DNA of 64,000 nt from positions 3,650-67,649 of IMG/VR virus record IMGVR_UViG_3300033066_001787; one strand, 5' to 3'. Under the pieces are notes generated by a model. It was given only the letters and a program-made list of their open reading frames with translations. It was not told where the DNA came from and made no database searches. Source of the DNA: a virus. Lineage: Duplodnaviria > Caudoviricetes. How positions within the stretch are numbered: position 1 is the first letter of the stretch; the number at the start of each line of letters is the position of its first letter. Both the position numbers and the translations under genes were made by a program. Positions 1-64,000 of the stretch are shown one piece after another.

Positions 1-4
1 TCTT

Positions 5-808
5 GTGAGAAGAGAAACAAGAAATAACATTGATAAACACGGAATAATCAAACCTCTCTCAGACTACAGAGCAGAACTAAGACAAAGACCAACTGAAGCA
101 GAGAACACATTTTGGGAATACTGCAAATCTTCTGGACTATTCAGACAAGTCAGACCACAGATGATCTTTGGATGGTACATCGTTGACTTTTTCTTCACAG
201 AGAATCACGTCGCCGTAGAATTTGATGGAAGCTCTCATGCCAATAGAAGACACTACGACTGGCATCGAGACAAATGGATTGAAGAATGCGGAGCAGTTGT
301 ACTTCGATTTCCTAATGAAGCTGCCGATACTCCAGAGGTAGTGGTGGAACAAGCACAAAAATGGCGACCTGACATGGAGCTTGATCGTCTTCTCACGAGA
401 GCCACCACAAAAAGACGAGCTTACAATGAAGTGAAGTTGGCTCTTAAAGGTCTTCAGCATGATAATCATGGACATCTGATTTCTCTTCAGGGAGAGACGA
501 GGAGTTTTGACCAGCTTCTCAAGTCGATCGTGGATCTTCCTCATAAAAGAGCCGATGGTAAAAAGCTAAAATGCTACAAATGTAAAACTGTTGCCTCAAA
601 GAATTTTCATCGTTGCAAAGGTTGTAATGAGATTCTCAGATTCGGCTGGGAAGAGTTAATTGGTCTAGAGCCTGTTACAATTAAAAGAGGGAGAATTCTG
701 TCGATTGATGGAAAGCGCGCAAGACCAAGATGCCCTAAATGCCAGAGAGCTGTGTCAAATACTTGGACTACTTGTGAAGGTTGCTTGTCACCGATCGACT
801 GGGAGTGA
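5..808 (+). CDS. DUF559/Vsr-like endonuclease with C-terminal Cys-rich zinc ribbons
   Basis: PTEAE..FW, YIVDF, AVEFDGSSH, RD.W, VLRFPN motifs of DUF559; CxxC pairs in C-terminal half; start may lie at or beyond the window edge. Confidence 0.8.
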   Translation: MRRETRNNIDKHGIIKPLSDYRAELRQRPTEAENTFWEYCKSSGLFRQVRPQMIFGWYIVDFFFTENHVAVEFDGSSHANRRHYDWHRDKWIEECGAVVLRFPNEAADTPEVVVEQAQKWRPDMELDRLLTRATTKRRAYNEVKLALKGLQHDNHGHLISLQGETRSFDQLLKSIVDLPHKRADGKKLKCYKCKTVASKNFHRCKGCNEILRFGWEELIGLEPVTIKRGRILSIDGKRARPRCPKCQRAVSNTWTTCEGCLSPIDWE

Positions 809-824
809 AAATCTCTACTCCTCT

Positions 825-853
825 ATTATCGGCTTTCTCTTGTGAAAAGTTTA
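825..853 (-). promoter_or_regulatory. sigma70-like promoter motif TAAACT-N17-GATAAT, pointing leftward
   Basis: Same -10 (CCGATAAT) and 17-nt spacing as copies at 12970, 60994 and 62247. Confidence 0.5.
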
Positions 854-873
854 ACAAAATTAGAGAGAATTGT

Positions 874-1812
874 ATGGAATTCAACACTTTTCCAAACTTG
901 ATCAAGAAATTCCAAGAGGAGTTTCCTTCCTCAAGAAAAATGAATCCTAGACAGACAGTGGAATACTGGGATGCTCTCCTGAGAAGAGAGGGACATTCTG
1001 AAGAGAAGATCCGATCCAGCAAAGTCTTGATGGATCTGACCGTTGACTGGATTGAAGCAGAGAAACCCTACTACAACGTCTGGCCTTCGATCATAGACAA
1101 CATCGAGAACCTGGATCTCAGCAAGATACCAACGTCCTGTATCAAGTTCCCCGTCGATGTTCTCTGCATCAAGCTACCAACAAGCAAAGAATGGTTCAGG
1201 ACAGAGCTTGTAGACAGCAAGTACATCCACCTCAGATCAGCAGTGATCCAGGTTGTTCCAGGCAAGCTTCGAGTCCTGCTCGATGACGGGAGAGACTTCG
1301 TGAAGCAGGGCACCCGGTCTTATGCAGTAGAATTGAGAGAGGGGAATACCCTTGAAGCAGCGATCAAGCAGACTCTCACGAACGCTCTTGGACGTGTGGT
1401 GGACATCGCCAACAACGACAAGAACATGATGAGGGTTCTGGAGTTCATCTCAAAATCCTTCAGGCTCATCGCTGGTCTCGGGTTGCTCAGCTCTCAAGGA
1501 AATCTCGTGACACCCGACTTACTGACAAAGGACAGAGGCAAAGAGATATCTGTGGAGGAAGCTCAAGCACGAGCCAAGAAGAAAGGAATGTACGGGTGGA
1601 GCATTGGTAAAGATTTCTCCTCAGAGCAAATCCCGCATGTTCGAAAAGCGCACTTGGCGTTGTACTGGACTGGAGAAAAGAAGACGATTCCAGTGATCAA
1701 GATGAGGACAGGTGAGAACAACGGGCCAATCCTGGTTCACAAGAAGAAGCTGAAAGAAGTTCCAACAGGTTTTGAAGCAAAAGAACAAGGAGCAAATGAT
1801 GAAAGAGGGTGA
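874..1812 (+). CDS. hypothetical phage protein
   Basis: Long ORF; ATG at 874; C-terminal PHVRKAH..YWTG motif. Confidence 0.7.
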   Translation: MEFNTFPNLIKKFQEEFPSSRKMNPRQTVEYWDALLRREGHSEEKIRSSKVLMDLTVDWIEAEKPYYNVWPSIIDNIENLDLSKIPTSCIKFPVDVLCIKLPTSKEWFRTELVDSKYIHLRSAVIQVVPGKLRVLLDDGRDFVKQGTRSYAVELREGNTLEAAIKQTLTNALGRVVDIANNDKNMMRVLEFISKSFRLIAGLGLLSSQGNLVTPDLLTKDRGKEISVEEAQARAKKKGMYGWSIGKDFSSEQIPHVRKAHLALYWTGEKKTIPVIKMRTGENNGPILVHKKKLKEVPTGFEAKEQGANDERG

Positions 1813-2167
1813 TCTCGTCCAGATCAGCAGTGTCTACAAGATTACGCAAATCTCGAATGAAGGACTGTATGCGCATCTCGAAGCAACAGACGGATCTTCT
1901 GTTGGTCCTGTTGCTACGGAGCCGATCAAGAATCTCAAGCTGTTCAACTTCAACGTCGAGATTCCTCCGACAGAGCCCAAGAAAATCCCTTGCGTTCTAG
2001 AGAAGGGAATGAGGGTTAGCATACAGAGAGAAGGTGAGGAGAGCTTTTTCGCGTTCTTCCAAGAATGGGCTGTCTTTGAAGGAGTGTCAGTAGCAAGAAT
2101 CCTTCTTGAGCAAACAGGCCAGATCTTGGAAGTTGTAACAGATGACGTGTTTGTTGAACCAGTTTAA
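1796..2167 (+). CDS. hypothetical protein, SH3/KOW-like
   Basis: GGAG RBS; MKEGDLVQI and LEKGMRVSI beta-barrel-like starts. Confidence 0.6.
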   Translation: MMKEGDLVQISSVYKITQISNEGLYAHLEATDGSSVGPVATEPIKNLKLFNFNVEIPPTEPKKIPCVLEKGMRVSIQREGEESFFAFFQEWAVFEGVSVARILLEQTGQILEVVTDDVFVEPV

Positions 2168-2177
2168 GGAGCAAGCA

Positions 2178-2591
2178 ATGAAAGTTGGAGATGTTGTTCA
2201 ATTCAACAAGACTTTTACAATAACTAGAGCAGAAGGATCGTTGCTTGCTATTAGAATCAATGATGACATTGACGAACTGAGATTGGCAATCCATGAGTCC
2301 CATTTGAGTAAAATTAAAGACATTCAACCACAAAAAATAGGATCGACACTCCCAAGTTTCTCCCCTGGCCATGAACCAAGTCCAAGCAAGACCAGGCAAG
2401 GAGACCCTGTATGGTACCTGGAGATCAAGGCCGAAAGCAAAACCTGGATTCCAGCGTATATCGTCAAATTCGTCGATGCCACAAAATTTCAGCCAGGACA
2501 CGTGCTGGTCGCCACATACAAAGGCGATGTTGTATTGACGTTCCATGATTCCCTATCCTTTTCCTCAGAAAGACCCACATGCCGAAAGTAA
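2178..2591 (+). CDS. hypothetical protein, SH3/KOW-like
   Basis: AAGGAG RBS; MKVGDVVQF start. Confidence 0.6.
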   Translation: MKVGDVVQFNKTFTITRAEGSLLAIRINDDIDELRLAIHESHLSKIKDIQPQKIGSTLPSFSPGHEPSPSKTRQGDPVWYLEIKAESKTWIPAYIVKFVDATKFQPGHVLVATYKGDVVLTFHDSLSFSSERPTCRK

Positions 2592-2785
2592 TGAAGAAGG
2601 TTGTCAAGAAAGTACTACCCAAAAAGACCGGGTTGCAAGTGGGCAGCAAGGTTTACGTTTTGACGGAGTACACGGTGAAGCGTGATAAAACTCCCAATCA
2701 ACCCAACCTGATTGCCGTTGAGGACAAATACGGTGACCGGGTGCTGCATTTCCGTCGTGAAGAACTCAAGCTGAAGGAAGAGTGA
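2579..2785 (+). CDS. small basic hypothetical protein
   Basis: Tiled ORF; LQVGSKVYV motif. Confidence 0.6.
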   Translation: MPKVMKKVVKKVLPKKTGLQVGSKVYVLTEYTVKRDKTPNQPNLIAVEDKYGDRVLHFRREELKLKEE

Positions 2786-3300
2786 TGCCTAGAGTTATTG
2801 AGAAGTCTGACGTGGCTCCAATTTACATCGGTCTTGATCCAGGAAAACAAGGTGGATTGGTTGCGTTATGCGAGAGAGTTATCTGGTACTCAGTAATGCC
2901 AGAATCAGAGTTAGACGTTTGGCAATGGTTTCAAAAGCTTCCTGAGCTATCGAGGGGAAACGTTCATGGATTGGTTGAACGAGTTCACTCAATGCCAGAC
3001 CAGAGTGCTCAATCAGGGTTCACTTTCGGGCAAGGATATGGCTGTCTGCGAATGGCTCTGACAGCTGCTGCTATTTCCTGGAACGATATCACTCCTCAAG
3101 CTTGGATGAAGTCTCTTCAGATTCCTCTGAGCGGCAAGCAGAGCAAATCCGAGAAGAAGCTCAAGCTTCTGGCAGTGGCAAAACAGCTCTACCCCAAGCT
3201 TCCTCTCTGGGCTGAGAAGAACTCTAAAGGCAAGCAGCTTGCGATCTGCGATGCACTATTGATCGCTCATTGTTGTAAACTCCAGCATGAGAGGGAATGA
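2785..3300 (+). CDS. ruvC: phage RuvC-like Holliday junction resolvase
   Basis: YIGLDPGKQGG, LVERVHSMP, FTFGQGYG, WMK.L, CDALLIA. Confidence 0.85.
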   Translation: MPRVIEKSDVAPIYIGLDPGKQGGLVALCERVIWYSVMPESELDVWQWFQKLPELSRGNVHGLVERVHSMPDQSAQSGFTFGQGYGCLRMALTAAAISWNDITPQAWMKSLQIPLSGKQSKSEKKLKLLAVAKQLYPKLPLWAEKNSKGKQLAICDALLIAHCCKLQHERE

Positions 3301-3568
3301 GATGTTTGCTATCAGCGATGTACCAGAGTTTGATCCTTGGTCGATCGTGGTATGTGCTGTACTCCTACTGTGGATGTTCTTCCTTGAGAAGGATGAACGA
3401 CCCAGAGAGTCAGAGTACGAGATAACCAGGAACGGACCACCACCGATGGTGCAGTGCCCGAGTTGTACTTTGTTGACTCACCGGCATCAGGATTGTAGCC
3501 ATTGCGGTTACATGATGGCCGACCTTCATCGACCAACCTCACCGCCTCCTCCAAAGAAAGGGAGATGA
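3287..3568 (+). CDS. small membrane protein with zinc ribbon
   Basis: Hydrophobic segment then CPSC...CSHC. Confidence 0.55.
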   Translation: MRGNEMFAISDVPEFDPWSIVVCAVLLLWMFFLEKDERPRESEYEITRNGPPPMVQCPSCTLLTHRHQDCSHCGYMMADLHRPTSPPPPKKGR

Positions 3569-3966
3569 TGACTACTGAGACAGAAGAAGAGTCTCCTCTG
3601 ACAAGATTGACAAAGGAGCAAGTGATTCAAGCACATTGTAAGATCGGAGCGTTGGTCTATCATTCGATCAGAGATTACTCAGAACCTAACGATGGATTCT
3701 GCTCTGAGTGCGACAAAGTTCTTGCAGAACACAATTGGAATTTCAGGAATTGTGGAGACCTGATCGGGTACATTCGCAGAGCAGTATTGAACCAAATGAA
3801 ACTCGACGGAATCAAGATCAGTCCACATTTCTCTACTGAAACAGGAGCACTGAACGAAGATGCCAAAGATCCAGCAGAAGCTATCGTGGCAGCAGCACAA
3901 AGTAAAATGGAGCAACTGTACCCTGTGCGATCTGAGCTGTCACCGGAACAAAGTGGTGTTGGCTAG
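3565..3966 (+). CDS. hypothetical protein
   Basis: Tiled ORF with ATGA overlap and RBS. Confidence 0.55.
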   Translation: MMTTETEEESPLTRLTKEQVIQAHCKIGALVYHSIRDYSEPNDGFCSECDKVLAEHNWNFRNCGDLIGYIRRAVLNQMKLDGIKISPHFSTETGALNEDAKDPAEAIVAAAQSKMEQLYPVRSELSPEQSGVG

Positions 3967-4459
3967 AGGAAATCTTCCATGTGACATCTTGTTCGTGAGT
4001 GAGTCTCCTGGAACTACTGAGAACACTCGAGGACAGTCATCTATCGGACCTGCTGGTCAGTTGCTGGACCAGATGATCGCTGAGTCGATCTACGCCCACT
4101 CCACTGGCTGGAGAGTCGCGTTCACCCAGCTGGTGGCTTGCATGCCGAAGGGGACTCCAGGAACTAAGGCCGCACATGATATAACTAAGAAGCAGATCGA
4201 ATCATGCCGACCTCGTCTCGTGGAGTTCGTCCAGATCGCCAAGCCGCAGCTGATCATCAGGATGGGAAAGCTCGTGGAGAAGTTCATTCCCAACCAAGAG
4301 ATGTTCACCGGGCCGACGAAGCTGGAGCACCAGATACAGTTCGTCGACATGATTCATCCAGCGTCGATCTTGAGAGCAGACGTCTCTCAGAAGGCCCTGG
4401 CGTACCAGCGTTGCGTTGTGACGCTGTCTGACGCTGTAGAACAACTCGCACCATTCTAA
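3860..4459 (+). CDS. family-4-like uracil-DNA glycosylase (Fe-S), divergent active site
   Basis: CTLC, RGN..CDILFVSESPG..E..G...IGPAGQLL, LVACMP, ESCRPRL, MIHPA. Confidence 0.8.
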   Translation: MPKIQQKLSWQQHKVKWSNCTLCDLSCHRNKVVLARGNLPCDILFVSESPGTTENTRGQSSIGPAGQLLDQMIAESIYAHSTGWRVAFTQLVACMPKGTPGTKAAHDITKKQIESCRPRLVEFVQIAKPQLIIRMGKLVEKFIPNQEMFTGPTKLEHQIQFVDMIHPASILRADVSQKALAYQRCVVTLSDAVEQLAPF

Positions 4460-4470
4460 GGAGCAGAGAG

Positions 4471-4665
4471 ATGGAAGAAGAATTACAAGAAGCGATCTAC
4501 TTGATCACCAAAGCAATCAACAAAACTCAGATTAGCTTCAACGCTGACGACTCGGATCACCACAACAGTCCAGATATCTCTGAGTATCTTCTGGGAAAGA
4601 AAGTACAGCGTCTAGACTCTCTTCGCAAGATTCGACTACAACTGGAAAAAGTTCTCAACAAGTGA
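4471..4665 (+). CDS. hypothetical protein
   Basis: AAGGAG RBS, tiled ORF. Confidence 0.55.
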   Translation: MEEELQEAIYLITKAINKTQISFNADDSDHHNSPDISEYLLGKKVQRLDSLRKIRLQLEKVLNK

Positions 4666-4671
4666 GGAATC

Positions 4672-4848
4672 ATGCAAGAAGCGAAGTGGACTAACGGTAA
4701 AAAGACAATTAGTGGCCGTTGGGTTTACATTTGGCACTTAAAAACTTTTATCGTCGAACTATCAACTGGTCGAAGAATTGTTTTACTTGGAAACGACACT
4801 CCTGAATGGGGCAAGTGGAAAAAGATAAAGGACAACATTCATGCCTAA
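4672..4848 (+). CDS. 58-aa hypothetical protein (not in ORF track)
   Basis: GAGG RBS; MQEAKWTNGKK...; fills the gap. Confidence 0.5.
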   Translation: MQEAKWTNGKKTISGRWVYIWHLKTFIVELSTGRRIVLLGNDTPEWGKWKKIKDNIHA

Positions 4849-5005
4849 GGTTGGAGAGTCCAGCAGGCCAAAGAAAGTCCCATACCTTGCTCCTGAGGGA
4901 CGCTGGCGTTGTCCGGTCTGTGGGGCGATACATCATCAAGAGAAGAAGAGTGGGTGTGCCAACCCAAAATGCTCGTTCCTAGGGAAGCTGGAGAAAGTGC
5001 GATGA
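4841..5005 (+). CDS. 54-aa zinc-ribbon protein (not in ORF track)
   Basis: MPKVGESS...RCPVCG...CANPKC; overlaps both neighbours at stop/start. Confidence 0.55.
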   Translation: MPKVGESSRPKKVPYLAPEGRWRCPVCGAIHHQEKKSGCANPKCSFLGKLEKVR

Positions 5006-5322
5006 TCTACCTTGTAATAACAGGAGAGATCGCTGATAGCAGTCTCTCTATCGAGGGATTGTATGAAGGTCCAAGCGGATTGAACTTGTTAGAAGCAAGA
5101 AAGGAATGGAAGGAAAATGTTACTCCAACTTTGAAACCTCAAGGAATTCTTCCAAGAGTACATAAAGAGCAGCTGGAAGAATCGTTACACAAGTTCCTTG
5201 TGGAGAAATTCTCTCTGAAGACAATTGAACATGAGGTGCTTGAGATTGTTGATGACACTCTCTGGAACACCCTTCCTCAAAAGACTGGTATTGAAATAAC
5301 AAAGGAACAACCGAATGCCTAA
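5002..5322 (+). CDS. hypothetical protein
   Basis: ATGA overlap start; ORF runs to 5322. Confidence 0.5.
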   Translation: MIYLVITGEIADSSLSIEGLYEGPSGLNLLEARKEWKENVTPTLKPQGILPRVHKEQLEESLHKFLVEKFSLKTIEHEVLEIVDDTLWNTLPQKTGIEITKEQPNA

Positions 5323-6526
5323 GCCATTGACAACTGTTGGAGCGAAACTCAAGATCAAGATCAAGGCTCACCAGCCACCGGTGTGGGATGGGCCTGCCTC
5401 TGATTCTCCTCAGGGAGGAGTGACGCAAAGCTTGATCAACAACTATCTCTCTTGTAAAGAGAGGTTCAGAATCAGCGTGATGGATGGTCTCAGACCCTAT
5501 GACGCTTTCAACAAGTATTTCTTCTTCGGAGATCTCTGGCACCTTGCTGAAGAGATCTTCGCTGGCGGAGGAGATTGGCAGACAGCGATCACCAAGAAGG
5601 CTCAAGAGGTACTTCCGCAGTATCCCCTCGCCAACGCAGAGATCACCAAGTGGTACAACGTTGTCAAGACCGCTTTCCCTGTCTACGTCAAGTTCTGGGA
5701 GAAGCAGAAGGACCAAGTCAACAGCGAACCATTGCTACAAGAGCACGCTTTCCACGTTTCCTACAAACTACCGAGCGGACGAATTGCTTGCTTGCGAGGT
5801 AAGTGGGACAAGGTTGATCTTGTCAAATCGGGCAAGACTGGAAAGATCTGGCTGACCGACCATAAGACCAAGAGCGAAGTCAACGAACCGTTCTTGAGGA
5901 AGCAGCTGACGTTCGATCTCCAGATCATGACGTATCTTGCTGCTTTGAAACAATTCAACTGGACGACGGTGTTCGATGTTGTCAACGACGAAAAGTGTCC
6001 TCTGAACATTTTCAAGTCAGGCAGTACTGAGATCGGAGGATTCTTCTATAACGTCATCCGTAAACCCTTGAGCGGTGGCAAGGGTTCAATCGTCCAGCAC
6101 AAGCCAACCAAGAGCAATCCTCAAGGCGAGACAACGGCGGAATACTACGCTCGACTTCGAGGTATAATTGAGGAAGCTCCTGAGACGTATTTCTTCCGTT
6201 GGAAAGTTGATATCACGTCGGCAGAGATCGAGCTGTTTGAGAAGACTTTCCTGTATCCTGTACTTGAGAATATGCTGGATGACTATGAATGGTGGAGCTA
6301 CGCTGCGGGAAATGGAAGAAACGGAGACACAAGACCATTCTCGCCATTCGACTATACACTCAGACAGAAGATGTTTCCAGAACACAGGAATCGTCACTTC
6401 CGTTTGCCCTATGGAATATGGAACACGATAGCAGACGGTGGAGCGACAGACCTTGACGAGTATCTACTGACAGGACAGACTGCCGGTCTTGAGAGAGTGA
6501 AAACGCTATTCCCCGAATTGGAGTAA
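5315..6526 (+). CDS. PD-(D/E)XK (AddB/RecB/Cas4-like) exonuclease
   Basis: SLINNYLSCKERF, LRGKWDKVD, LTDHKTK, LQIMTY. Confidence 0.8.
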   Translation: MPKPLTTVGAKLKIKIKAHQPPVWDGPASDSPQGGVTQSLINNYLSCKERFRISVMDGLRPYDAFNKYFFFGDLWHLAEEIFAGGGDWQTAITKKAQEVLPQYPLANAEITKWYNVVKTAFPVYVKFWEKQKDQVNSEPLLQEHAFHVSYKLPSGRIACLRGKWDKVDLVKSGKTGKIWLTDHKTKSEVNEPFLRKQLTFDLQIMTYLAALKQFNWTTVFDVVNDEKCPLNIFKSGSTEIGGFFYNVIRKPLSGGKGSIVQHKPTKSNPQGETTAEYYARLRGIIEEAPETYFFRWKVDITSAEIELFEKTFLYPVLENMLDDYEWWSYAAGNGRNGDTRPFSPFDYTLRQKMFPEHRNRHFRLPYGIWNTIADGGATDLDEYLLTGQTAGLERVKTLFPELE

Positions 6527-6528
6527 GT

Positions 6529-7389
6529 ATGCCTAAGCCAGTGAAATTAGTTGGTGGTCCGAAGAAGAAAGTTGTTCAAAGAGCAACTGACGATGTCTGG
6601 GACCGTATTGCCCCGATGCACTTTGAGGAGGATGAGGGGATCAGCGTCTGCGTCTATGGAGAGAGTGGATCAGGCAAGACCACGTTCTGCTCGTCATTCC
6701 CTGGACCTATTCTCTGGATCGTCTGCTCTGGCAGCACAAAACCGGGTGAGCTGAGATCAGTCAACACTCCTGAGATGCGAAAGAAGATCAAGACCGTGCG
6801 CATCGAGAACTCCAGAGAGGTCATCGAGCTAGCACAGAAACAAGCTGAGACTGAGATGTTCAATACGGTTGTCGTCGATCACGGTACAGGGCTTCAGGAC
6901 TGGGTGATGAAGGAGTTGTTGAACATGGACGAGTTGCCTCCGCAGTTGAGCTGGGGACTTGCATCTCAGCAGACGTGGGGTCAGTGTGCTCTACAGATGA
7001 AAGAGCTACTCCGAGCGGTGTTGTCTCTCTCCTGCAATAGGATCATCGTCTCTCAAGAGCGGACATTCAAGGCAGACGAGGACAACGATCTTGACATCAT
7101 GCCTCACGTTGGTCCTGCCTTGACTCCAAGCATCACTGGCTGGTTGACTCCTGCCTGTGACTACGTGGTTCAGACTTACAAGCAGCAGAAGACTTCTACG
7201 AAGACCGTGAAGATAGGCCAGAACACTCAGTCAGTCACCACGAAGCTGAAAGGTGTTGACTACAGATTGCGGACCGGGCCGGACGCAACGTATATGACAA
7301 AGTTCAGAGTGCCTTTGGGGACGGTGTTGCCGGATTCAATCGTTGATCCGACATATGAGAAGATGATGGCTCTAGTCAATGGAGGATGA
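6529..7389 (+). CDS. Sak4-like/AAA_24 P-loop ATPase (single-strand annealing)
   Basis: VYGESGSGKTT Walker A, VVVDHGT Walker B; follows exonuclease. Confidence 0.8.
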   Translation: MPKPVKLVGGPKKKVVQRATDDVWDRIAPMHFEEDEGISVCVYGESGSGKTTFCSSFPGPILWIVCSGSTKPGELRSVNTPEMRKKIKTVRIENSREVIELAQKQAETEMFNTVVVDHGTGLQDWVMKELLNMDELPPQLSWGLASQQTWGQCALQMKELLRAVLSLSCNRIIVSQERTFKADEDNDLDIMPHVGPALTPSITGWLTPACDYVVQTYKQQKTSTKTVKIGQNTQSVTTKLKGVDYRLRTGPDATYMTKFRVPLGTVLPDSIVDPTYEKMMALVNGG

Positions 7390-7391
7390 GC

Positions 7392-7610
7392 ATGCTGGTA
7401 CTGTCGAGGAAAGTCAACGAGAAGATCGTCATCGGCGAGGAGATCACTGTCACGGTGGTCAGCATCCGAGGTGACAAGGTCAGGCTGGGAGTTGAAGCAG
7501 CTGCTGACATTCCGATTCATCGAGCAGAGATCCACGAGGCGATTGAGCAGGAGAGGAAGGAGGAGCGAGAGAAAGGAAAGCGAGATCAGCGGGAGAATCC
7601 TTCTGACTGA
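7392..7610 (+). CDS. csrA: carbon storage regulator CsrA (RNA-binding translational regulator)
   Basis: MLVLSRKVNEKIVIGEEITVTVVSIRGDKVRLGVEAAADIPIHRAEI matches the CsrA pattern along its length. Confidence 0.95.
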   Translation: MLVLSRKVNEKIVIGEEITVTVVSIRGDKVRLGVEAAADIPIHRAEIHEAIEQERKEEREKGKRDQRENPSD

Positions 7611-7661
7611 GTATCATTGATGATGTGATCAGTGTTTTCAAGTTTCAACGAGGAAAAAAGA

Positions 7662-8939
7662 ATGGCAGCGAAGACTCAGAAAAGTTCTATCGGAGCTAAG
7701 TTGGCGAAATACGGAGTGAAGTCAGTTCACGCCGAGCACAAAGACGACGAGATCATCATCTCGGCTGGCGGAGATCTTCCAGCCGGTATCGAGGACGGCA
7801 TCGCGGAGATCTCGACTTGCTACATCGGCGAGTACGGTCCAGAGACTAAGCACCCTGGCGAGCCGTTCTTCAGAGCGTCCGCAGTGGTCGTCAGTCCTGA
7901 AGAGTTCAAGAATCGCACGACCACGATCCAAGGGCCGCTGTGCGACACGCCAGAGAAGACTGGAAAGAAACGGACGTTCGAGGACCACTACTCATGGATG
8001 CTGAACGAGCTCAAGAAGATGGGAGCGCAAGAGTCGATCGAGGCGATGGTCGACCCAGAGAGCGAGCTCGAGGGAGTGATGGCCGCCATCGCGTCGAGCG
8101 GGATCTTCATCAAGTTCCGCACGTGGTCTGGACCAGTCGCAACAGAGGGTCCGTACAAGGGAAAACCTCCGATGGTCAGCCATGACTGGCGAGGCACCAT
8201 CGAGTACACTCCATCAGAGTCTGATGACGATGGAGTGACTGTTGCAGAAGACGACGAGAAACCTGCTGTAGCTGCCAAGAAAACTGTCGCCAGCAAGACA
8301 GCTCCAGCAACGGCAGCACCCGCCAAGAAAGCGGTCAAGGGAGCAGTCAAAGCTCCTTCCTATGACGACATGGAGCTGTCTGAAGTGGTTGCTCTGGCGA
8401 ACGGTGACGACACTGCGGCTCAGAAGTGGCTCATTGAGAAGGCTGTTGAAGCTGGGATCGACTCTGACGAAGCAGAAGCTCAAGAGACCTGGGATGCGGT
8501 GGGGGAGCTGATTACGTCAGCGGCAACCGGAGAATCAGACGATGGCTCAGAGGGAGTTGACCTTGAAGCTCTAGGTGCAGCTGCCGATGAAGAGATGAAC
8601 GCTGGAGAAGAAGGAGAGAACACGACTCAGATCAAGGAACTCGCGGCAGAAGCAGGTCTTGACCCAGACTCGTTCAGCACTTACTCCGAGCTCGCCACAG
8701 CGTTGATCGAAGCTGGCGGAGAGGTAGAAGCTGTCGAAGAAGAGGCTGCTGAAGCGGTTGAGCCAGCGGTTGGTGAGGTTCATCTCTACAAGTGGTTCGA
8801 CGTCAAGACCAAGAAGCGCGCGACGAAAGCGATCGAATGCGAGGTCATGGCTGTTGACAAGAAGAAGCAGACCGTCAAGCTCAAGAACTTGACCAACAAG
8901 CAGCTTGCGGATGGAATTCCGTTCTCAGCTCTTGAATAA
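7662..8939 (+). CDS. putative ssDNA-binding protein with Lys/Ala linker, acidic repeats and C-terminal SH3-like domain
   Basis: Position after Sak4/exonuclease; beta-rich N-domain; highly acidic C-half. Confidence 0.5.
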   Translation: MAAKTQKSSIGAKLAKYGVKSVHAEHKDDEIIISAGGDLPAGIEDGIAEISTCYIGEYGPETKHPGEPFFRASAVVVSPEEFKNRTTTIQGPLCDTPEKTGKKRTFEDHYSWMLNELKKMGAQESIEAMVDPESELEGVMAAIASSGIFIKFRTWSGPVATEGPYKGKPPMVSHDWRGTIEYTPSESDDDGVTVAEDDEKPAVAAKKTVASKTAPATAAPAKKAVKGAVKAPSYDDMELSEVVALANGDDTAAQKWLIEKAVEAGIDSDEAEAQETWDAVGELITSAATGESDDGSEGVDLEALGAAADEEMNAGEEGENTTQIKELAAEAGLDPDSFSTYSELATALIEAGGEVEAVEEEAAEAVEPAVGEVHLYKWFDVKTKKRATKAIECEVMAVDKKKQTVKLKNLTNKQLADGIPFSALE

Positions 8940-8948
8940 GGTAAAATT

Positions 8949-9013
8949 GATCTGTGCTACCGACAGGATTCCACGGAAAGCGGCGCAATGAAGGGATGTG
9001 CTGGGTACAGATC
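8949..9013 (+). ncRNA. intergenic hairpin with three ANGGA motifs
   Basis: GATCTGT(8949)/ACAGATC(9007) closing stem; ACAGGA, ACGGA, AGGGA inside. Confidence 0.3.
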
Positions 9014-9016
9014 AAG

Positions 9017-9115
9017 GGGAGGGGTTGTGGTAGCGTCTGGTGTTTGTCTCGTGCGACGATCCTCAAACATCCAGGCGTGATAGGGCAATTAGAGGTTCGA
9101 GTCCTCCCTCTCCCA
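9017..9115 (+). ncRNA. tRNA-like RNA (acceptor stem and T arm, long helix instead of D/anticodon arms)
   Basis: GGGAGGG/CTCTCCC-A acceptor; GAGG-TTCGAGT-CCTC T arm; 14-bp helix 9033-9046/9064-9078. Confidence 0.55.
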
Positions 9116-9137
9116 TTTTCATTTCTAAGGTCAGATC

Positions 9138-9350
9138 ATGCCAAGAGTTGGAGAATCTTCTGCGGTCATTTTAGCAAGGAAGCTCGGAGTCAAGAACAAG
9201 AAGCTACTGGCCAAGAAGATTCACAACATGAAACTCGCCTGGCAATATGCTCCTGCTGAGTTCTACTCTGAACCAAACTACAACAACAGCGGGATGACTC
9301 CCAAGCAATACTATGATACTCACGCCAAATTGTTAAAGGACTGGAAATAG
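9138..9350 (+). CDS. small basic hypothetical protein
   Basis: ORF whose stop overlaps the polA start. Confidence 0.6.
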   Translation: MPRVGESSAVILARKLGVKNKKLLAKKIHNMKLAWQYAPAEFYSEPNYNNSGMTPKQYYDTHAKLLKDWK

Positions 9351-11353
9351 TGCAGAGAATCTCTTGTGATACTGAGACAACAGGAAGCGACTTTCAGCAC
9401 AGTTCCAAACCATACTTCATCACAATCGCTGAAGAAGATGGCACACAGTACTTCTGGGAAGCAGATGTCGATCCGGTCACTAGAGAGCCTGATTGGGATC
9501 GAGAAGACCTTGCCGATGTTGAAAAACGGCTGCGAGAGGCCGATGAGGTAGTCTTTCAGAATCCCAACTTCGACGTGCGAGCGTTGATCACCATCATCCC
9601 GAGTCTCAAGGATTGGGACTGGTCTAAGACTCGTTGTACGCTTCTGGCCGACCACCTCATCTGCTCATCTAGACGACATGATCTCACGACTCAGGCGCTG
9701 GTCTACCTTGGAGTGGACATCCAGCCGTTTGAGGATCGCGTGGAGAAGGCTACACAAGACGCTCGTCGGTTCTGCAGATCTAAGCTCAAGGATTGGTTGA
9801 TCGCGAAGAAGGGAAATCCTGACATGCCGAGTCTCACTGAGGAGGCTTGGAAGGCAGACATGTGGCTTCTCAGAGCAGTCGCAAAGAACGAGAACTACGC
9901 TGAGGACCATCCATGGTGGACTCTGCTGGCCGACTACGCGAACACTGACTCCGCGGTCACTCTTCCGATCTATCTTGAGCAGATGAAGCTTCTCGAGAGC
10001 CGAGGTCTGTGGAAGATCTATGTCGAGCGACTCAAGACTCTCAAGCACAGATACTCGTTGGAGACTGTTGGACTGCCGGTCAACGAGGCTCGCATGAACG
10101 AGCTGAAGAAGAAATACACTGAGGAGTCAAAAGCCGCCGGAGAGATCTGCAACAATATCGCAGAATCTTACAATGGCTACCAGTTGATCCTGCCGAAGAA
10201 CGGGCTGAACAAGAACCTGACGACGTTCATGTTCGATGAGATGAAGCTTCCTGTCGTCAAGACTACAGACAAAGGAGCTCCTAGCTTTGACAAGTTCGCA
10301 TTAGACACCTACATGTCGACGCTTCCTGAGAGAGGAAAAGAGCTCACGTTCATCAAGGCGTTGAAGGGTAAGCGCAGTCGAGACACTGCGCTGGGATTCA
10401 TGGAGAGCTACCGACGCTACTGGCTGAAGCTGAAGGGCTCGTGGAGAGTGTTGTATCCGTCTCTGAACGCGACTGGGACGAGGACTCTGCGATGGAGCAG
10501 CAAAGGTCCAAATGAGCAGCAGATCAGCAAGAAAGAGGACTTCAACCTGCGCTACATGTTCGGGCCGTTGCCTGGACGCGAGTGGTGGAGTCTCGACTAC
10601 CAGAACATCGAGCTGAGGATACCTGCCTACGAATCTAACGAGCGGGTGATGATCGATCTTTTCGAGAAGCCAGATGAGCCTCCGTACTTCGGCAGCAACC
10701 ATCTGTTCAGTGCGTCGGTAGTGTACCCAGAGGTGTTCTGGCCGATCGCTGACCAGAAAGGTCTGTTCAAGAAGAAGTACGCGAGCACTTACTACGGCTG
10801 GATCAAGGGATTCAACTTCGCTTTGCAGTACGGCGCGATCGAGAAGTCTGGAACTGCCGACAGAGCGGCGAGACGAAAAGGAGCGCAGGCCGCAGTGCAG
10901 AAGCGCCTGAAGGAGGCGTCTCGTCTCAACCAGCATTACATCGACATGGCGAATCGGCTCGGCTATGTGGAGACGATACCAGACAGTGAGATCTGCCCAG
11001 AGCGAGGGTATCCTCTGTACTGTGAGAAGAACAAGTACGGAAAGGTGCTGGAGACTGTGCCGCTCAACTATCATGTGCAGGGCACCGCGTGCTGGGTCAT
11101 GATGAGAGCCATGGACAAAGTTCAAGATTATCTCGATCAGGTCAACGCGGAGTGTCCTGGGCACGCCATGGTGCTCCAGGTTCATGACGAGCTGATCTTC
11201 GATTTTCCTCAGAGAGCTAACATGGGGAATCTTCCTAAGATCAGAAAGATAAAGAGGATCATGGAGGAGATGGGGACGTTCATCAATGTTCCATTGACAG
11301 TTGGGGTGGAGTATCATCCTGACAATTGGTCTGAAGGTGTGGCTATTCATTGA
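9350..11353 (+). CDS. polA: family A DNA polymerase with 3'-5' exonuclease
   Basis: Exo I CDTETTG, Exo II NPNFD; motif A SLDYQNIELR, motif B KGFNFALQYG, motif C QVHDEL; GTG start. Confidence 0.95.
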   Translation: MQRISCDTETTGSDFQHSSKPYFITIAEEDGTQYFWEADVDPVTREPDWDREDLADVEKRLREADEVVFQNPNFDVRALITIIPSLKDWDWSKTRCTLLADHLICSSRRHDLTTQALVYLGVDIQPFEDRVEKATQDARRFCRSKLKDWLIAKKGNPDMPSLTEEAWKADMWLLRAVAKNENYAEDHPWWTLLADYANTDSAVTLPIYLEQMKLLESRGLWKIYVERLKTLKHRYSLETVGLPVNEARMNELKKKYTEESKAAGEICNNIAESYNGYQLILPKNGLNKNLTTFMFDEMKLPVVKTTDKGAPSFDKFALDTYMSTLPERGKELTFIKALKGKRSRDTALGFMESYRRYWLKLKGSWRVLYPSLNATGTRTLRWSSKGPNEQQISKKEDFNLRYMFGPLPGREWWSLDYQNIELRIPAYESNERVMIDLFEKPDEPPYFGSNHLFSASVVYPEVFWPIADQKGLFKKKYASTYYGWIKGFNFALQYGAIEKSGTADRAARRKGAQAAVQKRLKEASRLNQHYIDMANRLGYVETIPDSEICPERGYPLYCEKNKYGKVLETVPLNYHVQGTACWVMMRAMDKVQDYLDQVNAECPGHAMVLQVHDELIFDFPQRANMGNLPKIRKIKRIMEEMGTFINVPLTVGVEYHPDNWSEGVAIH

Positions 11354-11365
11354 GAGGAGAGTCAG

Positions 11366-12214
11366 ATGACAGAGTTTGCGGCGAGAGTGGAGAAGGACAG
11401 CATCAGCAACGCAGGCAGGCGGTTGATATCGATGGTGGTGACTTATCCGAGGATCATTCACTCTGAAGTGATGACACATCGAGCGTTCGCGAGGAACGCG
11501 AGCTCGTCGAGGGCGATCCCTTTCTCGAAGATGGTCGACCAGGTGATCACGTCGCCGTTCGTCCCGATCAAGTGGGGAGCGGAGCAGAGAGGGATGCAGA
11601 CTGGAGACTCATTGTCAGAGATGGCCGAGATCAAGTGTGAGACGGCCTGGCTGAGGGCGAGAGATCACGCGGTGTGGATGGCCAAGGAGATGCATTCTCA
11701 GGGGCTGCACAAGTCGATCTGCAATCGAGTCCTCGAGCCGTACTCCTGGATCACTGTCGTCATCACGGCGACTGAGTGGTGCAACTTCTTCAGGTTGAGG
11801 TGTCATCCTGACGCAGAGATCCACCTGCAGAAGATCGCCGGAATGATGAGAGACGCGATCAAGAAGAGCTCTCCTGAGTTCGTCCCTTTTGGAGAGTGGC
11901 ATCTGCCGTTCATCGACCAGGCTGATCTGGATACTCCAGGGATCACCGAGGATGATCTCTCTGCCATCTCGACCGCCAGGTCAGCGAGAGTGTCATATCT
12001 GACCCACGATGGTCTCAGAGATCATTCTAAGGACCAAGAGCTGTTCCATAAGCTCGTCACCGGCAGCGGCTTCGGGCACTATTCTCCGCACGAGCACGTG
12101 GCGACTCCTCTGGAGAATCCATACGAGGCTTCTGGGCCATTCAGAGGATGGAGACAGTTCAGAAAGAACTTCGTGTTGGAGAACGCCGAGACGCCGATCA
12201 AGTACTCTCCGTGA
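11366..12214 (+). CDS. thyX: flavin-dependent thymidylate synthase (phage-type ThyX)
   Basis: SEVMTHRAFARNASSSRAIP, NRVLEPY, FFRLR.H..A..H, HYSPHEH. Confidence 0.88.
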   Translation: MTEFAARVEKDSISNAGRRLISMVVTYPRIIHSEVMTHRAFARNASSSRAIPFSKMVDQVITSPFVPIKWGAEQRGMQTGDSLSEMAEIKCETAWLRARDHAVWMAKEMHSQGLHKSICNRVLEPYSWITVVITATEWCNFFRLRCHPDAEIHLQKIAGMMRDAIKKSSPEFVPFGEWHLPFIDQADLDTPGITEDDLSAISTARSARVSYLTHDGLRDHSKDQELFHKLVTGSGFGHYSPHEHVATPLENPYEASGPFRGWRQFRKNFVLENAETPIKYSP

Positions 12215-12223
12215 TCGTCAGAC

Positions 12224-12262
12224 AAAAAGACCTCGCAGTCTTCTCAGGCCGCGAGGTTCTTT
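12224..12262. terminator. bidirectional intrinsic terminator between convergent genes
   Basis: AAAAAGACCTCGC...GCGAGGTTCTTT inverted repeat. Confidence 0.75.
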
Positions 12263-12287
12263 GATTCATCGAAGATCTTCGCCGAGG

Positions 12288-12743
12288 TCACTCGAGGTTG
12301 TTCTTCGCTCCACTCTTCGTCAAGTAGAAAGCTGCTCCCTTGACACCCTCGACAGTTCCTTGTCCGACGAATCCACCGGTCTGCAGTTTTCCCTTGGACC
12401 ATACGGCGCAGTACGCGTCGAACTCGCTCAGCTTCGCGGCTGCGGCGATGGACGCGACGTTGACGCCGCTGAGAGGAGAGGTGGCTCCAAGCTTACGGAG
12501 TCCGGCGAGCGCCATATTGCATCGCTCTGTAGGGGTCTTGCTCGTGTCGGTCTTGCGCTCGACTGCTCCGTTCGTGGCGGCTTTCTTAGCAGGCTTTGTT
12601 TTGGCGGCGACTTTCTTCGCTGGCTTGACGGTCTTCTTCACAGCTTTCTTGGCCGATGCCACAGCCTTGACTGCAGCTTTCTTCACGACTTTCTTGACGG
12701 TGGCGGTTGGCTCGGTGGCGACGGCGGTCTCGAGATCAGACAT
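12288..12743 (-). CDS. histone H1-like Lys/Ala-rich DNA-binding protein with C-terminal winged-helix-like domain
   Basis: KKAAVKAVASAKKAVKKTVKPAKK repeats; GGAG RBS; own promoter and terminator. Confidence 0.7.
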   Translation of the reverse strand: MSDLETAVATEPTATVKKVVKKAAVKAVASAKKAVKKTVKPAKKVAAKTKPAKKAATNGAVERKTDTSKTPTERCNMALAGLRKLGATSPLSGVNVASIAAAAKLSEFDAYCAVWSKGKLQTGGFVGQGTVEGVKGAAFYLTKSGAKNNLE

Positions 12744-12969
12744 GATTCTAGCTCCATTTGCTTCTTGTCAGAGGTACCTGCCTCATCAGCGTCGGCGAGT
12801 AAGTGCCAGACGGACGATCTTGACGATCGTTTCGGCGTTGTCTCTGTGCAGATTCTACATGTCTCAGAGATCTTGTAAACAGAGAATTCACATATTTTTG
12901 TAAAATTCTTGAAGAAATATCCTCGTCAGCCTCATGATAAGATCGATAGAGGAGCTTCTCTCTAGAGAG

Positions 12970-12998
12970 ATTATCGGTCTTTCACGACGAAAAGTAAA
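12970..12998 (-). promoter_or_regulatory. sigma70-like promoter TTTACT-N17-GATAAT
   Basis: Points at the histone-like gene; motif repeated elsewhere. Confidence 0.65.
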
Positions 12999-13037
12999 CT
13001 TAAAATTACCCGCCAGAACTATTTTTAGGAGAATTTC

Positions 13038-14159
13038 ATGCATCTGACATATAGGAACGCGAACGAGGCGTTCATCGAGTTGGTCGAGCGATTCGCGATA
13101 GCGGATGACATCATCAGGTCTGGAAAAGCATGGACGCCTTTCTCCAAGAAACCTTCCCGCGTTGGAGAGGTGATCCAGATCGACGAGCCAGTCATCATCA
13201 CGTTTGAGAAACCCCGAGAGCGAGTCCTGTTCAACCAAGAACGAGACTGCAATCCATTCTTTCACGTGTTCGAGACTCTTTGGATGCTTGCTGGTCGAAA
13301 CGATATCGCATCATTGGAGTATTACTCGTCTGGGTACAAGGCTCAGGTGGATGACGGAGATGGAGTTGCCAACGGAGCATACGGGTATCGGTGGAGAGAA
13401 TCACATGCGTTTTTTATCAATAACTCTGCAGAATGGGATGAAAGATACATTGATCAACTCAAGATCATCATCGATCATTTGAAGAAAGTTCCAAATTCTC
13501 GTCGTGCAGTTCTCCAAATGTGGAACGTTCAAGATGATCTGCGTAAGATTGGCCCAGAGAACCAGTCGAAAGATGTCTGCTGTAACACTGCTGCGTACTT
13601 CTCTCTGAGGAAAACACAAGAGGATATTCCGGGCGTATTGTCACAACAACCCTTCAACATAACATACCTTGACATGACGGTCACCAACCGTTCCAATGAT
13701 CTGATCTGGGGATTGCTAGGAAGTGATCAAGTCAACTTGTCATTTCTTCAGGAGTACATCGCCAACTGCCTGGGAGTCCAAGTTGGTAAGTACAACCAGA
13801 TGAGTAACAATCTTCACGTCTACACTGAGAGGTTCAAGCCAGAGCAATGGCTGAGTTGGGTTCCTGATGGAGCTCAAGTGTACGAGGACAATCTGAGGTA
13901 TTATCCTCAGCTAGTGCAGAATCAAGAGACGTTCGACAAAGAAGTCATTGGGTTCTGCAATAACATCGAAGGACCGTGGAGAGAACCATTTCTTCAAGAT
14001 GTTGCTCGGCCGATGTGTATGGCGTTCGCTGCACACAAGAGTCGACATTATGACGTCGCGATCAACGTTCTCATGAACGAAGTCGCCGCCCATGACTGGC
14101 GCATCGCCGGAAAAGACTGGTTGGCTAAGCGACGACAAGCATGGGAGGCGAAGCAATGA
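13038..14159 (+). CDS. thymidylate-synthase-fold pyrimidine hydroxymethylase, predicted dCMP-specific
   Basis: GAYGYRW, DQL, SRRAVLQMW, KDVCCNT (catalytic Cys), NRSNDLIWG..GSD, SNNLHVY; AGGAG RBS. Confidence 0.85.
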   Translation: MHLTYRNANEAFIELVERFAIADDIIRSGKAWTPFSKKPSRVGEVIQIDEPVIITFEKPRERVLFNQERDCNPFFHVFETLWMLAGRNDIASLEYYSSGYKAQVDDGDGVANGAYGYRWRESHAFFINNSAEWDERYIDQLKIIIDHLKKVPNSRRAVLQMWNVQDDLRKIGPENQSKDVCCNTAAYFSLRKTQEDIPGVLSQQPFNITYLDMTVTNRSNDLIWGLLGSDQVNLSFLQEYIANCLGVQVGKYNQMSNNLHVYTERFKPEQWLSWVPDGAQVYEDNLRYYPQLVQNQETFDKEVIGFCNNIEGPWREPFLQDVARPMCMAFAAHKSRHYDVAINVLMNEVAAHDWRIAGKDWLAKRRQAWEAKQ

Positions 14160-14512
14160 CCTTCTGCTGTCCTCGCTGCGACAAGGTCTATGAAGATGAT
14201 TGCCAAGTGGACGACTGCATGTGTGGTTATCCAATTTCAAGAATGACACTACGAGAGGAGATCCAGATGAGCCAGTATCTAATCCAAGCAGACGCGACGG
14301 CCAAGGCGAGAATCCAATGTATCCAATTAGTGACTAAAGCAGCAGTGAGTCTTGCATCACCGTCCACCACGCCGGCGATCGTCGACAACCTGCTCGACAA
14401 CCTCAAGAGGGAGATCGAGAACCTTCAGTTCAACAATCGAAAGCTGTATGAGATGAAGATAGACAAGGAGAACGTTGAGGCAGCTGCACGGAAAGGATTT
14501 GAAAGTAAGTGA
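14156..14512 (+). CDS. hypothetical protein with N-terminal zinc ribbon
   Basis: CPRC...CMCG; ATGA overlap. Confidence 0.5.
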   Translation: MTFCCPRCDKVYEDDCQVDDCMCGYPISRMTLREEIQMSQYLIQADATAKARIQCIQLVTKAAVSLASPSTTPAIVDNLLDNLKREIENLQFNNRKLYEMKIDKENVEAAARKGFESK

Positions 14513-14545
14513 CAATTGCGGGTCTTACATAACAAGGAACATTTG

Positions 14546-14770
14546 ATGAAAAAACAAACTAAATCTTGTAATTGTATTGAGGACTGCAACAAAGAGCTCG
14601 CAAAACAAGGATTGAAACTTGATACAGATTTTGAGTTCAATTTTACAACAGGTCAAGCAAATCTTGCTATCAGTATCAAGACTAAAAAGTTGCCAACAAA
14701 CACGAGTAGAAAGAAACCTTTAGTCTTAGCCTGTTCCTATTGTCCCTTTTGCGGAAAGAAGCAACGATGA
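14546..14770 (+). CDS. small Cys-containing hypothetical protein
   Basis: CNC...YCPFCG; AAGGA RBS. Confidence 0.6.
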   Translation: MKKQTKSCNCIEDCNKELAKQGLKLDTDFEFNFTTGQANLAISIKTKKLPTNTSRKKPLVLACSYCPFCGKKQR

Positions 14771-15174
14771 AGACTTGGGAAGAAGACTTGATGGACCTGC
14801 ACGCTAAGTTCGGCGTGGGAGCTATTGTGGAGAAGATGCCACCTGACGTGCTGAAGGCGTTCTTGGAGTTCAGGAAAGACTTCATAGCGGAAGAGTGCAC
14901 TGAGCTGCGCGATGCCACCACTGCAGACGGAGTTGTCGACGCGTTGATCGACCTATGCGTGGTCGCGGTAGGGACGCTGGAGGCGTTCAACGTGGACGTG
15001 GAGGAAGCTTGGAGGCGAGTCCATGAGAAGAACATGCAGAAGCTGGCTGGAGAGAACTCTGGCCGCAAGAACGCGTTTGGATTCCCTGATCTTGTGAAGC
15101 CTCAAGGATGGACTCCGCCAGATCACAGAGACAACGTTGGACTCCTCTCATTGATATTTGACGAAAGTAAATAA
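14767..15174 (+). CDS. MazG/PRA-PH-like all-alpha NTP pyrophosphohydrolase
   Basis: AEECTEL, VVDALIDL, AWRRVHEKNMQKL, LVKP.GW.PP. Confidence 0.8.
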   Translation: MKTWEEDLMDLHAKFGVGAIVEKMPPDVLKAFLEFRKDFIAEECTELRDATTADGVVDALIDLCVVAVGTLEAFNVDVEEAWRRVHEKNMQKLAGENSGRKNAFGFPDLVKPQGWTPPDHRDNVGLLSLIFDESK

Positions 15175-15560
15175 TGAAGCACTCAGAGTACGCTGATCAT
15201 GTGAAGAAGTTCACTGACGAGATGATCGACACGACGTCGAAGAAGAACCCAGATTACTCAGCCGGCACTGAAGACGCGATGGGGAACTACTACGAAGTCT
15301 CCAACGCGACAGGAGTCACTCCAGTGCAGGCCTGGATGGTGCTGTTGATGAAGCACTTCACCGCCATCATGAGATTCACGAAGACAGGGATGGTGTCGTC
15401 AGAGGCGATCCACGGGCGGTTCATCGACCTCGCCAACTACGCGATGCTTGGAGATGCGTTGGTGAAAGACATGATAGAGAAAGGACTGACGAATGCCAAA
15501 GATACTGTTGGTCGGGGAGAGGATGAACTACACTCCGCCGCAGGCGAGAAAGTATCCTGA
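15174..15560 (+). CDS. DUF1599-like nucleotide-modification-associated protein
   Basis: KKNPDYS, W..L.MKH..AI, SE.I.GR..DLANY. Confidence 0.7.
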   Translation: MKHSEYADHVKKFTDEMIDTTSKKNPDYSAGTEDAMGNYYEVSNATGVTPVQAWMVLLMKHFTAIMRFTKTGMVSSEAIHGRFIDLANYAMLGDALVKDMIEKGLTNAKDTVGRGEDELHSAAGEKVS

Positions 15561-15990
15561 CTATTCATCAGATGATTACTGGAGGATCATGCTGAGGCTT
15601 CAGGCATTCAGAGACAATAGATCAAGGACGAAGCTGAGGAGGATAGGGATAGATCTCAGCTGCATCGAGGTGTTCTCGACGATCAACATCTTGCCGCCTG
15701 CTGGATCGAAAGTTCCATGGAGTCCTTCAGACGCGACGACGGTGATGTCGAGCTGGAGACCTAGACTCAAGGAGTTCGACGTGACGGTCTTGTGTGGAAG
15801 GAGAGCGGCCGAGGCGTTCTCCAGGAGGCTGTTTGGTAGAATGGAGGACTCTTGCGGAAGATTGAAGATCATCGACGGTCTGCGAGTGATGATGATCCCA
15901 CATCCGTCAGGACTGAATCTGTGGTGGAACGACGACTTACAAGTTCGAGAGCTCAAAGAGAGGGTAGAGGAATGCCTAGAGTTGGTTTAG
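15493..15990 (+). CDS. divergent UDG-superfamily protein
   Basis: ILLVGE, INILP, VLCGRRA..AF, IPHPSGLN.WWN. Confidence 0.65.
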   Translation: MPKILLVGERMNYTPPQARKYPDYSSDDYWRIMLRLQAFRDNRSRTKLRRIGIDLSCIEVFSTINILPPAGSKVPWSPSDATTVMSSWRPRLKEFDVTVLCGRRAAEAFSRRLFGRMEDSCGRLKIIDGLRVMMIPHPSGLNLWWNDDLQVRELKERVEECLELV

Positions 15991-16820
15991 ACACGTCGCC
16001 GAAGAAGAGGGCCAGGCATCTTGTCGCAGACGAGCCAGAGTGCAAGCACGGTCCTCGAGAGCAGCAGGCTCTACGACGCCACGATGAGGGAGACTACGAC
16101 AAGACTGATCTCGATAGCAAGAGCCACGGTAAGATGGTCCACCGTGACTATGCAGCTCACTACTTCAGGTGGGGATGGGCGGCGAACTTCTGCAGCAAGA
16201 AGCGAGTGCTGGACTACGGCTGTGGAAAGGAGCAGCCGCTGGCGCGAGTATTGACAGACTTCAACTACCCGTCGCTATATCTTGGACTGGACTTGAACAA
16301 GCTAGACGAGTGGAGCGCTCCATGGAAGAAGGTCAAGGCAGGAGTCGATCTGTGCGCCGCTGGAACTCCTCCGATGATCATCAAGGACTACGGCAAGTTC
16401 GACGTCGGAGTGTCGTTCGAGGTGATCGAGCATGTCCCATTTGACAAGCAGGAAGTCTACCTGAAGAACCTGTCGAAGTGCGTCTCTGACGATGGCATGA
16501 TCTTGTTGTCGACGCCGGTCTATTCCCCAGGGAAAGGCATGGCGAAGAACCACATGTCAGAGCTGATGGTCGATGAGATCTTCTCGTTGGCTGAGATCTG
16601 TGGTCTGGAGGTGGTGAATCGCTATGGCACGTTCGCTGACTACACCTCGTGGAAGAACGCCTTGAAGAATTCTTTATCCTCAGAGGCGTGGGATGAATTG
16701 TGGCCGATTCTTCAGAACGTTGGAGAGTTCTACTCGACGACTGTACAGTCTAACTGGTGGGCTCCGGCGTTTCCTGACATCTCGAGAAACAACGCGTGGA
16801 TCTTCAAGAAGAAAGATTGA
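15972..16820 (+). CDS. class I SAM-dependent methyltransferase
   Basis: HRDYAAHYFRW, VLDYGCG, SFEVIEHV, LLSTP. Confidence 0.85.
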   Translation: MPRVGLDTSPKKRARHLVADEPECKHGPREQQALRRHDEGDYDKTDLDSKSHGKMVHRDYAAHYFRWGWAANFCSKKRVLDYGCGKEQPLARVLTDFNYPSLYLGLDLNKLDEWSAPWKKVKAGVDLCAAGTPPMIIKDYGKFDVGVSFEVIEHVPFDKQEVYLKNLSKCVSDDGMILLSTPVYSPGKGMAKNHMSELMVDEIFSLAEICGLEVVNRYGTFADYTSWKNALKNSLSSEAWDELWPILQNVGEFYSTTVQSNWWAPAFPDISRNNAWIFKKKD

Positions 16821-16822
16821 AC

Positions 16823-17056
16823 ATGTCTACTGCCACAAATGACGATAAGTCTGGAAGAGAATGGTCTGAGCATCTCAAGATAAAGATTCTTGACGCAGAT
16901 GGCTGGCGAAGAGCGCAGATTCCTTTTGATGAGGAGATCGCCAGGGAGCGATTTCTACAACTTGTGTCTCGCTCTACAGTTCAGCTACCAGATGATCCTG
17001 CTCTGCTCGAGGAGATGAAACAAGCATGCCTAAAGTTGGCGAAAGCAAAGAGCTAG
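16823..17056 (+). CDS. hypothetical protein
   Basis: Tiled ORF. Confidence 0.55.
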   Translation: MSTATNDDKSGREWSEHLKIKILDADGWRRAQIPFDEEIARERFLQLVSRSTVQLPDDPALLEEMKQACLKLAKAKS

Positions 17057-17259
17057 TCGAGTATAACCGGGGTGAACCTGAAAAACCTGGAGTCTACGCT
17101 TGTCGAATCCCTGACGATAACTTCTCTGGAACAACAGACTGGTGTAAAGATGTGTTTCTGGTGTGGATTGATGACAGGTGGGGATTTCCTGGTTCAGACC
17201 AAAACTACAGAGGAGAGGTCGTTGGTTGGATTGGTCCATTACAAAGGTCACATAAGTAA
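17026..17259 (+). CDS. hypothetical protein
   Basis: GGAG RBS; P..PGVY...W.GP Trp-rich motif; stop overlaps primase start. Confidence 0.55.
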   Translation: MPKVGESKELVEYNRGEPEKPGVYACRIPDDNFSGTTDWCKDVFLVWIDDRWGFPGSDQNYRGEVVGWIGPLQRSHK

Positions 17260-19472
17260 TGCCTAAGGTCTCAAAAGATTTGCCTGATAGTCTTCGGGTA
17301 TACAACTTTCACGGATTGGATTTAAACTACAGAGAAGGAGAGAAGAATGCCACTTGCGATTGCATGTTCTGTGGACGGGAAAACAAGTTTAACATTCTGG
17401 TGGACACGGGTCAGTACCGATGTGTGGTATGCGGAGTCTCCGGCAATCAGTATGTTTTCATTCGTGAGCTGATGAGGTTGTCCGATGAAGCGACTACAGA
17501 TTATGTCTCTCTCGCTGAAGATCGCGGTCTTGCTCTGCCTGATTCAATTATTGTTTGGGGATTAGTCAAGTCTATATTGACTGATGAGTGGATGATCCCT
17601 GGATACGGGATGGACGGCAAGCTTCACCAGCTCTATCGTTATTTCGGAGTCAAGGGAAAGAGACGGATGATCCCGACGCCGACGTTGGGTCATCAGTTGT
17701 TTGGTCTCAATCTCTTCGACAAGGACAAGTCGACGATCGATCTCTTGGAAGGCCCATGGGACGGTCTTGCGTTCTACGAGATGCTCGCCAACGTCAAGTA
17801 TGAGGATGGATACTCACTCACTGCTAATGCGCAATCATCGTTGCTCTCTGACCGGAATGTTCTAGCGATCCCTGGTGCTGGTACGTTCTTTGAGACGTGG
17901 GTGCCTTTGTTCGCTGATAAGGTGGTGAATCTCTGGTGCCAGAATGATCATGTCAAGACAGCGGAGAACGGTCAGATCATCCCGTCAGCCAGCTACGAGG
18001 GGATGAAGCGGATAGCGAGGATGCTGCTGTCGTCTGACCATCCTCCGCTAGAGATCAACTATCTCTCTTGGGGCGAGAACGGGTACACTGAGGAGCTTCC
18101 TCATGGATTTGACATTCGAGACGCTCTAGGAGCTAACGGGAGAGCTCTAAGATCGCGTCTAGAACCATTCGTTGAGATATTTGACCAGATCTCCACGATT
18201 CCAGCCGAATGGTCAGAGAAATCAACCTCGATGACCAGGGATGGTAAGAAGGGTACGAAGAGGAAGCCGGAGGAGCTAGAGCTAGTTCCATGCTCAGACT
18301 GGAAGACTCTGATCAACGCCTGGAAGAAGGCTTTGAAATGGACTGACGGCCTGGACGTTGCTCTGTCCACAATGCTGTCAGCGATCGCCTCTACTGAGGC
18401 TGTTGGAGATCAACTGTGGATCGAGATCATCTCTCCAGCAAGCTCTGGAAAGTCGGTGTTGTGTGAAGCAGTCTCTGTCAACAAGAAGTATGTTTTGGCC
18501 AAGAGCACGATCAGAGGATTTCACTCTGGGTTCGGCAACGGAGACGAGGACAACTCTCTGCTGACGCTGGCCGCCAACAAGACGCTGGTGACCAAGGACG
18601 GCGACACGTTGCTGCAGTCTCCAAATCTCGGTCAGATCTTGGCCGAGGCGCGAGACGTCTATGACACGGTGTCTAGGACGCACTATCGCAACAAGCAGAG
18701 CAAGAACTACGAGGGGGTCCGCATGACGTGGATTCTCTGTGGAACAGCGTCGTTGCTGTCTCTGGACACGTCTGAGCTTGGTGAGCGCTTTCTCAAGTGC
18801 ATCATCATGGACGGCATCGATGATGATCTGGAAGACGAGGTGCTCATCCGTAGTGCTCACAGTGAGGTGGGAAAGATGAAGATGCAGTCAGGGATCGACG
18901 CGAGCACCAAGGAATCAGAGGAGATGATTCAGGCCAAAGCTCTCACAGGTGGTTACATCAACTACTTGAGAGAGAACTTCTTCGACTTGCTGGCTGGAGT
19001 CGAGATCAGTGATGATGTCTTGTGGAAGTGTACTCGTTATGGCAAGTTCATCGCGTTCATGCGAGCGAGACCCTCGACGAAGCAGGCGGAGCACTCAGAG
19101 CGTGAGTTCGCCGCTCGTCTCGTCAAGCAGATCATACGTCTGATGCAATCCACGGTGATCGTGCTGAACCAGCAGTGCGCTACTGACGAGGTGATGCGAA
19201 GAGTGAAGAAGGTGACTCTGAACACGTCTAGAGGGATCGTGCTGTCGATCGTGACGTACATGTACTATCTCGACGAGGACACTGGAGCGACCAACTCTAT
19301 GATCGCGGTGATGGTCCACAAGACTGCGGATGAGATCAGGCACATGATGAAGTTTCTGCGACATATCGGAGTCGTGGAGGCGTTCACGACCACAGATGAC
19401 AAGACGCGTCCAACGGCGCAGTACAGACTGACTCACAAGCTTCGAAAACTTTATAAGGAGGTGATGGGATGA
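17259..19472 (+). CDS. primase-helicase: Zn finger + TOPRIM + MCM-like AAA+ + winged helix
   Basis: CMFC...CVVC; LLEGPWDG; SPASSGKS; GERF Arg finger; R.VKQIIRL sensor-2-like; C-terminal HTH. Confidence 0.75.
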   Translation: MPKVSKDLPDSLRVYNFHGLDLNYREGEKNATCDCMFCGRENKFNILVDTGQYRCVVCGVSGNQYVFIRELMRLSDEATTDYVSLAEDRGLALPDSIIVWGLVKSILTDEWMIPGYGMDGKLHQLYRYFGVKGKRRMIPTPTLGHQLFGLNLFDKDKSTIDLLEGPWDGLAFYEMLANVKYEDGYSLTANAQSSLLSDRNVLAIPGAGTFFETWVPLFADKVVNLWCQNDHVKTAENGQIIPSASYEGMKRIARMLLSSDHPPLEINYLSWGENGYTEELPHGFDIRDALGANGRALRSRLEPFVEIFDQISTIPAEWSEKSTSMTRDGKKGTKRKPEELELVPCSDWKTLINAWKKALKWTDGLDVALSTMLSAIASTEAVGDQLWIEIISPASSGKSVLCEAVSVNKKYVLAKSTIRGFHSGFGNGDEDNSLLTLAANKTLVTKDGDTLLQSPNLGQILAEARDVYDTVSRTHYRNKQSKNYEGVRMTWILCGTASLLSLDTSELGERFLKCIIMDGIDDDLEDEVLIRSAHSEVGKMKMQSGIDASTKESEEMIQAKALTGGYINYLRENFFDLLAGVEISDDVLWKCTRYGKFIAFMRARPSTKQAEHSEREFAARLVKQIIRLMQSTVIVLNQQCATDEVMRRVKKVTLNTSRGIVLSIVTYMYYLDEDTGATNSMIAVMVHKTADEIRHMMKFLRHIGVVEAFTTTDDKTRPTAQYRLTHKLRKLYKEVMG

Positions 19473-20353
19473 GACAGCTATACATCAAAGACTGGAGCGA
19501 CAGTGCAGGGTTGACAAGCTTCAACTTTCCAGACGGTCAACCTCATGTCAAATACGGCAGAGCAGCAGAGCTTTCTCCTGGCGAGGGTATCCTCATTCGC
19601 TGTCGTATCGCCTCCTCGGACGATCTTCTCAAGCTTGGTATGCTTTGTGAAACTCTGAGGAACAAGTCTATCGGATGCTTCGTGACGATCACGTACTTGA
19701 TGGGAAGTCGCATGGATCGGCGAAACAGCAAGAGTGAGCCTTATTCTCTGATGGTGATCGCAAATCTTCTCAACTCGATGGGGATCGGCGGAGTATCAGT
19801 GTTCGTGCCGCACTCGTCATCCACGAGAGATCTGTTGGACAACTACGACGAGACTTATTGGGAGTACATTGAGAAAGGATTCTACCAGCGAGCGATCACT
19901 GCGATATTTGACAAGGAGTTTCCTGGCAAGATCACAGAAGACTACAGCATCGTGTATCCTGACTACGGGGCAAGCAAGAGATTCGGAGACATGCTGAAGG
20001 GATTTCAAGCAGATGAGGTCACGCTTGTCAAGACTCGGGAGCAGACGACAGGCAAGATCACGGGCATGAAGTTGCTTGACGGAGAGGTCCAAGAGACCTG
20101 CATCATCGTCGACGATCTCTGCGACGGTGGCAGAACGTTCGAAGAAGCTTCAAAGCTGCTGAGGATTCTGGGAGCTAAGAGAGTTCATCTCGTGGTCGCT
20201 CACGGCATCTTCTCGAAGGGGGTCCATCTACAAGGGATCGACAGTATCCACACGACAGACTCTTACAAGACCAAAGAAGACTACATGGAAGATTCTTTGT
20301 ATTCCGTGGTCGGCAACAATTTCCACGTCCACTCACTCTTTGAAGGCAACTGA
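19469..20353 (+). CDS. prs: ribose-phosphate pyrophosphokinase-like protein (candidate ADPR-PP synthetase, Adps)
   Basis: FPDGQPHV, YLMGSRMDR, VYPDYGA, IIVDDLCDGGRTF. Confidence 0.88.
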   Translation: MRQLYIKDWSDSAGLTSFNFPDGQPHVKYGRAAELSPGEGILIRCRIASSDDLLKLGMLCETLRNKSIGCFVTITYLMGSRMDRRNSKSEPYSLMVIANLLNSMGIGGVSVFVPHSSSTRDLLDNYDETYWEYIEKGFYQRAITAIFDKEFPGKITEDYSIVYPDYGASKRFGDMLKGFQADEVTLVKTREQTTGKITGMKLLDGEVQETCIIVDDLCDGGRTFEEASKLLRILGAKRVHLVVAHGIFSKGVHLQGIDSIHTTDSYKTKEDYMEDSLYSVVGNNFHVHSLFEGN

Positions 20354-20356
20354 TCA

Positions 20357-21832
20357 ATGTTGTTTCCTATCTCACCGCTGTTGTTGCTCGACGGTTACAA
20401 GACCGATCATCGTCGTCAGTATCCTGAGGGAACAGAGCAAGTCACCTCAAATCTCACTCCTCGCAAGTCCAGGATCGATGGATTTGATGAGGTCGTGTTC
20501 TTCGGCAACCAGTACTTCTTGCAAAAATACCTCATCGATGACATGCGAGAAGAATTCTTCGACCAAGATGAGAGCTACGTTGTAGATAAATACCAGGCAG
20601 TGATGGATCAGTACCTTGGTATGAATTCAGTCTCAACGAAGCATATCGCAGAGCTTCATCAGCTGGGGTATCTTCCTCTTGAGATCCGAGCATTGCCAGA
20701 AGGGACTCGCTGTCCAATCGGAGTGCCGATGCTGACGATCGAGAACACTGATCCAAGATTCTTCTGGCTCACGAACCAGCTTGAGACGCTGTTGTCGTGT
20801 TGTCTGTGGAGTCCCTGTACGGCTGCTACTTTGGCCTACCGATACCGAAAGACGTTTGACAGGTACAACCTACAGACAGGGATTCCATTCGAGCTTGGTA
20901 AGTACCAAGGACATGATTTCTCGTTCCGTGGAATGAGTTCTGTCGAATCGGCGTTGACGGCTGGAGCAGGTCACTTGACCTCGTTCGCAGGTACGGACAC
21001 GATACCGACATTGTTGTTCATCGAGGAGTACTACAGCTCAGGTCTGCGCCACAGTGATTTGATCGGTTGTTCAGTCCCTGCTACGGAACACTCGGTGATG
21101 TGCATGGGAGGGATGGAGAACGAGATCGAGACGTATCGACGGTTGATCACGAAGGTCTATCCAACAGGCATCGTGTCGATCGTGTCAGACACCTGGGATT
21201 TCTGGTCGTTGATGACGATCGGTCTCGACGCTCTGTACGACGACATCGTGAAGCGGCAAGGCAAGGTGGTGTTCCGTCCAGACAGCGGTGATCCGGTCAA
21301 GATCATCTGTGGTGATCCAGAAGCAGCTCCAGGCAGCGCAGCTTGGAAGGGAGCGTTTCAGCTCTTGTGGGACAAGTTTGGAGGAACAGAGCACCAAGGG
21401 TTCAAGCATCTCCACCCCAAGGTCGGGCTCATCTACGGTGACTCGATCACGCCGGAGCGTCAAGAGGCGATCCTTGGAATTCTCTCTCAGAGAGGTTTTG
21501 CGCCAAACGTCGTTCTTGGTATCGGCTCTTACACTTACCAGTACAAGAGCAGAGACACATTCGGGTTCGCTGTCAAGGCGACTCACGGTGTCGTCGACGG
21601 AGAAGACAGGATGATCTTCAAGTCACCAAAGACTGATCCAACAGGGGAGAAGAAATCTCTCAAGGGCAGGGTTGGAGTGTTCGTGGAGAACAACAAGATC
21701 GTCGTGAGAGACCAGCTGAGCCTGAAAGAATCTAGAACAGGACTACTCAAGCAAAAATTTTGTAATGGCAACATGACTCACCGTGAGAGTCTAGCCGATG
21801 TTCGATACCGACTACATGGGGAGAGCTTCTGA
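20357..21832 (+). CDS. nadV: nicotinamide phosphoribosyltransferase-like protein (candidate Namat)
   Basis: DGYKTDH, HDFSFRG, PATEHSVM, SIVSDTWD, RPDSGDP, IYGDSIT. Confidence 0.92.
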   Translation: MLFPISPLLLLDGYKTDHRRQYPEGTEQVTSNLTPRKSRIDGFDEVVFFGNQYFLQKYLIDDMREEFFDQDESYVVDKYQAVMDQYLGMNSVSTKHIAELHQLGYLPLEIRALPEGTRCPIGVPMLTIENTDPRFFWLTNQLETLLSCCLWSPCTAATLAYRYRKTFDRYNLQTGIPFELGKYQGHDFSFRGMSSVESALTAGAGHLTSFAGTDTIPTLLFIEEYYSSGLRHSDLIGCSVPATEHSVMCMGGMENEIETYRRLITKVYPTGIVSIVSDTWDFWSLMTIGLDALYDDIVKRQGKVVFRPDSGDPVKIICGDPEAAPGSAAWKGAFQLLWDKFGGTEHQGFKHLHPKVGLIYGDSITPERQEAILGILSQRGFAPNVVLGIGSYTYQYKSRDTFGFAVKATHGVVDGEDRMIFKSPKTDPTGEKKSLKGRVGVFVENNKIVVRDQLSLKESRTGLLKQKFCNGNMTHRESLADVRYRLHGESF

Positions 21833-22008
21833 TGGATCTTATGACCTTTCTTGGATACTTAGGACCACTCTTGCTTGGTTTTGGAATCGGTCTGTCTTTT
21901 GGTAGTTCTTGCGGACAAGAAAAACTTAAAAAAGAAGCAATCAATCTTGGATTAGGTCAATACAATCCCCAAACTGCAGAATTTGAATGGAAGTACAGAA
22001 ATGAATGA
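21832..22008 (+). CDS. 58-aa membrane protein (not in ORF track)
   Basis: TGATG overlap; N-terminal hydrophobic helix. Confidence 0.45.
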   Translation: MDLMTFLGYLGPLLLGFGIGLSFGSSCGQEKLKKEAINLGLGQYNPQTAEFEWKYRNE

Positions 22009-22474
22009 GCTAACGATTGAACAAAAAGCAACGAACAACGATACGTTTCGCCACATCGAGCGGGTCAGGAATCTGATCAACAAGTGCGTCGTGGACCTCT
22101 TGAAACGGGGGGAGAAGCACGATCAGACTAAGCTGGAATCCCCAGAGGTAGAGCTGTTCACCGAGTACACTCCGAAGCTTGCTGGATCGACTTATGGGAG
22201 CAGCGAGTATGAAGGGTTTCGTAAAGCGATGGGACCAGCTTTACAGCACCACTACGCCAACAACTCCCACCATCCAGAGCATTGGGCGAACGGTGTCAAC
22301 GATATGTCCTTGCTCGATATCATGGAGATGCTCTGCGACTGGAAGGCTGCAAGTGAACGGCACAATGACGGTAACATCCGAAAGTCTATCAAGATCAACG
22401 CTGATCGATTCGGCCTCTCTCCTCAGCTTGTGTTGATACTGGAGAACACAGCAGATCTTTTGTTCAAGGAGTAA
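22001..22474 (+). CDS. DUF5662-like HD-domain protein
   Basis: HIERV, HDQTKL, HHY..NSHHPEHW, EMLCDW.AA. Confidence 0.75.
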   Translation: MNELTIEQKATNNDTFRHIERVRNLINKCVVDLLKRGEKHDQTKLESPEVELFTEYTPKLAGSTYGSSEYEGFRKAMGPALQHHYANNSHHPEHWANGVNDMSLLDIMEMLCDWKAASERHNDGNIRKSIKINADRFGLSPQLVLILENTADLLFKE

Positions 22475-22475
22475 C

Positions 22476-22682
22476 ATGAAACTCGTCAAAGGAAAGCGGT
22501 TGGTGATACTCAATCACTCTGAGAACGATCTTGTCGAGGGGAATTTCCTAGGTACTCAGACAGGCGATAGAGTAAGATTCAAAGTTGATGGCCGTCGTGG
22601 GTATGAGTTTACAGCGGGAGATTCTGTCAAGGTAGATACTCCTGTTGTAGTGACTGTTGTAAGAGCGAAGGAGATCAAGTGA
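22476..22682 (+). CDS. hypothetical protein
   Basis: Tiled ORF with RBS. Confidence 0.5.
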   Translation: MKLVKGKRLVILNHSENDLVEGNFLGTQTGDRVRFKVDGRRGYEFTAGDSVKVDTPVVVTVVRAKEIK

Positions 22683-22882
22683 AACCTGATGATGTTTTAA
22701 GTTGCCGAAGAATCGAGACTAGCAAACCGTTGTTCGGAAGGTATGACGGAAATTACTCTGGATACATTGTGACTTTCGTGGATGGGAACGGACATGCCTT
22801 TGAATTGAAGATGAAAGACGGCATCAGAGGAACTCGGCGTTGTAGAGTGGCAGTGTCTTCTCTAGGCATCGAGGTAGAATGA
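22679..22882 (+). CDS. hypothetical protein
   Basis: GTGA overlap. Confidence 0.5.
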   Translation: MKPDDVLSCRRIETSKPLFGRYDGNYSGYIVTFVDGNGHAFELKMKDGIRGTRRCRVAVSSLGIEVE

Positions 22883-23067
22883 TGGACGATATCATCGAGA
22901 AGCTCAAAGAGTTGATATTGAGAGAGAACCAAGGACAGGTTTTGAGAGACTTTGTGACAGACCTGATCCAATTAGCTCAAGAGAAGGACAAGGAACTCAA
23001 AGACCTTCAGAGACAGGTAGAGCACTTGGAGAACTGTATTTTGATGGGAGGAGAGTACAATGTTTGA
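22879..23067 (+). CDS. small coiled-coil protein
   Basis: Heptad pattern; ATGA overlap. Confidence 0.5.
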   Translation: MMDDIIEKLKELILRENQGQVLRDFVTDLIQLAQEKDKELKDLQRQVEHLENCILMGGEYNV

Positions 23068-23266
23068 TCTGTCAACGATTCAGCTGATCAACTCAACAGC
23101 TAAAACTCTTGCTGGAAACAAGAAACCTGTTAGGATGGCGATCTGTCCTAGCGAGTTGAGGAAGGAATCGGAACAGTTGAGATTGGTCAGCAGTGAAGCT
23201 GAACTGAACGAACCGACTATGGATGTTTTGGACAGCGAGTTGTTCAGTGGAAAGGTTCGCGGATGA
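23060..23266 (+). CDS. hypothetical protein
   Basis: GGAG RBS; tiled. Confidence 0.45.
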   Translation: MFDLSTIQLINSTAKTLAGNKKPVRMAICPSELRKESEQLRLVSSEAELNEPTMDVLDSELFSGKVRG

Positions 23267-23478
23267 AAGTTCAATGCCCTGATTGCAAGAAGATCTATGA
23301 CACTACCAGAACAGCAGGATATTGTTGTGGTCATTGGATCACTGGCGATGAAATGCTTGTCGTTGATCGAGTCCTCCCGAGCGAAGTCGCGGCAAGAAAG
23401 AGTCTAGAGGAGAGAGTCGCTGTCCTTGAGCAGAAGTTTGAGATGTTCATGGAACAAAGAGCAAGAGATTCAAGGTGA
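23263..23478 (+). CDS. small zinc-ribbon/coiled-coil protein
   Basis: CPDC...CCGH. Confidence 0.5.
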   Translation: MKVQCPDCKKIYDTTRTAGYCCGHWITGDEMLVVDRVLPSEVAARKSLEERVAVLEQKFEMFMEQRARDSR

Positions 23479-23512
23479 TCAGTTACAAACCTGTTTCCTG
23501 AGGAGAAATAAA

Positions 23513-23797
23513 ATGAGCGAAGAACCACAAGCTGTACCAGAATACGTTCCAAATGCTTGGAAAACAATTGCTCCGATTGAACTACAAGAGTATCTCTTTG
23601 CTGAGACGGTCGCTGCTCAAAAAGGACAGACTCCTGACGCAGTAAGAGATAAGATACGTGGAGCAATGAGATTACAACGATTCAACATCTTCAACTGGCT
23701 GATGATGAACGGAGTGCAGATTCCTCCTGTACTGATGAGCGACAACATTCACAAACCAGTTGGCGAGCAATTTCCTGACAGAACAACTGCAAAATAG
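23513..23797 (+). CDS. hypothetical protein
   Basis: GAGGAG RBS. Confidence 0.55.
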   Translation: MSEEPQAVPEYVPNAWKTIAPIELQEYLFAETVAAQKGQTPDAVRDKIRGAMRLQRFNIFNWLMMNGVQIPPVLMSDNIHKPVGEQFPDRTTAK

Positions 23798-23847
23798 CCA
23801 GAAAATGACTTTGTCGCGTATATATAGTGTGAGGAGGTGACAAAAAG

Positions 23848-24441
23848 TTGAACAAAGCAAACAAGAAATTGACAGACAAACGCAAAGCATTTGTGTTACA
23901 CATGGCAAGGTTGAATAACAGAACTCAAGCAGCGATAGAGGCAGGATATAGCAAGAGTAGAGCAGCCCAGGAAGGGTACGAACTTATGCAAGATCCTGCT
24001 GTATTACGTGAGCTAGGAAAAGCAAGACAGAGGCTCTACGCTGAGTACGAAGAACAGCTTGGTGTAGTGATGGAGAAGCTATTCTATGCTCTTACAGTGC
24101 AGGGCAGTGACTTCATCGATGAGAAGACCGGACGTGCATTACCGATACATGAGTTGTGCGAGCGAGCAAATTCGGTGATCGACGGGCTGACTATCGAGGA
24201 GAAGACTAACATGCTCGGTGAGGTGATCATCACTACCAAGCTGAAGACTGTCTCGAAGTCCGCTGCGATGGACATGGCGTTGAAGATCCTCGGCAAGTAT
24301 GCTCCTGTCGAGAGCAACTCCACGAACACGATCGTGATCGACCCTGCCACGCTGTACGGTAGGCCGCAAGAGAAAGACCCTCTGAATGAGCGTATAATAG
24401 AGCTTGAGAGATTACCTGACAAACCCCTGGAGGAGCAATGA
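23848..24441 (+). CDS. terS: terminase small subunit
   Basis: LTDKRKAFV..., TQAAIEAGYS..RA.Q.G..L HTH; upstream of terL. Confidence 0.85.
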   Translation: MNKANKKLTDKRKAFVLHMARLNNRTQAAIEAGYSKSRAAQEGYELMQDPAVLRELGKARQRLYAEYEEQLGVVMEKLFYALTVQGSDFIDEKTGRALPIHELCERANSVIDGLTIEEKTNMLGEVIITTKLKTVSKSAAMDMALKILGKYAPVESNSTNTIVIDPATLYGRPQEKDPLNERIIELERLPDKPLEEQ

Positions 24442-24737
24442 CCGAGACAAAGCCAGGAACGATACAACAGTTTGTTGACAAAGAGGATATAGTCTCTGAC
24501 GAAGTGTACCAGCGCAATGGTAGATGGGTAGAGTTTGGAGTGATAGAGAGAAAGGTTGAGAAGGAAGTCGTGTTGATGATGGCTCTTTATCCTATCTCCT
24601 CCCCTTTTGTCGACGGTGTCTCTAATCCGGTCTGCCGAGTGTACTTGTCAAAAACTGATAACTTTGCAGTCAATTTTGAAGTCGCTAAGAGACGTATCGA
24701 AGAACGGTTTGATAAAGAGTATCCGTCAAAAGAGTGA
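24438..24737 (+). CDS. hypothetical protein
   Basis: GGAGG RBS; tiled. Confidence 0.5.
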   Translation: MTETKPGTIQQFVDKEDIVSDEVYQRNGRWVEFGVIERKVEKEVVLMMALYPISSPFVDGVSNPVCRVYLSKTDNFAVNFEVAKRRIEERFDKEYPSKE

Positions 24738-25363
24738 GCATGATAGTAAGCGGACATTGGTTTGCTGTCAGAAGACGCCAGCTGGTGCGAGAACATTTCA
24801 AAAGACTGGAGCAGAGAATGGTAAAGGTCATTTCTACCCTTGGCTATGGGACAGAGTGGCATCTTGAACAGGTAGACCTCGCTGGTGTAGGCCGCATCCT
24901 GACTGAGCAAGAAGCTCGCAAAGTGTTGTTGGAAACTTCCCACTATAGCCTACCTTTTACTTACGTCAAAAGAGGAGCAAAGAAAATGGTCAAAGTAAAT
25001 ACCTATGAGAAGATCAACGAGCTACGAGAACAGCTCAAAGTCGTTGAGGCGTTCGCAGAAGGAAAAACAATTCAGTCAAGAAGCAAAAGCAACCTTAATT
25101 GGGTTGATGTTGTTGATCCTTGCTGGAACTTCGACATGTACGATTACCGAATCAAGCCAGTGAAAACGCTCAGACCGTACAACACTGCTGAGATGAAGAA
25201 GTTGGTAGGAAAGATCATCGTGAACAAGCACTACCAAGATCACGTGCTCGTCATCGCTGCTGGAAATGCTGCTGTATTGACTGGAAGCAAAGACATCACA
25301 GGACCACAGCTACTGGCTGATTGGTATAATCTCGACGGTTCACCTTGCGGAGTGCTAGAATGA
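24734..25363 (+). CDS. hypothetical phage protein
   Basis: AFAEGKTIQ...W.D...P.WNF..YDYRIKP motif common in phage proteins. Confidence 0.55.
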   Translation: MSMIVSGHWFAVRRRQLVREHFKRLEQRMVKVISTLGYGTEWHLEQVDLAGVGRILTEQEARKVLLETSHYSLPFTYVKRGAKKMVKVNTYEKINELREQLKVVEAFAEGKTIQSRSKSNLNWVDVVDPCWNFDMYDYRIKPVKTLRPYNTAEMKKLVGKIIVNKHYQDHVLVIAAGNAAVLTGSKDITGPQLLADWYNLDGSPCGVLE

Positions 25364-25587
25364 ATACTTGTGAGACGTGCGTGTTCTTCAAGCCAGGATC
25401 AGTTCTACAAGGAGGTTCTCCAGGACAGGGAGTATGCTTCAGGTATCCTCCCTCGGTGTTCCCTATGAATGTTCAAGGAGGAGTGGGCTCAATCAGTTTA
25501 CGAGCAGGCGTCAAAAAGGAGGAACCAGCTTGCGGAGAGTACGAGACTAACTTGGTGATGTCAGACTTCAAATCCATCGGAGAGTAG
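25360..25587 (+). CDS. small Cys-rich protein
   Basis: CETC.FF...G.C.RYPP...CGE. Confidence 0.55.
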   Translation: MNTCETCVFFKPGSVLQGGSPGQGVCFRYPPSVFPMNVQGGVGSISLRAGVKKEEPACGEYETNLVMSDFKSIGE

Positions 25588-25759
25588 GATGAACCGGTAT
25601 CGCAGCTGGATCTGTTGGAAGTGCTTGATACGTTGCTCGATCTGGTCTTGGCGCTGTAGTCGTTGTGGGAGACATCGAAGTGAAGATAACTGAGATTTTG
25701 AAATTTCTAGTGCTAGGAATCCTAGGAACATTGTTCGCGAGTGAATCGATGATCATCGC

Positions 25760-26169
25760 ATGCCATTATCTAACAATGTTCAACCGCTGGATGGGGTGGG
25801 CCTGATGATACGAGAACGCTATACAAGGTACAGACTCAGCGTCAAGGAATACCTCTGGGACAAGCTTGAAATTGCCGCTGATGCGACGTTGAACGCTGTC
25901 TGCTTTCTCATCGCCCTCCTTGTGATGTTACAGGTAGTCATCATCGGGACGACGCTGCTGGTCAACTTCAACAAATGGTTAGGATTGATGTAATGAGAAA
26001 TCTCAACTACTTTGTCTGGCTCGTCGCTACGATCTGGGTGCTGTACCTTTGCTTGCCTGTGGCGTTTATCTGCTGTAACTGGTACGGGGTGTTTGCGGTA
26101 TGCATCGTGTCCTCTTTCGTGGACTGGCGGCTAGATGCCTCTTCCTCAGGAGAAAAGACTGTTGATTGA
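25760..26169 (+). CDS. two small membrane proteins (25760-25993 and 25993-26169)
   Basis: Hydrophobic helices; TAATG overlap. Confidence 0.4.
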
Positions 26170-27712
26170 CGTCATTGACCCTATACGATTCATCAACACG
26201 TGTTGGCCTCACATCACTCTCTACGACAAGCAGAAGGAGCTGCTGTACTCTCTGAGAGACAATGATGAGACGATATGTCCTGCGGGCAACCAACTCGGCA
26301 AAGACTTCATCGCCGGGCTGGGTGCTCTTTGGTTTTTCTACAGCCGCCATCCGGTGAGAGTGGTCACGACATCTGTCGATGACACTCAGCTCAGCGCAGT
26401 GTTGTGGGGGGAGATCAGAAACTTCCTCAACACGAGCGTCGTGGCGCTGACAGTGGACCAGGGAGGGTTCATCGTCGTCAACGACAAGAAGCTCAAGAAG
26501 ATCGTCGACGGCAAGGAGTGCGGGATCAGCTATCTGCTGGGACGAGTGGCCAGCGACGACGGCTCAGGATTTCTAGGGCACCACGCCACTGACCCGAAAG
26601 ACCTGAGACCTGACCTCATCCCAAAGACGCTGTTCATGGTCGACGAGGCATCTGCGGTGCCGAACTTATACTATGACAAGGCGCTGACTTGGGCCAAGAG
26701 AGTCTTCATCATCGGTAACTGCTACCCGTGCAACAACTTCTTCTACAAGGGGACGAACGCCGGCGACTCGTACTCCAAGGACGGAAAGAGATGCTATCGT
26801 AAGGTGCTCAGGATCAAGGCTACGGACTCTCCAAACGTCAAGTATGCGCTGACTCAGATCCGAAAAGGGATTGAGCCTACGGGTGAGATCCTGCTCCCAG
26901 GAGTGAAGAGCTGGCAAGAGTACCAGAAGAACCTCGAGACCTGGGACGAGATCAAGCAGATGGTCTCTCTCAACGCAGAGTTCTACGAGGGCGCCGAGGT
27001 CAAGATGTTTCCTCCTGCTTGGCTGGTCACCGCCAATGCTATCGCGAGGACTCTGTCGCCGCAGGACAACAAGTGCATCTCGATCGGCTGTGATCCAGCT
27101 GAAGGGGGAGACGACACGGTGTGGACTGGAGCAGGTAAGAAAGGACTCGTATTCCAGAGAGCTTACAAGACACCGGACACAGATGTGATACCCAACACGA
27201 CGATCGCTCTGATGAGAGAGTTCGGAGTGCCTGCCGAGATGGTCTGCTTTGACTCGGGAGGGGGAGGAAAGCAACACGTTGATCGGCTCAGAGCCTTAGG
27301 GTATAATGTAAGAGCGGTTGCTTTCGGAGAGCCGGCCACTGATCCCCTAGCGAACACTCAAGCAGCACGAGGTTATCGACCATCGGCGGAGAAGATCGAT
27401 GAGAAGGAAGTTCGGTATATCTACAAGAACAGACGAGCGGAGATGTATCACATCTTTCGTCTATTGTTGGAGCAAGGATATGGGATACCAGAACAGTTTG
27501 AAGAACTTCTCAGGCAACTACGCCCAATTCCACTACGTTACGATGGGGAGGGTCGCATATACCTGCTTCCTAAGAACAAACGTGATCCAAAATCTAAGGA
27601 GGATACCCTTACCGAACTCCTTGGATGCTCGCCAGATGAAGCTGACTCTGCGGTGTTGGCAACTTACGCGATGCTCAATCCTAAAAAGGTATTTATAGCG
27701 AGGGCACTATGA
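26135..27712 (+). CDS. terL: terminase large subunit
   Basis: AGNQLGKD Walker A, FMVDEAS Walker B, IIGN, IGCDPAEGGDD nuclease, NRRAEMY, SPDEADS. Confidence 0.92.
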   Translation: MPLPQEKRLLIDVIDPIRFINTCWPHITLYDKQKELLYSLRDNDETICPAGNQLGKDFIAGLGALWFFYSRHPVRVVTTSVDDTQLSAVLWGEIRNFLNTSVVALTVDQGGFIVVNDKKLKKIVDGKECGISYLLGRVASDDGSGFLGHHATDPKDLRPDLIPKTLFMVDEASAVPNLYYDKALTWAKRVFIIGNCYPCNNFFYKGTNAGDSYSKDGKRCYRKVLRIKATDSPNVKYALTQIRKGIEPTGEILLPGVKSWQEYQKNLETWDEIKQMVSLNAEFYEGAEVKMFPPAWLVTANAIARTLSPQDNKCISIGCDPAEGGDDTVWTGAGKKGLVFQRAYKTPDTDVIPNTTIALMREFGVPAEMVCFDSGGGGKQHVDRLRALGYNVRAVAFGEPATDPLANTQAARGYRPSAEKIDEKEVRYIYKNRRAEMYHIFRLLLEQGYGIPEQFEELLRQLRPIPLRYDGEGRIYLLPKNKRDPKSKEDTLTELLGCSPDEADSAVLATYAMLNPKKVFIARAL

Positions 27713-27869
27713 GCGATGAAGCTGTATCTGAGATTTGCCAAACATTGATACTGCTATTTGGGATGTATTATGTTTTTAGAATCTACTTTTGGCCTTCAAA
27801 TCGAGACTGACTGATAATGCTCGCAATGGCACTCATTGCATTTGTGATTGTGTTTTCTAAGGCAACTTG

Positions 27870-29588
27870 ATGACGAATAGAAAGACCGGCCAAGGCAACG
27901 GACAGCCTCAGCCCACGTTGAACGTAGAGCAGCAGAAGGAACTCGATGCTCTCAAGGCGAGGTTTGTCGAGATCACGAACAATGTTCTACAGACGAGAAC
28001 GCAGTTCATGCAGCAGTTCTTAGATCCAAGGAGGGATCTCAACAAGGAATGCGGTTATCCAGACGTCAGGACGGTCGATCCAGACTTCTACCGAAACTTG
28101 TACGATTCAGAGGGTATTGCGACACGGGTGGTCAATGTTCTTCCTCAGGAATGCTGGCAGGAACAGCCGACGATCTATGAGGATGAAGATGAGGAGAACA
28201 TCACTGAGTTTGAGCAGGGTGTGCTCGATCTCTCTAAGAACTTACGAGGAGACAGCTGGTACAAGGATGAGAACATTACGCCGATCTGGGAGATGCTGAA
28301 ACGGGTCGATGAGCTGTCTGGCATCGGACGATTTGGCGTGCTGCTGTTCGGGTTCGATGATGGACTTTCTCTTGAGCAGCCGGTTCCAGGGCTGGAGAAC
28401 GTCGATTCTGGTGACGTAGCGACGATCCAAGGGTTTGACCAGGACCAGAAAGAGCCTTTGCCGATCCCTCGCTCGATTCAAGGGACAGACGCGCAGTACA
28501 CAGGGACGCAGTTTGCCCCTTACATGCCGGCAAAACCTCTCAAGAAAGGAGAGCGACGCAAGCTGATCTTCCTGCGAGCGTTTGATGAATCGCTGGTACA
28601 GATCGTGCGGTATGAGGCGAACGTCTACAGTCCAAGGTTCGGTCTCCCAGTGATGTACCGAATCACGTTCAATGATCCTCGCAATCAACACAGCGGTGTC
28701 GGCCTGCCAATGGCGACGCTGATGGTTCACTGGAGTCGAGTGCTCCACGTTGCCGATCGTCTCGGCAGCAGCGAGATCTTTGGGTATCCTCGCATGCAGT
28801 GCTCTTTGCATCGTTTGTTAGACATCGCCAAGCTCTACGGTGGATCGGCAGAGATGTACTGGAAGGGTGCTTTCCCTGGGATCAGTTTTGAGACTCATCC
28901 TCAGCTTGGGGGAGAGGTTCAAGTCGATCACGACTCAATCAGAGCCCAGATGTACGAGTGGCAGAACGATCTGCAGAGGTTCTTGCTCACGACGGGCATG
29001 TCCGCAAAAACGCTCGCACCTCAAGTCGTGGACCCTACGCCGCAGATCGACACTCAATTGCAGGGAGTGTGTATTGAGATCGGTATTCCCCAACGCATCT
29101 TCATGGGGTCGGAACGAGGTGAGCTTGCTTCTTCTCAGGACGACAAGACCTGGGGCATGAGAATCAAGTTCCGACAGTACATGTACCTCGTGCCGAGAGT
29201 GATCGTTCCCTTCTTCGATCGACTCATCAAGGTAGGAGTGCTGCCAGAACCTGCTGAAGAAAACGGTTATACTGTAAAGTGGCCTCAGATCGATACCCTT
29301 ACCGAGACGGAGAAGGCAACGGTCGCGCTACAGTTCACTCAAGCTCTTGCTGCCTACGTCAGCGGTGGTCTTGAACAAGTGTGTGTGCTCAAGGACTTCC
29401 TGGTCAACGTCATGGGTCTCGACTCTGCCTTGGCTGAACAGATCGTCGAGAACGCGATGTCTCAAGAACCAGCAGAATCAGCAACGCTGCCTGATCCTGA
29501 TAATCCTGTCGACGAGTACGGCAGACCGATGCCTTCAGTTGAAGAAGAACAAGCAGCGCAACAAGAACAAGCCCAACAGGGGGAATGA
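27870..29588 (+). CDS. portal protein (DUF1073-type)
   Basis: Y..EGIATRVV, IPQRIFMG..G.LAS..D, W..L...TE.EKA; follows terL. Confidence 0.85.
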   Translation: MTNRKTGQGNGQPQPTLNVEQQKELDALKARFVEITNNVLQTRTQFMQQFLDPRRDLNKECGYPDVRTVDPDFYRNLYDSEGIATRVVNVLPQECWQEQPTIYEDEDEENITEFEQGVLDLSKNLRGDSWYKDENITPIWEMLKRVDELSGIGRFGVLLFGFDDGLSLEQPVPGLENVDSGDVATIQGFDQDQKEPLPIPRSIQGTDAQYTGTQFAPYMPAKPLKKGERRKLIFLRAFDESLVQIVRYEANVYSPRFGLPVMYRITFNDPRNQHSGVGLPMATLMVHWSRVLHVADRLGSSEIFGYPRMQCSLHRLLDIAKLYGGSAEMYWKGAFPGISFETHPQLGGEVQVDHDSIRAQMYEWQNDLQRFLLTTGMSAKTLAPQVVDPTPQIDTQLQGVCIEIGIPQRIFMGSERGELASSQDDKTWGMRIKFRQYMYLVPRVIVPFFDRLIKVGVLPEPAEENGYTVKWPQIDTLTETEKATVALQFTQALAAYVSGGLEQVCVLKDFLVNVMGLDSALAEQIVENAMSQEPAESATLPDPDNPVDEYGRPMPSVEEEQAAQQEQAQQGE

Positions 29589-29884
29589 TGCTGTCTCCGA
29601 AAGAAGAATATGAACAGTATTTCGCTACCAACGCGAAGGTCTGGATGGGTGATCGCAAACCTGATCCTTGGGAACAACTGTCTGAAGAAGCTCAAGAACG
29701 TTGGAAGATCGCTGCAGAGTTCATGGCAAAGTTTGGAAGCAAATTTGTGATCACCGCATCCTCCTTTGTTTTCAAAGCTCTGTCAGATGAGCAGCGTCTG
29801 TTGTTCATTCGCCATTATTTTCCTCACTGTCCTTTTTGTGGTCAGGACGGTACTGATGAATGCTATTGTCGGAGAGATGACTGA
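29585..29884 (+). CDS. hypothetical protein
   Basis: Tiled; CPFCG. Confidence 0.5.
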   Translation: MMLSPKEEYEQYFATNAKVWMGDRKPDPWEQLSEEAQERWKIAAEFMAKFGSKFVITASSFVFKALSDEQRLLFIRHYFPHCPFCGQDGTDECYCRRDD

Positions 29885-30090
29885 TGGGTAATAAATCGGG
29901 CTACAACGGTGGGTACAAAGGTCAAATAGGACAACCAGACCCTACACCAGAAGAGATAGCAGAGCGATGTGCCGAGATACAACGAGAACGAATCAAAGAG
30001 CCTCCTCAAACTAACGGCAATGAATTGGAGAGGATCATGAGCAGCAATGCCTTCTACCTTGGTAGACGTTACAAGATAGGAACACATTGA
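29884..30090 (+). CDS. hypothetical protein
   Basis: DPTPEEIAERCAEIQ motif. Confidence 0.5.
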   Translation: MGNKSGYNGGYKGQIGQPDPTPEEIAERCAEIQRERIKEPPQTNGNELERIMSSNAFYLGRRYKIGTH

Positions 30091-31016
30091 AAACAAAAGC
30101 AAAACCCAAGTTTCCAGGAAGATTAGACCCTACAAGGACGGTGACGCTACGGAAAGCGTGGACGGGAGATTTCAACAGGAAGTTCACTGAGCTACAGAAA
30201 CGAATCAACAAACTCATCGTTGAGGAGGACTGCTTTGGACTGGTCAAGACGCCGCACGTGGTTCTCAATGCCGGCTTCAGTTTTCAATCTACTGCCCAAC
30301 AGCTCGCTGCCTTTCAGCAATGGCTCAAGCAGCAGGTCTCGATCTTGCTCCTGGCAGACGGTGAAAGAAGCTGGTGGCGAAAGTACATCATCGACGGATT
30401 CAGAAAAGGCCAAGGAAGGGTCTTTGACGATTTCAAGAACGTTGACAGAACAACTCCCCACTACCAGTTCTTGAAGCAGGCGTTCAACAACCCGGTCTCT
30501 GAGGAGAGAGTCGAGGTACTAGCAGCGAGGGTGTTCACTGAGCTCAAGGGTGTCACGGATGCGATGGCCCAGCAGATCAGTCGAGAGCTGACGGACGGTC
30601 TGACTCAAGGGATGAACCCTAAACAGATCGCTAAGAACATCAATGACAAGGTAGATGGCATCGGCAAGAACAGAGCAAGGATGATCGCTCAGACCGAGAC
30701 CATCAGGGCTCATGCTGAAGGACAGCTCGATGAGCTAGAGAGGATGGGAGTCTCTCACGTCGGCGTTCAGGTTGAGTTCGCTGCTGCTCATAAGGGTGCT
30801 TGTCCGATCTGCCAGAAGCTGAATGGCAAGAAGTACACTCTAGAAAAGGCCAGGGGTGTCATTCCTGTACACGTCTGCTGTCGATGCTGCTTTCGGCCTG
30901 TGGTGGACTCTGATGTTTTGGAGGATGATGAGGGAGAACCTGAAACAACTCCAGAGCCTAAAAAGTCCAAATCACCTGAGTCAACTTGGACCAAGCTCAA
31001 GAACTTCTTCAAATAA
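30087..31016 (+). CDS. Mu gpF/SPP1 gp7-like minor head protein
   Basis: RARMIAQTE...AH, CPIC..LNG, P.H..CRC. Confidence 0.85.
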   Translation: MKTKAKPKFPGRLDPTRTVTLRKAWTGDFNRKFTELQKRINKLIVEEDCFGLVKTPHVVLNAGFSFQSTAQQLAAFQQWLKQQVSILLLADGERSWWRKYIIDGFRKGQGRVFDDFKNVDRTTPHYQFLKQAFNNPVSEERVEVLAARVFTELKGVTDAMAQQISRELTDGLTQGMNPKQIAKNINDKVDGIGKNRARMIAQTETIRAHAEGQLDELERMGVSHVGVQVEFAAAHKGACPICQKLNGKKYTLEKARGVIPVHVCCRCCFRPVVDSDVLEDDEGEPETTPEPKKSKSPESTWTKLKNFFK

Positions 31017-31027
31017 AGGACAAGAAC

Positions 31028-31270
31028 TTGGCTGGATTTACTCCTCTAGAGTCCAGGATGCTCGCTGTACTAAGTGATGGAAGATTTCACACAAGAGAAG
31101 AACTCGCAGAATGCTTCAATGATGAGACGCGGGACAAGGAAGACGTGTCATATGTGATCTGCAATCTTCGAAAGAAGCTAGAGCCTGTAGGAAGGACTAT
31201 CACCACCGAGCGAAGGTACTGGAAAAGATTCCACAGAATGGTGATATTGATTGCTGCGGACGACGGCTGA
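31028..31270 (+). CDS. OmpR/PhoB-type winged-helix DNA-binding protein
   Basis: FTPLE.RML.VL......TREEL...V..VI..LRKKL; probable TTG start (track start 30986). Confidence 0.65.
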   Translation: MAGFTPLESRMLAVLSDGRFHTREELAECFNDETRDKEDVSYVICNLRKKLEPVGRTITTERRYWKRFHRMVILIAADDG

Positions 31271-31318
31271 TTATTAGATTTTTTCTTCTCAGGAAGGAGT
31301 TTCGGATAACAGGTTGTA

Positions 31319-31337
31319 GAGGGTATTTACTGCCCTC
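31319..31337 (+). promoter_or_regulatory. hairpin occluding the RBS of the protease gene
   Basis: GAGGGTA-TTTAC-TGCCCTC directly before ATG 31338. Confidence 0.5.
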
Positions 31338-33917
31338 ATGGAAACCTTCATTGCAAATCTCGCAATCAGTAGAGTACAGCGGAGAACAGTTGGTGGCAAA
31401 GACTACCTTGTTGCTCCGCTTTCTCTTATTGTGCCTGGCGTGCTCAACGGTAGCAAGGGTGCTCTGTACTACCCTCCCGAAGAAGTCGCCAAGTGTGTTG
31501 ACAAGTGGAACGGTATGCCTTTGGTGCTGTACCATCCTGTCATCGACGGTCAGAACGTCTCAGCCAAGCATCCAGGCGTCATCGAGAAGTCTGGTCTTGG
31601 AGTGGTCAAGAACGCTCGACTCGGCAAGAATGGTCGGCTGATCGCTGAAGGCTGGTTCGACGCTAAGAGAACTCAGCTGGTTGACTCTCGGGTGTACTCC
31701 TCGTTGACCTCTGGCAATCCGATCGAGCTCAGCACTGGACTGTTCACCGACAACACTCCTGCCCCTTGGGGTGCGACCCATAACGGCAGGATGTACCAGC
31801 ACATCGCCAGGAACTATCGTCCAGACCATCTTGCGATCCTCCCAGACCAGATCGGTGCTTGCTCCATCAACGATGGCTGTGGAGTGCTCGTGAATAAAGA
31901 AAATAACATTGACACTGCTCAATTTGCTAAGACATTGAAGAAACTGACCACCAACACCATCTTCATGCCGAGAGGCGAGAGGGAATTTGTTATGAATCAG
32001 CTTGAGACGAATTCAAACCCTCAAGGGATCAACCAGTACACTCACGCAAAGTCTTCTGCTCAAGCTCAATCCTACAGGGCAAACCAGAAATCAGTTAAAG
32101 CAAACTCAGGAGTGACTCATCTCGGGCATGAACCTCCTCACCGCAATGCTCTGAAATCTTCGGAAGCAGGTGATCATGAAAAAGCTGCTCATTATCATTC
32201 TCTGGCAGTCAGCTTCCACTCTCGTCGAGTTGCGTCGGGAGAAGACAAATCTGGCAAACACGCTCAAGCGGTTGAAGAACACACCACGGCTGCCGCAATG
32301 CATCGAGAGGCTGCCAAACTCAAGACCACCAACAACGAAGAGATGGTTGACAACGGTGGACCGGGCAGTGGGCCTCATAAAGGCGGATACTCTCTAGTTC
32401 ACGATACCACTGGCAAGAAGATATGGAAACACACAGAATCTGGTCATGAAGTGCATTTGAGTACATCGACGATCTACAAAAAATCAGGGCACCAGCGGGA
32501 TACGACTAAAACTAAGCAGGTCGCAGTTGTGTCTACCACTAACCCAGATTTTGGAAAATTCTTGACAGCTCCACCCACTTTAGAACATAAAGCATTCTCC
32601 AAAGTAGGGGAAGGTCATGACGTCGCGGACGCTCTTAAAAAATCTGTCGCAAAACATCTTAACCAGCATTTTGGCATTGTTCACAATCAAAAAGAGTCAG
32701 AGATGACTGACAATACAGAAAAACAATCTCTCTGGCAGAAGCTTGGAGAGATGCTTGGGATTACTACCAACGGTGGTCCTGGATCTGGTCCTCATCCTGG
32801 GGGTGGCAAGTTTCAAGTGATTTCCGGCAAATTTACAAGAGGCGTGAAAGCTTCTGAGATGCGAGATCACTTTTTGGCAAAAATAGGAGCCTCTGGTGTA
32901 TCTGCTCCAGCTCACCAAAACAAGCTGAAAATTCTTGGAGAGTCTGTCGATCGTGGAGGACTGGCTAACGGGGTTAAAGGACAACTTGGTCTCCATAGCA
33001 AGAGCGAGCATCTGATTGATGCTGCTAAAGCTTACATCGCTGCGAGAGGATTCACTGCTAAGACAGAGAAGATCGGCAAAGGTACTTACCACTCGGATGA
33101 GCACGGCAATCAAATCAGTATTCATCCTCAGAAACCTGGGTCTGCACTGTCTCACTCAGTTTACTTTCATGAAGCTAAAAAGCCCACAACAAACGAAGAG
33201 GAGCCAGACAACGTATCTTTGTCTCTTTCTCAGGAAGAACGAGAGACGGTGATCAATACGTTGGTCGCTAACTGCTCCTGTCAAGACAACGTGTTCGACG
33301 AGAATGACAAGAAAGTGCTGAATCAGTTCAGCGATGAGACTCTGCGAGAGCTAGTAGCAAACTCAAAGAAGAAACCCAAAGAGCCTGAGCTCGATGGCGA
33401 TGATAAAGAGCCTGACGCCGATCAGGACGATTCCAAACTCACTGATAACAAGGAAAACGAAATGGCCGATGGCGAAAAGAAACCAGAAGCACCTGCTCCG
33501 CTGACCCAGGAAGCTGTCTTGAACGCTCTCAAGGGTTTGACCCGAGAACAGTTCATGAGCATCGCTCCAAAGGATGTCCAGGAAGCAGTCGTCAACAGCG
33601 AGAACATCGTCAACAAGCACAAGGCTGACTTGATTCTCCAGTTGACCGCAAACGTCAAGGATGAAGCTGTCAAAGCTCGACAGATCGCGATCTTCCAAGA
33701 GATGAAACCTGATCAGCTCCAGGACATCCTCGCAGCGATTCCTCAGCCGACTGCCAACGCACAAGCTCGGTCTGTGGCTTCCTACCTGGGAGCGCAAGGA
33801 GCACCGGCAGCTCAAGTGCTGACCCGCAACGCCGATGCGGACAAGAAGACGATCGAAGAGATGACTCCTCCAAAGATCGACTACAAGGAACTGGCGGCAA
33901 ACAGCCGTCGAAACTAA
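31338..33917 (+). CDS. DUF2213-type prohead protease/scaffold polyprotein with inserted modules
   Basis: WNGMPLV..HP, IELSTG, DHLAIL...GACS...GCG; C-terminal helical scaffold. Confidence 0.85.
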   Translation: METFIANLAISRVQRRTVGGKDYLVAPLSLIVPGVLNGSKGALYYPPEEVAKCVDKWNGMPLVLYHPVIDGQNVSAKHPGVIEKSGLGVVKNARLGKNGRLIAEGWFDAKRTQLVDSRVYSSLTSGNPIELSTGLFTDNTPAPWGATHNGRMYQHIARNYRPDHLAILPDQIGACSINDGCGVLVNKENNIDTAQFAKTLKKLTTNTIFMPRGEREFVMNQLETNSNPQGINQYTHAKSSAQAQSYRANQKSVKANSGVTHLGHEPPHRNALKSSEAGDHEKAAHYHSLAVSFHSRRVASGEDKSGKHAQAVEEHTTAAAMHREAAKLKTTNNEEMVDNGGPGSGPHKGGYSLVHDTTGKKIWKHTESGHEVHLSTSTIYKKSGHQRDTTKTKQVAVVSTTNPDFGKFLTAPPTLEHKAFSKVGEGHDVADALKKSVAKHLNQHFGIVHNQKESEMTDNTEKQSLWQKLGEMLGITTNGGPGSGPHPGGGKFQVISGKFTRGVKASEMRDHFLAKIGASGVSAPAHQNKLKILGESVDRGGLANGVKGQLGLHSKSEHLIDAAKAYIAARGFTAKTEKIGKGTYHSDEHGNQISIHPQKPGSALSHSVYFHEAKKPTTNEEEPDNVSLSLSQEERETVINTLVANCSCQDNVFDENDKKVLNQFSDETLRELVANSKKKPKEPELDGDDKEPDADQDDSKLTDNKENEMADGEKKPEAPAPLTQEAVLNALKGLTREQFMSIAPKDVQEAVVNSENIVNKHKADLILQLTANVKDEAVKARQIAIFQEMKPDQLQDILAAIPQPTANAQARSVASYLGAQGAPAAQVLTRNADADKKTIEEMTPPKIDYKELAANSRRN

Positions 33918-33981
33918 CCCCAGTCTGACGAACGTCTCGTTGACTGTTTACAAATAACCTTCTCAGATATGGGAGATTGAA

Positions 33982-34452
33982 ATGGCTGCTGGTGCTGGAA
34001 TTATCGCTTCTGCCGATCCAAAAGGTACATTCCTTGAAGGGATCATCTACGGGACTCCCAAACCGGGTGTCATGATGCAGATCAAGGCTGCCGTCGAGAT
34101 GGTGGCTGGAGTCTTCACTTGGGAGGTTTATACTCCTGGAACTTCTGGTGATCCTCGCCTCTGTGCGATCCTCTTGCCGGATGAGCTGCAAGGTGCGACG
34201 GTCTCTGACGCGTATGTCAGCGGCAAGCGTTGCTACATGTACTGTCCTCTCCCTGGCGAGCTGATGAACATCCTGTTGAAGGACGTGGCAGGAACAGGGG
34301 ATGACCATGCTATCGGTGATCGAGTCTATGCCGAGAACGGCAGCGGCAAGTTCATCGTCCAGTCCACGTCGGCGAACATCTCGCAGTTCACCCTGCTTGA
34401 GACCCAGACCGATCCTGCTGCAGATGCTCTGTGCCTGGCGATGAAGTCCTAA
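33982..34452 (+). CDS. capsid decoration/cement protein
   Basis: Position between scaffold and capsid genes; PG..M...beta-tulip-like pattern. Confidence 0.65.
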   Translation: MAAGAGIIASADPKGTFLEGIIYGTPKPGVMMQIKAAVEMVAGVFTWEVYTPGTSGDPRLCAILLPDELQGATVSDAYVSGKRCYMYCPLPGELMNILLKDVAGTGDDHAIGDRVYAENGSGKFIVQSTSANISQFTLLETQTDPAADALCLAMKS

Positions 34453-34495
34453 ACCCTTTTCACAACTACAAAACCTTCAAGAGGAGATTGCATAA

Positions 34496-35689
34496 GTGTT
34501 AACTCAAGACTTTATTCTGAACGGACAAGGCCATGGAGCGGCTGCTCAAATGTTGGAGGGAGTCCGGTTTGACGCTGGCCTGCTCCGGCCGTTCATCGAC
34601 GAAAACAATCGAGCTTGCTGCTTGGTCAGCAATGGTCGTGGTGGACGAGAGGTTGTCGAAGTCCGAGAGCTGATCGCCAATGGGATCAATTCTCCAGTCT
34701 TCAACGCCACGTCTCTCCGCAAGGAAGAGTGGATCAAGCTGGACGAACAAGTCCTGCGTGCTGCTCGCTATCGACTGCGTGCTTGGGCTGACTTGGCTGC
34801 GGCCAACAGCTTTGGCGGTTTCAACGGGATGGGCACGACCATTCTCGAACATGAGACCATGAGTGATCCTGGCGAAGCGATCGTCGACATGGACGGTCTG
34901 GCTGCCGGACGAACAGATCAACCAGCGTTCCAGCTGCAAGGTCTGCCTCTGCCGATCACCCACATGGACTTCACGATCAGTGCTCGTAAGCTGGCTGCCT
35001 CCCGTAATCTGGGAATGCCGTTGAACAGCACCATGGCTGAAGTCGCTGGACGACGTGTCGCAGAGATGATCGAGAAGACCACGATTGGTACGAACACGGG
35101 CATCACCTACGGTGGAACGAACACCGCAGGCAGCTATGGTCGAACCAGTCAGGTGTACGGTTACACCAACTTCACGCCACGTCTGACCTACGCTTCGATG
35201 CGCAATCCAGCCACCACTGGAAGCTACACGGCATCGATGACCCTGGCTGACGTTCTGGCTCTGCTGGATCTTGCCAAGGCCAACAAGTTCTTTGGTCCGT
35301 TCATGCTGTACCATTCGAACGATTGGGACAAGTACCTTGACAACGACTACATCCTGACAGGCGGAAACGTTGCGACACAGACGCTGCGTAATCGTCTGCG
35401 AGCGATCGACGAGATCACCGATGTTCGTCGTCTTGACTTCATGTTCTCGACAGCTCCTACCCAGAACAACAACGCGGACAAGTACAACAACTTGAACCCG
35501 TTCACGTTCGTCCTGGTCCAGATGACTCCTGATGTCGCACGAGCGGTCAACGGGATGGACATCACTACCGTTCAGTGGGAGTCCAAGGGCGGCATGCAGT
35601 TGAACTTCAAGGTCATGGCGATCCAAGTGCCTCAGCTGCGAGCTGACCATTATGGTAGCTGTGGTATCGTTCACGGCACCTGTGCCTGA
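34496..35689 (+). CDS. major capsid protein (HK97 fold, Linocin-M18/encapsulin-like)
   Basis: LRKEEW..LD..V, LPLPITHMDF.I.AR.LAASR...P; GAGGAG RBS, GTG start. Confidence 0.88.
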   Translation: MLTQDFILNGQGHGAAAQMLEGVRFDAGLLRPFIDENNRACCLVSNGRGGREVVEVRELIANGINSPVFNATSLRKEEWIKLDEQVLRAARYRLRAWADLAAANSFGGFNGMGTTILEHETMSDPGEAIVDMDGLAAGRTDQPAFQLQGLPLPITHMDFTISARKLAASRNLGMPLNSTMAEVAGRRVAEMIEKTTIGTNTGITYGGTNTAGSYGRTSQVYGYTNFTPRLTYASMRNPATTGSYTASMTLADVLALLDLAKANKFFGPFMLYHSNDWDKYLDNDYILTGGNVATQTLRNRLRAIDEITDVRRLDFMFSTAPTQNNNADKYNNLNPFTFVLVQMTPDVARAVNGMDITTVQWESKGGMQLNFKVMAIQVPQLRADHYGSCGIVHGTCA

Positions 35690-35842
35690 TATTGACGTGA
35701 TCTAGGGTTTCGCTACCACTAGTGAGTGCCTGTAGAATACTGGGTTCGGCCTGCAATCCCTGTTACTCCAAGGGTCAAGGCAAGAGATTGATTCGACGCA
35801 ATCCAGGCACCTGTTCAAGTGTTATTTTCCTCAGGAGCTATC

Positions 35843-36232
35843 ATGGCAAAGACTTACAAGTATCAAGTGGTTGTTGGACGTCACGCAGAGATGGTCAGCA
35901 TCACGAACGAAGGAAAAGTTGGTGAGACGGTCAACACTGTCACCTACCACGAGGGAGACTATTTTGAGAGTTCAGATCCCAAGCTGGTGGAACGATTCGG
36001 TGCTGACAAGTTCATGCGTCTGCCAGACAACTTCGATGTTGTAGCCGCAAACCGAAACAAGGGTCAAGTGATCCAGTCGCAAGAGATTCCAAGCATGTCC
36101 TCGGACACGTTGAGCTCAATGACTGAGAAAGAACTGCGAGACTACGCTGCTGAGGAAGAGATCGACCTCAGTGGAGCCAAGAGCAAAGCAGACATCCTCA
36201 AGATTCTGCAGAGCAAGCTCCAGACTGTTTGA
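35843..36232 (+). CDS. capsid-adjacent protein with C-terminal Rho-N/HeH-like domain
   Basis: LSSMTEKELRDYA.EEEIDL.GAKSKADI. Confidence 0.6.
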   Translation: MAKTYKYQVVVGRHAEMVSITNEGKVGETVNTVTYHEGDYFESSDPKLVERFGADKFMRLPDNFDVVAANRNKGQVIQSQEIPSMSSDTLSSMTEKELRDYAAEEEIDLSGAKSKADILKILQSKLQTV

Positions 36233-36267
36233 TGTACCGTTCCTAGTTGTTTCCTGAGGAGAAGGCC

Positions 36268-36684
36268 ATGGCAAGAACTACCCCCGCGCATGTGATCGCT
36301 ATCCTCGGGAGCAACTATGACTCGTTGAACAATCCTGACATCTCCAAATTCGTCGACACAGCAAGCATCCTGGTTGACTTCATCGCGGACAATGATCCAG
36401 ATGATCTGATGACGGCGACGAATTTGGAGGTGGTGGAGAGGTGGCTCTCAGCTCACTTCTATGCCCACTCAGACCAGCTGTACCAGAGCAAGAATACAGG
36501 AGCCTCCAGTGGAAATTTCCAAGGCCAGACCGCAATGTGTTTCCAATCGACACAGTACGGGCAGACCGCGATGACCTTGGACTTCACTGGAGTTCTTGCT
36601 CGACGTAACCAAGAGGCACTGACAGGATACAAGAGGAAAGCCACGCTGACCTCTCTTGCCTACGACACAGGAGCGCAGACATAA
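36268..36684 (+). CDS. head-tail adaptor (DUF4054-like)
   Basis: ERWLSAHF, STQYGQ; synteny. Confidence 0.75.
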   Translation: MARTTPAHVIAILGSNYDSLNNPDISKFVDTASILVDFIADNDPDDLMTATNLEVVERWLSAHFYAHSDQLYQSKNTGASSGNFQGQTAMCFQSTQYGQTAMTLDFTGVLARRNQEALTGYKRKATLTSLAYDTGAQT

Positions 36685-37052
36685 TGCCTTCACCGGAAGT
36701 CGCCAGTCTCAAACAGAGAGCAGTGTTATGGACTCCCAACGGTGTGAACCGATTTGGTGAGAACACTCTTGCTGCTCCTGTTGAGATCAGATGCAGGTGG
36801 GAGGAGACCACGGGAGAGAGGATCGACCCTCAATCAGGTGCGATCAAGTCAACTGGCAGCATAAAAGTTGATCGTGTGATTCCAGTTGACAGCATCCTCT
36901 GGCTCGGAAAGCTAGTAGACGTGCCAAGCGACCCAAAGGATTTGAGACAGGTGATCTCGTTCAACCAGATCCCCGACATCAAAGGCAGGATATCAGAGAG
37001 GTCAGTGACCGTGATGAGACTTTCAACAGCACTTCCGACAGTGACAGGATAA
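36684..37052 (+). CDS. head closure/stopper protein
   Basis: Beta-rich, PVEI.CRWE; synteny. Confidence 0.65.
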   Translation: MPSPEVASLKQRAVLWTPNGVNRFGENTLAAPVEIRCRWEETTGERIDPQSGAIKSTGSIKVDRVIPVDSILWLGKLVDVPSDPKDLRQVISFNQIPDIKGRISERSVTVMRLSTALPTVTG

Positions 37053-37054
37053 TC

Positions 37055-37582
37055 ATGACCCTTGAAGAAGCTTTGAAACAAGCAGAATTCGCTAACCTCT
37101 CTGACCAAGAGGCAGTTGCTTTTGGTAACAATCCAGGGACTCCAGTGGAGAACCGAGAACTGCAGACTGTCGCAGCGATCGTGTTAGCGATTGGCAAAGA
37201 TGAGACAAGGCTAGTCCTTGGGACGATCAAAGCTGTCGCTGAGCAAGATCCTCTCGTTGATGCCTTCTACGTCAAGCTTTGCTCATATGGCGAAGACTGG
37301 GCCGATCCAGAGTGGCAGAAGAGCATCGACGATCTGGCGAAGATCGGCAATTGGTCAGAAGACACTGTCAATAAGCTCAAGGCGATGGGAATCGTCCCTC
37401 GCACGCTTTGGGAGGAATGGGGAGTCCCTGAGCCTACCTTGGAGCAGGTTGGAGAGGTGAGAACGAGAAACCTACACAAACAACAGACCACAGACTTCAT
37501 GGGACAGCTCAACGCAGTCATCGGTTCAGACGATCCAGATCCAGCACTGATCAAGAAGATGGTAGCAGAATGGACTCCTTGA
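37055..37582 (+). CDS. hypothetical protein
   Basis: Long ORF with RBS. Confidence 0.6.
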   Translation: MTLEEALKQAEFANLSDQEAVAFGNNPGTPVENRELQTVAAIVLAIGKDETRLVLGTIKAVAEQDPLVDAFYVKLCSYGEDWADPEWQKSIDDLAKIGNWSEDTVNKLKAMGIVPRTLWEEWGVPEPTLEQVGEVRTRNLHKQQTTDFMGQLNAVIGSDDPDPALIKKMVAEWTP

Positions 37583-37583
37583 C

Positions 37584-38171
37584 GTGGCAAATACAGGTCT
37601 TAAATATGCTTCCTCTGTCTCAGATGTCACTGGGGTTGGAACTCTTACTTGGTCCAATCCTAGCAATGCTGTTGGCAACAACACCAATGACGCTACAAGA
37701 GCGACAGTCACTGGTGCAGGGATCAACTTCTCCAGCCACTATCTTGTCGGCGTCATCAATTTCGGACTCACCGCGACAGACAATATCGACGGGATTGTGG
37801 CAGCTTTTCGACGGTTCAGCACAGACGACAACGGAGATGGTCCTTGTCAGGACTTCCACCTCAAGCTGTCAAAGAACGGGACGGTCAGTGGAAATGACAA
37901 AGTTGTATTGGGGGTTGGCTGGCCGGTTGGCACTGGTGGATGGTCAGTGGACATCGGAGGAGCGGCAGATACCTGGGGTCTCACTCTCGTTGGTTCAGAC
38001 ACGATCGGATTCGCAGTTGCCGGAGCGATGCAAGGGACTCACGATTCAGCCTACATCACAGCGTTCAGAGCGACAGCGTACTACACTTCAGCAAGCGGGC
38101 TGAAAGGTTACAAGACATTCACTGGTGGCAAGTTGACCATCTTCGGAATCAAGACTGGAGGACAACTCTAA
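37584..38171 (+). CDS. Gly/Thr-rich putative virion protein
   Basis: GTG start, MANTGLK; beta-rich. Confidence 0.6.
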   Translation: MANTGLKYASSVSDVTGVGTLTWSNPSNAVGNNTNDATRATVTGAGINFSSHYLVGVINFGLTATDNIDGIVAAFRRFSTDDNGDGPCQDFHLKLSKNGTVSGNDKVVLGVGWPVGTGGWSVDIGGAADTWGLTLVGSDTIGFAVAGAMQGTHDSAYITAFRATAYYTSASGLKGYKTFTGGKLTIFGIKTGGQL

Positions 38172-38172
38172 G

Positions 38173-40521
38173 ATGGCCAATACAGGATTCAAGGGTATCG
38201 ACGTACGACAGACAGGGACAGCGATTGTCTTCCGTGCTTCGTTGAAAGATTCCTCCAATGCGATCGTCACCTCGGGCACTACCAGCCTCAAGATCTACGA
38301 GCTTCAGTCTGATGGAACAATCAAGAGCTATGACTTCAATGACAACACGTTCAAGACGACAGCGTTGACGACCGAGACCCTGGCGATGACTCATCGTACA
38401 GGAAATAACTCAACGACCAACACCGGCATCTGGACAGTTGCTCTTTCTTCTCTCGCAGGATTCACCGTTGGCGGTATCTACATCGCAGTGATCACCAACT
38501 CAGGAGCGACTCCTACTCAGCAGGAACGAGAATTCCAGTATGGATCTTGCGAGGGAGATCTCTCGACTGGTACTCCATCGGCTGGCGTTGCTTACCTCAA
38601 CGCTCAGATCGCTGCTGGCACGTTCGATGCAGCCACTAGCATGAACGCTGCTACTCGATCTCTGCTCTACGGTTCATGGCTGATCTCGACCGGAACAACA
38701 TCCCCGACTACTGCCGGCACGTGGAACATCGGTGGAACGCTGTTCAATGGCCGACCTTACTACACCAGTGGTTCGTTTTTCTTGTGGTATGACTCCTCCA
38801 ACACTCGCTACGTGATCTCCACAGCGATGGGGTCATTGGGAACGAACTACTGGACTTCAACAGGCAACACTCCAGGCGAGCTTGGTCCTTGGGTCGCTGG
38901 AGGTAGCGCAACTGGTACTCCTGCCTTTGTCGCTGTCGGTGTTCCTCTGTCTGCTTACTGGTCCTATGAGAATATTGACTCTTCTGGACGATTGTTGCTC
39001 CAACCTACGCAGACAGGAGTCACTATCCCGACTGTGACGACGCTGACCACTCTGCCGGCCATCACGACGGACTGGTTGACCGGAACAGGTGTTGCTGCTT
39101 CTGCTGTGACTAAAATTCAAGCAGGACTCGCTACCCCAACGAACATCACTGCAGGAACAATTACGACAGTTACAAATCTTACCAATCTTCCAGCGATCAC
39201 AACTGACTGGATCACTGCTGCCGGATTGTCCGCTGCCGCTGTCACGAAGATGCAGACTGGCCTGGCGACTCCTACCAATATCACCGCAGGAACGATCACG
39301 ACGGTGACGAACTTGACCAACGCTCCTACCTCAGGTGACTTCACGGCAACGATGAAGACGAGTCTCAACAGTGCGACTCCAGCAGTCACTGTGAGCGACA
39401 AGACAGGATTTGCTCTGACGGCTGCCTATGACGCCGCCAAGACAGCTGCTCAAGCAGGCAATCAGATGGATCTCGTCAACTCTCCCAACGCGACAGCGGT
39501 TGCAGCTATCCAGAGCGGTCTATCTACGGCAGCGGTCACGAACGCGATCAAGGTCGCTACAGACCACTTGCCTATCGATCCAGCTTCTCAGACGACTCTT
39601 GACGCGGTTGGAACACTGACGCTAGGTATCAAGGCGAGAACGGATCTGATTCCTAACAGTCCAGCGTCCACGACTAACATCACCGCTGGAACGATCACCA
39701 ATCTCACGAATGCCCCGACCAGTGGAGATTTCACTGCTGCGATGAAGACGAGCTTGAACGCTGCTACTCCAGCAAGCGTGCAGAACATTCACGCTCAGAC
39801 AGCTGACATCGCTGAACGTATACCGTCTGCCCTCGTCATGACCGCTGGCAAGGTCTGGGTGCTTGATCAAGACGGAAATCCGATTGCCTCTAGCCTTGAT
39901 ATACCCACTGCCGTTGAGAACGCTGCAGAGGTCTGGGGAGGAACTCAAGGCACGACAGTGATCGGACTGATCCAGAATACCCACGACGATGTTCAGACCC
40001 TACAGTCAACGGTAGACTTGCTGCCAGACGCCAACGTGATCGCTGGAACCACGGCAGATCTGCTATTTGTCGACGGAGGCACTAACCCTCTCAAGGTCAA
40101 CTCCGATCACAGCGTCAACTCGACGATCGACAGCTCTGGCATCGCAGCTGATGTCTTGGCAGGACTGAGCGGCACTACGCTGACAGTTCAGAGTCCTTTG
40201 AACGAGGAAGGAGATCAGCTTGAGCTGACGACAGGAGACTCTTACACAGTCGCCAAGGGCACCTCGCTCAAGTTCAACGTCAACAATCCAGCGGTGGTCG
40301 GCACGGTAGCTCACTTGAGGATCGCAGACTACGAGGATGATCTGGCGGTCTCTCCAACCATCTCTGCTTCTCCTCAGGAAGTGACTTTTGGAGACATCAC
40401 TACCACAGATACATTGGCTCTTGAGCCTTGTGACAACGTGAAGTACCAGATCCGATTTGTACAGGGTTCAGACACGATCACCATGATCGAAGGCATCGCC
40501 AAGATCAAGAAAGGATTGTGA
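38173..40521 (+). CDS. Thr-rich repeat-containing putative virion fibre/appendage protein
   Basis: 782 aa, MANTGFK start, internal 45-aa repeats. Confidence 0.7.
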   Translation: MANTGFKGIDVRQTGTAIVFRASLKDSSNAIVTSGTTSLKIYELQSDGTIKSYDFNDNTFKTTALTTETLAMTHRTGNNSTTNTGIWTVALSSLAGFTVGGIYIAVITNSGATPTQQEREFQYGSCEGDLSTGTPSAGVAYLNAQIAAGTFDAATSMNAATRSLLYGSWLISTGTTSPTTAGTWNIGGTLFNGRPYYTSGSFFLWYDSSNTRYVISTAMGSLGTNYWTSTGNTPGELGPWVAGGSATGTPAFVAVGVPLSAYWSYENIDSSGRLLLQPTQTGVTIPTVTTLTTLPAITTDWLTGTGVAASAVTKIQAGLATPTNITAGTITTVTNLTNLPAITTDWITAAGLSAAAVTKMQTGLATPTNITAGTITTVTNLTNAPTSGDFTATMKTSLNSATPAVTVSDKTGFALTAAYDAAKTAAQAGNQMDLVNSPNATAVAAIQSGLSTAAVTNAIKVATDHLPIDPASQTTLDAVGTLTLGIKARTDLIPNSPASTTNITAGTITNLTNAPTSGDFTAAMKTSLNAATPASVQNIHAQTADIAERIPSALVMTAGKVWVLDQDGNPIASSLDIPTAVENAAEVWGGTQGTTVIGLIQNTHDDVQTLQSTVDLLPDANVIAGTTADLLFVDGGTNPLKVNSDHSVNSTIDSSGIAADVLAGLSGTTLTVQSPLNEEGDQLELTTGDSYTVAKGTSLKFNVNNPAVVGTVAHLRIADYEDDLAVSPTISASPQEVTFGDITTTDTLALEPCDNVKYQIRFVQGSDTITMIEGIAKIKKGL
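39052..39775 (+). repeat. in-frame 135-nt (45-aa) tandem repeat plus partial third copy
   Basis: LPAITTDW at 39052 and 39187; TNITAGTIT..NLTNAPTSGDFTA.MKTSLN.ATPA occurs twice. Confidence 0.85.
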
Positions 40522-40898
40522 TGAAGAACAACGTACAAGTCGTCATCAAGAACAAAAACGGGTTCTTCAACTCGATCAAGAACCACGTCAAGAGCTTCCT
40601 CGGATTCAAGCCAGATCCAGCGGTCATCGTTGGATACACGGCTCAATATGCGATCTACGTTCATGAGAACCTTGAGGCAAATCACCCAAATGGAGGACAA
40701 GCCAAATACTTGGAACAGCCAGCGAGAGAGATGCAAGCTGAGCTGGCGCAGATCGTCAAGGATAGGCTGAACAGGGGACAGACACTGGAGCAAGCACTGT
40801 ACGTTGCTGGACTCAAGCTGCAGGGAGAGAGCCAGAAGCTTGTCCCTGTAGACACCGGCAACCTGAGAGCGAGTGCGTTTACAAGGATCAAAGAATGA
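40521..40898 (+). CDS. HK97 gp10-like neck protein, motif order permuted
   Basis: VGYTAQYAIYVHE...GQAKYLE precedes VPVDTGNLRASA. Confidence 0.75.
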   Translation: MKNNVQVVIKNKNGFFNSIKNHVKSFLGFKPDPAVIVGYTAQYAIYVHENLEANHPNGGQAKYLEQPAREMQAELAQIVKDRLNRGQTLEQALYVAGLKLQGESQKLVPVDTGNLRASAFTRIKE

Positions 40899-41248
40899 GC
40901 CAAGAACTCAAAGCGATGGCGACAGAGGTGGCAGAAGACTTACACAAGACCGGAATACTCACCGAGATTCTGATTGGCGCAGAGTTGATCTACTACATCT
41001 ACAAACTGTTCACGATGTGCTATCCAAGTCAAGAATCGGCCAAGAGCTATTTGCGGGGAGAGTATGACGGAGAGAACTTCTCCAAGAGGGTCATGAGACC
41101 TGCCGTCAGACAGACCATGAAGGCGGCAAGACACAAGAGAGTCGAATTGACCGATGAGCAGATCGAAGCAGTGGCGAAAGCCAGTTTACTGAAAGCAATG
41201 AACGCTGATGACAACGTAGTCGCAGCGTGTTACTCGTCAGCGGAATAA
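40895..41248 (+). CDS. hypothetical protein
   Basis: Tiled ORF. Confidence 0.55.
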   Translation: MSQELKAMATEVAEDLHKTGILTEILIGAELIYYIYKLFTMCYPSQESAKSYLRGEYDGENFSKRVMRPAVRQTMKAARHKRVELTDEQIEAVAKASLLKAMNADDNVVAACYSSAE

Positions 41249-41259
41249 GGGAGCTTGTC

Positions 41260-41481
41260 ATGAATTTCAATTTCGACGCAGCACTGAAGTTGGTGGACAC
41301 GTTTGGAACTCTGTTTGGGAGCAAGGGTGTTCTCGCCCTGAACTTGATCCACAAGATCATCCACGCTGGAAAAGACCTGCCAAAACCTTTCGACAAGTTC
41401 AACCCATTTCTCCAAGAAGTGGATGCGGTGCTTGAGCTTTTTATCGAAATGGACAAGATGGAGCTTCCCCCAGCAGAGTAA
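41260..41481 (+). CDS. hypothetical protein
   Basis: GGGAG RBS. Confidence 0.5.
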   Translation: MNFNFDAALKLVDTFGTLFGSKGVLALNLIHKIIHAGKDLPKPFDKFNPFLQEVDAVLELFIEMDKMELPPAE

Positions 41482-41510
41482 TCGAGCTGGTCAAACGTGA
41501 TCTGAAACTA

Positions 41511-41900
41511 ATGGAGCAGCAAATGCAACAAGACATCAAATTTCGAGACGTAGTGAACTGGTCCAAGCTCGGGGTAGTGGGAGGGATCTTACTGGCCTGT
41601 GCTGGATTCTACTTGTTCTACTGGACAACCGTCATGATCCTCACCAAACAGGCTCTTGACAATCCAGCGAACTGGAACCAAGGATATGCAGGACTGGGAG
41701 CAGCGATCGTTGGAGCACTGATTGCCCTGGTCGTGGGATGGAGATCAACGACTGGTCAAGCTGCCGTGGTGCTCAAGGCTGAACCACCGGTGCCTTCTTC
41801 TCAGGAAGAGACTGTGGACGTGCTGATACAAAAGATGCGTCATCGTATGTACGCTGATGCAGCTGAGAATCTTCTCAAGACAGCAGGAGGGACACGATGA
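41511..41900 (+). CDS. two-TM membrane protein
   Basis: Two hydrophobic helices. Confidence 0.6.
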   Translation: MEQQMQQDIKFRDVVNWSKLGVVGGILLACAGFYLFYWTTVMILTKQALDNPANWNQGYAGLGAAIVGALIALVVGWRSTTGQAAVVLKAEPPVPSSQEETVDVLIQKMRHRMYADAAENLLKTAGGTR

Positions 41901-42274
41901 AGAACCAACGATGCTCCACGTTGTTGTTACTTCTCGGATGGGTATTGATGGTATGCGGTTGCTTACAGCAGCAACAGACCTCCCCTGTCCCTCCTGCTCT
42001 TGATACCTCTTTGAGCTCTGTCATTCGACAGGCTCTAGACGAGGATCGAGAAGCTCATGTTGCTCTGGCCAACCAAGTTGCTCTCACGAACAATGAGGCA
42101 GACCAGAGAAAGCTTTGGGTAGAGAATCACGACAAGATCTCGACAAAGTCAGCGACGATCATCATGCAAGAGATCCACAAGAATATCTACGAGGAGGACG
42201 GCAAGACTCTTCGAAACAGTGCAGAACTGTCTGATGTATGGAAGGAGGTAGCAAAAGGCTATGGCACTCGATAA
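41897..42274 (+). CDS. predicted lipoprotein
   Basis: Basic N-terminus, hydrophobic core, VCGC lipobox-like. Confidence 0.6.
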   Translation: MKNQRCSTLLLLLGWVLMVCGCLQQQQTSPVPPALDTSLSSVIRQALDEDREAHVALANQVALTNNEADQRKLWVENHDKISTKSATIIMQEIHKNIYEEDGKTLRNSAELSDVWKEVAKGYGTR

Positions 42275-43220
42275 CAACCTTGGCTGGTTGCCCGACCTAG
42301 AGAAGATGCACGATGAGGCGATGTTGGCGATGACCCTCGCTGACGGAGCTTTGCCTTGCTCGACTCCTCCTGCCTTTGCTATTCCTGCAACTCTTGACCC
42401 TGACTGGTTCATCCAGGCAGTTCAAGGGGTATGGCCGTTCTGTCACGCGTTCATGAGATGCGGCATCTTCCGAGTGTTGTACTGGTTGACCACCAAGGGT
42501 CAGCAGATCGACGTGAGTGAGTACTACGCCGCAATCACTGATATGATGATGGACGGAGATGCAAGTCAGGCGTCAGGGGCCAGCATCGCCGGATCTCTCC
42601 GAGCTTCGATAAAGTACGGTGAAGCAGGCGAGAAGACGCTGCCCTATCCAAACAGCAACGTTCCAAGCAACATGAGTATTGACGCGTTCTACCGAAAGAA
42701 CTACTCAAGCAAGTTGCCAACCGTCGCTGTTGAAGACGCCAAACAACGTCACATCAAGAGTATTGTTCCAAACATCCGAACGTACAAAGACCTTGACAAT
42801 GCTCTTGTCAGTGGTCGCACTGCGGTTGGATTCGGCATGGACTGGTACACCGGATGGGACCAGCTCAAGGACATTGACACTCTCAACTATGTCCCTTCAG
42901 GACGGTTCAGAGGTGGTCATGCTCTGATGTTCTTTGGTTGGAGAACGATCAACGGTGTTCGCTATCCTCTGATGCACAACAGCCACGAGGGCTGGGGCAA
43001 GAGGCGACGGATCGCGATTCACCCGAACGTTGTCCAGACGATCCTCCAAAACAGCAAGTATGGTGCTCTGGCCGTGACCAACATCGACGTCGCCGAGAAG
43101 GAAGTCAAGGCTCAACCTTGGGACTGGCTCAATGACATCGCCAACTTCAAGGCCAAGCCAATTGACCCGTTCAATCCATCAGACAGAAAGGAGTTCAACG
43201 ATGAAGAACAACAAGCTTGA
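42261..43220 (+). CDS. papain-like (C1) cysteine peptidase
   Basis: QGVWPFC (Gln at Cys-6), GGHAL, HNSHEGWG. Confidence 0.8.
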   Translation: MALDNNLGWLPDLEKMHDEAMLAMTLADGALPCSTPPAFAIPATLDPDWFIQAVQGVWPFCHAFMRCGIFRVLYWLTTKGQQIDVSEYYAAITDMMMDGDASQASGASIAGSLRASIKYGEAGEKTLPYPNSNVPSNMSIDAFYRKNYSSKLPTVAVEDAKQRHIKSIVPNIRTYKDLDNALVSGRTAVGFGMDWYTGWDQLKDIDTLNYVPSGRFRGGHALMFFGWRTINGVRYPLMHNSHEGWGKRRRIAIHPNVVQTILQNSKYGALAVTNIDVAEKEVKAQPWDWLNDIANFKAKPIDPFNPSDRKEFNDEEQQA

Positions 43221-44325
43221 TCTGCTGCTCCTGCTCCCTCTGTTGCTGATCGTGGGCTGTCTTCAACCAACTGCTTCTCCTCAGAAAAAGGCTCAGCCAG
43301 CTCCTGTCAAGAAGCAGGTGACTCCTACTCCGATCCAGGCGAAAGCTGATCAAGAGTCCACCATCGTCATCTCCGCAGAGGCGAGCGACGGCAAGAACGT
43401 TGTTGAGAGTCTTTTCCGGTACCTGGGAGCGACGAACACGGCGACGTTGAAGGAAGAGCTCAAGATCGTTCAGCCAGACATGACGATCACGATTCCTCCT
43501 GGGGCTTCCATCTGCTGGAATCTGACAGAGTCTGGCGGGATCATCACTTTCTTGAAGCCATTTCCGATCATCGCGGTCAAGAAATGGGGGATGACCTTTC
43601 ATCCTACCCTCCAACGGATCGTCTTGATGGCTCCAGACAAAGGTACGGCGGAAGTCCTTGAGCTCGGGAAGACGGTCAAGAAGAACTTCGTGCTTCAGTG
43701 GGAGGACGAAGATGATCGTCCGTCGGCTCCGAAATTCATTCCTAGAACCCCTCAAGAACCTCTAGAGAGGAAATTACCATTCGAGAGATCCGATGGTCAG
43801 AGAGATCAACCTAGGAGTTCGAGTGAGGTTCCTGGAGCCTCTCCTGAGAAGAAAACCCTCGTCCATGGCTATACGAACAGCCCTGAGGAACGATCTAAGC
43901 TTGAGAAAGAAATCGAGAAGCTGAATCCACCGTTTGACATCCTTTGGTTCTCCTCTGGAGAGCTTCCCAAGAGAGGCAAGATCCATCCTTGTTTTGTCTG
44001 GCCTAGCAAGGGTTCGACTGAACCGAAAGGAGATGATTCTGACTGGCTGTTAGAAGGCTGGAATGGCCCTAGATTCCTGATTGAGGAGTTTGACAGGACC
44101 AGGAAGTTGAGCAAGGTCTCCACAAAACAAAAGACAGCAGCGACCCCAAGATGCCGGATTGGATTCGGCAGTTCCTGGGTTGAGTCTCGTCTTGGATATA
44201 CGACTGTGAGGCACCTCGTTGAAGACCATGGGCTCTCCTATCTTGCTGTGAAACCTTACGAGCACGACAGAGAAGCTCTCAACCGCATCCATGGATGGTG
44301 CCACATGAGGAGTGTGAACTTGTGA
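43201..44325 (+). CDS. predicted lipoprotein
   Basis: MKNNK-LLLLLPLLLIVGC lipobox; His-rich C-terminal motif. Confidence 0.65.
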   Translation: MKNNKLDLLLLLPLLLIVGCLQPTASPQKKAQPAPVKKQVTPTPIQAKADQESTIVISAEASDGKNVVESLFRYLGATNTATLKEELKIVQPDMTITIPPGASICWNLTESGGIITFLKPFPIIAVKKWGMTFHPTLQRIVLMAPDKGTAEVLELGKTVKKNFVLQWEDEDDRPSAPKFIPRTPQEPLERKLPFERSDGQRDQPRSSSEVPGASPEKKTLVHGYTNSPEERSKLEKEIEKLNPPFDILWFSSGELPKRGKIHPCFVWPSKGSTEPKGDDSDWLLEGWNGPRFLIEEFDRTRKLSKVSTKQKTAATPRCRIGFGSSWVESRLGYTTVRHLVEDHGLSYLAVKPYEHDREALNRIHGWCHMRSVNL

Positions 44326-44360
44326 GACTACACAATGTAAAAACTGCAACAGGGGACGTG

Positions 44361-44909
44361 ATGGAAATTCCGATGGACTCGATTGTGCAATGGTTGATGA
44401 CCTTTCACAACAAGTACCCAGTCGTGGGCATTTTGTTTCTGATGATTCTGCTAGATGTCGCAATCGGACTCTGTGCAGCGATCATCACCAAGACCGTCAG
44501 CTCAACAGTGAGTCAGCATGGGATGATCAGGAAGGTCATCAACTTGCTTCTCATCGGGGTAGGGGCGGTGCTTGAGCCTTATGCTGGCGGTATCCCTCTG
44601 TCGAAAATGATCGCAATGGCTTTCATCGTCACAGAGGCAATCTCAATCACCGAGAACGCTGCCAGGGCTGGAGTGCCAGTACCAAAACCGCTGCTTGACG
44701 TATTACAGAAGCTAAGAGGAAGCGACAAGGATGAACCAAAACCTCCAGCACAACCAGTGATCCAGGTCAACAGGGCTTCAACGATCACCGTGAACAATCA
44801 AGATGATCACTCGACAACGCACCTTAAAAAGTCTGACGTGCCTCATGTTGTGGCCGTGAAAAAACAGACCGATCCGACTGCCTCAGATATGTGGGAGAAT
44901 CCGAAATGA
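44361..44909 (+). CDS. holin (toxin secretion/phage lysis holin family)
   Basis: D...G..AA......SS.....G..RK, E.ISI.EN....GVPVP..L. Confidence 0.85.
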   Translation: MEIPMDSIVQWLMTFHNKYPVVGILFLMILLDVAIGLCAAIITKTVSSTVSQHGMIRKVINLLLIGVGAVLEPYAGGIPLSKMIAMAFIVTEAISITENAARAGVPVPKPLLDVLQKLRGSDKDEPKPPAQPVIQVNRASTITVNNQDDHSTTHLKKSDVPHVVAVKKQTDPTASDMWENPK

Positions 44910-45148
44910 AGTATGCTTTGCTGTCTCTGTTTTTGTTTTGCTTTGCTGGAACTGTTGAGGCAGGTCATCGCCGACATACCCATCACAGCCGTGTGACGGT
45001 TGTTCGGCGGGTTGCCCCTGCTCCTCAAGCTCGTGTCTACGTCTCGGTTGCTCCCCGAGCGACTCAAGGACCATCGACACAGAGCTATTCGACACGTACC
45101 TACTACCGAGTTCAGACGAACTGTCCAGGAGGGATCTGCCCCCGCTGA
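44906..45148 (+). CDS. small secreted protein
   Basis: Signal peptide ending VEA; C-terminal NCPGGICPR. Confidence 0.65.
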   Translation: MKYALLSLFLFCFAGTVEAGHRRHTHHSRVTVVRRVAPAPQARVYVSVAPRATQGPSTQSYSTRTYYRVQTNCPGGICPR

Positions 45149-45192
45149 AAGGATGAAGCATGTCTCTTTTGCAAACAGAGAGGTGGTGATCC

Positions 45193-45480
45193 TTGAATCT
45201 CGTTGAATTCCTCAGGTTTGCTCTCTGGGGACCGCAAATCAGTAAACACACTATCAGGAGAATGATTATGGATGAAGTGAACAAGCTTGCAAATGAGATC
45301 CGAGACGAGTTTGCCTCTTACAAGTCAGACGTGGAAGCCAAGATCGGTGGATTGACCGACACGGTTGCCTCGCTGCAGGCGCAGATCGACTCGTTGCCCC
45401 CTTCCGTTGACACGACTCAGCTCCAGGCTGATCTGGATGCTATCAAGGCTGCTCATGCTGCTTTGAATCCCCAAAGCTGA
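45193..45480 (+). CDS. small coiled-coil protein
   Basis: Heptads LTDTVASLQAQIDSL. Confidence 0.55.
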   Translation: MNLVEFLRFALWGPQISKHTIRRMIMDEVNKLANEIRDEFASYKSDVEAKIGGLTDTVASLQAQIDSLPPSVDTTQLQADLDAIKAAHAALNPQS

Positions 45481-45485
45481 GGTGA

Positions 45486-45950
45486 ATGATGCGATTGACG
45501 AATGCCCCTGCCGATGTCCTAGCTCAAGCGTTGATTGACGCCGGTGGGGGTTCGTCTCCAGGAGGGAGCTGGCCGATATTCGTGTGGCAAGAAGTGGACT
45601 CTCCAGACAACTGCATCACCTTGTATGACACAGTGGGAACTGTTCAAGGTCGGATTCAGTCGGGAGGGGAGGTCATCGAACACCCAGGAGTTCAAATCAA
45701 GGTCAGGTCATCCTCCTCAGCACTGGCAAACGAAAAGATCAGACATTTGCAATACATCGTGGATGAGGTGATCCGTCAGACGATCGTTCACGTCAGCGAT
45801 CCAGTCGGGACGGGAACAGAGGTCAGCAGCTATCTCATCCATGCTGTCAGCCGATCAGGAACGATTCTGAGCCTTGGCAAGGAAGTCTCGGCAACCAAGA
45901 GGACGATCTTCACGCTCAATGTTACTATCTCCCTCACTCAATTAAGTTAA
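45486..45950 (+). CDS. tail terminator (minor capsid protein 3-like)
   Basis: PDNCITLYDT.G...GR, HPGVQI.VR; precedes tail tube gene. Confidence 0.75.
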   Translation: MMRLTNAPADVLAQALIDAGGGSSPGGSWPIFVWQEVDSPDNCITLYDTVGTVQGRIQSGGEVIEHPGVQIKVRSSSSALANEKIRHLQYIVDEVIRQTIVHVSDPVGTGTEVSSYLIHAVSRSGTILSLGKEVSATKRTIFTLNVTISLTQLS

Positions 45951-45961
45951 AGGAAACAAGA

Positions 45962-46441
45962 ATGGGGACTCCTACTGTAACCGCTTTGGGAACTCCTAGC
46001 GGCAAGATGTTGAGAGACGGTTATTCTACAAGAATTGCCTTCTCTCTCAACGCCACGATCGAACTCTGGATCAAGACGGTCAAACCTCCTTCAATGGAAG
46101 GGGGAGACCCAGTTGACCAGACGACGATGCATAATGCGACGTTCAAGACCAAGATTCCCCAATCGTTGATCGATGTTGGTGAGAGCACCTTCAAATGTGC
46201 TTACGATCCGAATGCCTACAGCTCGATCCAGTCTCTGATCAACGCGAAGACAGGCTGTGTCACGTTCCAGTTCGCCGATGGATCGACTGTCAGCGTGTTT
46301 GGGTACTTGAAGACGTTTGACCCTGCTGAAATCGCCCAAGGTCAACAACCTGAGGCGACATGTACGATCGTCACCACGAACATTGACCCATCTGATTGGA
46401 GTGAAGCTGCTCCTCATATTGTCTCTGTCTCTGGTACCTGA
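45962..46441 (+). CDS. major tail tube protein
   Basis: KPP..EGGDP.D.T, K.P..L.D.GE..F...YDP. Confidence 0.8.
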   Translation: MGTPTVTALGTPSGKMLRDGYSTRIAFSLNATIELWIKTVKPPSMEGGDPVDQTTMHNATFKTKIPQSLIDVGESTFKCAYDPNAYSSIQSLINAKTGCVTFQFADGSTVSVFGYLKTFDPAEIAQGQQPEATCTIVTTNIDPSDWSEAAPHIVSVSGT

Positions 46442-46442
46442 T

Positions 46443-46500
46443 CCTTTGATCCCTCATGACGAGGGAATACATCAAGGGCCATGGATGGCTCTTTTCTTTT
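46443..46500 (+). terminator. tandem hairpins with T-tract after the tail tube gene
   Basis: CCTTTGAT-CCCTC/GAGGG-ATCAAGG, then GCCAT/ATGGC-TCTTTTCTTTT. Confidence 0.5.
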
Positions 46501-46525
46501 TGAATCGACGAATGGAGCAAATACA

Positions 46526-46933
46526 ATGGCTAAAGAATTTGACGACGTTCTTGACTTCAGCGACATGACCGAACAGTACAAGATCGTCAAGATGCCGAGC
46601 GGCAAGAAGTACATGTTGAAGGAAGCCAGTGGAGCGGCGACCGCAGCATGGAGAAATGCCCAGCTGTCAGGCGTCACGATGAGCAGCGAAGGCAAGCCAG
46701 TCTCCCTCGGAGCGGTGGGAAACCTACAGCTTGTACTGCTCTGCAAATGCATCTATGATGAGAAGGGAGACAACCTCATCCCCGCAGAGGAGATCTCCAA
46801 GATTCCAGATCGATTCCTCATGCCGATGTATGACTGGGTGACTCGGGTGTCAGAGCTAGTGTCGACGGCCAAGACTCCTGAGGAAGTATCCAAGGAAGCA
46901 AAAGCTCAGCAGGAGACAGCAAAAAACGATTGA
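46526..46933 (+). CDS. tail assembly chaperone (G-like)
   Basis: Between tail tube and tape measure genes. Confidence 0.75.
   Translation: MAKEFDDVLDFSDMTEQYKIVKMPSGKKYMLKEASGAATAAWRNAQLSGVTMSSEGKPVSLGAVGNLQLVLLCKCIYDEKGDNLIPAEEISKIPDRFLMPMYDWVTRVSELVSTAKTPEEVSKEAKAQQETAKND
46921..46927 (+). other. -1 programmed frameshift slippery site A AAA AAC
   Basis: GCA AAA AAC GAT TGA; the -1 frame (AAA AAA CGA TTG AAG) is open into 46930-47400. Confidence 0.8.
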
Positions 46934-47400
46934 AGCAGTATGAGGGTTGGATCGGTTTGGCCGAGCACCTTCATACTACGCTGAACGAGGTGATGGAAAA
47001 GACAACTCACAGACAGTACTTGATGTGGATGGAGAGACTGAAGCAGAACTGGGAGAGACCTTCAAGGACGGATTACTACCTCATGCAGATCGCAATGCAC
47101 GTTTGTAGACTCTTCCGAAAAGACCCAGACTCCATCACCCTCAAGATGTTCCGGTTGACTTGGAAAAAACCTAAGGTCAAACAGTTGACGATAGCAGAGA
47201 TGGCAGCCAGGGACAAGGCTATTCTGTTCCCCATGTTAGGAGTGAGACAAGATGTTAGACCAGATGATGTTCCAGCTCCTGGGGGACGGCAGCAGCTATC
47301 TCAACATGATGAAGCAGGCAGAGACGACAACCAACCAAGTCACGAACCAGATCGCAGCTCAGGTTCAGCAAGTGACGAAGTTCGGCAACAGCATCACTAA
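46930..47400 (+). CDS. tail assembly chaperone frameshift extension (T-like)
   Basis: In -1 frame after slippery site; lacks own ATG/RBS. Confidence 0.7.
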   Translation: MKQYEGWIGLAEHLHTTLNEVMEKTTHRQYLMWMERLKQNWERPSRTDYYLMQIAMHVCRLFRKDPDSITLKMFRLTWKKPKVKQLTIAEMAARDKAILFPMLGVRQDVRPDDVPAPGGRQQLSQHDEAGRDDNQPSHEPDRSSGSASDEVRQQHH

Positions 47401-50113
47401 TCATGCCCAGATGACGATCAGTTCGCTGAAAATGCAGCTGACCTCTCTGCTGGGTATCGCCTCTGCCGCTGGTGCGATCGGACTAGGGGTCAAGCTTGCC
47501 AGGGATGCAGAACAAGCTCAGATCCAGTTCGGTGTCATGCTTCACGATGCTGATAAGGCTGCCAAGATGATGGCTCAGATCGAGAGATTTGCGGCCGATA
47601 CTCCTTTGCAGACAGCAGGCATCCAACAAGCAGCCAAGACCCTCCTTCAGTTCGGTGTTGCGGGTGACAACGTGATGCCGATGTTGAAGGCTCTTGGTAA
47701 TGCGACTGGAGGAGACAACGAGAGATTCCAGCACATGTCTCTCGCCTTTGGTCAGATGTCAGCAGCTGGCCGTCTCATGGGGCAAGACCTCATGCAGATG
47801 GTCAACGCTGGCTTCAATCCTCTACAGCAGATCGCCAAGACGACTGGCAAGAGCATGGCGGCTCTCAAGCAAGAGATGGAGCATGGCCGGATCACTACGC
47901 AGATGGTGATGAAGGCATTCCAGGATGCGTCAGCTGCTGGCGGTCAGTTCGATGGACTCTTGGAGAAGCAATCCAAATCTCTCGGCGGTCTCTGGTCCAC
48001 GCTCACTGACAACGTACAGATCCAGCTCAAGAGGCTCTCGCAGCATGTCATCGACGCGATTGATCTCAAGGGTCTTCTCCTCAGGGTAAGCAACTTCGTG
48101 CAGGACTCTCAGAAGCCATTGGAGAAGTGGACTGACTACTTCATCAAGCAGGCCAAAGGGATCTACGAGTACGTTGCTCCTACTTTGGAGAGCTTGTGGA
48201 AAGGATTCACTACAGGTATTCAGATCGCAACAAACATCTGGAACGGTCTCAGTGACGAGATGAAGACGACGATCGTGATTGTGTCAAGTATTGCTGTTGG
48301 GCTTGGGCCGGTGATTGGACTGGTAGGAAGTCTTGCGGCGATGGTACCTGTCATGACGACTGCCTGGATTGCTGCCGGAGTTGCTGCGGTATCCTTTATG
48401 GAGTCAGCTCAACACGGAGCAAAAGGGCTGGTGGGATGGTTGAAACCTGTCTATGAGGGGATCAAGAAATACGTCGTTGAAGCGATCTGGTTTGCTGCGT
48501 ACACTATCACGGACTTCTCCACGGTCTGGGCTGCTGCTACGGCAGGTGCTTCCTACAATATCGTCAAGCTTGGAAATCAAGTTGTCTACGTGTTCAAGAC
48601 AGTTATTCCTGAGGTCATCGGATGGTTTCTCAAAGACTGGAAAAAGACCTTTGAGTACATGTCCACCTTAGTAGGAATGGAAGTTGACATCATAGTTGGT
48701 GACGTTGTTTGGATGATCAAAGAGATTGCCCGAGTTGCCAGAGAGGGTGGAGACATCAAACTGTTCGATGAACGCAAGAAAGAGGTTGAAGAATACCGCA
48801 AACAGGTTCTCGACGTGTTCGGAGACAGCTTCAAGATCCCAGATCGAGTCATCGGAGAGACAGAGCTACAGCTCAAGAAAGCAGCAGAGAACGCAGGCAA
48901 AGTCGTCAAGGACGGATTTGAGAACTACAAGAAAGAGAAGCAAGGACTGAGCAAGTTTGATCTTCCTGGGTTTGACAACTCCAAGATCGAGAAGTCCTCT
49001 CTGGATCTCGGCAAGACGATCGGTGCTAACCTCGCTGCTGGTGCTCAACACGGAGCTGACCAGATGAAGGGAGCATTGGTTGGTAGTGCCGGATATTATG
49101 ATCAGCTCTATGCTTACTTGCGAGGGAAGCAGACTCAGTTGGCGAGTATTCCCGAGATGCCGGCCACCAAGAGCAAGAAGAAGGCTGGCAAGAAGAAAGG
49201 TCCAACAGCGGACGATTACCAGGACATGGCCTATGAGGGAGAAGGCCCCCAGCCAAACAATCCATTCGGTCTCAACCTTCCTCCCAAGAGAGAGGACAAC
49301 CTTGCTCGAAACAAGAGACTACGACAAGAAGCTCTCGCCAAGGCTGATCAGAAAGAGGCCAAGACAAAACTGGACCAATCAGAGCAGACAGACGCATTCG
49401 CCAAGATAGGGAAAGATGCCAAAGAGCAGAACGAGACGACTCTGGCCGGTGGTCCAATGATGAGAGGGGTCAAAACCTTCCTCGTCGACATGGACAACGG
49501 TCTGAAATCGGCTAGCAAACTGTTCCAGAACACATTCCCCAAGATGGTGGAAGAAGAATGGATGGTTGGAAAAGACAACACGGAGTATGATGACGGAGAA
49601 GTGTCTGGAGGAGACTTCCACTTGCCTCCTGAGAACATTCCAACACACCATATCGATGGCAGCGTGACCTCGGGGTTTGACTTTGACCCGACATCTGATT
49701 CTTCCTCAGGAGAGACTTCTGGTGGTGATTTTGGAGAGCCTAAGAATGAATTTGGTCATCCCGAGAATACCAGATATAGCCGATACGCAGGATTTGAAGA
49801 TCATCTACCAGCAGAAGAGTCTACTCCTGTCCAATCGACTTACGGGGCAGACGGCAGCAGTACTTCTGGATTTGACTTTGAGATGCCTGAAGAACCTAAG
49901 TCTGTTGAAGAGCCTAGAGAAAGACGCAAGAAAGATAGCTCAGAAGACCGATCTCCGATTCCAGTTACTTTGACCAGTCCTGCTTCGACGAACGTCAAGC
50001 CGGCAGACAACAACACACAGCAGAAGATCGTTGAGTTCTTGAAGACGATCGCAGAGAACACCAAATCAGACAACAATAAATCAGGTGTCACCTTAGAAGG
50101 AGCAAACCTGTGA
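47252..50113 (+). CDS. tape measure protein
   Basis: FAADTP...I.QAAK.LL.FG, FGQMSAAGRLMGQDL.Q tape-measure domain; AGGAG RBS. Confidence 0.92.
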   Translation: MLDQMMFQLLGDGSSYLNMMKQAETTTNQVTNQIAAQVQQVTKFGNSITNHAQMTISSLKMQLTSLLGIASAAGAIGLGVKLARDAEQAQIQFGVMLHDADKAAKMMAQIERFAADTPLQTAGIQQAAKTLLQFGVAGDNVMPMLKALGNATGGDNERFQHMSLAFGQMSAAGRLMGQDLMQMVNAGFNPLQQIAKTTGKSMAALKQEMEHGRITTQMVMKAFQDASAAGGQFDGLLEKQSKSLGGLWSTLTDNVQIQLKRLSQHVIDAIDLKGLLLRVSNFVQDSQKPLEKWTDYFIKQAKGIYEYVAPTLESLWKGFTTGIQIATNIWNGLSDEMKTTIVIVSSIAVGLGPVIGLVGSLAAMVPVMTTAWIAAGVAAVSFMESAQHGAKGLVGWLKPVYEGIKKYVVEAIWFAAYTITDFSTVWAAATAGASYNIVKLGNQVVYVFKTVIPEVIGWFLKDWKKTFEYMSTLVGMEVDIIVGDVVWMIKEIARVAREGGDIKLFDERKKEVEEYRKQVLDVFGDSFKIPDRVIGETELQLKKAAENAGKVVKDGFENYKKEKQGLSKFDLPGFDNSKIEKSSLDLGKTIGANLAAGAQHGADQMKGALVGSAGYYDQLYAYLRGKQTQLASIPEMPATKSKKKAGKKKGPTADDYQDMAYEGEGPQPNNPFGLNLPPKREDNLARNKRLRQEALAKADQKEAKTKLDQSEQTDAFAKIGKDAKEQNETTLAGGPMMRGVKTFLVDMDNGLKSASKLFQNTFPKMVEEEWMVGKDNTEYDDGEVSGGDFHLPPENIPTHHIDGSVTSGFDFDPTSDSSSGETSGGDFGEPKNEFGHPENTRYSRYAGFEDHLPAEESTPVQSTYGADGSSTSGFDFEMPEEPKSVEEPRERRKKDSSEDRSPIPVTLTSPASTNVKPADNNTQQKIVEFLKTIAENTKSDNNKSGVTLEGANL

Positions 50114-51078
50114 CTGCTACATTAGTTGGACCTAGGAGTTGGTCGGGAAGTCGAGACGATCAGACTTTCACTGAGTACGAACTCGTCTGGTTGGTAAGAA
50201 CGACAGACACTCTCGATGGTCCAAACGTCGTGATGAACTGTCCAGGACTTCCTACAGTTGGATCAACATGGAACATCGGTAATGACTCGGATCAATGGGC
50301 ATACTGCTACCCAACTCTCAAGGTCACTATGCACGGTGTCCAGGAGGGTATGCCAGGATACCTCTGGACGGTGGCTCAGAAGTTCTCCACCAAACCTCTC
50401 ATCCGATGCAACGACACTCCTGTACAAGATCCAATGCAAGAGCCGATGAAGATCAGTGGCAGCTTTGTCAAGTACACGCAGGAGTATCGCTACGATCGGT
50501 TTGGCAACTTCCTCACCAACTCTGCGTTGGAGCTGTTGAGAGGCCCAGACACCGAATTCGACGCAAACCGGCCAACAGTTCGTATCGAGCAGAACGTATT
50601 GAGCCTTGACCTGCCTACATTCTCTGCGATGGTCGATTGTGTCAATGCCTACCCTCTCTGGGGACTACCTGCCCGGTGTATCAAGCTCAGTGAGCCGACA
50701 TGGGAGCGAAAGACAGTTGGAACCTGTAGCTACTACTACACCCGCACTCTCAACTTCGACATCAACTTCAACACGTTCGATCGCTATGTCGGTGACTTCG
50801 GAACAATGGTGCTCAAGGGACAGTGGAACACGACCACCGGTGCCTACGTCGTCTCACGAGGAGCCGATAGAACCAATCCGCAGCACTTCATGAGGTATGT
50901 CGACATCGCTGGCAATCCTGCTACGGTGGTTCTGAACGGTTATGGACTCCCTGCAGGAACTACCTTGAACCTCGGAACAGGGACCAGCGGTGGTAGTACT
51001 GGACCAATGGGACAGATCAAGATCGAGCGATACAGCGAAGCAGATTTCACTTTACTCAACATCCCAACTTCTCTCTGA
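50110..51078 (+). CDS. tail protein (distal tail/hub region)
   Basis: First gene after tape measure; beta-rich. Confidence 0.65.
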   Translation: MTATLVGPRSWSGSRDDQTFTEYELVWLVRTTDTLDGPNVVMNCPGLPTVGSTWNIGNDSDQWAYCYPTLKVTMHGVQEGMPGYLWTVAQKFSTKPLIRCNDTPVQDPMQEPMKISGSFVKYTQEYRYDRFGNFLTNSALELLRGPDTEFDANRPTVRIEQNVLSLDLPTFSAMVDCVNAYPLWGLPARCIKLSEPTWERKTVGTCSYYYTRTLNFDINFNTFDRYVGDFGTMVLKGQWNTTTGAYVVSRGADRTNPQHFMRYVDIAGNPATVVLNGYGLPAGTTLNLGTGTSGGSTGPMGQIKIERYSEADFTLLNIPTSL

Positions 51079-51087
51079 GGAGAAAAC

Positions 51088-51468
51088 ATGGCAGGCACGA
51101 TTCAAGTACGGTGCGGATTCAACCTCATCAATGGCAATGTAGCCTTCAAAGCCCCAATTGAGGGGTTCAACGCAACTCAGTCCACGGCCAAAGGTCCAAT
51201 CATTGGCGTCGTGGCGATTCCTACCACAGCAGGGGGAACAGCAATCAGCTTGACAGCTCTCGCTACTCCTGGGTGGGCTTGGGCGATGAATCAAGATGCG
51301 ACAAACTATGTCTCCATCGGTCTCATCGTCTCTGCGGCTTTCTACCCAATGATAGAGTTGCTGCCAGGACAAGCAGTTCCTATTCCTCTAAGCAGAACCC
51401 TGAACAATCTCGCAGCATTGGCGAACACGGCCACGGTGAACCTCGCGTTCTATGCGTTTGATAAATGA
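51088..51468 (+). CDS. putative tail protein
   Basis: GAGGAG RBS; synteny. Confidence 0.6.
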   Translation: MAGTIQVRCGFNLINGNVAFKAPIEGFNATQSTAKGPIIGVVAIPTTAGGTAISLTALATPGWAWAMNQDATNYVSIGLIVSAAFYPMIELLPGQAVPIPLSRTLNNLAALANTATVNLAFYAFDK

Positions 51469-52022
51469 CCAACCCCACCTCACTTGAAAGGAGCAATCAA
51501 GTGGACCAGCTACCAAATCCCGAGAATCTTCACTTCACCGAACAGGGAGTGATGCCTGCCGTATTCAACGAGTCAAAACCGTTGGTGAAGCTGACGATCG
51601 TTGAGACTGTCTACTTCCAGGCACCCAACGAAGATCCTCAGCAGTTCTCCAACAATGTGTTGAGAGTCCTCACTGACGTTGAAGAGGGAGAAGACCCCGA
51701 GCAACCTTATGTCCGCAACCTCACTGCTGACAAGGAATGGACGCCTCTCGACTTCGGGTGGCTGACTGACAACGTGAGCCTTTTTATTGTCCGCAATAAC
51801 GAGGGAAAGTTCAGTCAGGTCATCCCCACGGAAGAGATGAGAGCCACCTCCAACAGCAAGCACATTGAGCTGGGCGTCTACTTTGACGAGACCATCGAGG
51901 AGACCGGGCTGGTTGTCCTTCCCTCAGAGACACTCCGAGCGACTCCAAAACCTTCTGCCAAGTTCTTTGTTCGTTGTCTCAACGGCAAGGCCAAGTTCAC
52001 TCTCCAAGCATTTCCAAGGTGA
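51465..52022 (+). CDS. putative tail protein
   Basis: Synteny; long ORF. Confidence 0.55.
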   Translation: MTNPTSLERSNQVDQLPNPENLHFTEQGVMPAVFNESKPLVKLTIVETVYFQAPNEDPQQFSNNVLRVLTDVEEGEDPEQPYVRNLTADKEWTPLDFGWLTDNVSLFIVRNNEGKFSQVIPTEEMRATSNSKHIELGVYFDETIEETGLVVLPSETLRATPKPSAKFFVRCLNGKAKFTLQAFPR

Positions 52023-52025
52023 ATC

Positions 52026-52778
52026 ATGACAGAGAAGATGTTTTATCTGACAGAAAAAGACCGCAACACGATCAAGCAGTTCTTGGATATCCAGAAGAGA
52101 CAGAACTCGTTCACCAGGAGCGTCGCACCAGACAATCATCTACAAGGCACGACAGAGGTCTACATCGCAAAGGCCAATGGCTCGATTCCTGCAGTGACTG
52201 AGACAGCGACTGGAACAGGGACAGACTACTCCCCGCACTCTCTGCTGTGTAATATCTACTTGATCGAGATGGACACTGGGTTGTTGAAACCTGTCTCCGA
52301 TATTGCCTACCCAGTCTACAACCTGGGAGGATCGACGGTATCGGCCGGTTGGGTGTTGATCCATCGAGAGAAGTACGGCAAATGGGTCTGCGGTCTCGGA
52401 GGCTCTAGTACTTCCTCAGGAGGTGGCGGTGCGACTTACTTTGGGCAGTGTAACTGTTATAACTGCATCACTCCAGCTCAGGCGACAGTGACGGTTGCGA
52501 TGTGCTCTAACTGTCCTGACGGTGCTCCATTCACCTGGTTGTTCAATCCTGGAACTTACGTGTATGGATACTCCGAGCTTGGAGGAGACCACTACTTGAT
52601 CTGGGACAGCGGATGTGTCTGGAAAGGAGACCTGGTGTCTATCTCAACCGGCACAGGAACAGGCACTGGAACGAGCGATGACGCTGTGTATCAGTGGGTG
52701 TTCACGATCGGAGCGACTCCAGAGACAACGTCAGTCGTGTTGACTTACATCAGTGGTCCCAACATTCTTGACCTGTAG
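52026..52778 (+). CDS. putative tail-tip protein, Cys- and GT-rich
   Basis: TGTGTGTGT, GGSSTSSGGGG, CNCYNC. Confidence 0.6.
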   Translation: MTEKMFYLTEKDRNTIKQFLDIQKRQNSFTRSVAPDNHLQGTTEVYIAKANGSIPAVTETATGTGTDYSPHSLLCNIYLIEMDTGLLKPVSDIAYPVYNLGGSTVSAGWVLIHREKYGKWVCGLGGSSTSSGGGGATYFGQCNCYNCITPAQATVTVAMCSNCPDGAPFTWLFNPGTYVYGYSELGGDHYLIWDSGCVWKGDLVSISTGTGTGTGTSDDAVYQWVFTIGATPETTSVVLTYISGPNILDL

Positions 52779-52787
52779 GAGACCATA

Positions 52788-53444
52788 GTGAGCAACTATC
52801 TTGGATTCAAACCAGCGTTCATCGACAACTTTCTCTGTGACATCAATCTCATTCCTGACAAAGCTCACGAAGCTCCTGATAACAGTGCTCTGAAGTGTAA
52901 CGTCTGCCTTCAACCGAGCTGGGGAAGCATCTGTATACAAGAGAGTGCTCCGGCAAGCGTTGATCAGCCAGTATATGTCACTACAGATTTTTTTGAGCAC
53001 AGCTTCAACTACTACTACTCATCAAGCTATGTATTCACCCTCACCGGAGCAGTGACAGGAGGAAACTGGACATTTTCTTATGTCACTCCTGTAACTTACG
53101 ATCCTTGTAGCAATACAGGTATAGGAACTGTTGGCATATTTTTGGTATTTCCATTACATGCAGGAGTACCAACTGGCTGCGTAGGTATTGACATGTGGGA
53201 CAACAGTCGAACCCACTATGCGACAGTTCATTCAGGATCTCCTCCAGCTTGCTCAATCAGCCCAAGACCTCTGAGAGGAAGTTGGGAGTGGGAGACAATA
53301 ACCCACTTTCAAGGCAATGGAATGATTTACGGACACAACTTTTTCTCCTGTTTCGATACTCCAGCTTTCCACTGTGTTCACGAAGGTGGCTCTGGTGGTA
53401 ATGACCCTACTGAAGAAAACTACTTCATCAACGGGAGATGGTGA
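52788..53444 (+). CDS. Cys-rich putative tail/receptor-binding protein
   Basis: AGGAG RBS, GTG start; P.NSALKCNVCLQP. Confidence 0.55.
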   Translation: MSNYLGFKPAFIDNFLCDINLIPDKAHEAPDNSALKCNVCLQPSWGSICIQESAPASVDQPVYVTTDFFEHSFNYYYSSSYVFTLTGAVTGGNWTFSYVTPVTYDPCSNTGIGTVGIFLVFPLHAGVPTGCVGIDMWDNSRTHYATVHSGSPPACSISPRPLRGSWEWETITHFQGNGMIYGHNFFSCFDTPAFHCVHEGGSGGNDPTEENYFINGRW

Positions 53445-54010
53445 TGATATTCAAACCAACGATTCCAACTCTGGATTTTCGATGTCCAGTCTGGATGAGA
53501 GTTGTTGACGCTTATACAGTGTATCCTAACATCTCCAGTAATTTTACAGTTTACAGGTGTTGCGACTGTTTCGCAGATGAACTGCTTCCCAACGCGACCA
53601 GCGAAGCTCCTTGTATAAATTGCTCAACTTGTCTTGCTCCTTTCGTTCCTGAGATTCCTGGCAGCTGCGGAGAGTGGCCCAGGACAATCCATGTAGTGCT
53701 TGACAGTGCTCTCGACGGAGTGACTGAGTTTGATGTAGACTATGATACAGGTTATGGAGGATATCAAAAGATCTTCGGAGAGAATCTATACGGGTTCTTC
53801 ACCTGCCCTTGCGTCGACGATCCGAGCTTACTGTCAGAACCAACTTTGCAATACAATGATGGAGTCTCTGTGCTTTGCGTCTACACCCTCTCTGGATCTC
53901 CTCCAGTGTTTGAAAGCGGAACGATCGTGCCATTGGCCCTAGATGTTGGAGCATCTACAGGCGGTGGAGCCTGCTCGATCACGACATACAGTTTGGAGAT
54001 CACATGGTAA
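53438..54010 (+). CDS. Cys-rich putative tail/receptor-binding protein
   Basis: CCDC, CINCSTCLAP, CPC. Confidence 0.55.
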   Translation: MVMIFKPTIPTLDFRCPVWMRVVDAYTVYPNISSNFTVYRCCDCFADELLPNATSEAPCINCSTCLAPFVPEIPGSCGEWPRTIHVVLDSALDGVTEFDVDYDTGYGGYQKIFGENLYGFFTCPCVDDPSLLSEPTLQYNDGVSVLCVYTLSGSPPVFESGTIVPLALDVGASTGGGACSITTYSLEITW

Positions 54011-54744
54011 AAGAGATTGAATTCGTCGCTGACAACAAGTTCAACTCCAGGTGTAGCTCGATCATCTACACTTCAAAACCTAGCAAGGTTCCAGCAAACT
54101 CTGCTCTACTATGCAATACGTGTCTCAATCCTATCGTCAGGCATGCTACCACTTGCTGCCTTTACACTTGTTTTAATCTTTCATGGATGGGGGGAAACAC
54201 TCCTCTACCAACTTCGTTTACTTACTCAGGACACACGTTTACGCTCGCAATAGATCAAACTTACCCAGACAGTATTCTATTTCCACCAATGTCAAGTCTT
54301 GGAACGCTTGGATCCCCCTCTTACACCTGCAACTCACGAAACGATAGATCTCAAAGCGCAGGATTTAATAAACCTTTCACGCAATGGATACTCACTCACT
54401 ATCCTTACGGGTCTCCAGAACCTTACACAATGTTAGACATAACGAATCTGACAGTTCAATGGATAGCAGCAGGAGGAGTTTTCTCAATTGTTGATAACGT
54501 ACATCTACAATATAAGTCAGTAGACTTCTCTTGCAAGGGAGGAGGATTTTACCAAACCATTGCTGAATACTCTCCTGTTGATGTTGCTGAGCCTGGAACT
54601 CCATTAGACTACAGAAGCATATGGCCAACAAACCTAATTCTAACAGCTCTAGATAGCTGTCCTAGTGGCTGCGACAATGCGCTACACCCTGGAACTGGCT
54701 GCGGCACCTACGTTCAAACTGTGTATCCAAACTATGACCACTAA
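54004..54744 (+). CDS. Cys-rich putative tail/receptor-binding protein
   Basis: P.NSALLCNTCLNP. Confidence 0.55.
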   Translation: MVKEIEFVADNKFNSRCSSIIYTSKPSKVPANSALLCNTCLNPIVRHATTCCLYTCFNLSWMGGNTPLPTSFTYSGHTFTLAIDQTYPDSILFPPMSSLGTLGSPSYTCNSRNDRSQSAGFNKPFTQWILTHYPYGSPEPYTMLDITNLTVQWIAAGGVFSIVDNVHLQYKSVDFSCKGGGFYQTIAEYSPVDVAEPGTPLDYRSIWPTNLILTALDSCPSGCDNALHPGTGCGTYVQTVYPNYDH

Positions 54745-54754
54745 AGGAAGGAAC

Positions 54755-55138
54755 ATGTCTCAGGAACCAATTCAAGTTGTTAATCTCCCAAACAATCCTA
54801 AGTACACAGAACAGATTCATAATTTTCTAAGACAAGCCCCAGGAAACAACCCTCAACTAATTGCCCAATTGAGATTCAAATACGTCATCACTATGAAAGT
54901 CTTGTCCGAAAGCGAGTTTCAAAAAATAGTAGCGTCTGTTCCAAGACCTACCAAAGGACTGGGGGACGTTGTCGCTTACGTTGCCAAGGTGACAGGAATC
55001 AGTGCAATCGTCAAGTACATGTCGAAGAAGACAGGAGTGCCTTGCGGATGTGGAGCGAGACAGGAAGCTCTCAACAGAGCTGTTCCTCTGCCAAAAGTGA
55101 TCACTGGATGGATACCCCCTACGATTGAGGAGCGATAA
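54755..55138 (+). CDS. GLGD...CGC..RQE.LN motif protein
   Basis: Motif in C-terminal half. Confidence 0.6.
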   Translation: MSQEPIQVVNLPNNPKYTEQIHNFLRQAPGNNPQLIAQLRFKYVITMKVLSESEFQKIVASVPRPTKGLGDVVAYVAKVTGISAIVKYMSKKTGVPCGCGARQEALNRAVPLPKVITGWIPPTIEER

Positions 55139-55976
55139 ATTGCGTTGGAGCTATGGAGTAATGACTGTGCCGTCTCGCAGAGAGACTACCCTTCCCTTCA
55201 CCTTGGAGACCTTAGAGAAAGCAGGATTTGACCAACCGCGGCTGTTCATCGATGGAGCGAGAGATGACAGCGAGTACAGGCACTTGGGACTACGGACAAC
55301 GTGCCACTTCCCGACGATCAGGACAGCAGCGAACTGGACGTTGGCTCTCTACGAACTCTACACGAGAGACCCTGCTGCGAATCGATTTGCCGTGTTCCAG
55401 GACGACATCGTCATCTGCAAGAACACCAAGCAGTACCTAGACACGTTCAGCTATGGCACCTACGCGCAGAAGTTCTACTGGAACCTACACACGTTTCCTG
55501 TCAATGAGGAAGAGCAGGACGGTGAGAAAGGGTTTCGACCGAAAGACCACGTTGGGTTCTACCCTTCCAATCAACTAGGCAAGGGAGCACTTGCCCTGGT
55601 ATTTGATCGAGAGGCTGTCTGCGCCTTGTTCAGCACTGACTACCTCACCAGACGATTCCAGGATGAGCGGAGAGGGCATCAGTCGATCGATGGTGGTGTA
55701 GTGACAGCGATGACCAACGTAGGATACAAGGAGCACGTTCACTACCCCAGCCTGGTGCAGCACATCGGGAAGATCTCAACCATGGGCCACGAGAAGAACG
55801 GCGTGACCATCTATCCACCGTCTGCTTCTTTCCCAGGAGAATCCTTTGACGCAATGGAATTAGTATGCTCAGTGAAAAAATTACCAGAGCACTCCAAAGT
55901 GTTGGTGTCACAGATCTACGGGTTGCCCAGTGGCTGGGACGGCCATGTCGATGCCCCGAGCGAAGGGAAAAGCTAG
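55125..55976 (+). CDS. GT-A fold glycosyltransferase (GT2/GT25-like)
   Basis: YGVMTVPSR, VFQDD (DxD-like), PSLVQH.G. Confidence 0.8.
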   Translation: MRSDKLRWSYGVMTVPSRRETTLPFTLETLEKAGFDQPRLFIDGARDDSEYRHLGLRTTCHFPTIRTAANWTLALYELYTRDPAANRFAVFQDDIVICKNTKQYLDTFSYGTYAQKFYWNLHTFPVNEEEQDGEKGFRPKDHVGFYPSNQLGKGALALVFDREAVCALFSTDYLTRRFQDERRGHQSIDGGVVTAMTNVGYKEHVHYPSLVQHIGKISTMGHEKNGVTIYPPSASFPGESFDAMELVCSVKKLPEHSKVLVSQIYGLPSGWDGHVDAPSEGKS

Positions 55977-56065
55977 ATCAATTGGAGGTCTGGGCAAAGC
56001 GTATAATTAAAGGACGCATAGAGGGTGCGTTGAAATATCTCAATGAACTCATGGAGCAAGATTGA
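55865..56065 (+). CDS. small CxC..R.E.L motif protein
   Basis: CRCPERREKL; stop overlaps the next ATG. Confidence 0.5.
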   Translation: MLSEKITRALQSVGVTDLRVAQWLGRPCRCPERREKLDQLEVWAKRIIKGRIEGALKYLNELMEQD

Positions 56066-57066
56066 TGAACGTTGGAGCATTCGTTTATTGTACGACACAG
56101 GGGTTGGGCATCTTGGCCAAATCCTTCTTTGACAACGGAGTAGTCAACAAACCCTGTATTCACCTCCACCACTGCAGGAAGAACAACACTCACTGGTATC
56201 CAGAAGGGACTCCCCGAATTGACAAACGTCTCGGGTACAGGATCGCTCACGAGTGGCTGAAGACGATCGACGTGCTGCTGGTGTTTGAGACTCCTTTTGA
56301 CTGGACTCTTATTCCTACAGCGAAGAGACTCGGCATACCAGTCGTCTTCATGCCGATGTACGAGTGCACTCCTCAAGTGATGCCTCATGAGCCTGACCGT
56401 TGGATCTGTCCTTCCGTGTTGGACTATGACTACTTCAAGAGCAAGCCAGACTGCAGGTACATCCCAGTGCCGGTGAGCGTGCCTTGGAAGCTACGAACTG
56501 AGGCAAAGGTATTCGTCCATAACGCAGGCAACGGAGGGCTGCTAGGACGCAATGGAACGAGAGAGCTCGTCAATTCCCTCAAGTACATCAAGAGCGATGC
56601 GCAGATCATCATCAGGGGCCAAGAGTTCAACGAGGAGTTTGAGAATGAGATTGCCAAAGTCTCATCCAATGTCGACGTTCACTACTCATCAGGCACGATC
56701 CCCTATGACAAGCTTTGGGAGGACGGAGATGTCTTTGTGTTCCCCGAGAAGTTCAACGGGCTGTCTCTTCCTCTTCAGGAAGCACGAGCGGCAGGAATGG
56801 CTGTTGCTGCTACTGATCGTCGTCCAAACAATCTCTACTTGCCACTGAGACACCTCATCCAGGTCAGCGGATACAACCGAGCGAGAGTGGGAGTGAGCTA
56901 CCTTGAGTTTGATGAAGCAATCGTCAACCCTCTTCACATCGCTAACAGGATCGATGAGATGTATGGTCAAGACATCTCGGATGTCTCCTACTCAGGCCAG
57001 GAGTTTGCCAAAACCTACTCTTGGGAAAACTTGAAACCTCAGTACATGGAGGCTTTCTCACTATGA
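56065..57066 (+). CDS. GT-B glycosyltransferase (GT4-like)
   Basis: VHNAG.GG...RNG, DVFVFPEKFNGLSLPLQEA.AAG.AV..TD. Confidence 0.85.
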   Translation: MNVGAFVYCTTQGLGILAKSFFDNGVVNKPCIHLHHCRKNNTHWYPEGTPRIDKRLGYRIAHEWLKTIDVLLVFETPFDWTLIPTAKRLGIPVVFMPMYECTPQVMPHEPDRWICPSVLDYDYFKSKPDCRYIPVPVSVPWKLRTEAKVFVHNAGNGGLLGRNGTRELVNSLKYIKSDAQIIIRGQEFNEEFENEIAKVSSNVDVHYSSGTIPYDKLWEDGDVFVFPEKFNGLSLPLQEARAAGMAVAATDRRPNNLYLPLRHLIQVSGYNRARVGVSYLEFDEAIVNPLHIANRIDEMYGQDISDVSYSGQEFAKTYSWENLKPQYMEAFSL

Positions 57067-57968
57067 AAATTCTCTACATTGCCAAGCATACTCCTTGTGA
57101 TAATGAAGACGAGATTGCTATTGCCTATGCTCTGGAACAACTTGGCCATGAAGTACTAAGGATTCAGGAATTCAATGGACACAACGCTCTCGCTCATCGT
57201 GCTGACTTCTGCTTGTTCCATAAGTATGACAACTACGAGGTCATTGAGGCTGTCTCTAAGCGTGTTCCAACCATCTGCTGGTTCTTCGACAAAGTCAAGT
57301 TTGACGAACCAAAGCTGGCAGCCAGGAGCGAGCTGAGAGTCAACTGGATGGAGCAGATCACTAAGTTCTGTCACACTATCTTCTGCACGGATGGAGACTG
57401 GGTTGACCAAGATGAGTCAGGAAAGCTCTGCTGGTTGATGCAGGGAGCGGATGAACGTTATGTAGGGTTTGGAGAGCCTAACCAACAGGTTGCTCCGATC
57501 CTCTTTACAGGAACTCCTCGACACGGACAGCAGCGAGAAGACCATATTGCTCATTTGCAAGAACGTTGGGGTGATAGGTTCCAGGTGTTAGGGGCAGGAG
57601 GCAATAAGAGCAGGAAGCACGGTCGAGAACTCGCAAACATCATCGCCAGCTCTAAGATCATCATCGCTCCAGACGGTCCAAGCACTGATCGATACTGGTC
57701 AAATAGGGTCTACCTCATCTCTGGGTTTGGCGGTCTGCTGCTGCATCCTCACTGTTCAAATCTCAGACACCACTACAGTTCAAAAGAAGTTCTGATGTAC
57801 GCCGATCGAGACCATCTTGACGACATGATCGAGATCTTCTTGGACATGGACAATTCAAAGTTGCAAGAGATCAGGGTCAATGCTTACGAGAGAACTCTCA
57901 AGGACAATCTCTATCGTCATCGGTGTGAGCAGCTGGTCAATACCTTCAAGGAGCGAAGCAAATGGTAG
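57063..57968 (+). CDS. GT-B glycosyltransferase (CgeB/DUF3880-like)
   Basis: ILFTG, L...IASSKI.I, SNRVY...G.GG.LL. Confidence 0.8.
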   Translation: MKILYIAKHTPCDNEDEIAIAYALEQLGHEVLRIQEFNGHNALAHRADFCLFHKYDNYEVIEAVSKRVPTICWFFDKVKFDEPKLAARSELRVNWMEQITKFCHTIFCTDGDWVDQDESGKLCWLMQGADERYVGFGEPNQQVAPILFTGTPRHGQQREDHIAHLQERWGDRFQVLGAGGNKSRKHGRELANIIASSKIIIAPDGPSTDRYWSNRVYLISGFGGLLLHPHCSNLRHHYSSKEVLMYADRDHLDDMIEIFLDMDNSKLQEIRVNAYERTLKDNLYRHRCEQLVNTFKERSKW

Positions 57969-58483
57969 AACCAATATCAGATCCAGCCTACTGGAGAGAT
58001 CGACTAGCCTGCTACAACGCAAGCAATCCTCACCACATCATCATGAAGATGGATATCGACGAGTGGGGCAAGATCGAGTCAGTACACAGACTATTACTTG
58101 CTCAGCTCCTCAAGCCAAATGACTCGATCCTTGACGCCGGATGTGGATATGGTCGGCTATTGAGGTTGATGCCTACGACATGGAGAGGAGAGTATCTCGG
58201 CGTCGATCTCTCTCCTGACTTCATCGAGCTGGCGAGGAAGGAACATCCTGACTGTGATTTCGTCGTTGGCCGTCTCGATGATCTATCAAGAATCGCCTAT
58301 GTTCCGAACCAAGACAACCCGTTGAAGAAGTTTGACTGGTGCGTATGCGTCTCGATCCGAGAGATGGTGATCAAGAATGAAGGAGAATCATCGTGGACTA
58401 GCAAATTAGCGCAGATGAGGAAGATCAGCAAACGTGTGTTGATCCTTGAGTACAACGTCAACGACAAGGGAGAGATTCTGTGA
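57962..58483 (+). CDS. class I SAM-dependent methyltransferase
   Basis: ILDAGCGYGR, GVDLS, GRLDD. Confidence 0.85.
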   Translation: MVEPISDPAYWRDRLACYNASNPHHIIMKMDIDEWGKIESVHRLLLAQLLKPNDSILDAGCGYGRLLRLMPTTWRGEYLGVDLSPDFIELARKEHPDCDFVVGRLDDLSRIAYVPNQDNPLKKFDWCVCVSIREMVIKNEGESSWTSKLAQMRKISKRVLILEYNVNDKGEIL

Positions 58484-58920
58484 TTGAAAAGATTTGGGGA
58501 AGCCAGAAGAACGGAGATTTGCTGGCGATCTGGGTACATGGCAAACAAGTCCCTCGGGAACAGGGCACTTGTCAATTCCTCACTCCTCCTTTTACAGAAC
58601 TACAGGTGGGATACTTCAACTACCAGGAAGGTCATGAGTTCAAGGCTCACAAGCATATCCCGCGGAAGAGGGTCATTGAGTACACTGCCGAGACTCTGCT
58701 GATCTGCTCTGGTTCACTGAGGTTCGATCTCTACTGCGAGAACGGTGATCCAGTACGGTCAGACGTTGCGGTGGCCGGAGACATTCTCATTCTTCTCAGG
58801 GGAGGTCATGGCTTTCAAGCATTGGCCGATCTAGAGATGATCGAGATCAAGCAAGGACCGTTCAATCCACGATTTGATAAGATGCCTCTACACGGAGCAG
58901 AAGAAGATGCAAGCGTATGA
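58480..58920 (+). CDS. WbuC-like sugar-pathway cupin
   Basis: AHKH...E.L....G, GD...L..GGHGF......IEIKQGP. Confidence 0.8.
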   Translation: MIEKIWGSQKNGDLLAIWVHGKQVPREQGTCQFLTPPFTELQVGYFNYQEGHEFKAHKHIPRKRVIEYTAETLLICSGSLRFDLYCENGDPVRSDVAVAGDILILLRGGHGFQALADLEMIEIKQGPFNPRFDKMPLHGAEEDASV

Positions 58921-59965
58921 ACGATTGGAGAACTTGTTTGAGGAGTGGGCGCAAGTCGACAACGCAGTGGCTTGTAGCTCTGGCACGTCAGCTATTCAGC
59001 TGGCGATCGAGGCTCTTCAACTTCCCAAGGGTAGCACCGTCCTGATCCCTGAGTTCTGCATGATCGCTATCCCACGAGCGGTCAAGATGGCAGGTCTACA
59101 GGTCAAGACGATCGACATCGAGCTGAAGAGGCTCAATATTGATCCAGAGCTGTTGCCTGACCAGATCACCAACTACCAAGAACCAGCTTCTGACATGGAG
59201 TACAACCTTCCTCAGTCTCCCTACCAGAACGTGTCAGCCATCATCGTCGTCTCCACTTATGGCCGAGCTGCGAACAGTCTGGTGTTTGACTGGGCTAACC
59301 TTCACAACATCCCGGTGATTGAAGACCTAGCAGAAGCTCACGGAGTTCATCCTGATTACCGATCAGCAGCGTATTGCTGGAGCTTCTACAAGAACAAGAT
59401 CATCTGTGGAGAAGAGGGAGGGCTGGTTGCTTTCAAGGAGAAGGAAGTTGCTGACCGAGCGAGATCTCTACGCTGTATGGGATTCAACTCAGAGCACGAT
59501 TTCCTCCACAGGCCAGGAGGGTTCAACGCGAGGATGTCGAACGCTCATGCTGAGATCATCCTTCAGTCGCTGGCTCAGGCCGACAACAACTTGAAGAAGC
59601 GAGAGGACATGGTTGACTTGTATGCTTCTCTCATCTCTCAGGAGTTCTGGATGACAGAGCGAGACGTCAACTGGGTCTATGACATCCAGTTCCCTCATGG
59701 TCATCGGTTGAGGAATCGGGCAGAAGATATGGCGGTGGCGATGAGGGTCTGCGGAGCGAGAATGTCATTCAAGCCGGTGACTCGTCAGCTAGAGTTCTTG
59801 GCGAAGTCTCCCAGACTCGGAATGAAAGAGCCTCTCTGGACGTGGACGGAAGCTCACACTGCCTCTCAGAACGTGTTCTACCTTCCACTGACTCCCAATC
59901 AGTACGCTTTCGACGAGGTAGAGACAGCGGCAAAGCTCTTCAACCGCCTCGTGAACACTCTATGA
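58907..59965 (+). CDS. DegT/DnrJ/EryC1/StrS PLP aminotransferase (perosamine-synthase-like)
   Basis: SSGTSAIQLA, IEDLAEAHG, SFYKNKII..EEGG (PLP Lys), GFNARMSN. Confidence 0.9.
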   Translation: MQAYERLENLFEEWAQVDNAVACSSGTSAIQLAIEALQLPKGSTVLIPEFCMIAIPRAVKMAGLQVKTIDIELKRLNIDPELLPDQITNYQEPASDMEYNLPQSPYQNVSAIIVVSTYGRAANSLVFDWANLHNIPVIEDLAEAHGVHPDYRSAAYCWSFYKNKIICGEEGGLVAFKEKEVADRARSLRCMGFNSEHDFLHRPGGFNARMSNAHAEIILQSLAQADNNLKKREDMVDLYASLISQEFWMTERDVNWVYDIQFPHGHRLRNRAEDMAVAMRVCGARMSFKPVTRQLEFLAKSPRLGMKEPLWTWTEAHTASQNVFYLPLTPNQYAFDEVETAAKLFNRLVNTL

Positions 59966-60057
59966 CCATCCTCGATCATGGATTTCATCATCTCTGACCA
60001 AGTTTTAGGAAATCTGATACTTCTATCATCCTCGGCCAACTCGACCTTATAGAATGA

Positions 60058-60095
60058 AGAAACCCCGCTAGAATTCTTCTAGTCGGGGCTCTTTT
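60058..60095. terminator. bidirectional intrinsic terminator
   Basis: CCCCG-CTAGAA/TTCTAG-TCGGGG-CTCTTTT between convergent operons. Confidence 0.75.
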
Positions 60096-60113
60096 ATCTG
60101 AAAAACTAATCTT

Positions 60114-60956
60114 TCAATCGCGTGAGTCGGATAATCGCTCTAGCGAGTGCTTGATCAGACTCAATGCATCATGGAACGAGAACACTCCAGAGATGAAGAT
60201 ACGGTTCTCATCTCTCGAGAAGTAGTCAAGTTCTGCCGCAGTCGGGACTCTAGGATAACCATGATCTGGTCCATGCACCACTTTGAGATCAACGACGGCG
60301 AAGGTCTTTCTCACGACGAAGCTCAGAGTCCTGAAGAACCAGCTAGAGACGAATGAAGACAGAGTGCTGACGTCGAGCGCGTCGCTCGTCCTCTTCAAGC
60401 AGACTCCGTCAATCACGTGCTGCTTCTGATGAGTGGTCAAGAACTTGTCGACCGCCCACAGCTCGACACGATATCCCTTTGACTCGAGAAGATGAGCAAG
60501 CGCGATCGAAGCAGCGCCTCTCCAGAGGACGTCGTCAGATCTGACTGAACTATACGTCGACATGTCGGTGATGATGGTCACCTCTGTTGGTCCGATCGTC
60601 ACTTGTCTCTCCGACTTTCTCCAAAACGATTGTCCTGAGCGTAGTCGGTCGATGCAGATCTCATCGCCGTCGTCTTCATGAAACACGGTTCGTCGCGCAT
60701 GACTCTTGACGTCAGGAAGATCTGCAGACTCAAGCTTCTCTACAAATTGCTGGACAGTCTGAACTCCATGCTCCCATACAGCCGAGTATTTCGCGATGGC
60801 AGAGTCCCAAGTTGGAAGATCTGCCCCGACGAATTGCGTTCGACCGTGATTGAGGAAATCTGCTTGAGACTTGTCAGCGTGATCCAGATACTCCTGAACT
60901 GAGGAGAACTTCCACGCGTAAGTCTTGATATGTGAGTTGCTGTTAAGAACTTCCAT
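60114..60956 (-). CDS. vWA-like partner of MoxR AAA+ ATPase
   Basis: VTIITD.S, RGA...AL...LE..GYRVE, FFR.L.F; adjacent to AAA gene. Confidence 0.7.
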   Translation of the reverse strand: MEVLNSNSHIKTYAWKFSSVQEYLDHADKSQADFLNHGRTQFVGADLPTWDSAIAKYSAVWEHGVQTVQQFVEKLESADLPDVKSHARRTVFHEDDGDEICIDRLRSGQSFWRKSERQVTIGPTEVTIITDMSTYSSVRSDDVLWRGAASIALAHLLESKGYRVELWAVDKFLTTHQKQHVIDGVCLKRTSDALDVSTLSSFVSSWFFRTLSFVVRKTFAVVDLKVVHGPDHGYPRVPTAAELDYFSRDENRIFISGVFSFHDALSLIKHSLERLSDSRD

Positions 60957-60993
60957 CTTGCTCGCTCCTGAAGAGATGATGTTGACAGAGGAC

Positions 60994-61022
60994 ATTATCA
61001 TAACTTACAATGACAAAGTACA
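60994..61022 (-). promoter_or_regulatory. sigma70-like promoter TGTACT-N17-GATAAT
   Basis: Directly upstream of the vWA-like gene; shared motif. Confidence 0.55.
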
Positions 61023-61042
61023 CAGTAAAGCGCAAGATGATC

Positions 61043-62206
61043 TCAGAATCCTTTGACTTTATTGATCTCATCAGCGCGCCATCCTGAGAAGAAAGCCTCG
61101 TCGATGTCAGCCATGGTCCACTGGCACTCGGTCATCATCTTATAAGCGTCACGCATAAATCGCGTGGACATGGCACGCTCGAGTCGGTGCTCGAGGATAG
61201 CTTTGCGGTATTTCTGAAGCTTCTCTCGCAAGACTGCGTCAGGGCACAGATCGGCTTCCACGCGTTCATCGTATCCCATGAGAACCTTGCCGATGGCGAA
61301 GCGGTCGAGAGTAGCGGCGTCCAACTTGTTACGACCGGAGTAGAGTCGATCAGCTCCAGTTCCCACGGTGTTCGCCGCAGCGACGCAGACGAAATCTGCA
61401 TGACGCTTCGCGTAAGGTTTTGACGGGCGATTGGGGACAGCGACGTGACCATTGGCGAGAGCGGCGTTGACGAGCAAAAGAACGTTCGGATCAGCGGCGT
61501 CGATCTCGTCGAGCAGGAACACGCCTCCGTTCTCGTAGCAGTCGATGAACTCGGAGATGACGTACTCGAATGTTCCTGATTTACCGACTGGAAGAAGACG
61601 TCCACCGAGAACTCCCTCAGACATCCCTGAGGTGCAAGAGACGAACGCGAATCTGAGATTGAGCGCTTCTGCGACTTGGTGACAGATGTGACTCTTGCCA
61701 CAACCTGTGGGCCCGTAGATGAAGACGTTCTGACGGGCAGTGGCAAGATCGAGGATCTTCTTGAACTGCGCGTGGAACAGGCCTTTGGTGATCTTGACAG
61801 TCTTACCTGTTGGAGCTTTCAGATGAATCTCAGCGATGTTTCCTTTGACTGAGTCCAGCTGCTTCTGCATTGAAGCGACTTGATCAGCGCAGCTCTCCTG
61901 CATCGCGACGATCTTCTTGGCGCACTCAGACATGAGCTGGTCGAACTTAGCTTGCGCCTCATCTGAGCTCACGACCGGCGGCTTGTAGCGAACGTTGACT
62001 GCCTTAGCTCCTTTCATCGTGCCGGAGATTCTCTCACTGACGACGAGAGTTTTGATGGCGAGGGCGATCGTCGCGGACTTGTAAGAGGTCAACGCCTCGA
62101 CCTTTTTGCAGAGAGCGTCTTGGCGAAAATACGTCTTGGGTTCTTTCTCAAGAACGTCGAGAATCGTCGAGATGAGAGTCGCAAACGAGAGAGGACTGGC
62201 GGCCAT
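61043..62206 (-). CDS. MoxR/CbbQ-like AAA+ ATPase (AAA_5) with N-terminal HTH-like and coiled-coil region
   Basis: GPTGCGKS, LLDEIDAA, AAANT.G, GRNKLDAATLDRF. Confidence 0.9.
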   Translation of the reverse strand: MAASPLSFATLISTILDVLEKEPKTYFRQDALCKKVEALTSYKSATIALAIKTLVVSERISGTMKGAKAVNVRYKPPVVSSDEAQAKFDQLMSECAKKIVAMQESCADQVASMQKQLDSVKGNIAEIHLKAPTGKTVKITKGLFHAQFKKILDLATARQNVFIYGPTGCGKSHICHQVAEALNLRFAFVSCTSGMSEGVLGGRLLPVGKSGTFEYVISEFIDCYENGGVFLLDEIDAADPNVLLLVNAALANGHVAVPNRPSKPYAKRHADFVCVAAANTVGTGADRLYSGRNKLDAATLDRFAIGKVLMGYDERVEADLCPDAVLREKLQKYRKAILEHRLERAMSTRFMRDAYKMMTECQWTMADIDEAFFSGWRADEINKVKGF

Positions 62207-62246
62207 CTGATAAGCTCCTGCAAAGAAGAATGTTGTTGCAGGAATG

Positions 62247-62275
62247 ATTATCGGCTATTCTCTCGCAAAAGTAAA
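62247..62275 (-). promoter_or_regulatory. sigma70-like promoter TTTACT-N17-GATAAT
   Basis: Upstream of AAA gene (AGGAG RBS); AT-rich upstream element. Confidence 0.7.
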
Positions 62276-62318
62276 TAATCTTGGTGAACTATTTTGAAGA
62301 TTTTTGAAAATAAATGAG

Positions 62319-62354
62319 AAAACCCTGCGCAGAGTGATTCTGGCAGGGGTTTTT
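62319..62354 (-). terminator. intrinsic terminator
   Basis: AAAACCCTGC...GCAGGGGTTTTT inverted repeat. Confidence 0.75.
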
Positions 62355-62372
62355 GTAATTTCTACAAAAGTT

Positions 62373-62567
62373 TCATGAGCCGACAGGACTGAACATCGAG
62401 AATCCTCGGCTGACGTTCGTGACTGGCCTTTGCTGGTATGCTGAGACCTCCTCGATCGAGATCACGTAGGAGCAGTTGTCAACGAACTTCTTGCAGGCAC
62501 TGTACTCGTCTTTGGCCCAGATATCACAACGATACCTTCCCAACACGTATATCCTGAATTTCTCCAT
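62373..62567 (-). CDS. small early hypothetical protein
   Basis: RBS, tiled. Confidence 0.45.
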   Translation of the reverse strand: MEKFRIYVLGRYRCDIWAKDEYSACKKFVDNCSYVISIEEVSAYQQRPVTNVSRGFSMFSPVGS

Positions 62568-62570
62568 AGG

Positions 62571-62789
62571 TCATCCCCTCATCTCGTTGCGAGTTGGGAC
62601 AGATCGGTCTGGGATCGAGGAGCAGTAGACTCGGGTGTACCCCATTCCCTTGGCCTCGGCCACAAGAGCCTTTTGAATTCGAGAGCTTTTCACCATCCCC
62701 TCCTCATCACGACGGTTAATGACGTCAGGAACGATGGCAAACACGAGACGCTGAGAACCAAGAGAGGCATAGACATAAGCAACGGACAT
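62571..62789 (-). CDS. small early hypothetical protein
   Basis: GGAG RBS. Confidence 0.5.
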   Translation of the reverse strand: MSVAYVYASLGSQRLVFAIVPDVINRRDEEGMVKSSRIQKALVAEAKGMGYTRVYCSSIPDRSVPTRNEMRG

Positions 62790-62908
62790 AGTTCAACTCC
62801 ATACGCTTGAGAAAATAACACACCACAACACGATCGATCCGAGAGAGGCGACTAGAGCAATATCAATGATCCAGTCGCTGTTTCTTTTGCCTTCCATGGC
62901 AGTTTCTC

Positions 62909-63307
62909 CTAAGCAGGAATATCTTCTTCTACAACGAGTTCTTCAGGAGGAGTGAGCAGAATGTGACCAACTCGTTTCATCAAATACTCCATCAACTCGT
63001 TGTAGTCCTGAAACTCCAGCAACGTTGACAAACAAGACCCGCTTGAAAGCGATCCTGAACCGTCCCAATGGAATCTTACAGACATGTTGTCATAGTAGGA
63101 ATCAGATTTCCTGATTGGGTATTTTTGCAAATTGAATTCCTTGAGGGCGATCTCCAATTTGCCAAATCGATCAGCCATCTCAAACTGTTCACGTTTCTCT
63201 TGTAAAGACATTGCTTTGTTCTTCATTTCAGTTTGCTCCAAATATTCGAGACAAAAATAAGGGATGAACACGATGTCATCTCCTAAAGTGAGGGTGACGT
63301 TTGCCAA
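62909..63307 (-). CDS. hypothetical protein
   Basis: Tiled; true start may be internal. Confidence 0.5.
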   Translation of the reverse strand: MANVTLTLGDDIVFIPYFCLEYLEQTEMKNKAMSLQEKREQFEMADRFGKLEIALKEFNLQKYPIRKSDSYYDNMSVRFHWDGSGSLSSGSCLSTLLEFQDYNELMEYLMKRVGHILLTPPEELVVEEDIPA

Positions 63308-63482
63308 TCATCTGCTCAACGTCGAGTTTCGTATCGCCAAGTCTGCCAGGAGCCCACCAAATAAAGCAGCAGTTGCCTAGACGGTTGTAAAACAACATGT
63401 GCTTCATTTCTATCTTGTATTCTCTTGGCAAAGAGACAGATGGCCCATCATACAAACCTCTGAGCAATTCGTAGTCCATCAC
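63276..63482 (-). CDS. hypothetical protein
   Basis: GTGA overlap. Confidence 0.45.
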   Translation of the reverse strand: MMDYELLRGLYDGPSVSLPREYKIEMKHMLFYNRLGNCCFIWWAPGRLGDTKLDVEQMIGKRHPHFRR

Positions 63483-63688
63483 AGAATTCCTTGACGGATG
63501 CGCTTTCGACGTTGACGCTGACTCATCCCTCTCCGACCTCCTGGCAGGTGCTTTGTTGATCCGCCACGGGTCATCTTATGCCTGCTCTCTGAGATCGTGG
63601 GCATCGCAGCAGCGAATTGACCCATGGCGAAGATCGACGCTGAGATAGCAAACGCTCGATAGCGAGAGACGATCTTGTCACTTGACAT
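63479..63688 (-). CDS. small basic hypothetical protein
   Basis: AAGGAG RBS. Confidence 0.45.
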   Translation of the reverse strand: MSSDKIVSRYRAFAISASIFAMGQFAAAMPTISESRHKMTRGGSTKHLPGGRRGMSQRQRRKRIRQGIL

Positions 63689-63920
63689 TCTGTTTTCTCC
63701 TTGATGGATCTGTCTTGCGTTTCTGACCTCGAGGACATCCTCGTGGATCTTTCTTCGGAGTGTCTCTGAACTTCTCAGCGTCGTGCTGACTCACTTCATA
63801 GTACGGTCGTCCTTGAAAATACTTGACGGTCGCCCGAAGCTTCTTAGTGCGGATCAACAGTCGGCAGTAAGAGATCGAGCATCCGATCAACTTGGCGGCG
63901 TCTACTGGGGTCATCATCAT
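63678..63920 (-). CDS. excisionase-like HTH DNA-binding protein with basic tail
   Basis: MTPVDAAKLIGCS..Y.R.LI...KLRA; PRGCPRGQKRK. Confidence 0.7.
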   Translation of the reverse strand: MMMTPVDAAKLIGCSISYCRLLIRTKKLRATVKYFQGRPYYEVSQHDAEKFRDTPKKDPRGCPRGQKRKTDPSRRKQNVK

Positions 63921-64000
63921 TCCTCGTCTGATTCAGGCGGACAGAGTTCATCAATGAACTGTTGTTTCTCCGTCGGAATCTCCGCGAAGCTGTATTTCTT
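63917..64000 (-). CDS. C-terminal fragment of a gene running off the window
   Basis: Open frame KKYSFAEIPTEK...DEE*, stop overlaps next ATG. Confidence 0.4.
   Translation of the reverse strand, partial: KKYSFAEIPTEKQQFIDELCPPESDEE

Follow-up and report, generated by a model that had tools for sequence, protein, structure and literature searches.

A thymidylate synthase homologue with a remodelled base-reading loop as a candidate dCMP hydroxymethylase within the M6-type dUMP-hydroxymethylase family

The locus described here raises the question of which pyrimidine is modified by a phage-encoded thymidylate synthase (TS) homologue that belongs to the family of the Pseudomonas phage M6 enzyme, and that carries an Asp in place of the M6 Asn at the site by which TS-fold enzymes select their base. 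Three sites (in E. coli numbering) are diagnostic for such enzymes: at N177, an Asn goes with dUMP and an Asp with dCMP; at L143, a hydrophobic residue indicates a methyl product and an acidic one a hydroxymethyl product; and at D169, an Asn marks the 5-hydroxy-dCMP synthases (PMC13326640). TS homologues with Asp177 are already established as markers of cytosine modification through T4, MilA, MetaGPA and RB69/DLP3. The window (i.e. the whole stretch of DNA that was analysed, 64,000 nucleotides) covers bases 3650-67649 of a 67.6-kb IMG/VR virus record with an estimated completeness of 95%. The gene in question, with an AGGAG motif 7 nt upstream of the ATG of ORF 13038-14159, is located in a replication and nucleotide module, where it adjoins PolA and primase genes, as listed below (Asn-type and Asp-type refer to the residue at the N177 position).

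9350..11353, + strand: PolA, a family A DNA polymerase, 43-49% identical to the PolA of both Asn-type and Asp-type relatives
11366..12214, + strand: divergent ThyX-family flavin-dependent thymidylate synthase (PF02511, phrog_85)
between the ThyX-family gene and the TS homologue, - strand: Lys/Ala-rich ORF, placed by gene order
13038..14159, + strand: TS homologue of 373 aa, an Asp-type M6-family pyrimidine hydroxymethylase, predicted dCMP hydroxymethylase (PF00303, phrog_5131, AF2 model)
between the TS homologue and the MazG-like gene: two small Cys-rich ORFs, placed by gene order
14740..15174, + strand: DR2231-type all-alpha MazG-like NTP pyrophosphohydrolase (PF01503, 2.4e-9)
15174..15560, + strand: DUF1599 ('nucleotide modification associated domain 1') protein (Atlas feature score of 0.97 to DUF1599 clusters)
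15493..15990, + strand: weak UDG-superfamily-like protein (PF03167, 7.6e-4, below the cut-off)
15972..16820, + strand: class I SAM methyltransferase (PF13489, 6.7e-12)
17259-19472: primase-helicase, following the SAM methyltransferase in the order of the module

The initial annotation described the product of this gene as a hydroxymethylase-type TS homologue with an intact catalytic Cys182 and with Asp230 (codon 13725) at the pyrimidine-specificity position, and each of these assignments was upheld. The protein matches PF00303 with 70.4 bits against a cut-off of 24.3 (1.8e-19, Pfam) and phrog_5131 at 1.2e-84 over residues 37-372. Its nearest cultured relatives are the enzymes of the Pseudomonas phages M6, YuA and PaMx11 (approximately 37% identity over 90-97% of the length), which are dUMP hydroxymethylases and the entry enzymes of thymidine hypermodification (PMC8989533). 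Among solved structures, MilA is the closest by sequence (E 1e-10), and it was also the top Foldseek match of the AF2 model of the protein (pLDDT 86.6, pTM 0.89), with a TM of 0.76-0.77 across the entire chain; E. coli TS ranked next, and the probability was 1.00 for both.

Asp230 is encoded by GAT at 13725-13727, within the stretch from 13689-13760 that reads RSNDLIWGLLGSDQVNLSFLQEYI. Its equivalence to N177 of E. coli TS and D179 of T4 gp42, i.e. the superposition on which the earlier assignment depended, is upheld by sequence and profile alignments. In the HMMER alignments, S229-D230 falls on the S-D pair of MilA, and D230 is matched by an Asn in the bacterial thymidylate synthase 6auj, while hhalign placed D230 on N177 when the family profile was compared to E. 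coli ThyA (probability 97.7) and on D179 when compared to T4 gp42, the latter being a remote match (probability 80%, E 1.5e-5). A MAFFT pairing of D230 with T4 D193 was rejected, as T4 gp42 was misplaced around an insertion in that alignment, and the hhalign register was preferred.

The catalytic Cys182 (codon at 13581-13583) aligns to E. coli C146 and ends the motif D179-V-C-C182 (13572..13583, + strand), in which an Asp occupies the L143 site according to the MAFFT columns. The equivalent motif is D-V-A-C in MilA and D-F-M-C in T4 gp42, and an Asp three residues before the catalytic Cys is thus also present in T4 (D145/C148) and MilA. The hhalign comparison to ThyA is offset by one residue at the D179/L143 stretch, and for this reason the equivalence of D179 to the L143 site rests on the gapless register. 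The adjacent signature R218-S-N-D221 (13689..13700, + strand) corresponds to E. coli R166-S167-C168-D169 and retains Asp at the D169 site. Since D221 is Asp, and not Asn, the enzyme is not of the D169N type and lacks the signature of the 5-hydroxy-dCMP synthases represented by RB69 gp48 and DLP3 gp80. Furthermore, the alignment shows no variation at C182, R155/R156, R218 or S219, the counterparts of E. coli C146, R126/R127, R166 and S167, respectively, and the H260/Y262 pair is intact as well. As judged from these alignments, Asp230, Asp179, Asp221 and Cys182 together make up the full signature predicted for a dCMP hydroxymethylase.

Asp230 does not stand alone, as the specificity loop of the protein reads S229-D230-Q-V-N233-L234 (13722..13739, + strand) in place of the A-N-x-V-H-F of the family. 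Among the 120 closest metagenomic homologues (43-59% identity), 112 carry Asn and eight carry Asp at this position, and the motif G-A-N-x-V-H-F is read at the loop by the same number (112/120), which bears out the family consensus given in the initial annotation. When 101 family-conserved columns were defined (each at least 93% conserved among the 112 Asn-type relatives), the protein departed from them at only four (A229S, N230D, H233N and F234L), all of which are located in the specificity loop; its divergence at these columns is therefore concentrated in the base-reading loop. Ala229, Asn230 and His233 are each present in 112/112 Asn-type proteins, and both A229 and H233 are changed in seven of the eight Asp-type proteins. 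The identical four loop changes recur in the group comprising L006, P0030, P0033 and P0035. A single-base sequencing slip does not explain the loop, because four neighbouring residues differ together, and the enzyme appears from its sequence to be remodelled rather than decaying. This coordinated loop change, which includes an otherwise invariant His, appears to be new.

A decayed or redirected protein was nevertheless considered, i.e. a relic, or an enzyme with a role outside DNA such as the conversion of CMP by MilA, following loss of thymidine hypermodification and gain of ThyX. Such a fate would be in line with MilA, a CMP enzyme, being the best solved relative, with the long terminal branch of the protein (1.0 versus a median of 0.64) and with the lack of an encoded kinase that would bring the product to the triphosphate. 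It is, however, highly improbable, given that 97/101 of the family-conserved columns are preserved, among them those of the catalytic Cys, the phosphate-binding Arg residues and H260/Y262, that the gene has a proper ribosome-binding site and lies among replication and nucleotide genes, and that several diverged phages have kept the same loop and cassette.

Gene content was compared between Asn-type and Asp-type relatives, without the Logan and ENA homologues (among them P0002 and the pairs P0063/P0075 and P0112/P0069). ThyX was surveyed by profile search with a positive control, as tblastn with the ThyX of this phage misses even that of L006. Among 50 IMG/VR relatives, ThyX (PF02511) was detected only in the single Asp-type record (L006); profile search found it in 0/49 Asn-type relatives, including 0/17 near-complete ones. 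A profile built from this phage's own divergent ThyX matched this genome only, with no match in the Asn-type relatives. The 5-hmdU DNA kinase helical domain (PF18723) shows the reverse distribution, being present in 40/49 Asn-type relatives (17/17 of those near-complete) and not found in this genome, L006 or G051. The DR2231-type MazG-like profile matched 0/48 Asn-type records, but did match G002, the record that contains L006, and G051. The latter is a 101-kb Asp-type record with the loop GEDYCTF, which possesses ThyX and lacks the 5-hmdU DNA kinase.

Eleven further loci were recovered with a DNA pattern that picks out the Asp-type loop. The recurring Asp-type cassette consists of PolA, the Asp-type TS homologue, ThyX, the MazG-like protein, either DUF1599 or a P-loop dNMP kinase, a dCMP deaminase and a UDG-like protein, and different subsets of it are present in L006, L085, L089, L092, L093 and L094, with the dNMP kinase being encoded by L006 and L093. 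In the Asn-type neighbour L014, by comparison, an HMUDK helical domain, a kinase, ADDT, an FAD oxidoreductase and GNAT lie between PolA and the enzyme. The partner sets thus exchange cleanly with the residue, ThyX, the DR2231-type MazG-like protein and DUF1599 on one side and HMUDK and ADDT on the other, which is a new observation. It is PolA that marks the replication module shared by both types, and any modified dNTP would have to be accepted by this polymerase. In the MetaGPA study (eLife 2021), TS, PF01503, dCMP deaminase and MafB19 deaminase domains co-occurred specifically on cytosine-modified contigs, on which Asp177 was enriched (PMC8670742).

These associations bear on the possibility that the enzyme is still a dUMP hydroxymethylase, with Asp230 being tolerated and 5hmU being made as in its relatives. 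Its family membership is clear (phrog_5131 at 1e-84, 37% identity to M6), and its closest homologue, P0002 (56-59% identical), is of the Asn type. Conversely, ThyX would compete for dUMP and is encoded by 0/49 Asn-type relatives, while the 5-hmdU DNA kinase and ADDT, universal in complete Asn-type genomes, are absent here; additionally, the published N-to-D and D-to-N replacements in TS and T4 gp42, respectively, switch base preference (mutagenesis papers summarised in PMC8670742). A further argument for retained dUMP use is provided by the M6-like phages L086 and L090, in which an Asp-type loop (GADCVHF) that keeps the Ala, His and Phe belongs to an enzyme adjoining a 5-hmdU-kinase-like gene, a YfbR-like nucleotidase, PolA and a dCMP deaminase, in M6 order. 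Asp alone therefore does not always accompany loss of the thymidine pathway; either this residue is insufficient to switch the base among these enzymes, or there is a cytosine pathway that uses such a kinase. Because of L086 and L090, the whole loop and the gene context were given more weight than the single residue, and in the present phage, unlike in L086/L090, the invariant A229 and H233 are also replaced. Taken together, we regard continued action on dUMP as improbable.

The best explanation is instead that the gene encodes a folate-dependent dCMP 5-hydroxymethylase (5hmdCMP synthase), which would have emerged within the M6/PaMx11-type dUMP-hydroxymethylase family when its pyrimidine-reading loop was remodelled; we assign this reading as a whole a probability of roughly 0.68. 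A preference for dCMP, taken by itself, is likely.

The partner genes of this phage were examined for their fit with such a pathway. ThyX had been suggested to supply dTMP independently, and this proposal is strengthened in that a ThyX-family gene is present at 11366-12214 and among relatives is found only with Asp-type enzymes, and is qualified by the divergence of its sequence. The gene product scores 40.9 bits to PF02511 in the Pfam scan and 32 bits in the genome search with positive control, and matches phrog_85 at 2e-61; however, its RHR motif reads THR, and approximately 70 N-terminal residues are missing. With the ThyX of other Asp-type loci it shares only 17-22% identity, and it lies on the opposite side of the hydroxymethylase compared to those loci; this points to a functional pairing with ThyX rather than one explained by inheritance alone. 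Assuming that it is active, ThyX would be the source of dTMP.

The MazG-like protein matches DR2231 at 2e-12 by profile, and homologues of 52-59% identity adjoin the Asp-type enzyme in L006, L085, L089, L092, L093 and L094, that of L087 being 39-40% identical. No relation to T4 gp56 was detectable by profile comparison. DR2231, the nearest solved relative, is known as a dUTPase, and for this reason a dCTPase role is only a guess; the protein is best described as a putative dCTP and/or dUTP pyrophosphatase. The DUF1599 protein, which reaches only E 0.054 in Pfam, is 65-69% identical in L085, L089 and L094 and is the most conserved partner of the Asp-type cassette, with no homologue in the loci of 80 relatives or in the cultured phages of the collection. 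Its model was poor (pLDDT 69), and Foldseek returned no match below E 1.

Downstream, the UDG-like protein has homologues of approximately 30% identity that follow the deaminase in L085 and L092, while the SAM methyltransferase has no homologue in the Asp-type loci examined, which makes its membership of the pathway doubtful. Neither of these two proteins nor ThyX has a solved relative by sequence. Within the 95%-complete genome, a dNMP kinase was not detected (PF02223 gave no match, and the only two Walker A motifs belong to other ATPases), nor were a dCMP deaminase, PF18723 (5-hmdU DNA kinase helical domain) or PF18724 (ADDT) found; a search of this genome for a carbamoyltransferase was equally negative. 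A glycosyltransferase cassette (55-60 kb) was considered as a 5hmC glycosylation system and set aside, as homologues of 43-47% identity are encoded by Asn-type relatives and none by the Asp-type G051.

These neighbouring genes also bear on the possibility of a different product made from dCMP, i.e. 5-methyl-dCMP (XP12-type) or a base tailored further by the SAM methyltransferase, the UDG-like protein or DUF1599, in which case plain 5hmC would not be the final form. The methyltransferase and the UDG-fold-like gene lie directly downstream, DUF1599, which bears the name 'nucleotide modification associated', is a closely conserved cassette member, TS homologues with unexpected chemistry are documented (5-hydroxylation, PMC13326640), and 5mC had been allowed for in the initial annotation. 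However, the Asp at the L143 site and membership of a hydroxymethylase clade make a hydroxymethyl product more likely than a methyl one, the D169 site is Asp, unlike the Asn of the 5-hydroxy-dCMP synthases, and the methyltransferase is not common to other Asp-type loci. Additionally, no carbamoyltransferase is encoded, and the glycosyltransferase cassette is shared with Asn-type relatives and not with G051. A product of this kind is accordingly considered unlikely, and 5hmC is a more likely product than 5mC.

For the favoured dCMP hydroxymethylase, the following mechanism is proposed. By analogy with the TS family, Cys182 would add to C6 of dCMP, and C5 would receive the methylene group of CH2-THF; Asp179 (at the L143 site) would then let in water, whose attack on the exocyclic methylene would yield 5hmdCMP. 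Asp230, in place of the uracil-reading Asn, would read the N3 and 4-amino group of cytosine. The DR2231-type MazG-like enzyme would probably convert dCTP and/or dUTP to monophosphates and so remove competing triphosphates, while the phage dTMP would be made by ThyX, because dUMP would no longer be diverted to 5hmdUMP. The product would be raised to the triphosphate by host kinases or by an unrecognised phage function (sister loci encode a kinase) and would be incorporated by the phage PolA, and virion DNA would therefore contain 5hmC or a derivative. T4 needs gp1 for the corresponding step. Where the cognate kinase is lacking, incorporation has been reported to occur in trace amounts only (PMC13326640). 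As this phage encodes no recognisable dNMP kinase, full replacement of cytosine is uncertain, and the chance of a substantial replacement in virion DNA is rated at slightly under even. Of the original prediction that genomic cytosine is replaced by 5hmC, 5mC or a related base, the cytosine-directed hydroxymethylase is the part favoured by residues, loop and gene content, with each sequence test that was run pointing this way, while complete replacement is left uncertain and 5mC is the less likely product.

The Asp-type enzymes appear to have arisen inside the M6-type dUMP-hydroxymethylase clade, which was not previously known. Monophyly of all eight Asp-type proteins was rejected on an alignment in which the loop was masked (delta lnL 377, p-AU 0.0001), and parsimony gave approximately six Asn/Asp changes (11 with more loci), the starred branches forcing three to six in a tree-dependent manner. 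A single origin of this phage's protein and the P0030/P0033/P0035 (L006) group is, however, compatible with the data (AU test, p 0.31). Since this single origin is unrejected, convergence is not claimed between the two, and part of the association between residue and genes may therefore reflect shared ancestry. A further-reaching interpretation is that, within one clade, the preferred base has changed several times from uracil to cytosine or back, each time by a coordinated loop change (N to D with loss of the Ala and His) and a wholesale exchange of partner genes, that the His is a second determinant of uracil reading, and that DUF1599 is the missing component of a non-T4 route to 5hmC, because it fills the cassette slot of the dNMP kinase in sister loci. 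We offer this combination tentatively and consider it possible, with the balance tilted against it.

The findings would extend predicted 5hmC-type DNA to uncultured siphovirus-like phages of approximately 70 kb, whose relatives are all thymidine hypermodifiers. They also provide a natural experiment, in which the scaffold is nearly identical while a loop of four residues and the partner genes differ, making the determinants of pyrimidine choice in TS-fold enzymes testable. For annotation of the family, in which all these proteins are now labelled 'thymidylate synthase', a rule may be formulated by which the loop motif together with ThyX/PF01503 indicates a cytosine pathway and the loop motif together with the 5-hmdU kinase a thymine pathway. 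In addition, DUF1599 is tied to a defined pathway.

In comparison with known systems, the enzyme resembles those of M6, YuA and PaMx11 in family, architecture, C-terminal helical extension, catalytic Cys, L143-site Asp, R-S-N-D and its place beside PolA and primase. It differs from them in that Asn185 of M6 is Asp in this phage, while the flanking Ala, His and Phe of M6 are Ser, Asn and Leu; the M6-type partners (5-hmdU DNA kinase, ADDT/aGPT-Pplase, PLP enzyme and radical SAM enzyme) are absent, and in their stead this phage has ThyX, the DR2231-type MazG-like protein and DUF1599. The T4 pathway to 5hmC nucleotides comprises gp42, the gp56 dCTPase, the gp1 dNMP kinase, cd and td. With T4 gp42 the enzyme shares its fold, the Asp at the base-reading site (D179 in T4), the Asp three residues before the catalytic Cys and the Asp in R-S-N-D; it belongs to a different clade, however, and is approximately 130 residues longer. 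The logic of the T4 pathway recurs in Asp-type relatives such as L006, in the form of a hydroxymethylase, an NTP pyrophosphatase, a dNMP kinase, a dCMP deaminase and a thymidylate synthase, whereas in the present genome the thymidylate synthase is ThyX and not td, the pyrophosphatase is of the DR2231 type and not detectably related to gp56, neither a dNMP kinase nor a deaminase is encoded, and no glucosyltransferase is linked to the trait. MilA, the CMP 5-hydroxymethylase of mildiomycin biosynthesis (PDB 5b6d, 5jnh), shares the Ser-Asp at the base-reading site and the L143-site Asp; it is, however, a bacterial antibiotic-pathway enzyme that acts on a ribonucleotide and is only approximately 20% identical, while the phage protein is encoded in a DNA replication module. 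Finally, although this phage differs from the MetaGPA contigs in the absence of a carbamoyltransferase, the described Asp177 TS homologues of that study (PMC8670742) are matched here by the Asp at position 177, by PF01503 in this genome and by the dCMP deaminase in related cassettes.

Asp at the position equivalent to E. coli ThyA N177 was also found, among relatives of the window's hydroxymethylase, within loops that otherwise depart from the Asp-type, in enzymes of two M6-like phage loci:

L086:787-1752, hydroxymethylase with Asp at the N177 site, M6-like phage, metagenome contig Ga0208162_1034421
L090:7778-8551, hydroxymethylase with Asp at the N177 site, M6-like phage, metagenome contig Ga0099849_1002475

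In both, the loop reads GADCVHF and thus retains the Ala, His and Phe of the Asn-type despite the Asp, and the enzyme gene is adjoined by a 5-hmdU-kinase-like gene and by one for a YfbR-like 5'-deoxynucleotidase. These loci are either an exception to the rule that Asp means cytosine or a pointer to kinase-based hypermodification of cytosine. Further variation was observed in locus L087, where a MazG-like gene lies upstream of the Asp-type enzyme:

L087:2308-3366, Asp-type enzyme P0038, loop GSDCVCF

The L143-equivalent site of P0038 is Ser rather than Asp (D179S), and the chemistry of its product may be different. Additionally, several members of the TS-homologue family (P0003, P0033 at L006:8669-9991, P0063 and P0097) carry a Cys-rich CxxCxGxG insert of the DnaJ zinc-finger type in the loop that immediately precedes the catalytic Cys. 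A precomputed match to PF00684 exists for P0097, and both Asn-type and Asp-type proteins are among the carriers.

Asp-type cassettes encode a DUF1599 protein between the MazG-like gene and that for dCMP deaminase; in L006 and L093 this slot is taken by a P-loop dNMP kinase instead. Identity of the DUF1599 protein across the cassettes that have it is 65-69%, a conservation exceeding that of the hydroxymethylase itself:

window 15174-15560, DUF1599 protein
L085:1392-1700, DUF1599 protein
L089:666-974, DUF1599 protein
L094:2807-3115, DUF1599 protein

The replication arm of the window holds two UDG-superfamily genes, together with an atypical ThyX and, between ThyX and hydroxymethylase, its sole minus-strand ORF:

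3860-4459, UDG, clear family-4-like (5.9e-16), common to Asp-type loci L006 and L092
15493-15990, weak UDG-like gene, common to L085 and L092
11366-12214, atypical ThyX
12288-12743, minus strand, Lys/Ala-rich protein of 151 aa

This ThyX shares 17-22% identity with its counterparts in the sister Asp-type loci. It is ~70 residues short at the N-terminus, has THR in place of the RHR motif and bears a large insertion on its C-terminal side; no solved relative was found at E 0.01.

Two further features of the window were compared across relatives:

19469-21832, adjacent Prs-like (PF00156/PF13793) and Nampt-like (PF04095/PF18127) genes
57021-57968, glycosyltransferase of the tail-end sugar cassette

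The pairing of the Prs-like and Nampt-like genes would fit a role in NAD+ reconstitution. Searching 80 related loci by tblastn gave no hit to either gene within ~10 kb of the TS homologue. Homologues of the glycosyltransferase (43-47% identity) occur in the Asn-type relatives G003, G013 and G023 and are absent from Asp-type G051; the sugar cassette is therefore not coupled to base-modification type. Finally, the 151-aa protein, without match in Pfam and PHROG, contains AKKA/KKAV repeats of histone H1-like character.

Follow-up and report, generated by a model that had tools for sequence, protein, structure and literature searches.

A cluster of co-oriented genes in an uncultured 68-kb phage is predicted to replace the cytosine of the phage DNA by 5-hydroxymethylcytosine (hmC), and a SAM-dependent methyltransferase encoded in the same cluster may convert this base into an as yet undescribed derivative. 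We assign a probability of roughly 0.6 to this explanation as a whole, that is, a pre-replicative cytosine-replacement pathway with tailoring by the methyltransferase. The hmC core itself is highly likely and is of a known kind, a T4-like pathway assembled from non-T4 parts. The methyltransferase is the new element beside this core.

The window analyzed here comprises 64,000 nucleotides (positions 3,650 to 67,649 of IMG/VR record IMGVR_UViG_3300033066_001787). An earlier reading of its sequence (here, the original prediction) had proposed an undescribed base-modification operon of five genes, described as co-oriented and mostly overlapping at stop and start. All five were found on the plus strand within positions 13038 to 16820 (Table 1), and the sequence bears out their arrangement, with the row from the thymidylate synthase (TS)-fold gene to the methyltransferase gene joined by ATGA junctions or short overlaps. 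The TS stop codon forms an ATGA junction with the next ATG (14156; GGGAGG lies upstream), a second ATGA junction marks the start of the MazG-like gene (14767), and the DUF1599-like start (15174) shares one base with the end of the MazG-like gene. Overlaps of 68 bases (15493) and 19 bases (15972) follow at the starts of the UDG-fold and methyltransferase genes, respectively. Two small Cys-rich ORFs that were absent from the original gene list separate the TS from the MazG-like gene. The first, which is ATGA-coupled to the TS gene, encodes a protein with a zinc-ribbon-like motif (CxxC...CxC) at its N terminus plus a coiled coil; this product has no match in Pfam, PHROG, or NCBIfam, and no counterpart of the gene was found in the related loci. 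The second matches phrog_7033 (unknown function; E = 4.7e-7) and has a homologue in loci L132 and L169. The module is located between the DNA polymerase and primase-helicase genes.

Table 1. Genes of the predicted cytosine-modification cluster and the basis of their assignment
Product	Position	Strand	Basis
ThyX-like flavin-dependent thymidylate synthase, divergent	11366..12214	+	PF02511, phrog_85
ThyA-fold enzyme, predicted dCMP hydroxymethylase	13038..14159	+	PF00303, phrog_5131
Small zinc-ribbon-like/coiled-coil protein	14156..14512	+	ORF list, sequence
Small Cys-rich protein	14516..14770	+	phrog_7033
MazG-like all-alpha NTP pyrophosphohydrolase (PRA-PH type)	14767..15174	+	PF01503, phrog_671
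DUF1599/"nucleotide modification associated domain 1" (NMAD1)-like protein	15174..15560	+	PF07659 (subthreshold), phrog_6802
Minimal UDG-fold protein, predicted DNA glycosylase	15493..15990	+	AlphaFold/Foldseek, motifs
Class I SAM-dependent methyltransferase	15972..16820 (most likely)	+	PF13489

The ThyA-fold enzyme (PF00303, E = 1.8e-19; phrog_5131, E = 1.2e-84), whose closest solved relative is the CMP hydroxymethylase MilA, was aligned directly with Escherichia coli ThyA and T4 gp42 for residue assignment (positions follow E. coli numbering). Cys182 aligns with ThyA C146 and with the catalytic Cys of gp42, Asp179 replaces Leu143 (L143D; Asp in gp42), Asp221 corresponds to D169, and Asp230 replaces Asn177 (N177D; D179 in gp42). 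At positions 143, 146, 169, and 177, the enzyme is identical to gp42. According to residue rules that are correlations drawn from other subfamilies, a hydroxymethyl rather than a methyl product goes together with an acidic side chain at the Leu143 position (PMC13326640), and Asp in place of Asn177 indicates recognition of cytosine instead of uracil (PMC13326640 and PMC8670742). Together with the retained D169, these two substitutions support the TS-fold reading of the original prediction and suggest a cytosine-directed hydroxymethylase with the signature of the T4 dCMP hydroxymethylase. A 5-hydroxy-dCMP synthase of the RB69 gp48 type was rejected, as Asn replacing Asp169 is diagnostic of these enzymes (PMC13326640) and Asp221 is retained here (RSND motif). 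It is also improbable that the enzyme is an Xp12-type dCMP methylase and that the phage DNA contains 5-methylcytosine rather than hmC. Literature cited in PMC8670742 indicates that N177D alone makes a TS a dCMP methylase, but the Asp at position 143 is shared with T4 gp42 and MilA, whereas enzymes that form methyl products are bulky and hydrophobic at this site. Moreover, Asp143 is found across the clade, including the Asn-type members linked to the 5-hmdU DNA kinase (HMUDK, PF18723), which must make hydroxymethyl-dUMP.

Position 177 is the only one of the four aligned positions at which Asn-type clade members differ from Asp-type members, with Asn in 112 and Asp in 8 of the 120 closest homologues (Asn177 represents ~95% of the clade), and gene content follows this residue. 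HMUDK homologues were detected in 59 of the 78 Asn-type loci, and both Asp-type IMG/VR loci are without one. Among these 80 TS-anchored loci, ThyX, dCMP deaminase, and close MazG and NMAD1 orthologues occur only in the Asp-type ones, ThyX being present in both Asp-type clade relatives. When whole records were compared, ThyX was found in 7/41 Asp-type or methyltransferase-bearing records versus 0/48 Asn-type records, and the UDG-like gene was found in 9/41 versus 0/48. The rare Asp variants are without HMUDK and carry ThyX, the MazG-like and DUF1599-like proteins, dCMP deaminase, and a minimal UDG-fold protein. In agreement with the original prediction, which had recognized no hmU kinase, a search of the 67.6-kb record of the window phage for PF18723 gave no match; with Asp at position 177, this led us to reject a thymidine hypermodification system. 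The same record contains no dCMP deaminase, thymidylate-kinase family, or C5-methylase gene; a dNMP kinase and a dCMP deaminase, neither of which was found in this genome, are present in relatives.

These comparisons uphold one part of the proposed grouping, in that the MazG-like, DUF1599-like, and UDG-fold genes are specific companions of Asp-type TS homologues and do not accompany the Asn-type majority. No single conserved operon unites all five genes, however. The nearest Asp-type relatives (L005, L037, L107, L123, L124, and L127) encode TS, ThyX, and MazG, and only some of them encode NMAD1, deaminase, kinase, or UDG; all six are without the methyltransferase, which is thus an add-on rather than a core part. 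Nor is the core undescribed, since the MetaGPA study has already reported the co-occurrence of TS, PF01503, and dCMP deaminase on experimentally cytosine-modified contigs (PMC8670742).

The ThyX-like protein (PF02511, E = 2.5e-10; phrog_85, E = 2.1e-61; TIGR02170, E = 2.6e-12, under its cutoff) has a noncanonical signature motif, THR...S in place of RHR. It is predicted to be functionally part of the set and to be the source of dTMP, since the ThyA-fold enzyme would be redirected to dCMP. The MazG-like protein (PF01503, E = 2.4e-9, 37.9 bits against a cutoff of 21.3; phrog_671, E = 3e-21) keeps the EExxE...D..D motif, and its metal-binding residues (E42, E43, E46, D58, and D62) do not vary among orthologues, which share 52 to 60% identity and occur only in Asp-type loci. 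We predict that it hydrolyzes dCTP and/or dUTP to the monophosphate; the removal of dCTP specifically, as originally proposed, is to be taken as an assumption, because the closest solved relative is DR2231 (E = 4e-6), a dUTP-specific enzyme (dUTPase). The DUF1599-like protein matches phrog_6802 (E = 3e-11), and its match to PF07659 (E = 0.054, 14.3 bits against a cutoff of 25) is confined to the C-terminal third of that profile; its L037 orthologue reaches 17.9 bits against the same cutoff. Orthologues with 56 to 69% identity occur in L037, L107, L127, L131, and L132 and in 0/78 Asn-type loci. The UDG-fold protein, which has 167 representative homologues, scores 20 bits against PF03167 (cutoff, 24.3), and its AlphaFold model (pLDDT, 95.7) was matched by Foldseek only to UdgX, family-4 UDG, MUG, and TDG (TM, 0.5 to 0.65). 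It contains GERxN (a variant motif A), NLLPP, and PHPSGLNxxWN, of which PHPSGLN (motif B) is invariant, and is without Fe-S cysteines. The model points to membership in the uracil-DNA glycosylase superfamily and to a predicted role as a DNA glycosylase. This is the second UDG-fold gene of the phage.

The methyltransferase (PF13489, E = 8.6e-12, 45.5 bits against a cutoff of 27) contains the motifs VHRDYAAH, GCG, FEVIEH, STP, NHxHE, and PDxSRNNAW, including a GCG SAM loop, and a conserved D107. Its seven-strand model (pLDDT, 85.7) has a generic small-molecule/cap methyltransferase fold, also seen in cap N7 methyltransferases, that provides no substrate clue. The segment after strand 4 is FEVIEH rather than a DPPY/NPPY-type motif, there are no PC/ENV motifs, and PF00145 has no match in the protein or the phage genome. 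The DNA amino- and C5-methyltransferase classes were rejected on this basis, which agrees with the small-molecule type first proposed. The family is virus only (54 near-length homologues) and was found in 39 IMG/VR loci. A PF00303 gene is present in 28 of these 39 records and in all 11 that are at least 90% complete, in these usually within 1 to 2 kb; the TS gene lies within 5 kb of the methyltransferase gene in 18/28 records. All 27 TS homologues that could be read have Asp177, Asp143, and Asp169 and span several TS subfamilies (open frames of 224 to 532 aa), a count that refers to family-bearing records only.

The methyltransferase is predicted to act on hmC, as a nucleotide or in DNA, and we slightly favor its functional dependence on the hmC core. 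That it performs O-methylation specifically is doubtful, O-methylated hmC being the simplest guess for the product; the O-methylated or glycosyl-methyl hmC of the original prediction is likewise conjectural. We consider it unlikely, on balance, that the methyltransferase is independent of hmC, either as an anti-restriction noncanonical DNA methyltransferase or as an RNA or small-molecule enzyme residing in nucleotide-metabolism modules. At least 20 of the 24 longer homologues are fused to a PF00145 Dcm-type C5 DNA methylase, and such recurrent fusion or adjacency, which is usual for phage multi-methylases, would fit an independent anti-restriction DNA methylase equally well. The generic fold and the missing gene in the closest Asp-type relatives point in the same direction, and a distant sister subfamily adjoins Asn-type TS and HMUDK, so that the family is not strictly cytosine linked. 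Against independence stand the uniformly Asp177/Asp143 TS partners, the presence of TS in every near-complete record, usually close by, and the lack of DNA methyltransferase motifs.

Among cultured phages, Stenotrophomonas phage AXL3 encodes a methyltransferase of this family, an NTP-PPase, a kinase, an Asp-type TS, a deaminase, and ThyX, and its DNA is resistant to 35 of the 37 restriction enzymes tested, including every one with G/C in its site (PMC7504290). The published annotations of AXL3 and Pseudoxanthomonas phage PW916 list thymidylate synthesis genes, and the AXL3 gene was deposited as "thymidylate synthase." Ordinary thymidylate supply is nevertheless scarcely credible, given that Asp177 rules out dUMP as the substrate and that the phage encodes a separate ThyX. 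The same holds for a bacimethrin/mildiomycin-like hydroxymethyl-pyrimidine small molecule (TS-like hydroxymethylase, glycosidase, and O-methyltransferase), which would accord with MilA as the closest solved relative and with the adjoining glycosylase-fold and small-molecule-type methyltransferase genes; against it, no more than 9/41 records contain the UDG-like gene. Both alternatives conflict with the position of the genes between those for DNA polymerase and primase-helicase, with the location of the relatives' copies beside dCMP deaminase and dNMP kinase, and with the resistance of AXL3 DNA itself at G/C sites. We also give little credence to the possibility that hmC is made but tailored mainly by glycosylation, with the cluster methyltransferase in a minor or different role. 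A cassette at 55125 to 59965 in the same genome (three glycosyltransferases, an aminotransferase, and a methyltransferase) could modify hmC, and glycosylation is the classical fate of hmC in T-even phages, but, in line with the original prediction, which had recognized no adjacent T4-type glucosyltransferase, searches run without a positive control detected no match to the T4-type alpha- or beta-glucosyltransferase families.

In the cytosine-replacement pathway that we favor, the ThyA-fold enzyme, judging from its active-site residues, would turn dCMP into 5-hm-dCMP. By analogy with T4 gp56, the MazG-like protein, perhaps with the DUF1599-like protein, would drain dCTP and dUTP to monophosphates, thereby keeping dCTP out of the phage DNA and feeding dCMP to the hydroxymethylase, while the ThyX-like protein would take over dTMP synthesis. 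The phage PolA would then incorporate hm-dCTP, with the kinase step performed by the host or by an unrecognized protein, and the methyltransferase would methylate the hydroxymethylated cytosine at the nucleotide or DNA level, in the simplest form on the hydroxyl to yield 5-methoxymethylcytosine. A UDG-fold glycosylase would be affordable to a cytosine-modified phage but not to a uracil-modified one; possible roles are the repair of deaminated hmC or of uracil and attack on DNA that lacks the modification.

The hmC pathway of T4 comprises the dCMP hydroxymethylase gp42, the dCTPase/dUTPase gp56, the dNMP kinase gp1, and the dCMP deaminase cd. The window phage resembles T4 in its ThyA-fold enzyme with Asp143, Asp177, and Cys146, in the adjoining NTP pyrophosphatase, in its pre-replicative logic, and, through its relatives, in the deaminase and kinase. 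It differs in that its TS belongs to another subfamily (373 aa, phrog_5131), the other members of which are mostly hmU enzymes, its pyrophosphatase is of the PRA-PH/MazG type, its dTMP would come from ThyX, a SAM methyltransferase is added, and no kinase, deaminase, or glucosyltransferase was found in its genome. Thymidine hypermodification systems (dUMP hydroxymethylase and HMUDK) share the TS clade (44 to 56% identity) and the PolA and primase-helicase phage backbone, whereas the window phage has Asp for Asn177 and, instead of HMUDK, ThyX, MazG, NMAD1, and UDG-like genes. Like the window enzyme, the 5-hydroxy-dCMP synthases of RB69 and DLP3 (NAR 2026, PMC13326640) combine the ThyA fold with N177D and an acidic position 143; their D169N change sets them apart from it. 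The AXL3/PW916 cluster (gp27 to gp31 and gp50) includes a member of the methyltransferase family (32.5% identity), an NTP pyrophosphohydrolase, an Asp-type TS homologue, and ThyX; its TS belongs to another subfamily (269 aa), and AXL3 encodes both a kinase and a deaminase, with UDG-like and DUF1599-like genes missing from the region shown. Finally, the 5hmC carbamoyltransferase modules of MetaGPA (eLife 2021, PMC8670742), also on phage contigs, combine an Asp177 TS, PF01503, and dCMP deaminase with a single enzyme that tailors the hydroxymethyl group; this enzyme is a carbamoyltransferase in those modules and, as predicted here, a class I SAM methyltransferase in the window phage.

The virus record (67.6 kb in IMG/VR), most of which is covered by the window, has an estimated completeness of 95%, and the cluster of interest is flanked by the gene of a family A DNA polymerase (9350-11353) on one side and that of a primase-helicase (17259-19472) on the other, the whole row being on the + strand. 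The original prediction placed thymidylate synthase (TS)-fold, MazG-like, DUF1599, uracil-DNA glycosylase (UDG)-fold, and methyltransferase genes in a co-oriented, overlapping row, and this observation stands on the coordinates and overlaps read from the sequence (i.e., ATGA at 14156 and 14767, a single base at 15174, and longer overlaps at 15493 and 15972). An hhalign comparison found no similarity between the DUF1599-like and MazG-like proteins (probability of 0.1%), and no kinase or deaminase gene was found in the 67.6-kb record.

Genes of the row in the window and loci of the sister methyltransferase subfamily in marine phage contigs
Feature	Position	Strand	Remark
ThyX-like gene	11366-12214	+	
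ThyA-fold gene	13038-14159	+	
Small Cys-rich ORF 1	14156-14512	+	
Small Cys-rich ORF 2	14516-14770	+	
PRA-PH/MazG-like pyrophosphohydrolase	14767-15174	+	
DUF1599-like gene	15174-15560	+	Assignment below profile threshold
UDG-fold gene	15493-15990	+	Below threshold by sequence; supported by structure model
Class I SAM methyltransferase	15972-16820	+	
Sister methyltransferase subfamily	L079:6030-6839, L080:6232-6885, L081:6030-6839; also L198-L200		Immediately upstream of HMUDK and Asn-type TS genes

The product of the sole minus-strand gene of the replication arm (12288-12743) is 151 aa long, is rich in Lys and Ala, and has AKKA repeats like those of histone H1; sigma-70-like promoter matches lie closely upstream of the gene (12879-12852 and 12771-12742). 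An Rfam Hammerhead II match at 12772-12837 (- strand; 28.9 bits against a gathering score of 37; E value of 0.013) is probably due to chance. The ORF at 12009-12878 (+ strand) was taken as spurious, being of low complexity, without a family match, and in a region occupied by the minus-strand gene. Directly after the primase-helicase, adjacent genes for a ribose-phosphate pyrophosphokinase-like protein and a nicotinamide phosphoribosyltransferase (19469-21832) could form an NAD+ salvage or reconstitution pair.

The best solved relative of the ThyA-fold protein is the CMP hydroxymethylase MilA. When this protein and its relatives were aligned with the E. coli thyA and T4 gene 42 products from annotated records, the positions corresponding to E. 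coli L143, C146, D169, and N177 were D, C, D, and D, as in T4 gp42; relatives with Asn at position 177 (Asn-type) have D, C, D, and N. Asp177 indicates dCMP as the substrate, hydroxymethyl products go with an acidic residue at position 143, and 5-hydroxy-dCMP synthases are marked by Asn169 (PMC13326640, PMC8670742). Given Asp177 and Asp143, with D169 retained, the enzyme is therefore predicted from its residues to be a dCMP hydroxymethylase.

Position 177 is Asn in 112 of the 120 closest TS homologues and Asp in the other 8. At least 571 IMG/VR loci encode this TS clade, with Asp found only in the window and in two relatives (L005 and L037); one metagenome scan added seven Asp-type loci (L087, L096, L107, L123, L124, L127, and L129). 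A degenerate nucleotide pattern built on the Asp motif matched 47 stretches of metagenome sequence. The TS clade is encoded by only 9 of these (L118, one of the 9, is the same contig as L005); the others were chance matches. For six Asp-type proteins (P0008, P0030, P0035, P0038, P0063, and P0112) and for the long fusion proteins, gene context was covered on IMG/VR or JGI contigs only. A homologue of the 5-hmdU DNA kinase of thymidine-hypermodifying phages (HMUDK) occurs in 59 of 78 Asn-type loci and in none of the Asp-type loci; the window genome has none either, in agreement with the original prediction, in which no hydroxymethyluracil (hmU) kinase was recognized. The Asp-type loci have ThyX directly 3' of the TS gene, a MazG-like gene 52 to 60% identical to that in the window, and, variously, a DUF1599-like gene (64 to 69% identical), a P-loop dNMP kinase, a dCMP deaminase, and a UDG-like gene. 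Neither ThyX nor the UDG-like family was found in any of 48 Asn-type records, versus 7 and 9, respectively, of 41 Asp-type or methyltransferase records. A one-residue change in the active site (Asn177 to Asp) in a single phage ThyA clade accompanies a wholesale swap of partner genes, with HMUDK leaving and ThyX, MazG, the deaminase, and the UDG-like gene entering; the switch parts thymine-modifying from cytosine-modifying phages that share one replication backbone. A quick maximum-likelihood tree (FastTree; P0001 to P0120) puts the Asp177 variants at five or more distinct positions, and several Asp177 subclades have well-supported Asn-type sisters. This scattering, with good local support, hints at recurrent uracil-to-cytosine switching.

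Two UDG-fold genes are present in the phage, the one in the cluster being divergent and the other (3860-4459, + strand) canonical (PF03167; E value of 5.9e-16). The structure model of the cluster protein (pLDDT of 95.7) matches only UDG-superfamily structures, and a profile of the UDG-like family found nothing significant among PDB sequences. With the canonical UDG also present, a different specificity is probable for this minimal protein; that hmU-type phages lack it would suit an enzyme attacking uracil-derived bases. The source gene call starts at Met11 (155 aa) and removes the LLVGE motif; homologues conserve this motif, and their alignment begins at residue 3, which makes the upstream start codon (ATG at 15493, adding 15493-15522) the better choice.

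The methyltransferase family is almost entirely viral (54 near-length homologues). A single-sequence scan of viral contigs returned nothing; a profile was required, and it identified 39 IMG/VR loci. A PF00303 gene is present in 28 of these 39 records, including all 11 that are at least 90% complete, and every readable TS homologue (27/27) has Asp177, Asp143, and Asp169; these proteins span several subfamilies and have open frames 224 to 532 residues long. The two genes lie within 5 kb of each other in 18 of the 28 records, typically about 1 kb apart. Co-occurrence of the five genes across relatives held in part: two loci (L132 and L169) carry a near-complete window set in another order (PolA, MazG, TS, deaminase, UDG-like, methyltransferase, DUF1599-like, and primase-helicase), but the methyltransferase is missing from the closest Asp-type relatives, and the five genes are therefore not a fixed operon. 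No solved relative of the methyltransferase was found by sequence. Foldseek searches with its model matched only generic class I enzymes (TM score of ~0.5), and matches in the Atlas were confined to unnamed viral clusters. The modeled fold resembles a generic small-molecule or cap methyltransferase, and the protein lacks the motifs of DNA amino-methylases and C5-methylases, in agreement with the earlier assignment to small-molecule-type enzymes rather than classic DNA methyltransferases.

In L132 (5798-7717) and L169, a single uninterrupted frame encodes a Dcm-type C5 DNA methylase (GNPPC and QRRKR motifs) in its N-terminal half and the methyltransferase in its C-terminal half. A search for longer proteins yielded 24 homologues, at least 20 of them fused to a Dcm-type methylase (600 to 1,000 aa; P0328 to P0348), and in several further loci the two genes are adjacent. 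Records with the fused or adjacent genes also encode an Asp-type TS homologue in every case where enough sequence is available. In marine phages, a distant sister subfamily (20 to 22% identity; shared motifs STP, NHxxE, GTF, and SNNxAW) adjoins genes for HMUDK and an Asn-type TS and may represent a methylation step in thymidine hypermodification.

Among deposited phages, tblastn showed Stenotrophomonas phage AXL3 and Pseudoxanthomonas phage PW916 to carry the methyltransferase family. In AXL3, the methyltransferase (gp31) is in a row with an NTP pyrophosphohydrolase (gp30), a kinase (gp29), a "thymidylate synthase" (gp28), and a dCMP deaminase (gp27); ThyX (gp50) lies outside this row. The gp28 gene (MT536174.2, 11331-12140) reads KDVPCT and RSSDVWLGVPYD and therefore has Asp143 and Asp177, a residue signature of dCMP hydroxymethylases, so that its deposited name is probably a misannotation. 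PW916 ORF60 is deposited as a deoxyuridylate hydroxymethyltransferase. Both "thymidylate synthase" and "methyltransferase" deposits in such phages are probably misdescribed. AXL3 DNA was left uncut by 35 of 37 restriction enzymes, all with G/C in their sites, and was cut only by TasI and Tru1I; the modification was given no identity in that study (PMC7504290), and we found no later literature identifying it. A cultured phage with the same module and unexplained, complete G/C-site resistance makes the candidate tailoring step on 5-hydroxymethylcytosine (hmC) directly testable.

The active-site signature, gene linkage, and fusions are the parts of our proposal that come from sequence. In the proposed pathway, the TS homologue would convert dCMP to hm-dCMP, the MazG-like enzyme would remove dCTP and dUTP, ThyX would supply dTMP, PolA would incorporate hm-dCTP, and methyl transfer to hmC would be the last step. 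The closest solved relative of the MazG-like protein (DR2231) is a dUTPase, a weak point for the predicted dCTP role. The simplest methyl acceptor is the hydroxymethyl oxygen, to which the tie of the sister subfamily to hydroxymethyluracil systems also points; N4 or other positions are possible too. The nucleotide metabolism neighbors argue for methylation of the nucleotide, and the Dcm fusions argue for methylation on DNA. The genome also has a glycosyltransferase cassette outside the cluster that could act on hmC as well; the T4 alpha- and beta-glucosyltransferase families had no match, a weak negative because the control genomes had none either. The most far-reaching reading is a tentative one (probability of roughly 0.3): the virus-only family would be an hmC methyltransferase, so that AXL3, PW916, and this phage, together with dozens of uncultured ones, would carry a DNA base so far undescribed in nature (5-methoxymethylcytosine or an isomeric methyl-hmC); in other lineages the family would act fused to a Dcm-like base-flipping domain, with the sister subfamily perhaps acting equivalently on hydroxymethyluracil-derived bases. 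In the literature searched, we found no relevant paper on methoxymethyl-cytosine or -uracil in DNA. If real, such a derivative would bear on how phages evade type IV restriction enzymes and glycosylases directed at hmC, on the choice of therapeutic phages, and on enzyme sources for hmC chemistry. The methyltransferase is a candidate new tailoring step for hmC. The core of the cluster is another member of an already known type of module, and contigs with experimentally detected cytosine modification carry a matching domain network in MetaGPA (PMC8670742).

Follow-up and report, generated by a model that had tools for sequence, protein, structure and literature searches.

A variable sugar-building cassette beside the tail-tip genes of an uncultured phage family: candidate machinery for glycosylation of tail-tip proteins

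Introduction

To our knowledge, glycosylation of the phage virion has been shown for only a few mycobacteriophages, and in these phages it shields the particles from antibodies. The glycosyltransferases of the mycobacteriophages Che8, Corndog and Myrna glycosylate capsid and tail-tube proteins, according to the account of Freeman et al. 2023 that is given in PMC12363180, and in the same account these soluble enzymes are encoded by the phage, beside its virion structural genes. Giant viruses, as they are summarized for Mimivirus fibrils and chlorovirus glycans in PMC9614988, tailor nucleotide sugars with enzymes of their own, including aminotransferases and methylation, and use virus transferases to decorate virion proteins. 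Phage glycosyltransferases can also act on other molecules. Those that alter host surface glycans are well known (PMC12619734), and the DNA glycosylation clusters of T4, of RB69 and DLP3 and of the metavirome of Pyle et al. contain soluble transferases and sometimes NDP-sugar synthesis.

Here we describe a cassette of six genes, A to F, in an uncultured tailed phage known from a 67,649-bp record (CheckV 95%), of which a 64-kb window, the whole stretch of DNA analyzed, includes the locus. An initial annotation of the window had presented these genes as its strongest candidate for a new system. This was an overstatement: the cassette is better regarded as a variable version of the virion-linked glycan cassettes of mycobacteriophages and giant viruses. 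With the former it shares soluble, phage-encoded transferases and a location beside virion structural genes. It differs from them in following the tail-tip genes, in being universal in an uncultured family and in having an amino-sugar branch (cupin, aminotransferase and methyltransferase); moreover, the candidate sites are internal GTGT loops of tail-tip proteins and not the C-termini of capsid and tube proteins that figure in the mycobacteriophage account as cited. The giant viruses infect eukaryotes and, as described in PMC9614988, have complete pathways, whereas this phage lacks the dehydratase step and needs a host intermediate.

Results

The cassette comprises six plus-strand ORFs at 55125-59965 (Table 1). 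As first annotated, these encode three glycosyltransferases, a methyltransferase, a cupin and a DegT enzyme, and they lie 3′ of the tail module, after the tape-measure and tail-tip genes. The description of the six genes as tightly overlapped is true of five of them: B to F overlap or abut, with ATGA and GTGA overlaps, whereas A and B are about 86 nt apart. GGAG-type sites are found ~10 nt upstream of the starts of B, C and F. The likely start of C, an ATG at 57063, overlaps the stop of B, and a public gene call starts A at 55140. None of the six proteins contains a TM-like segment (maximum KD19 1.32). The six genes close the late (virion) operon, and in our reading they form a membrane-free cassette that acts in the cytoplasm. 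Searches of the whole 67,649-bp record for SDR dehydratases (PF01370), nucleotidyltransferases (NTP_transferase, PF00483) and integrases (PF00589) gave zero matches; the first two of these results agree with the initial annotation in that the record shows neither a dehydratase nor a nucleotidyltransferase of these families, and a host intermediate is therefore needed. The four ORFs between the tail-tip genes and the cassette probably encode receptor-binding or fibre proteins. They have no homologue in the fetched relatives and no Pfam or PHROG match, and two of them (52788-53444 and 54004-54744) have a 30-residue N-terminal motif in common (BLASTP E 6e-5).

Table 1. Features of the cassette and of the tail genes upstream of it
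Feature	Position	Strand	Remarks
Tape-measure protein	47252-50113	+	Best match to PHROG tape-measure families, E 5e-47; shows where the tail module lies, 5′ of the cassette
Four conserved tail-tip genes	50110-51078, 51088-51468, 51465-52022, 52026-52778	+	Common to the family, always directly upstream of the cassette; candidate acceptors
GT-repeat loops in tail-tip proteins	50974-50985, 52209-52223, 52647-52673	+	Motif positions
Four ORFs found only in this phage	52788-55138	+	Follow the tail-tip genes and precede gene A
Gene A, GT-A fold glycosyltransferase	55125-55976	+	Predicted structure; universal in the phage family
Gene B, GT-B (GT4-like) glycosyltransferase	56065-57066	+	GT-B C-terminal half by Pfam
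Gene C, second GT-B-type glycosyltransferase	57063-57968	+	PF13524, 48.5 bits (cut-off 25); PHROG 28745, glycosyltransferase
Gene D, small class I SAM methyltransferase	57962-58483	+	Pfam match
Gene E, WbuC/DUF6016-like metal cupin	58480-58920	+	Directly upstream of F
Gene F, short DegT-family PLP aminotransferase	58907-59965	+	Last gene of the operon; 352 aa from ATG 58907, ORF opens at 58874

Gene A is universal in the phage family, and its assignment comes from structure prediction. It had no Pfam, NCBIfam or PHROG match, none of its 203 homologues carries a Pfam domain, and a profile built from 18 homologues gave zero matches to PDB sequences. However, its AlphaFold2 model (pLDDT 83) has a GT-A fold, with the catalytic domain of human POMGNT1 as the best structural match (Z 17.7, rmsd 3.5 over 227 residues, ~17% identity in the alignment to this GT13 enzyme) and GnT-I as the second (Z 15.8); all other rows score 13.5 or less. 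An FQDD motif of the DxD type is invariant in the homologues, in which a C-terminal His is also conserved. Thus, fold, DxD motif and top matches all agree with GT13, although sequence profiles do not place the protein there, and on the basis of the model A would be a GT13-like GT-A enzyme belonging to a family that has no Pfam model. POMGNT1 and GnT-I extend protein-linked glycans, which counts in favor of virion proteins as targets, but similarity of a predicted fold to GT13 would not by itself fix the acceptor. Mimivirus R655 and R699 are also among the structural neighbors of A.

Gene B matches Glyco_trans_1_4 (PF13692) marginally, at 27.9 bits against a cut-off of 27, and lies under the cut-off of PF00534 (25.3 versus 26.4 bits). 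Its strong matches among 19 records selected by capsid homology (E 6e-84 to 7e-71) occur only in the four that bear F; B is linked to F in this set and is the candidate amino-sugar transferase. The homology to transferases of cultured actinobacteriophages that would be expected of a mycobacteriophage-type cassette is largely missing: tblastn searches of 50,697 phage records with A and B as queries returned zero matches, and among phage records C has only distant matches, to Streptomyces phage proteins annotated as glycosyltransferases (24-30% identity). Gene D, in relatives, usually adjoins a pair consisting of an aminotransferase and either a cupin or a dehydratase.

We know of no established function for WbuC, the protein that E resembles in being a small metal cupin with an H..H..E..H pattern. 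The AlphaFold2 model of E is a β-barrel (pLDDT 82) in which the predicted metal ligands H57, H59, E71 and H110 are invariant, in keeping with the cupin fold, but E scores only 20.9 bits on the WbuC model TIGR04366, for which the cut-off is 42; a homologue in another locus (L026:9558-10007) scores 40.2 bits, just under it. The Atlas neighbors of E are DUF6016/WbuC clusters, many of them viral, and one was automatically named a QdtA-type 3,4-ketoisomerase. Cupins of the FdtA/QdtA/Tyl1a type were not among the structural matches listed for E, which also had no sequence match in the PDB. Of the structural matches listed, that to the cupin domain of Staphylococcus aureus CapF ranks first (Z 12.9), but cupins unrelated to it score within 1 Z unit, which weakens the comparison. 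CapF C3-epimerises a 4-keto sugar (PMC3699295), which speaks for sugar chemistry by E; its cupin is fused to a reductase and it acts on UDP-sugars, whereas E is a standalone small cupin.

Gene F belongs to the DegT family (PF01041, 144.4 bits, cut-off 19.8). Its best PDB relative is the Caulobacter perosamine synthetase 3BN1 (E 4e-23), in which SFFGNK aligns with SFYKNK of F. K175, which lies in this SF..NK stretch and which we take to be the PLP lysine, is invariant in 31 family members, and F keeps all 39 family-invariant residues of the alignment (A1), the conserved Lys included. The protein is ~25 residues shorter at its N-terminus, like its whole subfamily. F is under every NCBIfam cut-off for the characterized equivalogs LegC, PseC, DesI, ArnB and WecE (LegC, the best model, 126.9 bits versus 420; PseC, 84.5 versus 423.5), so its nucleotide carrier and the carbon that it aminates are guesses. 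Its branch in the F tree is long (1.92; median 0.68), that of L176, its nearest twin in layout, is longer still (2.62), and long F branches are found in several cassettes without a LegB-like dehydratase; these branches could reflect a changed substrate or relaxed constraint. DegT enzymes are likewise used by GDP-perosamine synthase- and LegC-type systems, and in many relatives a LegB/dTDP-glucose-type 4,6-dehydratase is encoded directly upstream of F. In this phage, by contrast, F is paired with a cupin in place of the dehydratase.

A variable cassette occupies this position in about 50 contigs of related, uncultured phages, and such conservation of position across the family excludes the possibility, raised at the outset, that the cluster is host DNA misassembled into the contig. 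In nearly every relative examined the order is tape measure, tail-tip genes, A and then variable enzymes, co-oriented with the tail genes. To follow conservation we used 19 long records picked by capsid homology alone, of which 13 reach a completeness of at least 90%. Seventeen of the 19 have A, among them all 13 near-complete ones; F occurs in three of these 13. Ten complete relatives span 33-64% GC; in these, terminase, portal, capsid and PolA have 39-67% identity, and A and B 37-49%, and the cassette has therefore diverged along with the phage core.

A set of 36 viral loci selected by the aminotransferase contained homologues of A, B, C, D, E and F in 21, 27, 14, 22, 14 and 35 loci, respectively. 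When E was compared with the LegB-like dehydratase, 15 loci had E, 15 had the dehydratase and none had both (Fisher p 1e-6); E and the LegB-like 4,6-dehydratase are thus mutually exclusive partners of F. Seven E-bearing loci have a GDP-mannose 4,6-dehydratase, and the layout seen here, with E and F and no dehydratase, is shared by at least six further loci (L007, L017, L018, L020, L025 and L176). The F tree, which is unresolved, suggests repeated partner swaps around F. We conclude that the whole virus family keeps a sugar-building cassette of varying content, of which these six genes are one form.

The proteins encoded by these phages are enriched in a Gly-Thr-Gly-Thr motif. In 11 proteomes GTGT occurs 49 times and TGTG 43 times, versus 3-12 times for four permutations of the same composition, an over-representation of 4-30 times, and the 64-kb window has five such motifs where 1.2 are expected, a number reached in 0 of 200 shuffles; against this stands the finding that five of the 11 proteomes have no significant excess. 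The codons vary and the motif is therefore not a DNA repeat. Most occurrences fall in members of three families of tail-tip proteins and in fibre-like proteins encoded next to the cassette, and relatives without F also have the motif. The nearest cultured phage, which lacks A, has no such motif in 15.4 k residues, versus 5.8 expected (p 0.003), and non-family loci have none in 18.7 k residues. Hence the link between the cluster and GTGT loops put forward in the initial annotation holds at the level of the family, with enrichment in family proteomes and none in the outgroups, a comparison of one virus family with a few outgroups that is effectively a single evolutionary contrast. The motif could be structural instead of a glycosylation site.

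Discussion

Glycosylation of the virion is the best-fitting of the three options that were initially considered, given that the cassette adjoins the tail genes and that GTGT is enriched in tail-tip proteins. We propose that in this uncultured, siphovirus-like phage family the cassette glycosylates tail-tip proteins in the cytoplasm with a methylated amino-deoxy sugar derived from a host keto-sugar, a proposal that we judge to have an even chance of being correct; of the possible targets, the tail-tip and fibre proteins of the phage itself are the most probable. In the scheme that we infer, for the acceptor and the identity of the sugar as well as for the sequence of reactions, the activity of E and the position of the methyl group, A would put the first sugar on a protein acceptor, with the tail-tip GTGT loops as candidate sites. 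The cupin E would take a host-made NDP-4-keto-6-deoxyhexose, the best guess being GDP-4-keto-6-deoxymannose and the alternative dTDP-4-keto-6-deoxyglucose, and might carry out a metal-dependent C3 or C3/C5 epimerisation or a 3,4-keto shift. F would then transaminate the product to an NDP-amino-dideoxyhexose, D would methylate the sugar on N or O, B would transfer the amino sugar, and C would add a further sugar.

A bolder form of this proposal, which we offer only tentatively and think somewhat doubtful, is that the GT13-like GT-A enzyme O-glycosylates a GTGT sequon on tail-tip and fibre proteins throughout the family, that a tool-kit with rapid exchange of its parts elaborates the glycan, and that a WbuC-type cupin can replace the 4,6-dehydratase by drawing on a host 4-keto sugar. 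If this were true, GTGT would be the first defined phage glycosylation sequon, and WbuC/DUF6016 cupins would gain their first biochemical role. Three leads emerge from the analysis: a GT-A family so far without annotation, GTGT as a candidate Thr sequon, and a cupin–aminotransferase pair that seemingly works on a borrowed host keto-sugar. Moreover, that a whole environmental family, with hosts that differ widely in GC content, keeps a glycosyltransferase beside its tail-tip genes while varying the sugar chemistry suggests that the coating of adsorption organelles with glycans is old and common among phages.

The cassette might instead remodel an envelope precursor on the cytoplasmic face of the membrane, or a host protein, for example to block superinfection or to keep progeny from sticking to debris. 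We consider this unlikely. Phage enzymes that alter host glycans provide a precedent, genes at the end of a late operon, where the cassette lies, often have accessory roles, the sugar-tailoring part differs greatly from one relative to another, as expected of an arms-race trait, and A homologues with 30% identity in Planctomycetes MAG contigs stand beside genes for a Ser/Thr kinase and another glycosyltransferase. However, seroconversion and O-antigen modules have a membrane flippase, a polymerase or GtrA/B proteins and belong to temperate phages, whereas A to F have no TM-like segment, and thus include no obvious membrane protein of the Gtr, Wzx or Wzy type, and the record has no integrase match. 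The cassette also keeps a fixed place beside the tail-tip genes, and the presence of A in every near-complete family member, in genomes of such different GC content and with core-like divergence, fits a virion function better than that of a host-specific conversion gene.

Modification of DNA is, in our judgment, highly improbable. Here the thymidylate synthase (TS) homologue at 13038-14159 would make a 5-hydroxymethyl or 5-hydroxy pyrimidine nucleotide and the cassette would add sugars, the amino sugar among them, to that base in DNA, as in T4, RB69 and DLP3. The TS homologue is indeed in the window, all six cassette enzymes are soluble, and phages have been described in which a TS homologue accompanies glycosyltransferases and NDP-sugar synthesis encoded by the phage (PMC13326640). 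In addition, the DNA-glycosylating clusters of Pyle et al. lie near phage structural genes, which also counts against the tail-tip proposal, and have transferases related to LPS and teichoic-acid enzymes. In base-glycosylation clusters, however, transferases are expected to co-occur with a hydroxylated-base enzyme, a pattern that is absent here. TS is present in five of the 13 near-complete capsid-selected relatives, all of which have A; among near-complete records it accompanies F in 8 of 16 and is found in 4 of the 10 that lack F (Fisher p 0.70); and, by hand count, the four complete relatives that are negative for TS all have C. The cassette thus does not track the TS homologue, which weakens the DNA-glycosylation reading and with it the earlier case for tying the cassette to this genome's putative hmC pathway and its Asp-type TS homologue. 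The TS cluster is 40 kb away, whereas the cassette ends the tail operon, and a cytosine-5 methyltransferase search of the record gave zero matches. A Tet/JBP search was likewise blank, but its controls were silent too, and it carries no weight. By hand alignment the homologue reads RSND at the position of ThyA 166-169; Asp169 is therefore kept, and the D169N signature of 5-hydroxy-dCMP synthases is absent.

A further explanation, which we regard as improbable, concerns the D-E-F branch alone: this branch could be decaying, with no substrate in the absence of a dehydratase, so that only the transferases work, on ordinary host NDP-sugars. The missing dehydratase match and the branch lengths of F and its twin would be expected if this were so. 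Such decay is at odds with the recurrence of the same layout in other loci and with the state of the genes themselves: all six frames are intact and translationally coupled, F retains its full set of invariant residues and E its metal ligands.

Architecture of the Cassette

The six open reading frames at 55125–59965 lie in one orientation within a 67,649-bp IMG/VR viral record that CheckV places at 95% completeness; the window covers bases 3650–67649 of it. The initial annotation described them as three glycosyltransferases, a methyltransferase, a cupin, and a DegT aminotransferase, and this description proved correct in gene content and location, with profile searches supporting B, C, D, and F and predicted structures supporting A and E. 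Most likely, with about an even chance in our estimate, the cassette serves to glycosylate tail-tip proteins of the phage itself in the cytoplasm; the glycan would be variable and would here include a methylated amino-deoxy sugar derived from a host intermediate. This kind of system is already known from mycobacteriophage virion glycosylation and the glycan machinery of giant viruses. New elements are an unannotated GT13-like GT-A enzyme that is found throughout an uncultured family, the alternation of a cupin and a dehydratase 5′ of the aminotransferase, and a candidate Gly-Thr-Gly-Thr (GTGT) sequon.

Coordinates and assignments of the features discussed (window positions unless a locus is named)
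Feature	Position	Strand	Assignment
A	55125–55976	+	GT-A transferase (predicted structure)
B	56065–57066	+	GT-B transferase; marginal GT-B C-terminal domain, 27.9 bits vs. cut-off 27 (profile search)
C	57063–57968	+	GT-B transferase; PF13524 glycosyltransferase, 48.5 bits (profile search)
D	57962–58483	+	Class I SAM methyltransferase (profile search)
E	58480–58920	+	Cupin (predicted structure)
F	58907–59965	+	DegT aminotransferase, 144 bits (profile search)
TS homologue	13038–14159		PF00303
Portal	27867–29588
Major capsid protein	34496–35689
Tape measure	47252–50113		Upstream of cassette
Unique ORF	52788–53444		Putative receptor-binding protein
Unique ORF	54004–54744		Putative receptor-binding protein
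378-aa protein	L032:8899–10035		Cluster 52
HNH endonuclease	L026:15592–16107		Cluster 18
A homologue	L041:7503–8690		Planctomycetes MAG contig
A homologue	L042:7575–8711		Planctomycetes MAG contig

In profile searches neither A nor E matched any family significantly, E giving only a weak match to WbuC (20.9 bits vs. a cut-off of 42), and PDB sequence searches with single sequences and with profiles likewise returned nothing for either protein. Their structures were predicted from alignments of viral homologues. The model of A (pLDDT 83) adopts a GT-A fold and is matched best by two GT13 enzymes, POMGNT1 (Z 17.7, rmsd 3.5 over 227 residues) and GnT-I (Z 15.8); the remaining rows are at or below 13.5. 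The FQDD motif of A is invariant and a C-terminal histidine is conserved. The model of E (pLDDT 82) shows a cupin fold in which the His-His-Glu-His ligands are invariant. From B to F, successive genes overlap or adjoin each other, GGAG-type sites precede B, C, and F, and the tabulated starts of these three genes are the likely ones, that of F agreeing with the public gene call of 352 aa. The whole record has no match for an SDR dehydratase, a nucleotidyltransferase, or an integrase; a tRNA gene search found none, and promoter and terminator scans gave no excess over shuffles. Of the sequencing runs listed as containing the sequence, two are of DNA, both from a single study, and none is of RNA.

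The tape-measure gene is followed by four conserved tail-tip genes and then, before the cassette, by four ORFs that only this phage has. Two of these ORFs have in common an N-terminal motif of 30 residues (43% identity, E 6e-5) and differ in the remainder; from sequence, they could be alternative receptor-binding proteins that dock through a common segment.

Conservation within an Uncultured Virus Family

A DNA search with the cassette against cultured phages and a scan of viral contigs with the single F protein gave no match; an alignment of F relatives (A1) was needed to retrieve 36 related viral loci. Relatives of F number in the hundreds and are short (∼320–345 aa), many of them on contigs of 25–77 kb. 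Neighborhoods rebuilt from the loci with our own ORF calling (longest-ORF greedy, with some starts too long) and BLAST clustering show a cassette that is fixed in place and variable in content. Cassettes of relatives additionally carry a LegB/dTDP-glucose-type 4,6-dehydratase, a GDP-mannose 4,6-dehydratase paired with a sugar C-methyltransferase, an NDP-sugar dehydrogenase, a PLOD-type glycosyltransferase, and FkbM- and TylF-like methyltransferases. Because selection by F is biased, a second set was chosen by capsid, comprising 19 long records outside the first set, 13 of them at least 90% complete.

Occurrence of cassette genes and the TS homologue (several of the 36 loci are partial)
Gene	F-selected loci	Long capsid-selected records	Those ≥90% complete
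A	21/36	17/19	13/13
B	27/36	4/19 (strong matches, E 6e-84 to 7e-71; same four as F)	3/13
C	14/36
D	22/36
E	14/36
F	35/36	4/19	3/13
TS homologue		9/19	5/13

The order tape measure, tail-tip genes, A, and then variable enzymes holds in nearly all relatives examined, and one related locus (L176) repeats the full layout A-B-C-D-E-F with one extra ORF between C and D and no dehydratase within the stretch examined. Against ten complete relatives, whose GC content spans 33–64%, the terminase, portal, capsid, PolA, and tail genes of this phage are 39–67% identical, and A and B are 37–49% identical. The virus family is thus old and its hosts are diverse, and the cassette has diverged alongside the core genes, which rules out the possibility raised in the initial annotation that it is misassembled host DNA.

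The family of A has at least 203 members in a large protein collection, none with a Pfam domain and the few named ones designated hypothetical; neither A nor B has a match in 50,697 cultured-phage records. Homologues of A that are 30% identical occur on two Planctomycetes MAG contigs (L041 and L042), beside a ∼1500-aa protein with a Ser/Thr kinase domain and a ∼700-aa protein with a glycosyltransferase domain, and look like a cellular branch of this Pfam-less family. In several relatives (L010, L021, and L026), HNH homing-endonuclease genes have inserted within the glycan cassette or next to it, and they could help explain the frequent swaps of cassette modules.

Predicted Sugar Chemistry

The best solved relative of F is the Caulobacter GDP-perosamine synthetase (E 4e-23), and in an alignment of the two, F retains the SF..NK stretch, the presumed site of the PLP lysine. 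Among NCBIfam models LegC scores highest for F, though far under the cut-off. The N terminus of the F subfamily is ∼25 residues shorter than that of solved DegT enzymes.

Directly 5′ of F, one of three alternatives is found: a LegB-like dehydratase, the cupin E, or, in two loci (L015 and L032), a 378-aa protein that replaces cupin or dehydratase, has no Pfam or NCBIfam match, and may be a third way to feed F. E is present in 15 loci and the LegB-like dehydratase in 15, with both in none (Fisher p 1e-6, a value that ignores the kinship of the loci). Partner-specific clades are not resolved in a quick tree of F, in which 18 of 33 inner branches are open; the E-type and dehydratase-type partners are intermingled in it, which suggests repeated partner swaps. 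In several cassettes that lack the LegB-like dehydratase, F sits on a long branch (1.92 in this phage, 2.62 in L176, and 1.75 in the related locus L020; median 0.68). A GDP-mannose 4,6-dehydratase is encoded elsewhere in the cassette of seven E-bearing loci, and seven others of the set, this phage included, are without any dehydratase.

A member of the E family reaches 40.2 bits on the WbuC model (cut-off 42), and the Atlas neighbors of E fall in DUF6016/WbuC clusters, of which many are viral. The top structural row for E is the cupin domain of Staphylococcus aureus CapF (Z 12.9), with other cupins within 1 Z unit; CapF C3-epimerizes a UDP-4-keto-6-deoxy sugar, and reduction follows (PMC3699295). 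D, E, and F could also form a mycaminose-like route of 3,4-ketoisomerase, C3 aminotransferase, and N,N-dimethyltransferase, an early idea on which the evidence is neutral: the match of D to TylM1 is confined to the SAM motif (E 0.004), and FdtA/QdtA are absent among the structural matches listed for E. In the route that we propose, E would act on a 4-keto-6-deoxy NDP-sugar not made by the phage, F would aminate the product, D, which usually adjoins the pair of F and either E or the dehydratase, would methylate the aminated sugar, and B, which travels with F, would transfer it.

The Candidate Glycan Acceptor

The position and family-wide conservation of the cassette fit a virion-protein acceptor, and in structure A is similar to enzymes whose substrates are protein-linked glycans. 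Across 11 proteomes (245 k residues), GTGT occurs 49 times and TGTG 43 times, with counts of 7 for GGTT, 3 for TTGG, 8 for GTTG, and 12 for TGGT, and the Ser analogue of the motif shows no comparable excess. The motif lies above at least 99% of within-protein shuffles in six of the 11 proteomes, including that of this phage (5 observed vs. 1.2 expected), but not in the other five. It is found mainly in three tail-tip protein families (6/10, 4/6, and 3/11 members) and in fiber-like proteins adjoining the cassette, and because its codons vary, it is not a DNA repeat. Relatives without F have an equal excess, so the motif follows the family and A and is independent of the amino sugar. In the nearest cultured phage, where A is absent, 15.4 k residues contain no motif (5.8 expected, p 0.003), and 18.7 k residues from loci outside the family contain none either. 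The link between GTGT loops and the cassette raised in the initial annotation thus holds at the level of the family and is suggestive, but it comes down to a single evolutionary contrast, and the motif could instead be structural.

The initial annotation also considered glycosylation of a predicted hydroxymethylcytosine in phage DNA. The window does encode a TS homologue, and in published phages such homologues occur together with transferases and with NDP-sugar synthesis. We consider a DNA acceptor quite unlikely, since A is universal in the family and the TS homologue is present in about half of its members. The anticipated co-occurrence of the cassette with the Asp-type TS homologue failed to appear, A being present in 13/13 and the TS homologue in 5/13 of the most complete capsid-selected records; among near-complete records, the TS homologue accompanies F in 8/16 and occurs without it in 4/10 (p 0.70), and by our own count C likewise does not track it. 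In a hand alignment, moreover, the TS homologue reads RSND at Escherichia coli ThyA R166–D169, so that Asp169 is kept and D169N, the signature for recognizing 5-hydroxy-dCMP synthases (PMC13326640), is absent. An Asp a few residues past this position may be the counterpart of ThyA N177; if so, it would indicate the dCMP specificity first proposed. A search for the Tet/JBP family gave no match, but its controls were equally silent. Modification of the host surface, a further option of the initial annotation, is made less likely by the lack of a TM-like segment in all six of the A–F proteins, the lack of an integrase match in the record, and the retention of the GT-A gene across very different hosts.

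Host Affinities and Capsid

Among cultured viruses, the portal is matched best by that of the haloarchaeal Halorubrum phage Hardycor1 (29% over 96%). An archaeal host was set aside because the capsid is closest to that of Brevundimonas phages, the nearest cultured phages by this protein (33% identity, followed by Hardycor1 at 27.5%), and because the phage encodes a family A polymerase and has GGAG-type sites before its genes. From the capsid relatives, Caulobacterales would be a first guess. Opitutaceae, Dehalococcoidales, and Caulobacter, suggested as hosts by MAGs (L038, L039, and L040), were also rejected: the matching contigs are of phage length (36.8–65.3 kb), and two of them (65,262 and 36,805 bp) are identical in size to IMG/VR viral contigs. 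They look like family phage contigs binned into MAGs and provide no reliable host. The major capsid protein contains a hypervariable insertion (columns ∼415–460 of alignment A5), long and Thr/Ser/Gly-rich in one related locus (L057), that may form a surface loop.
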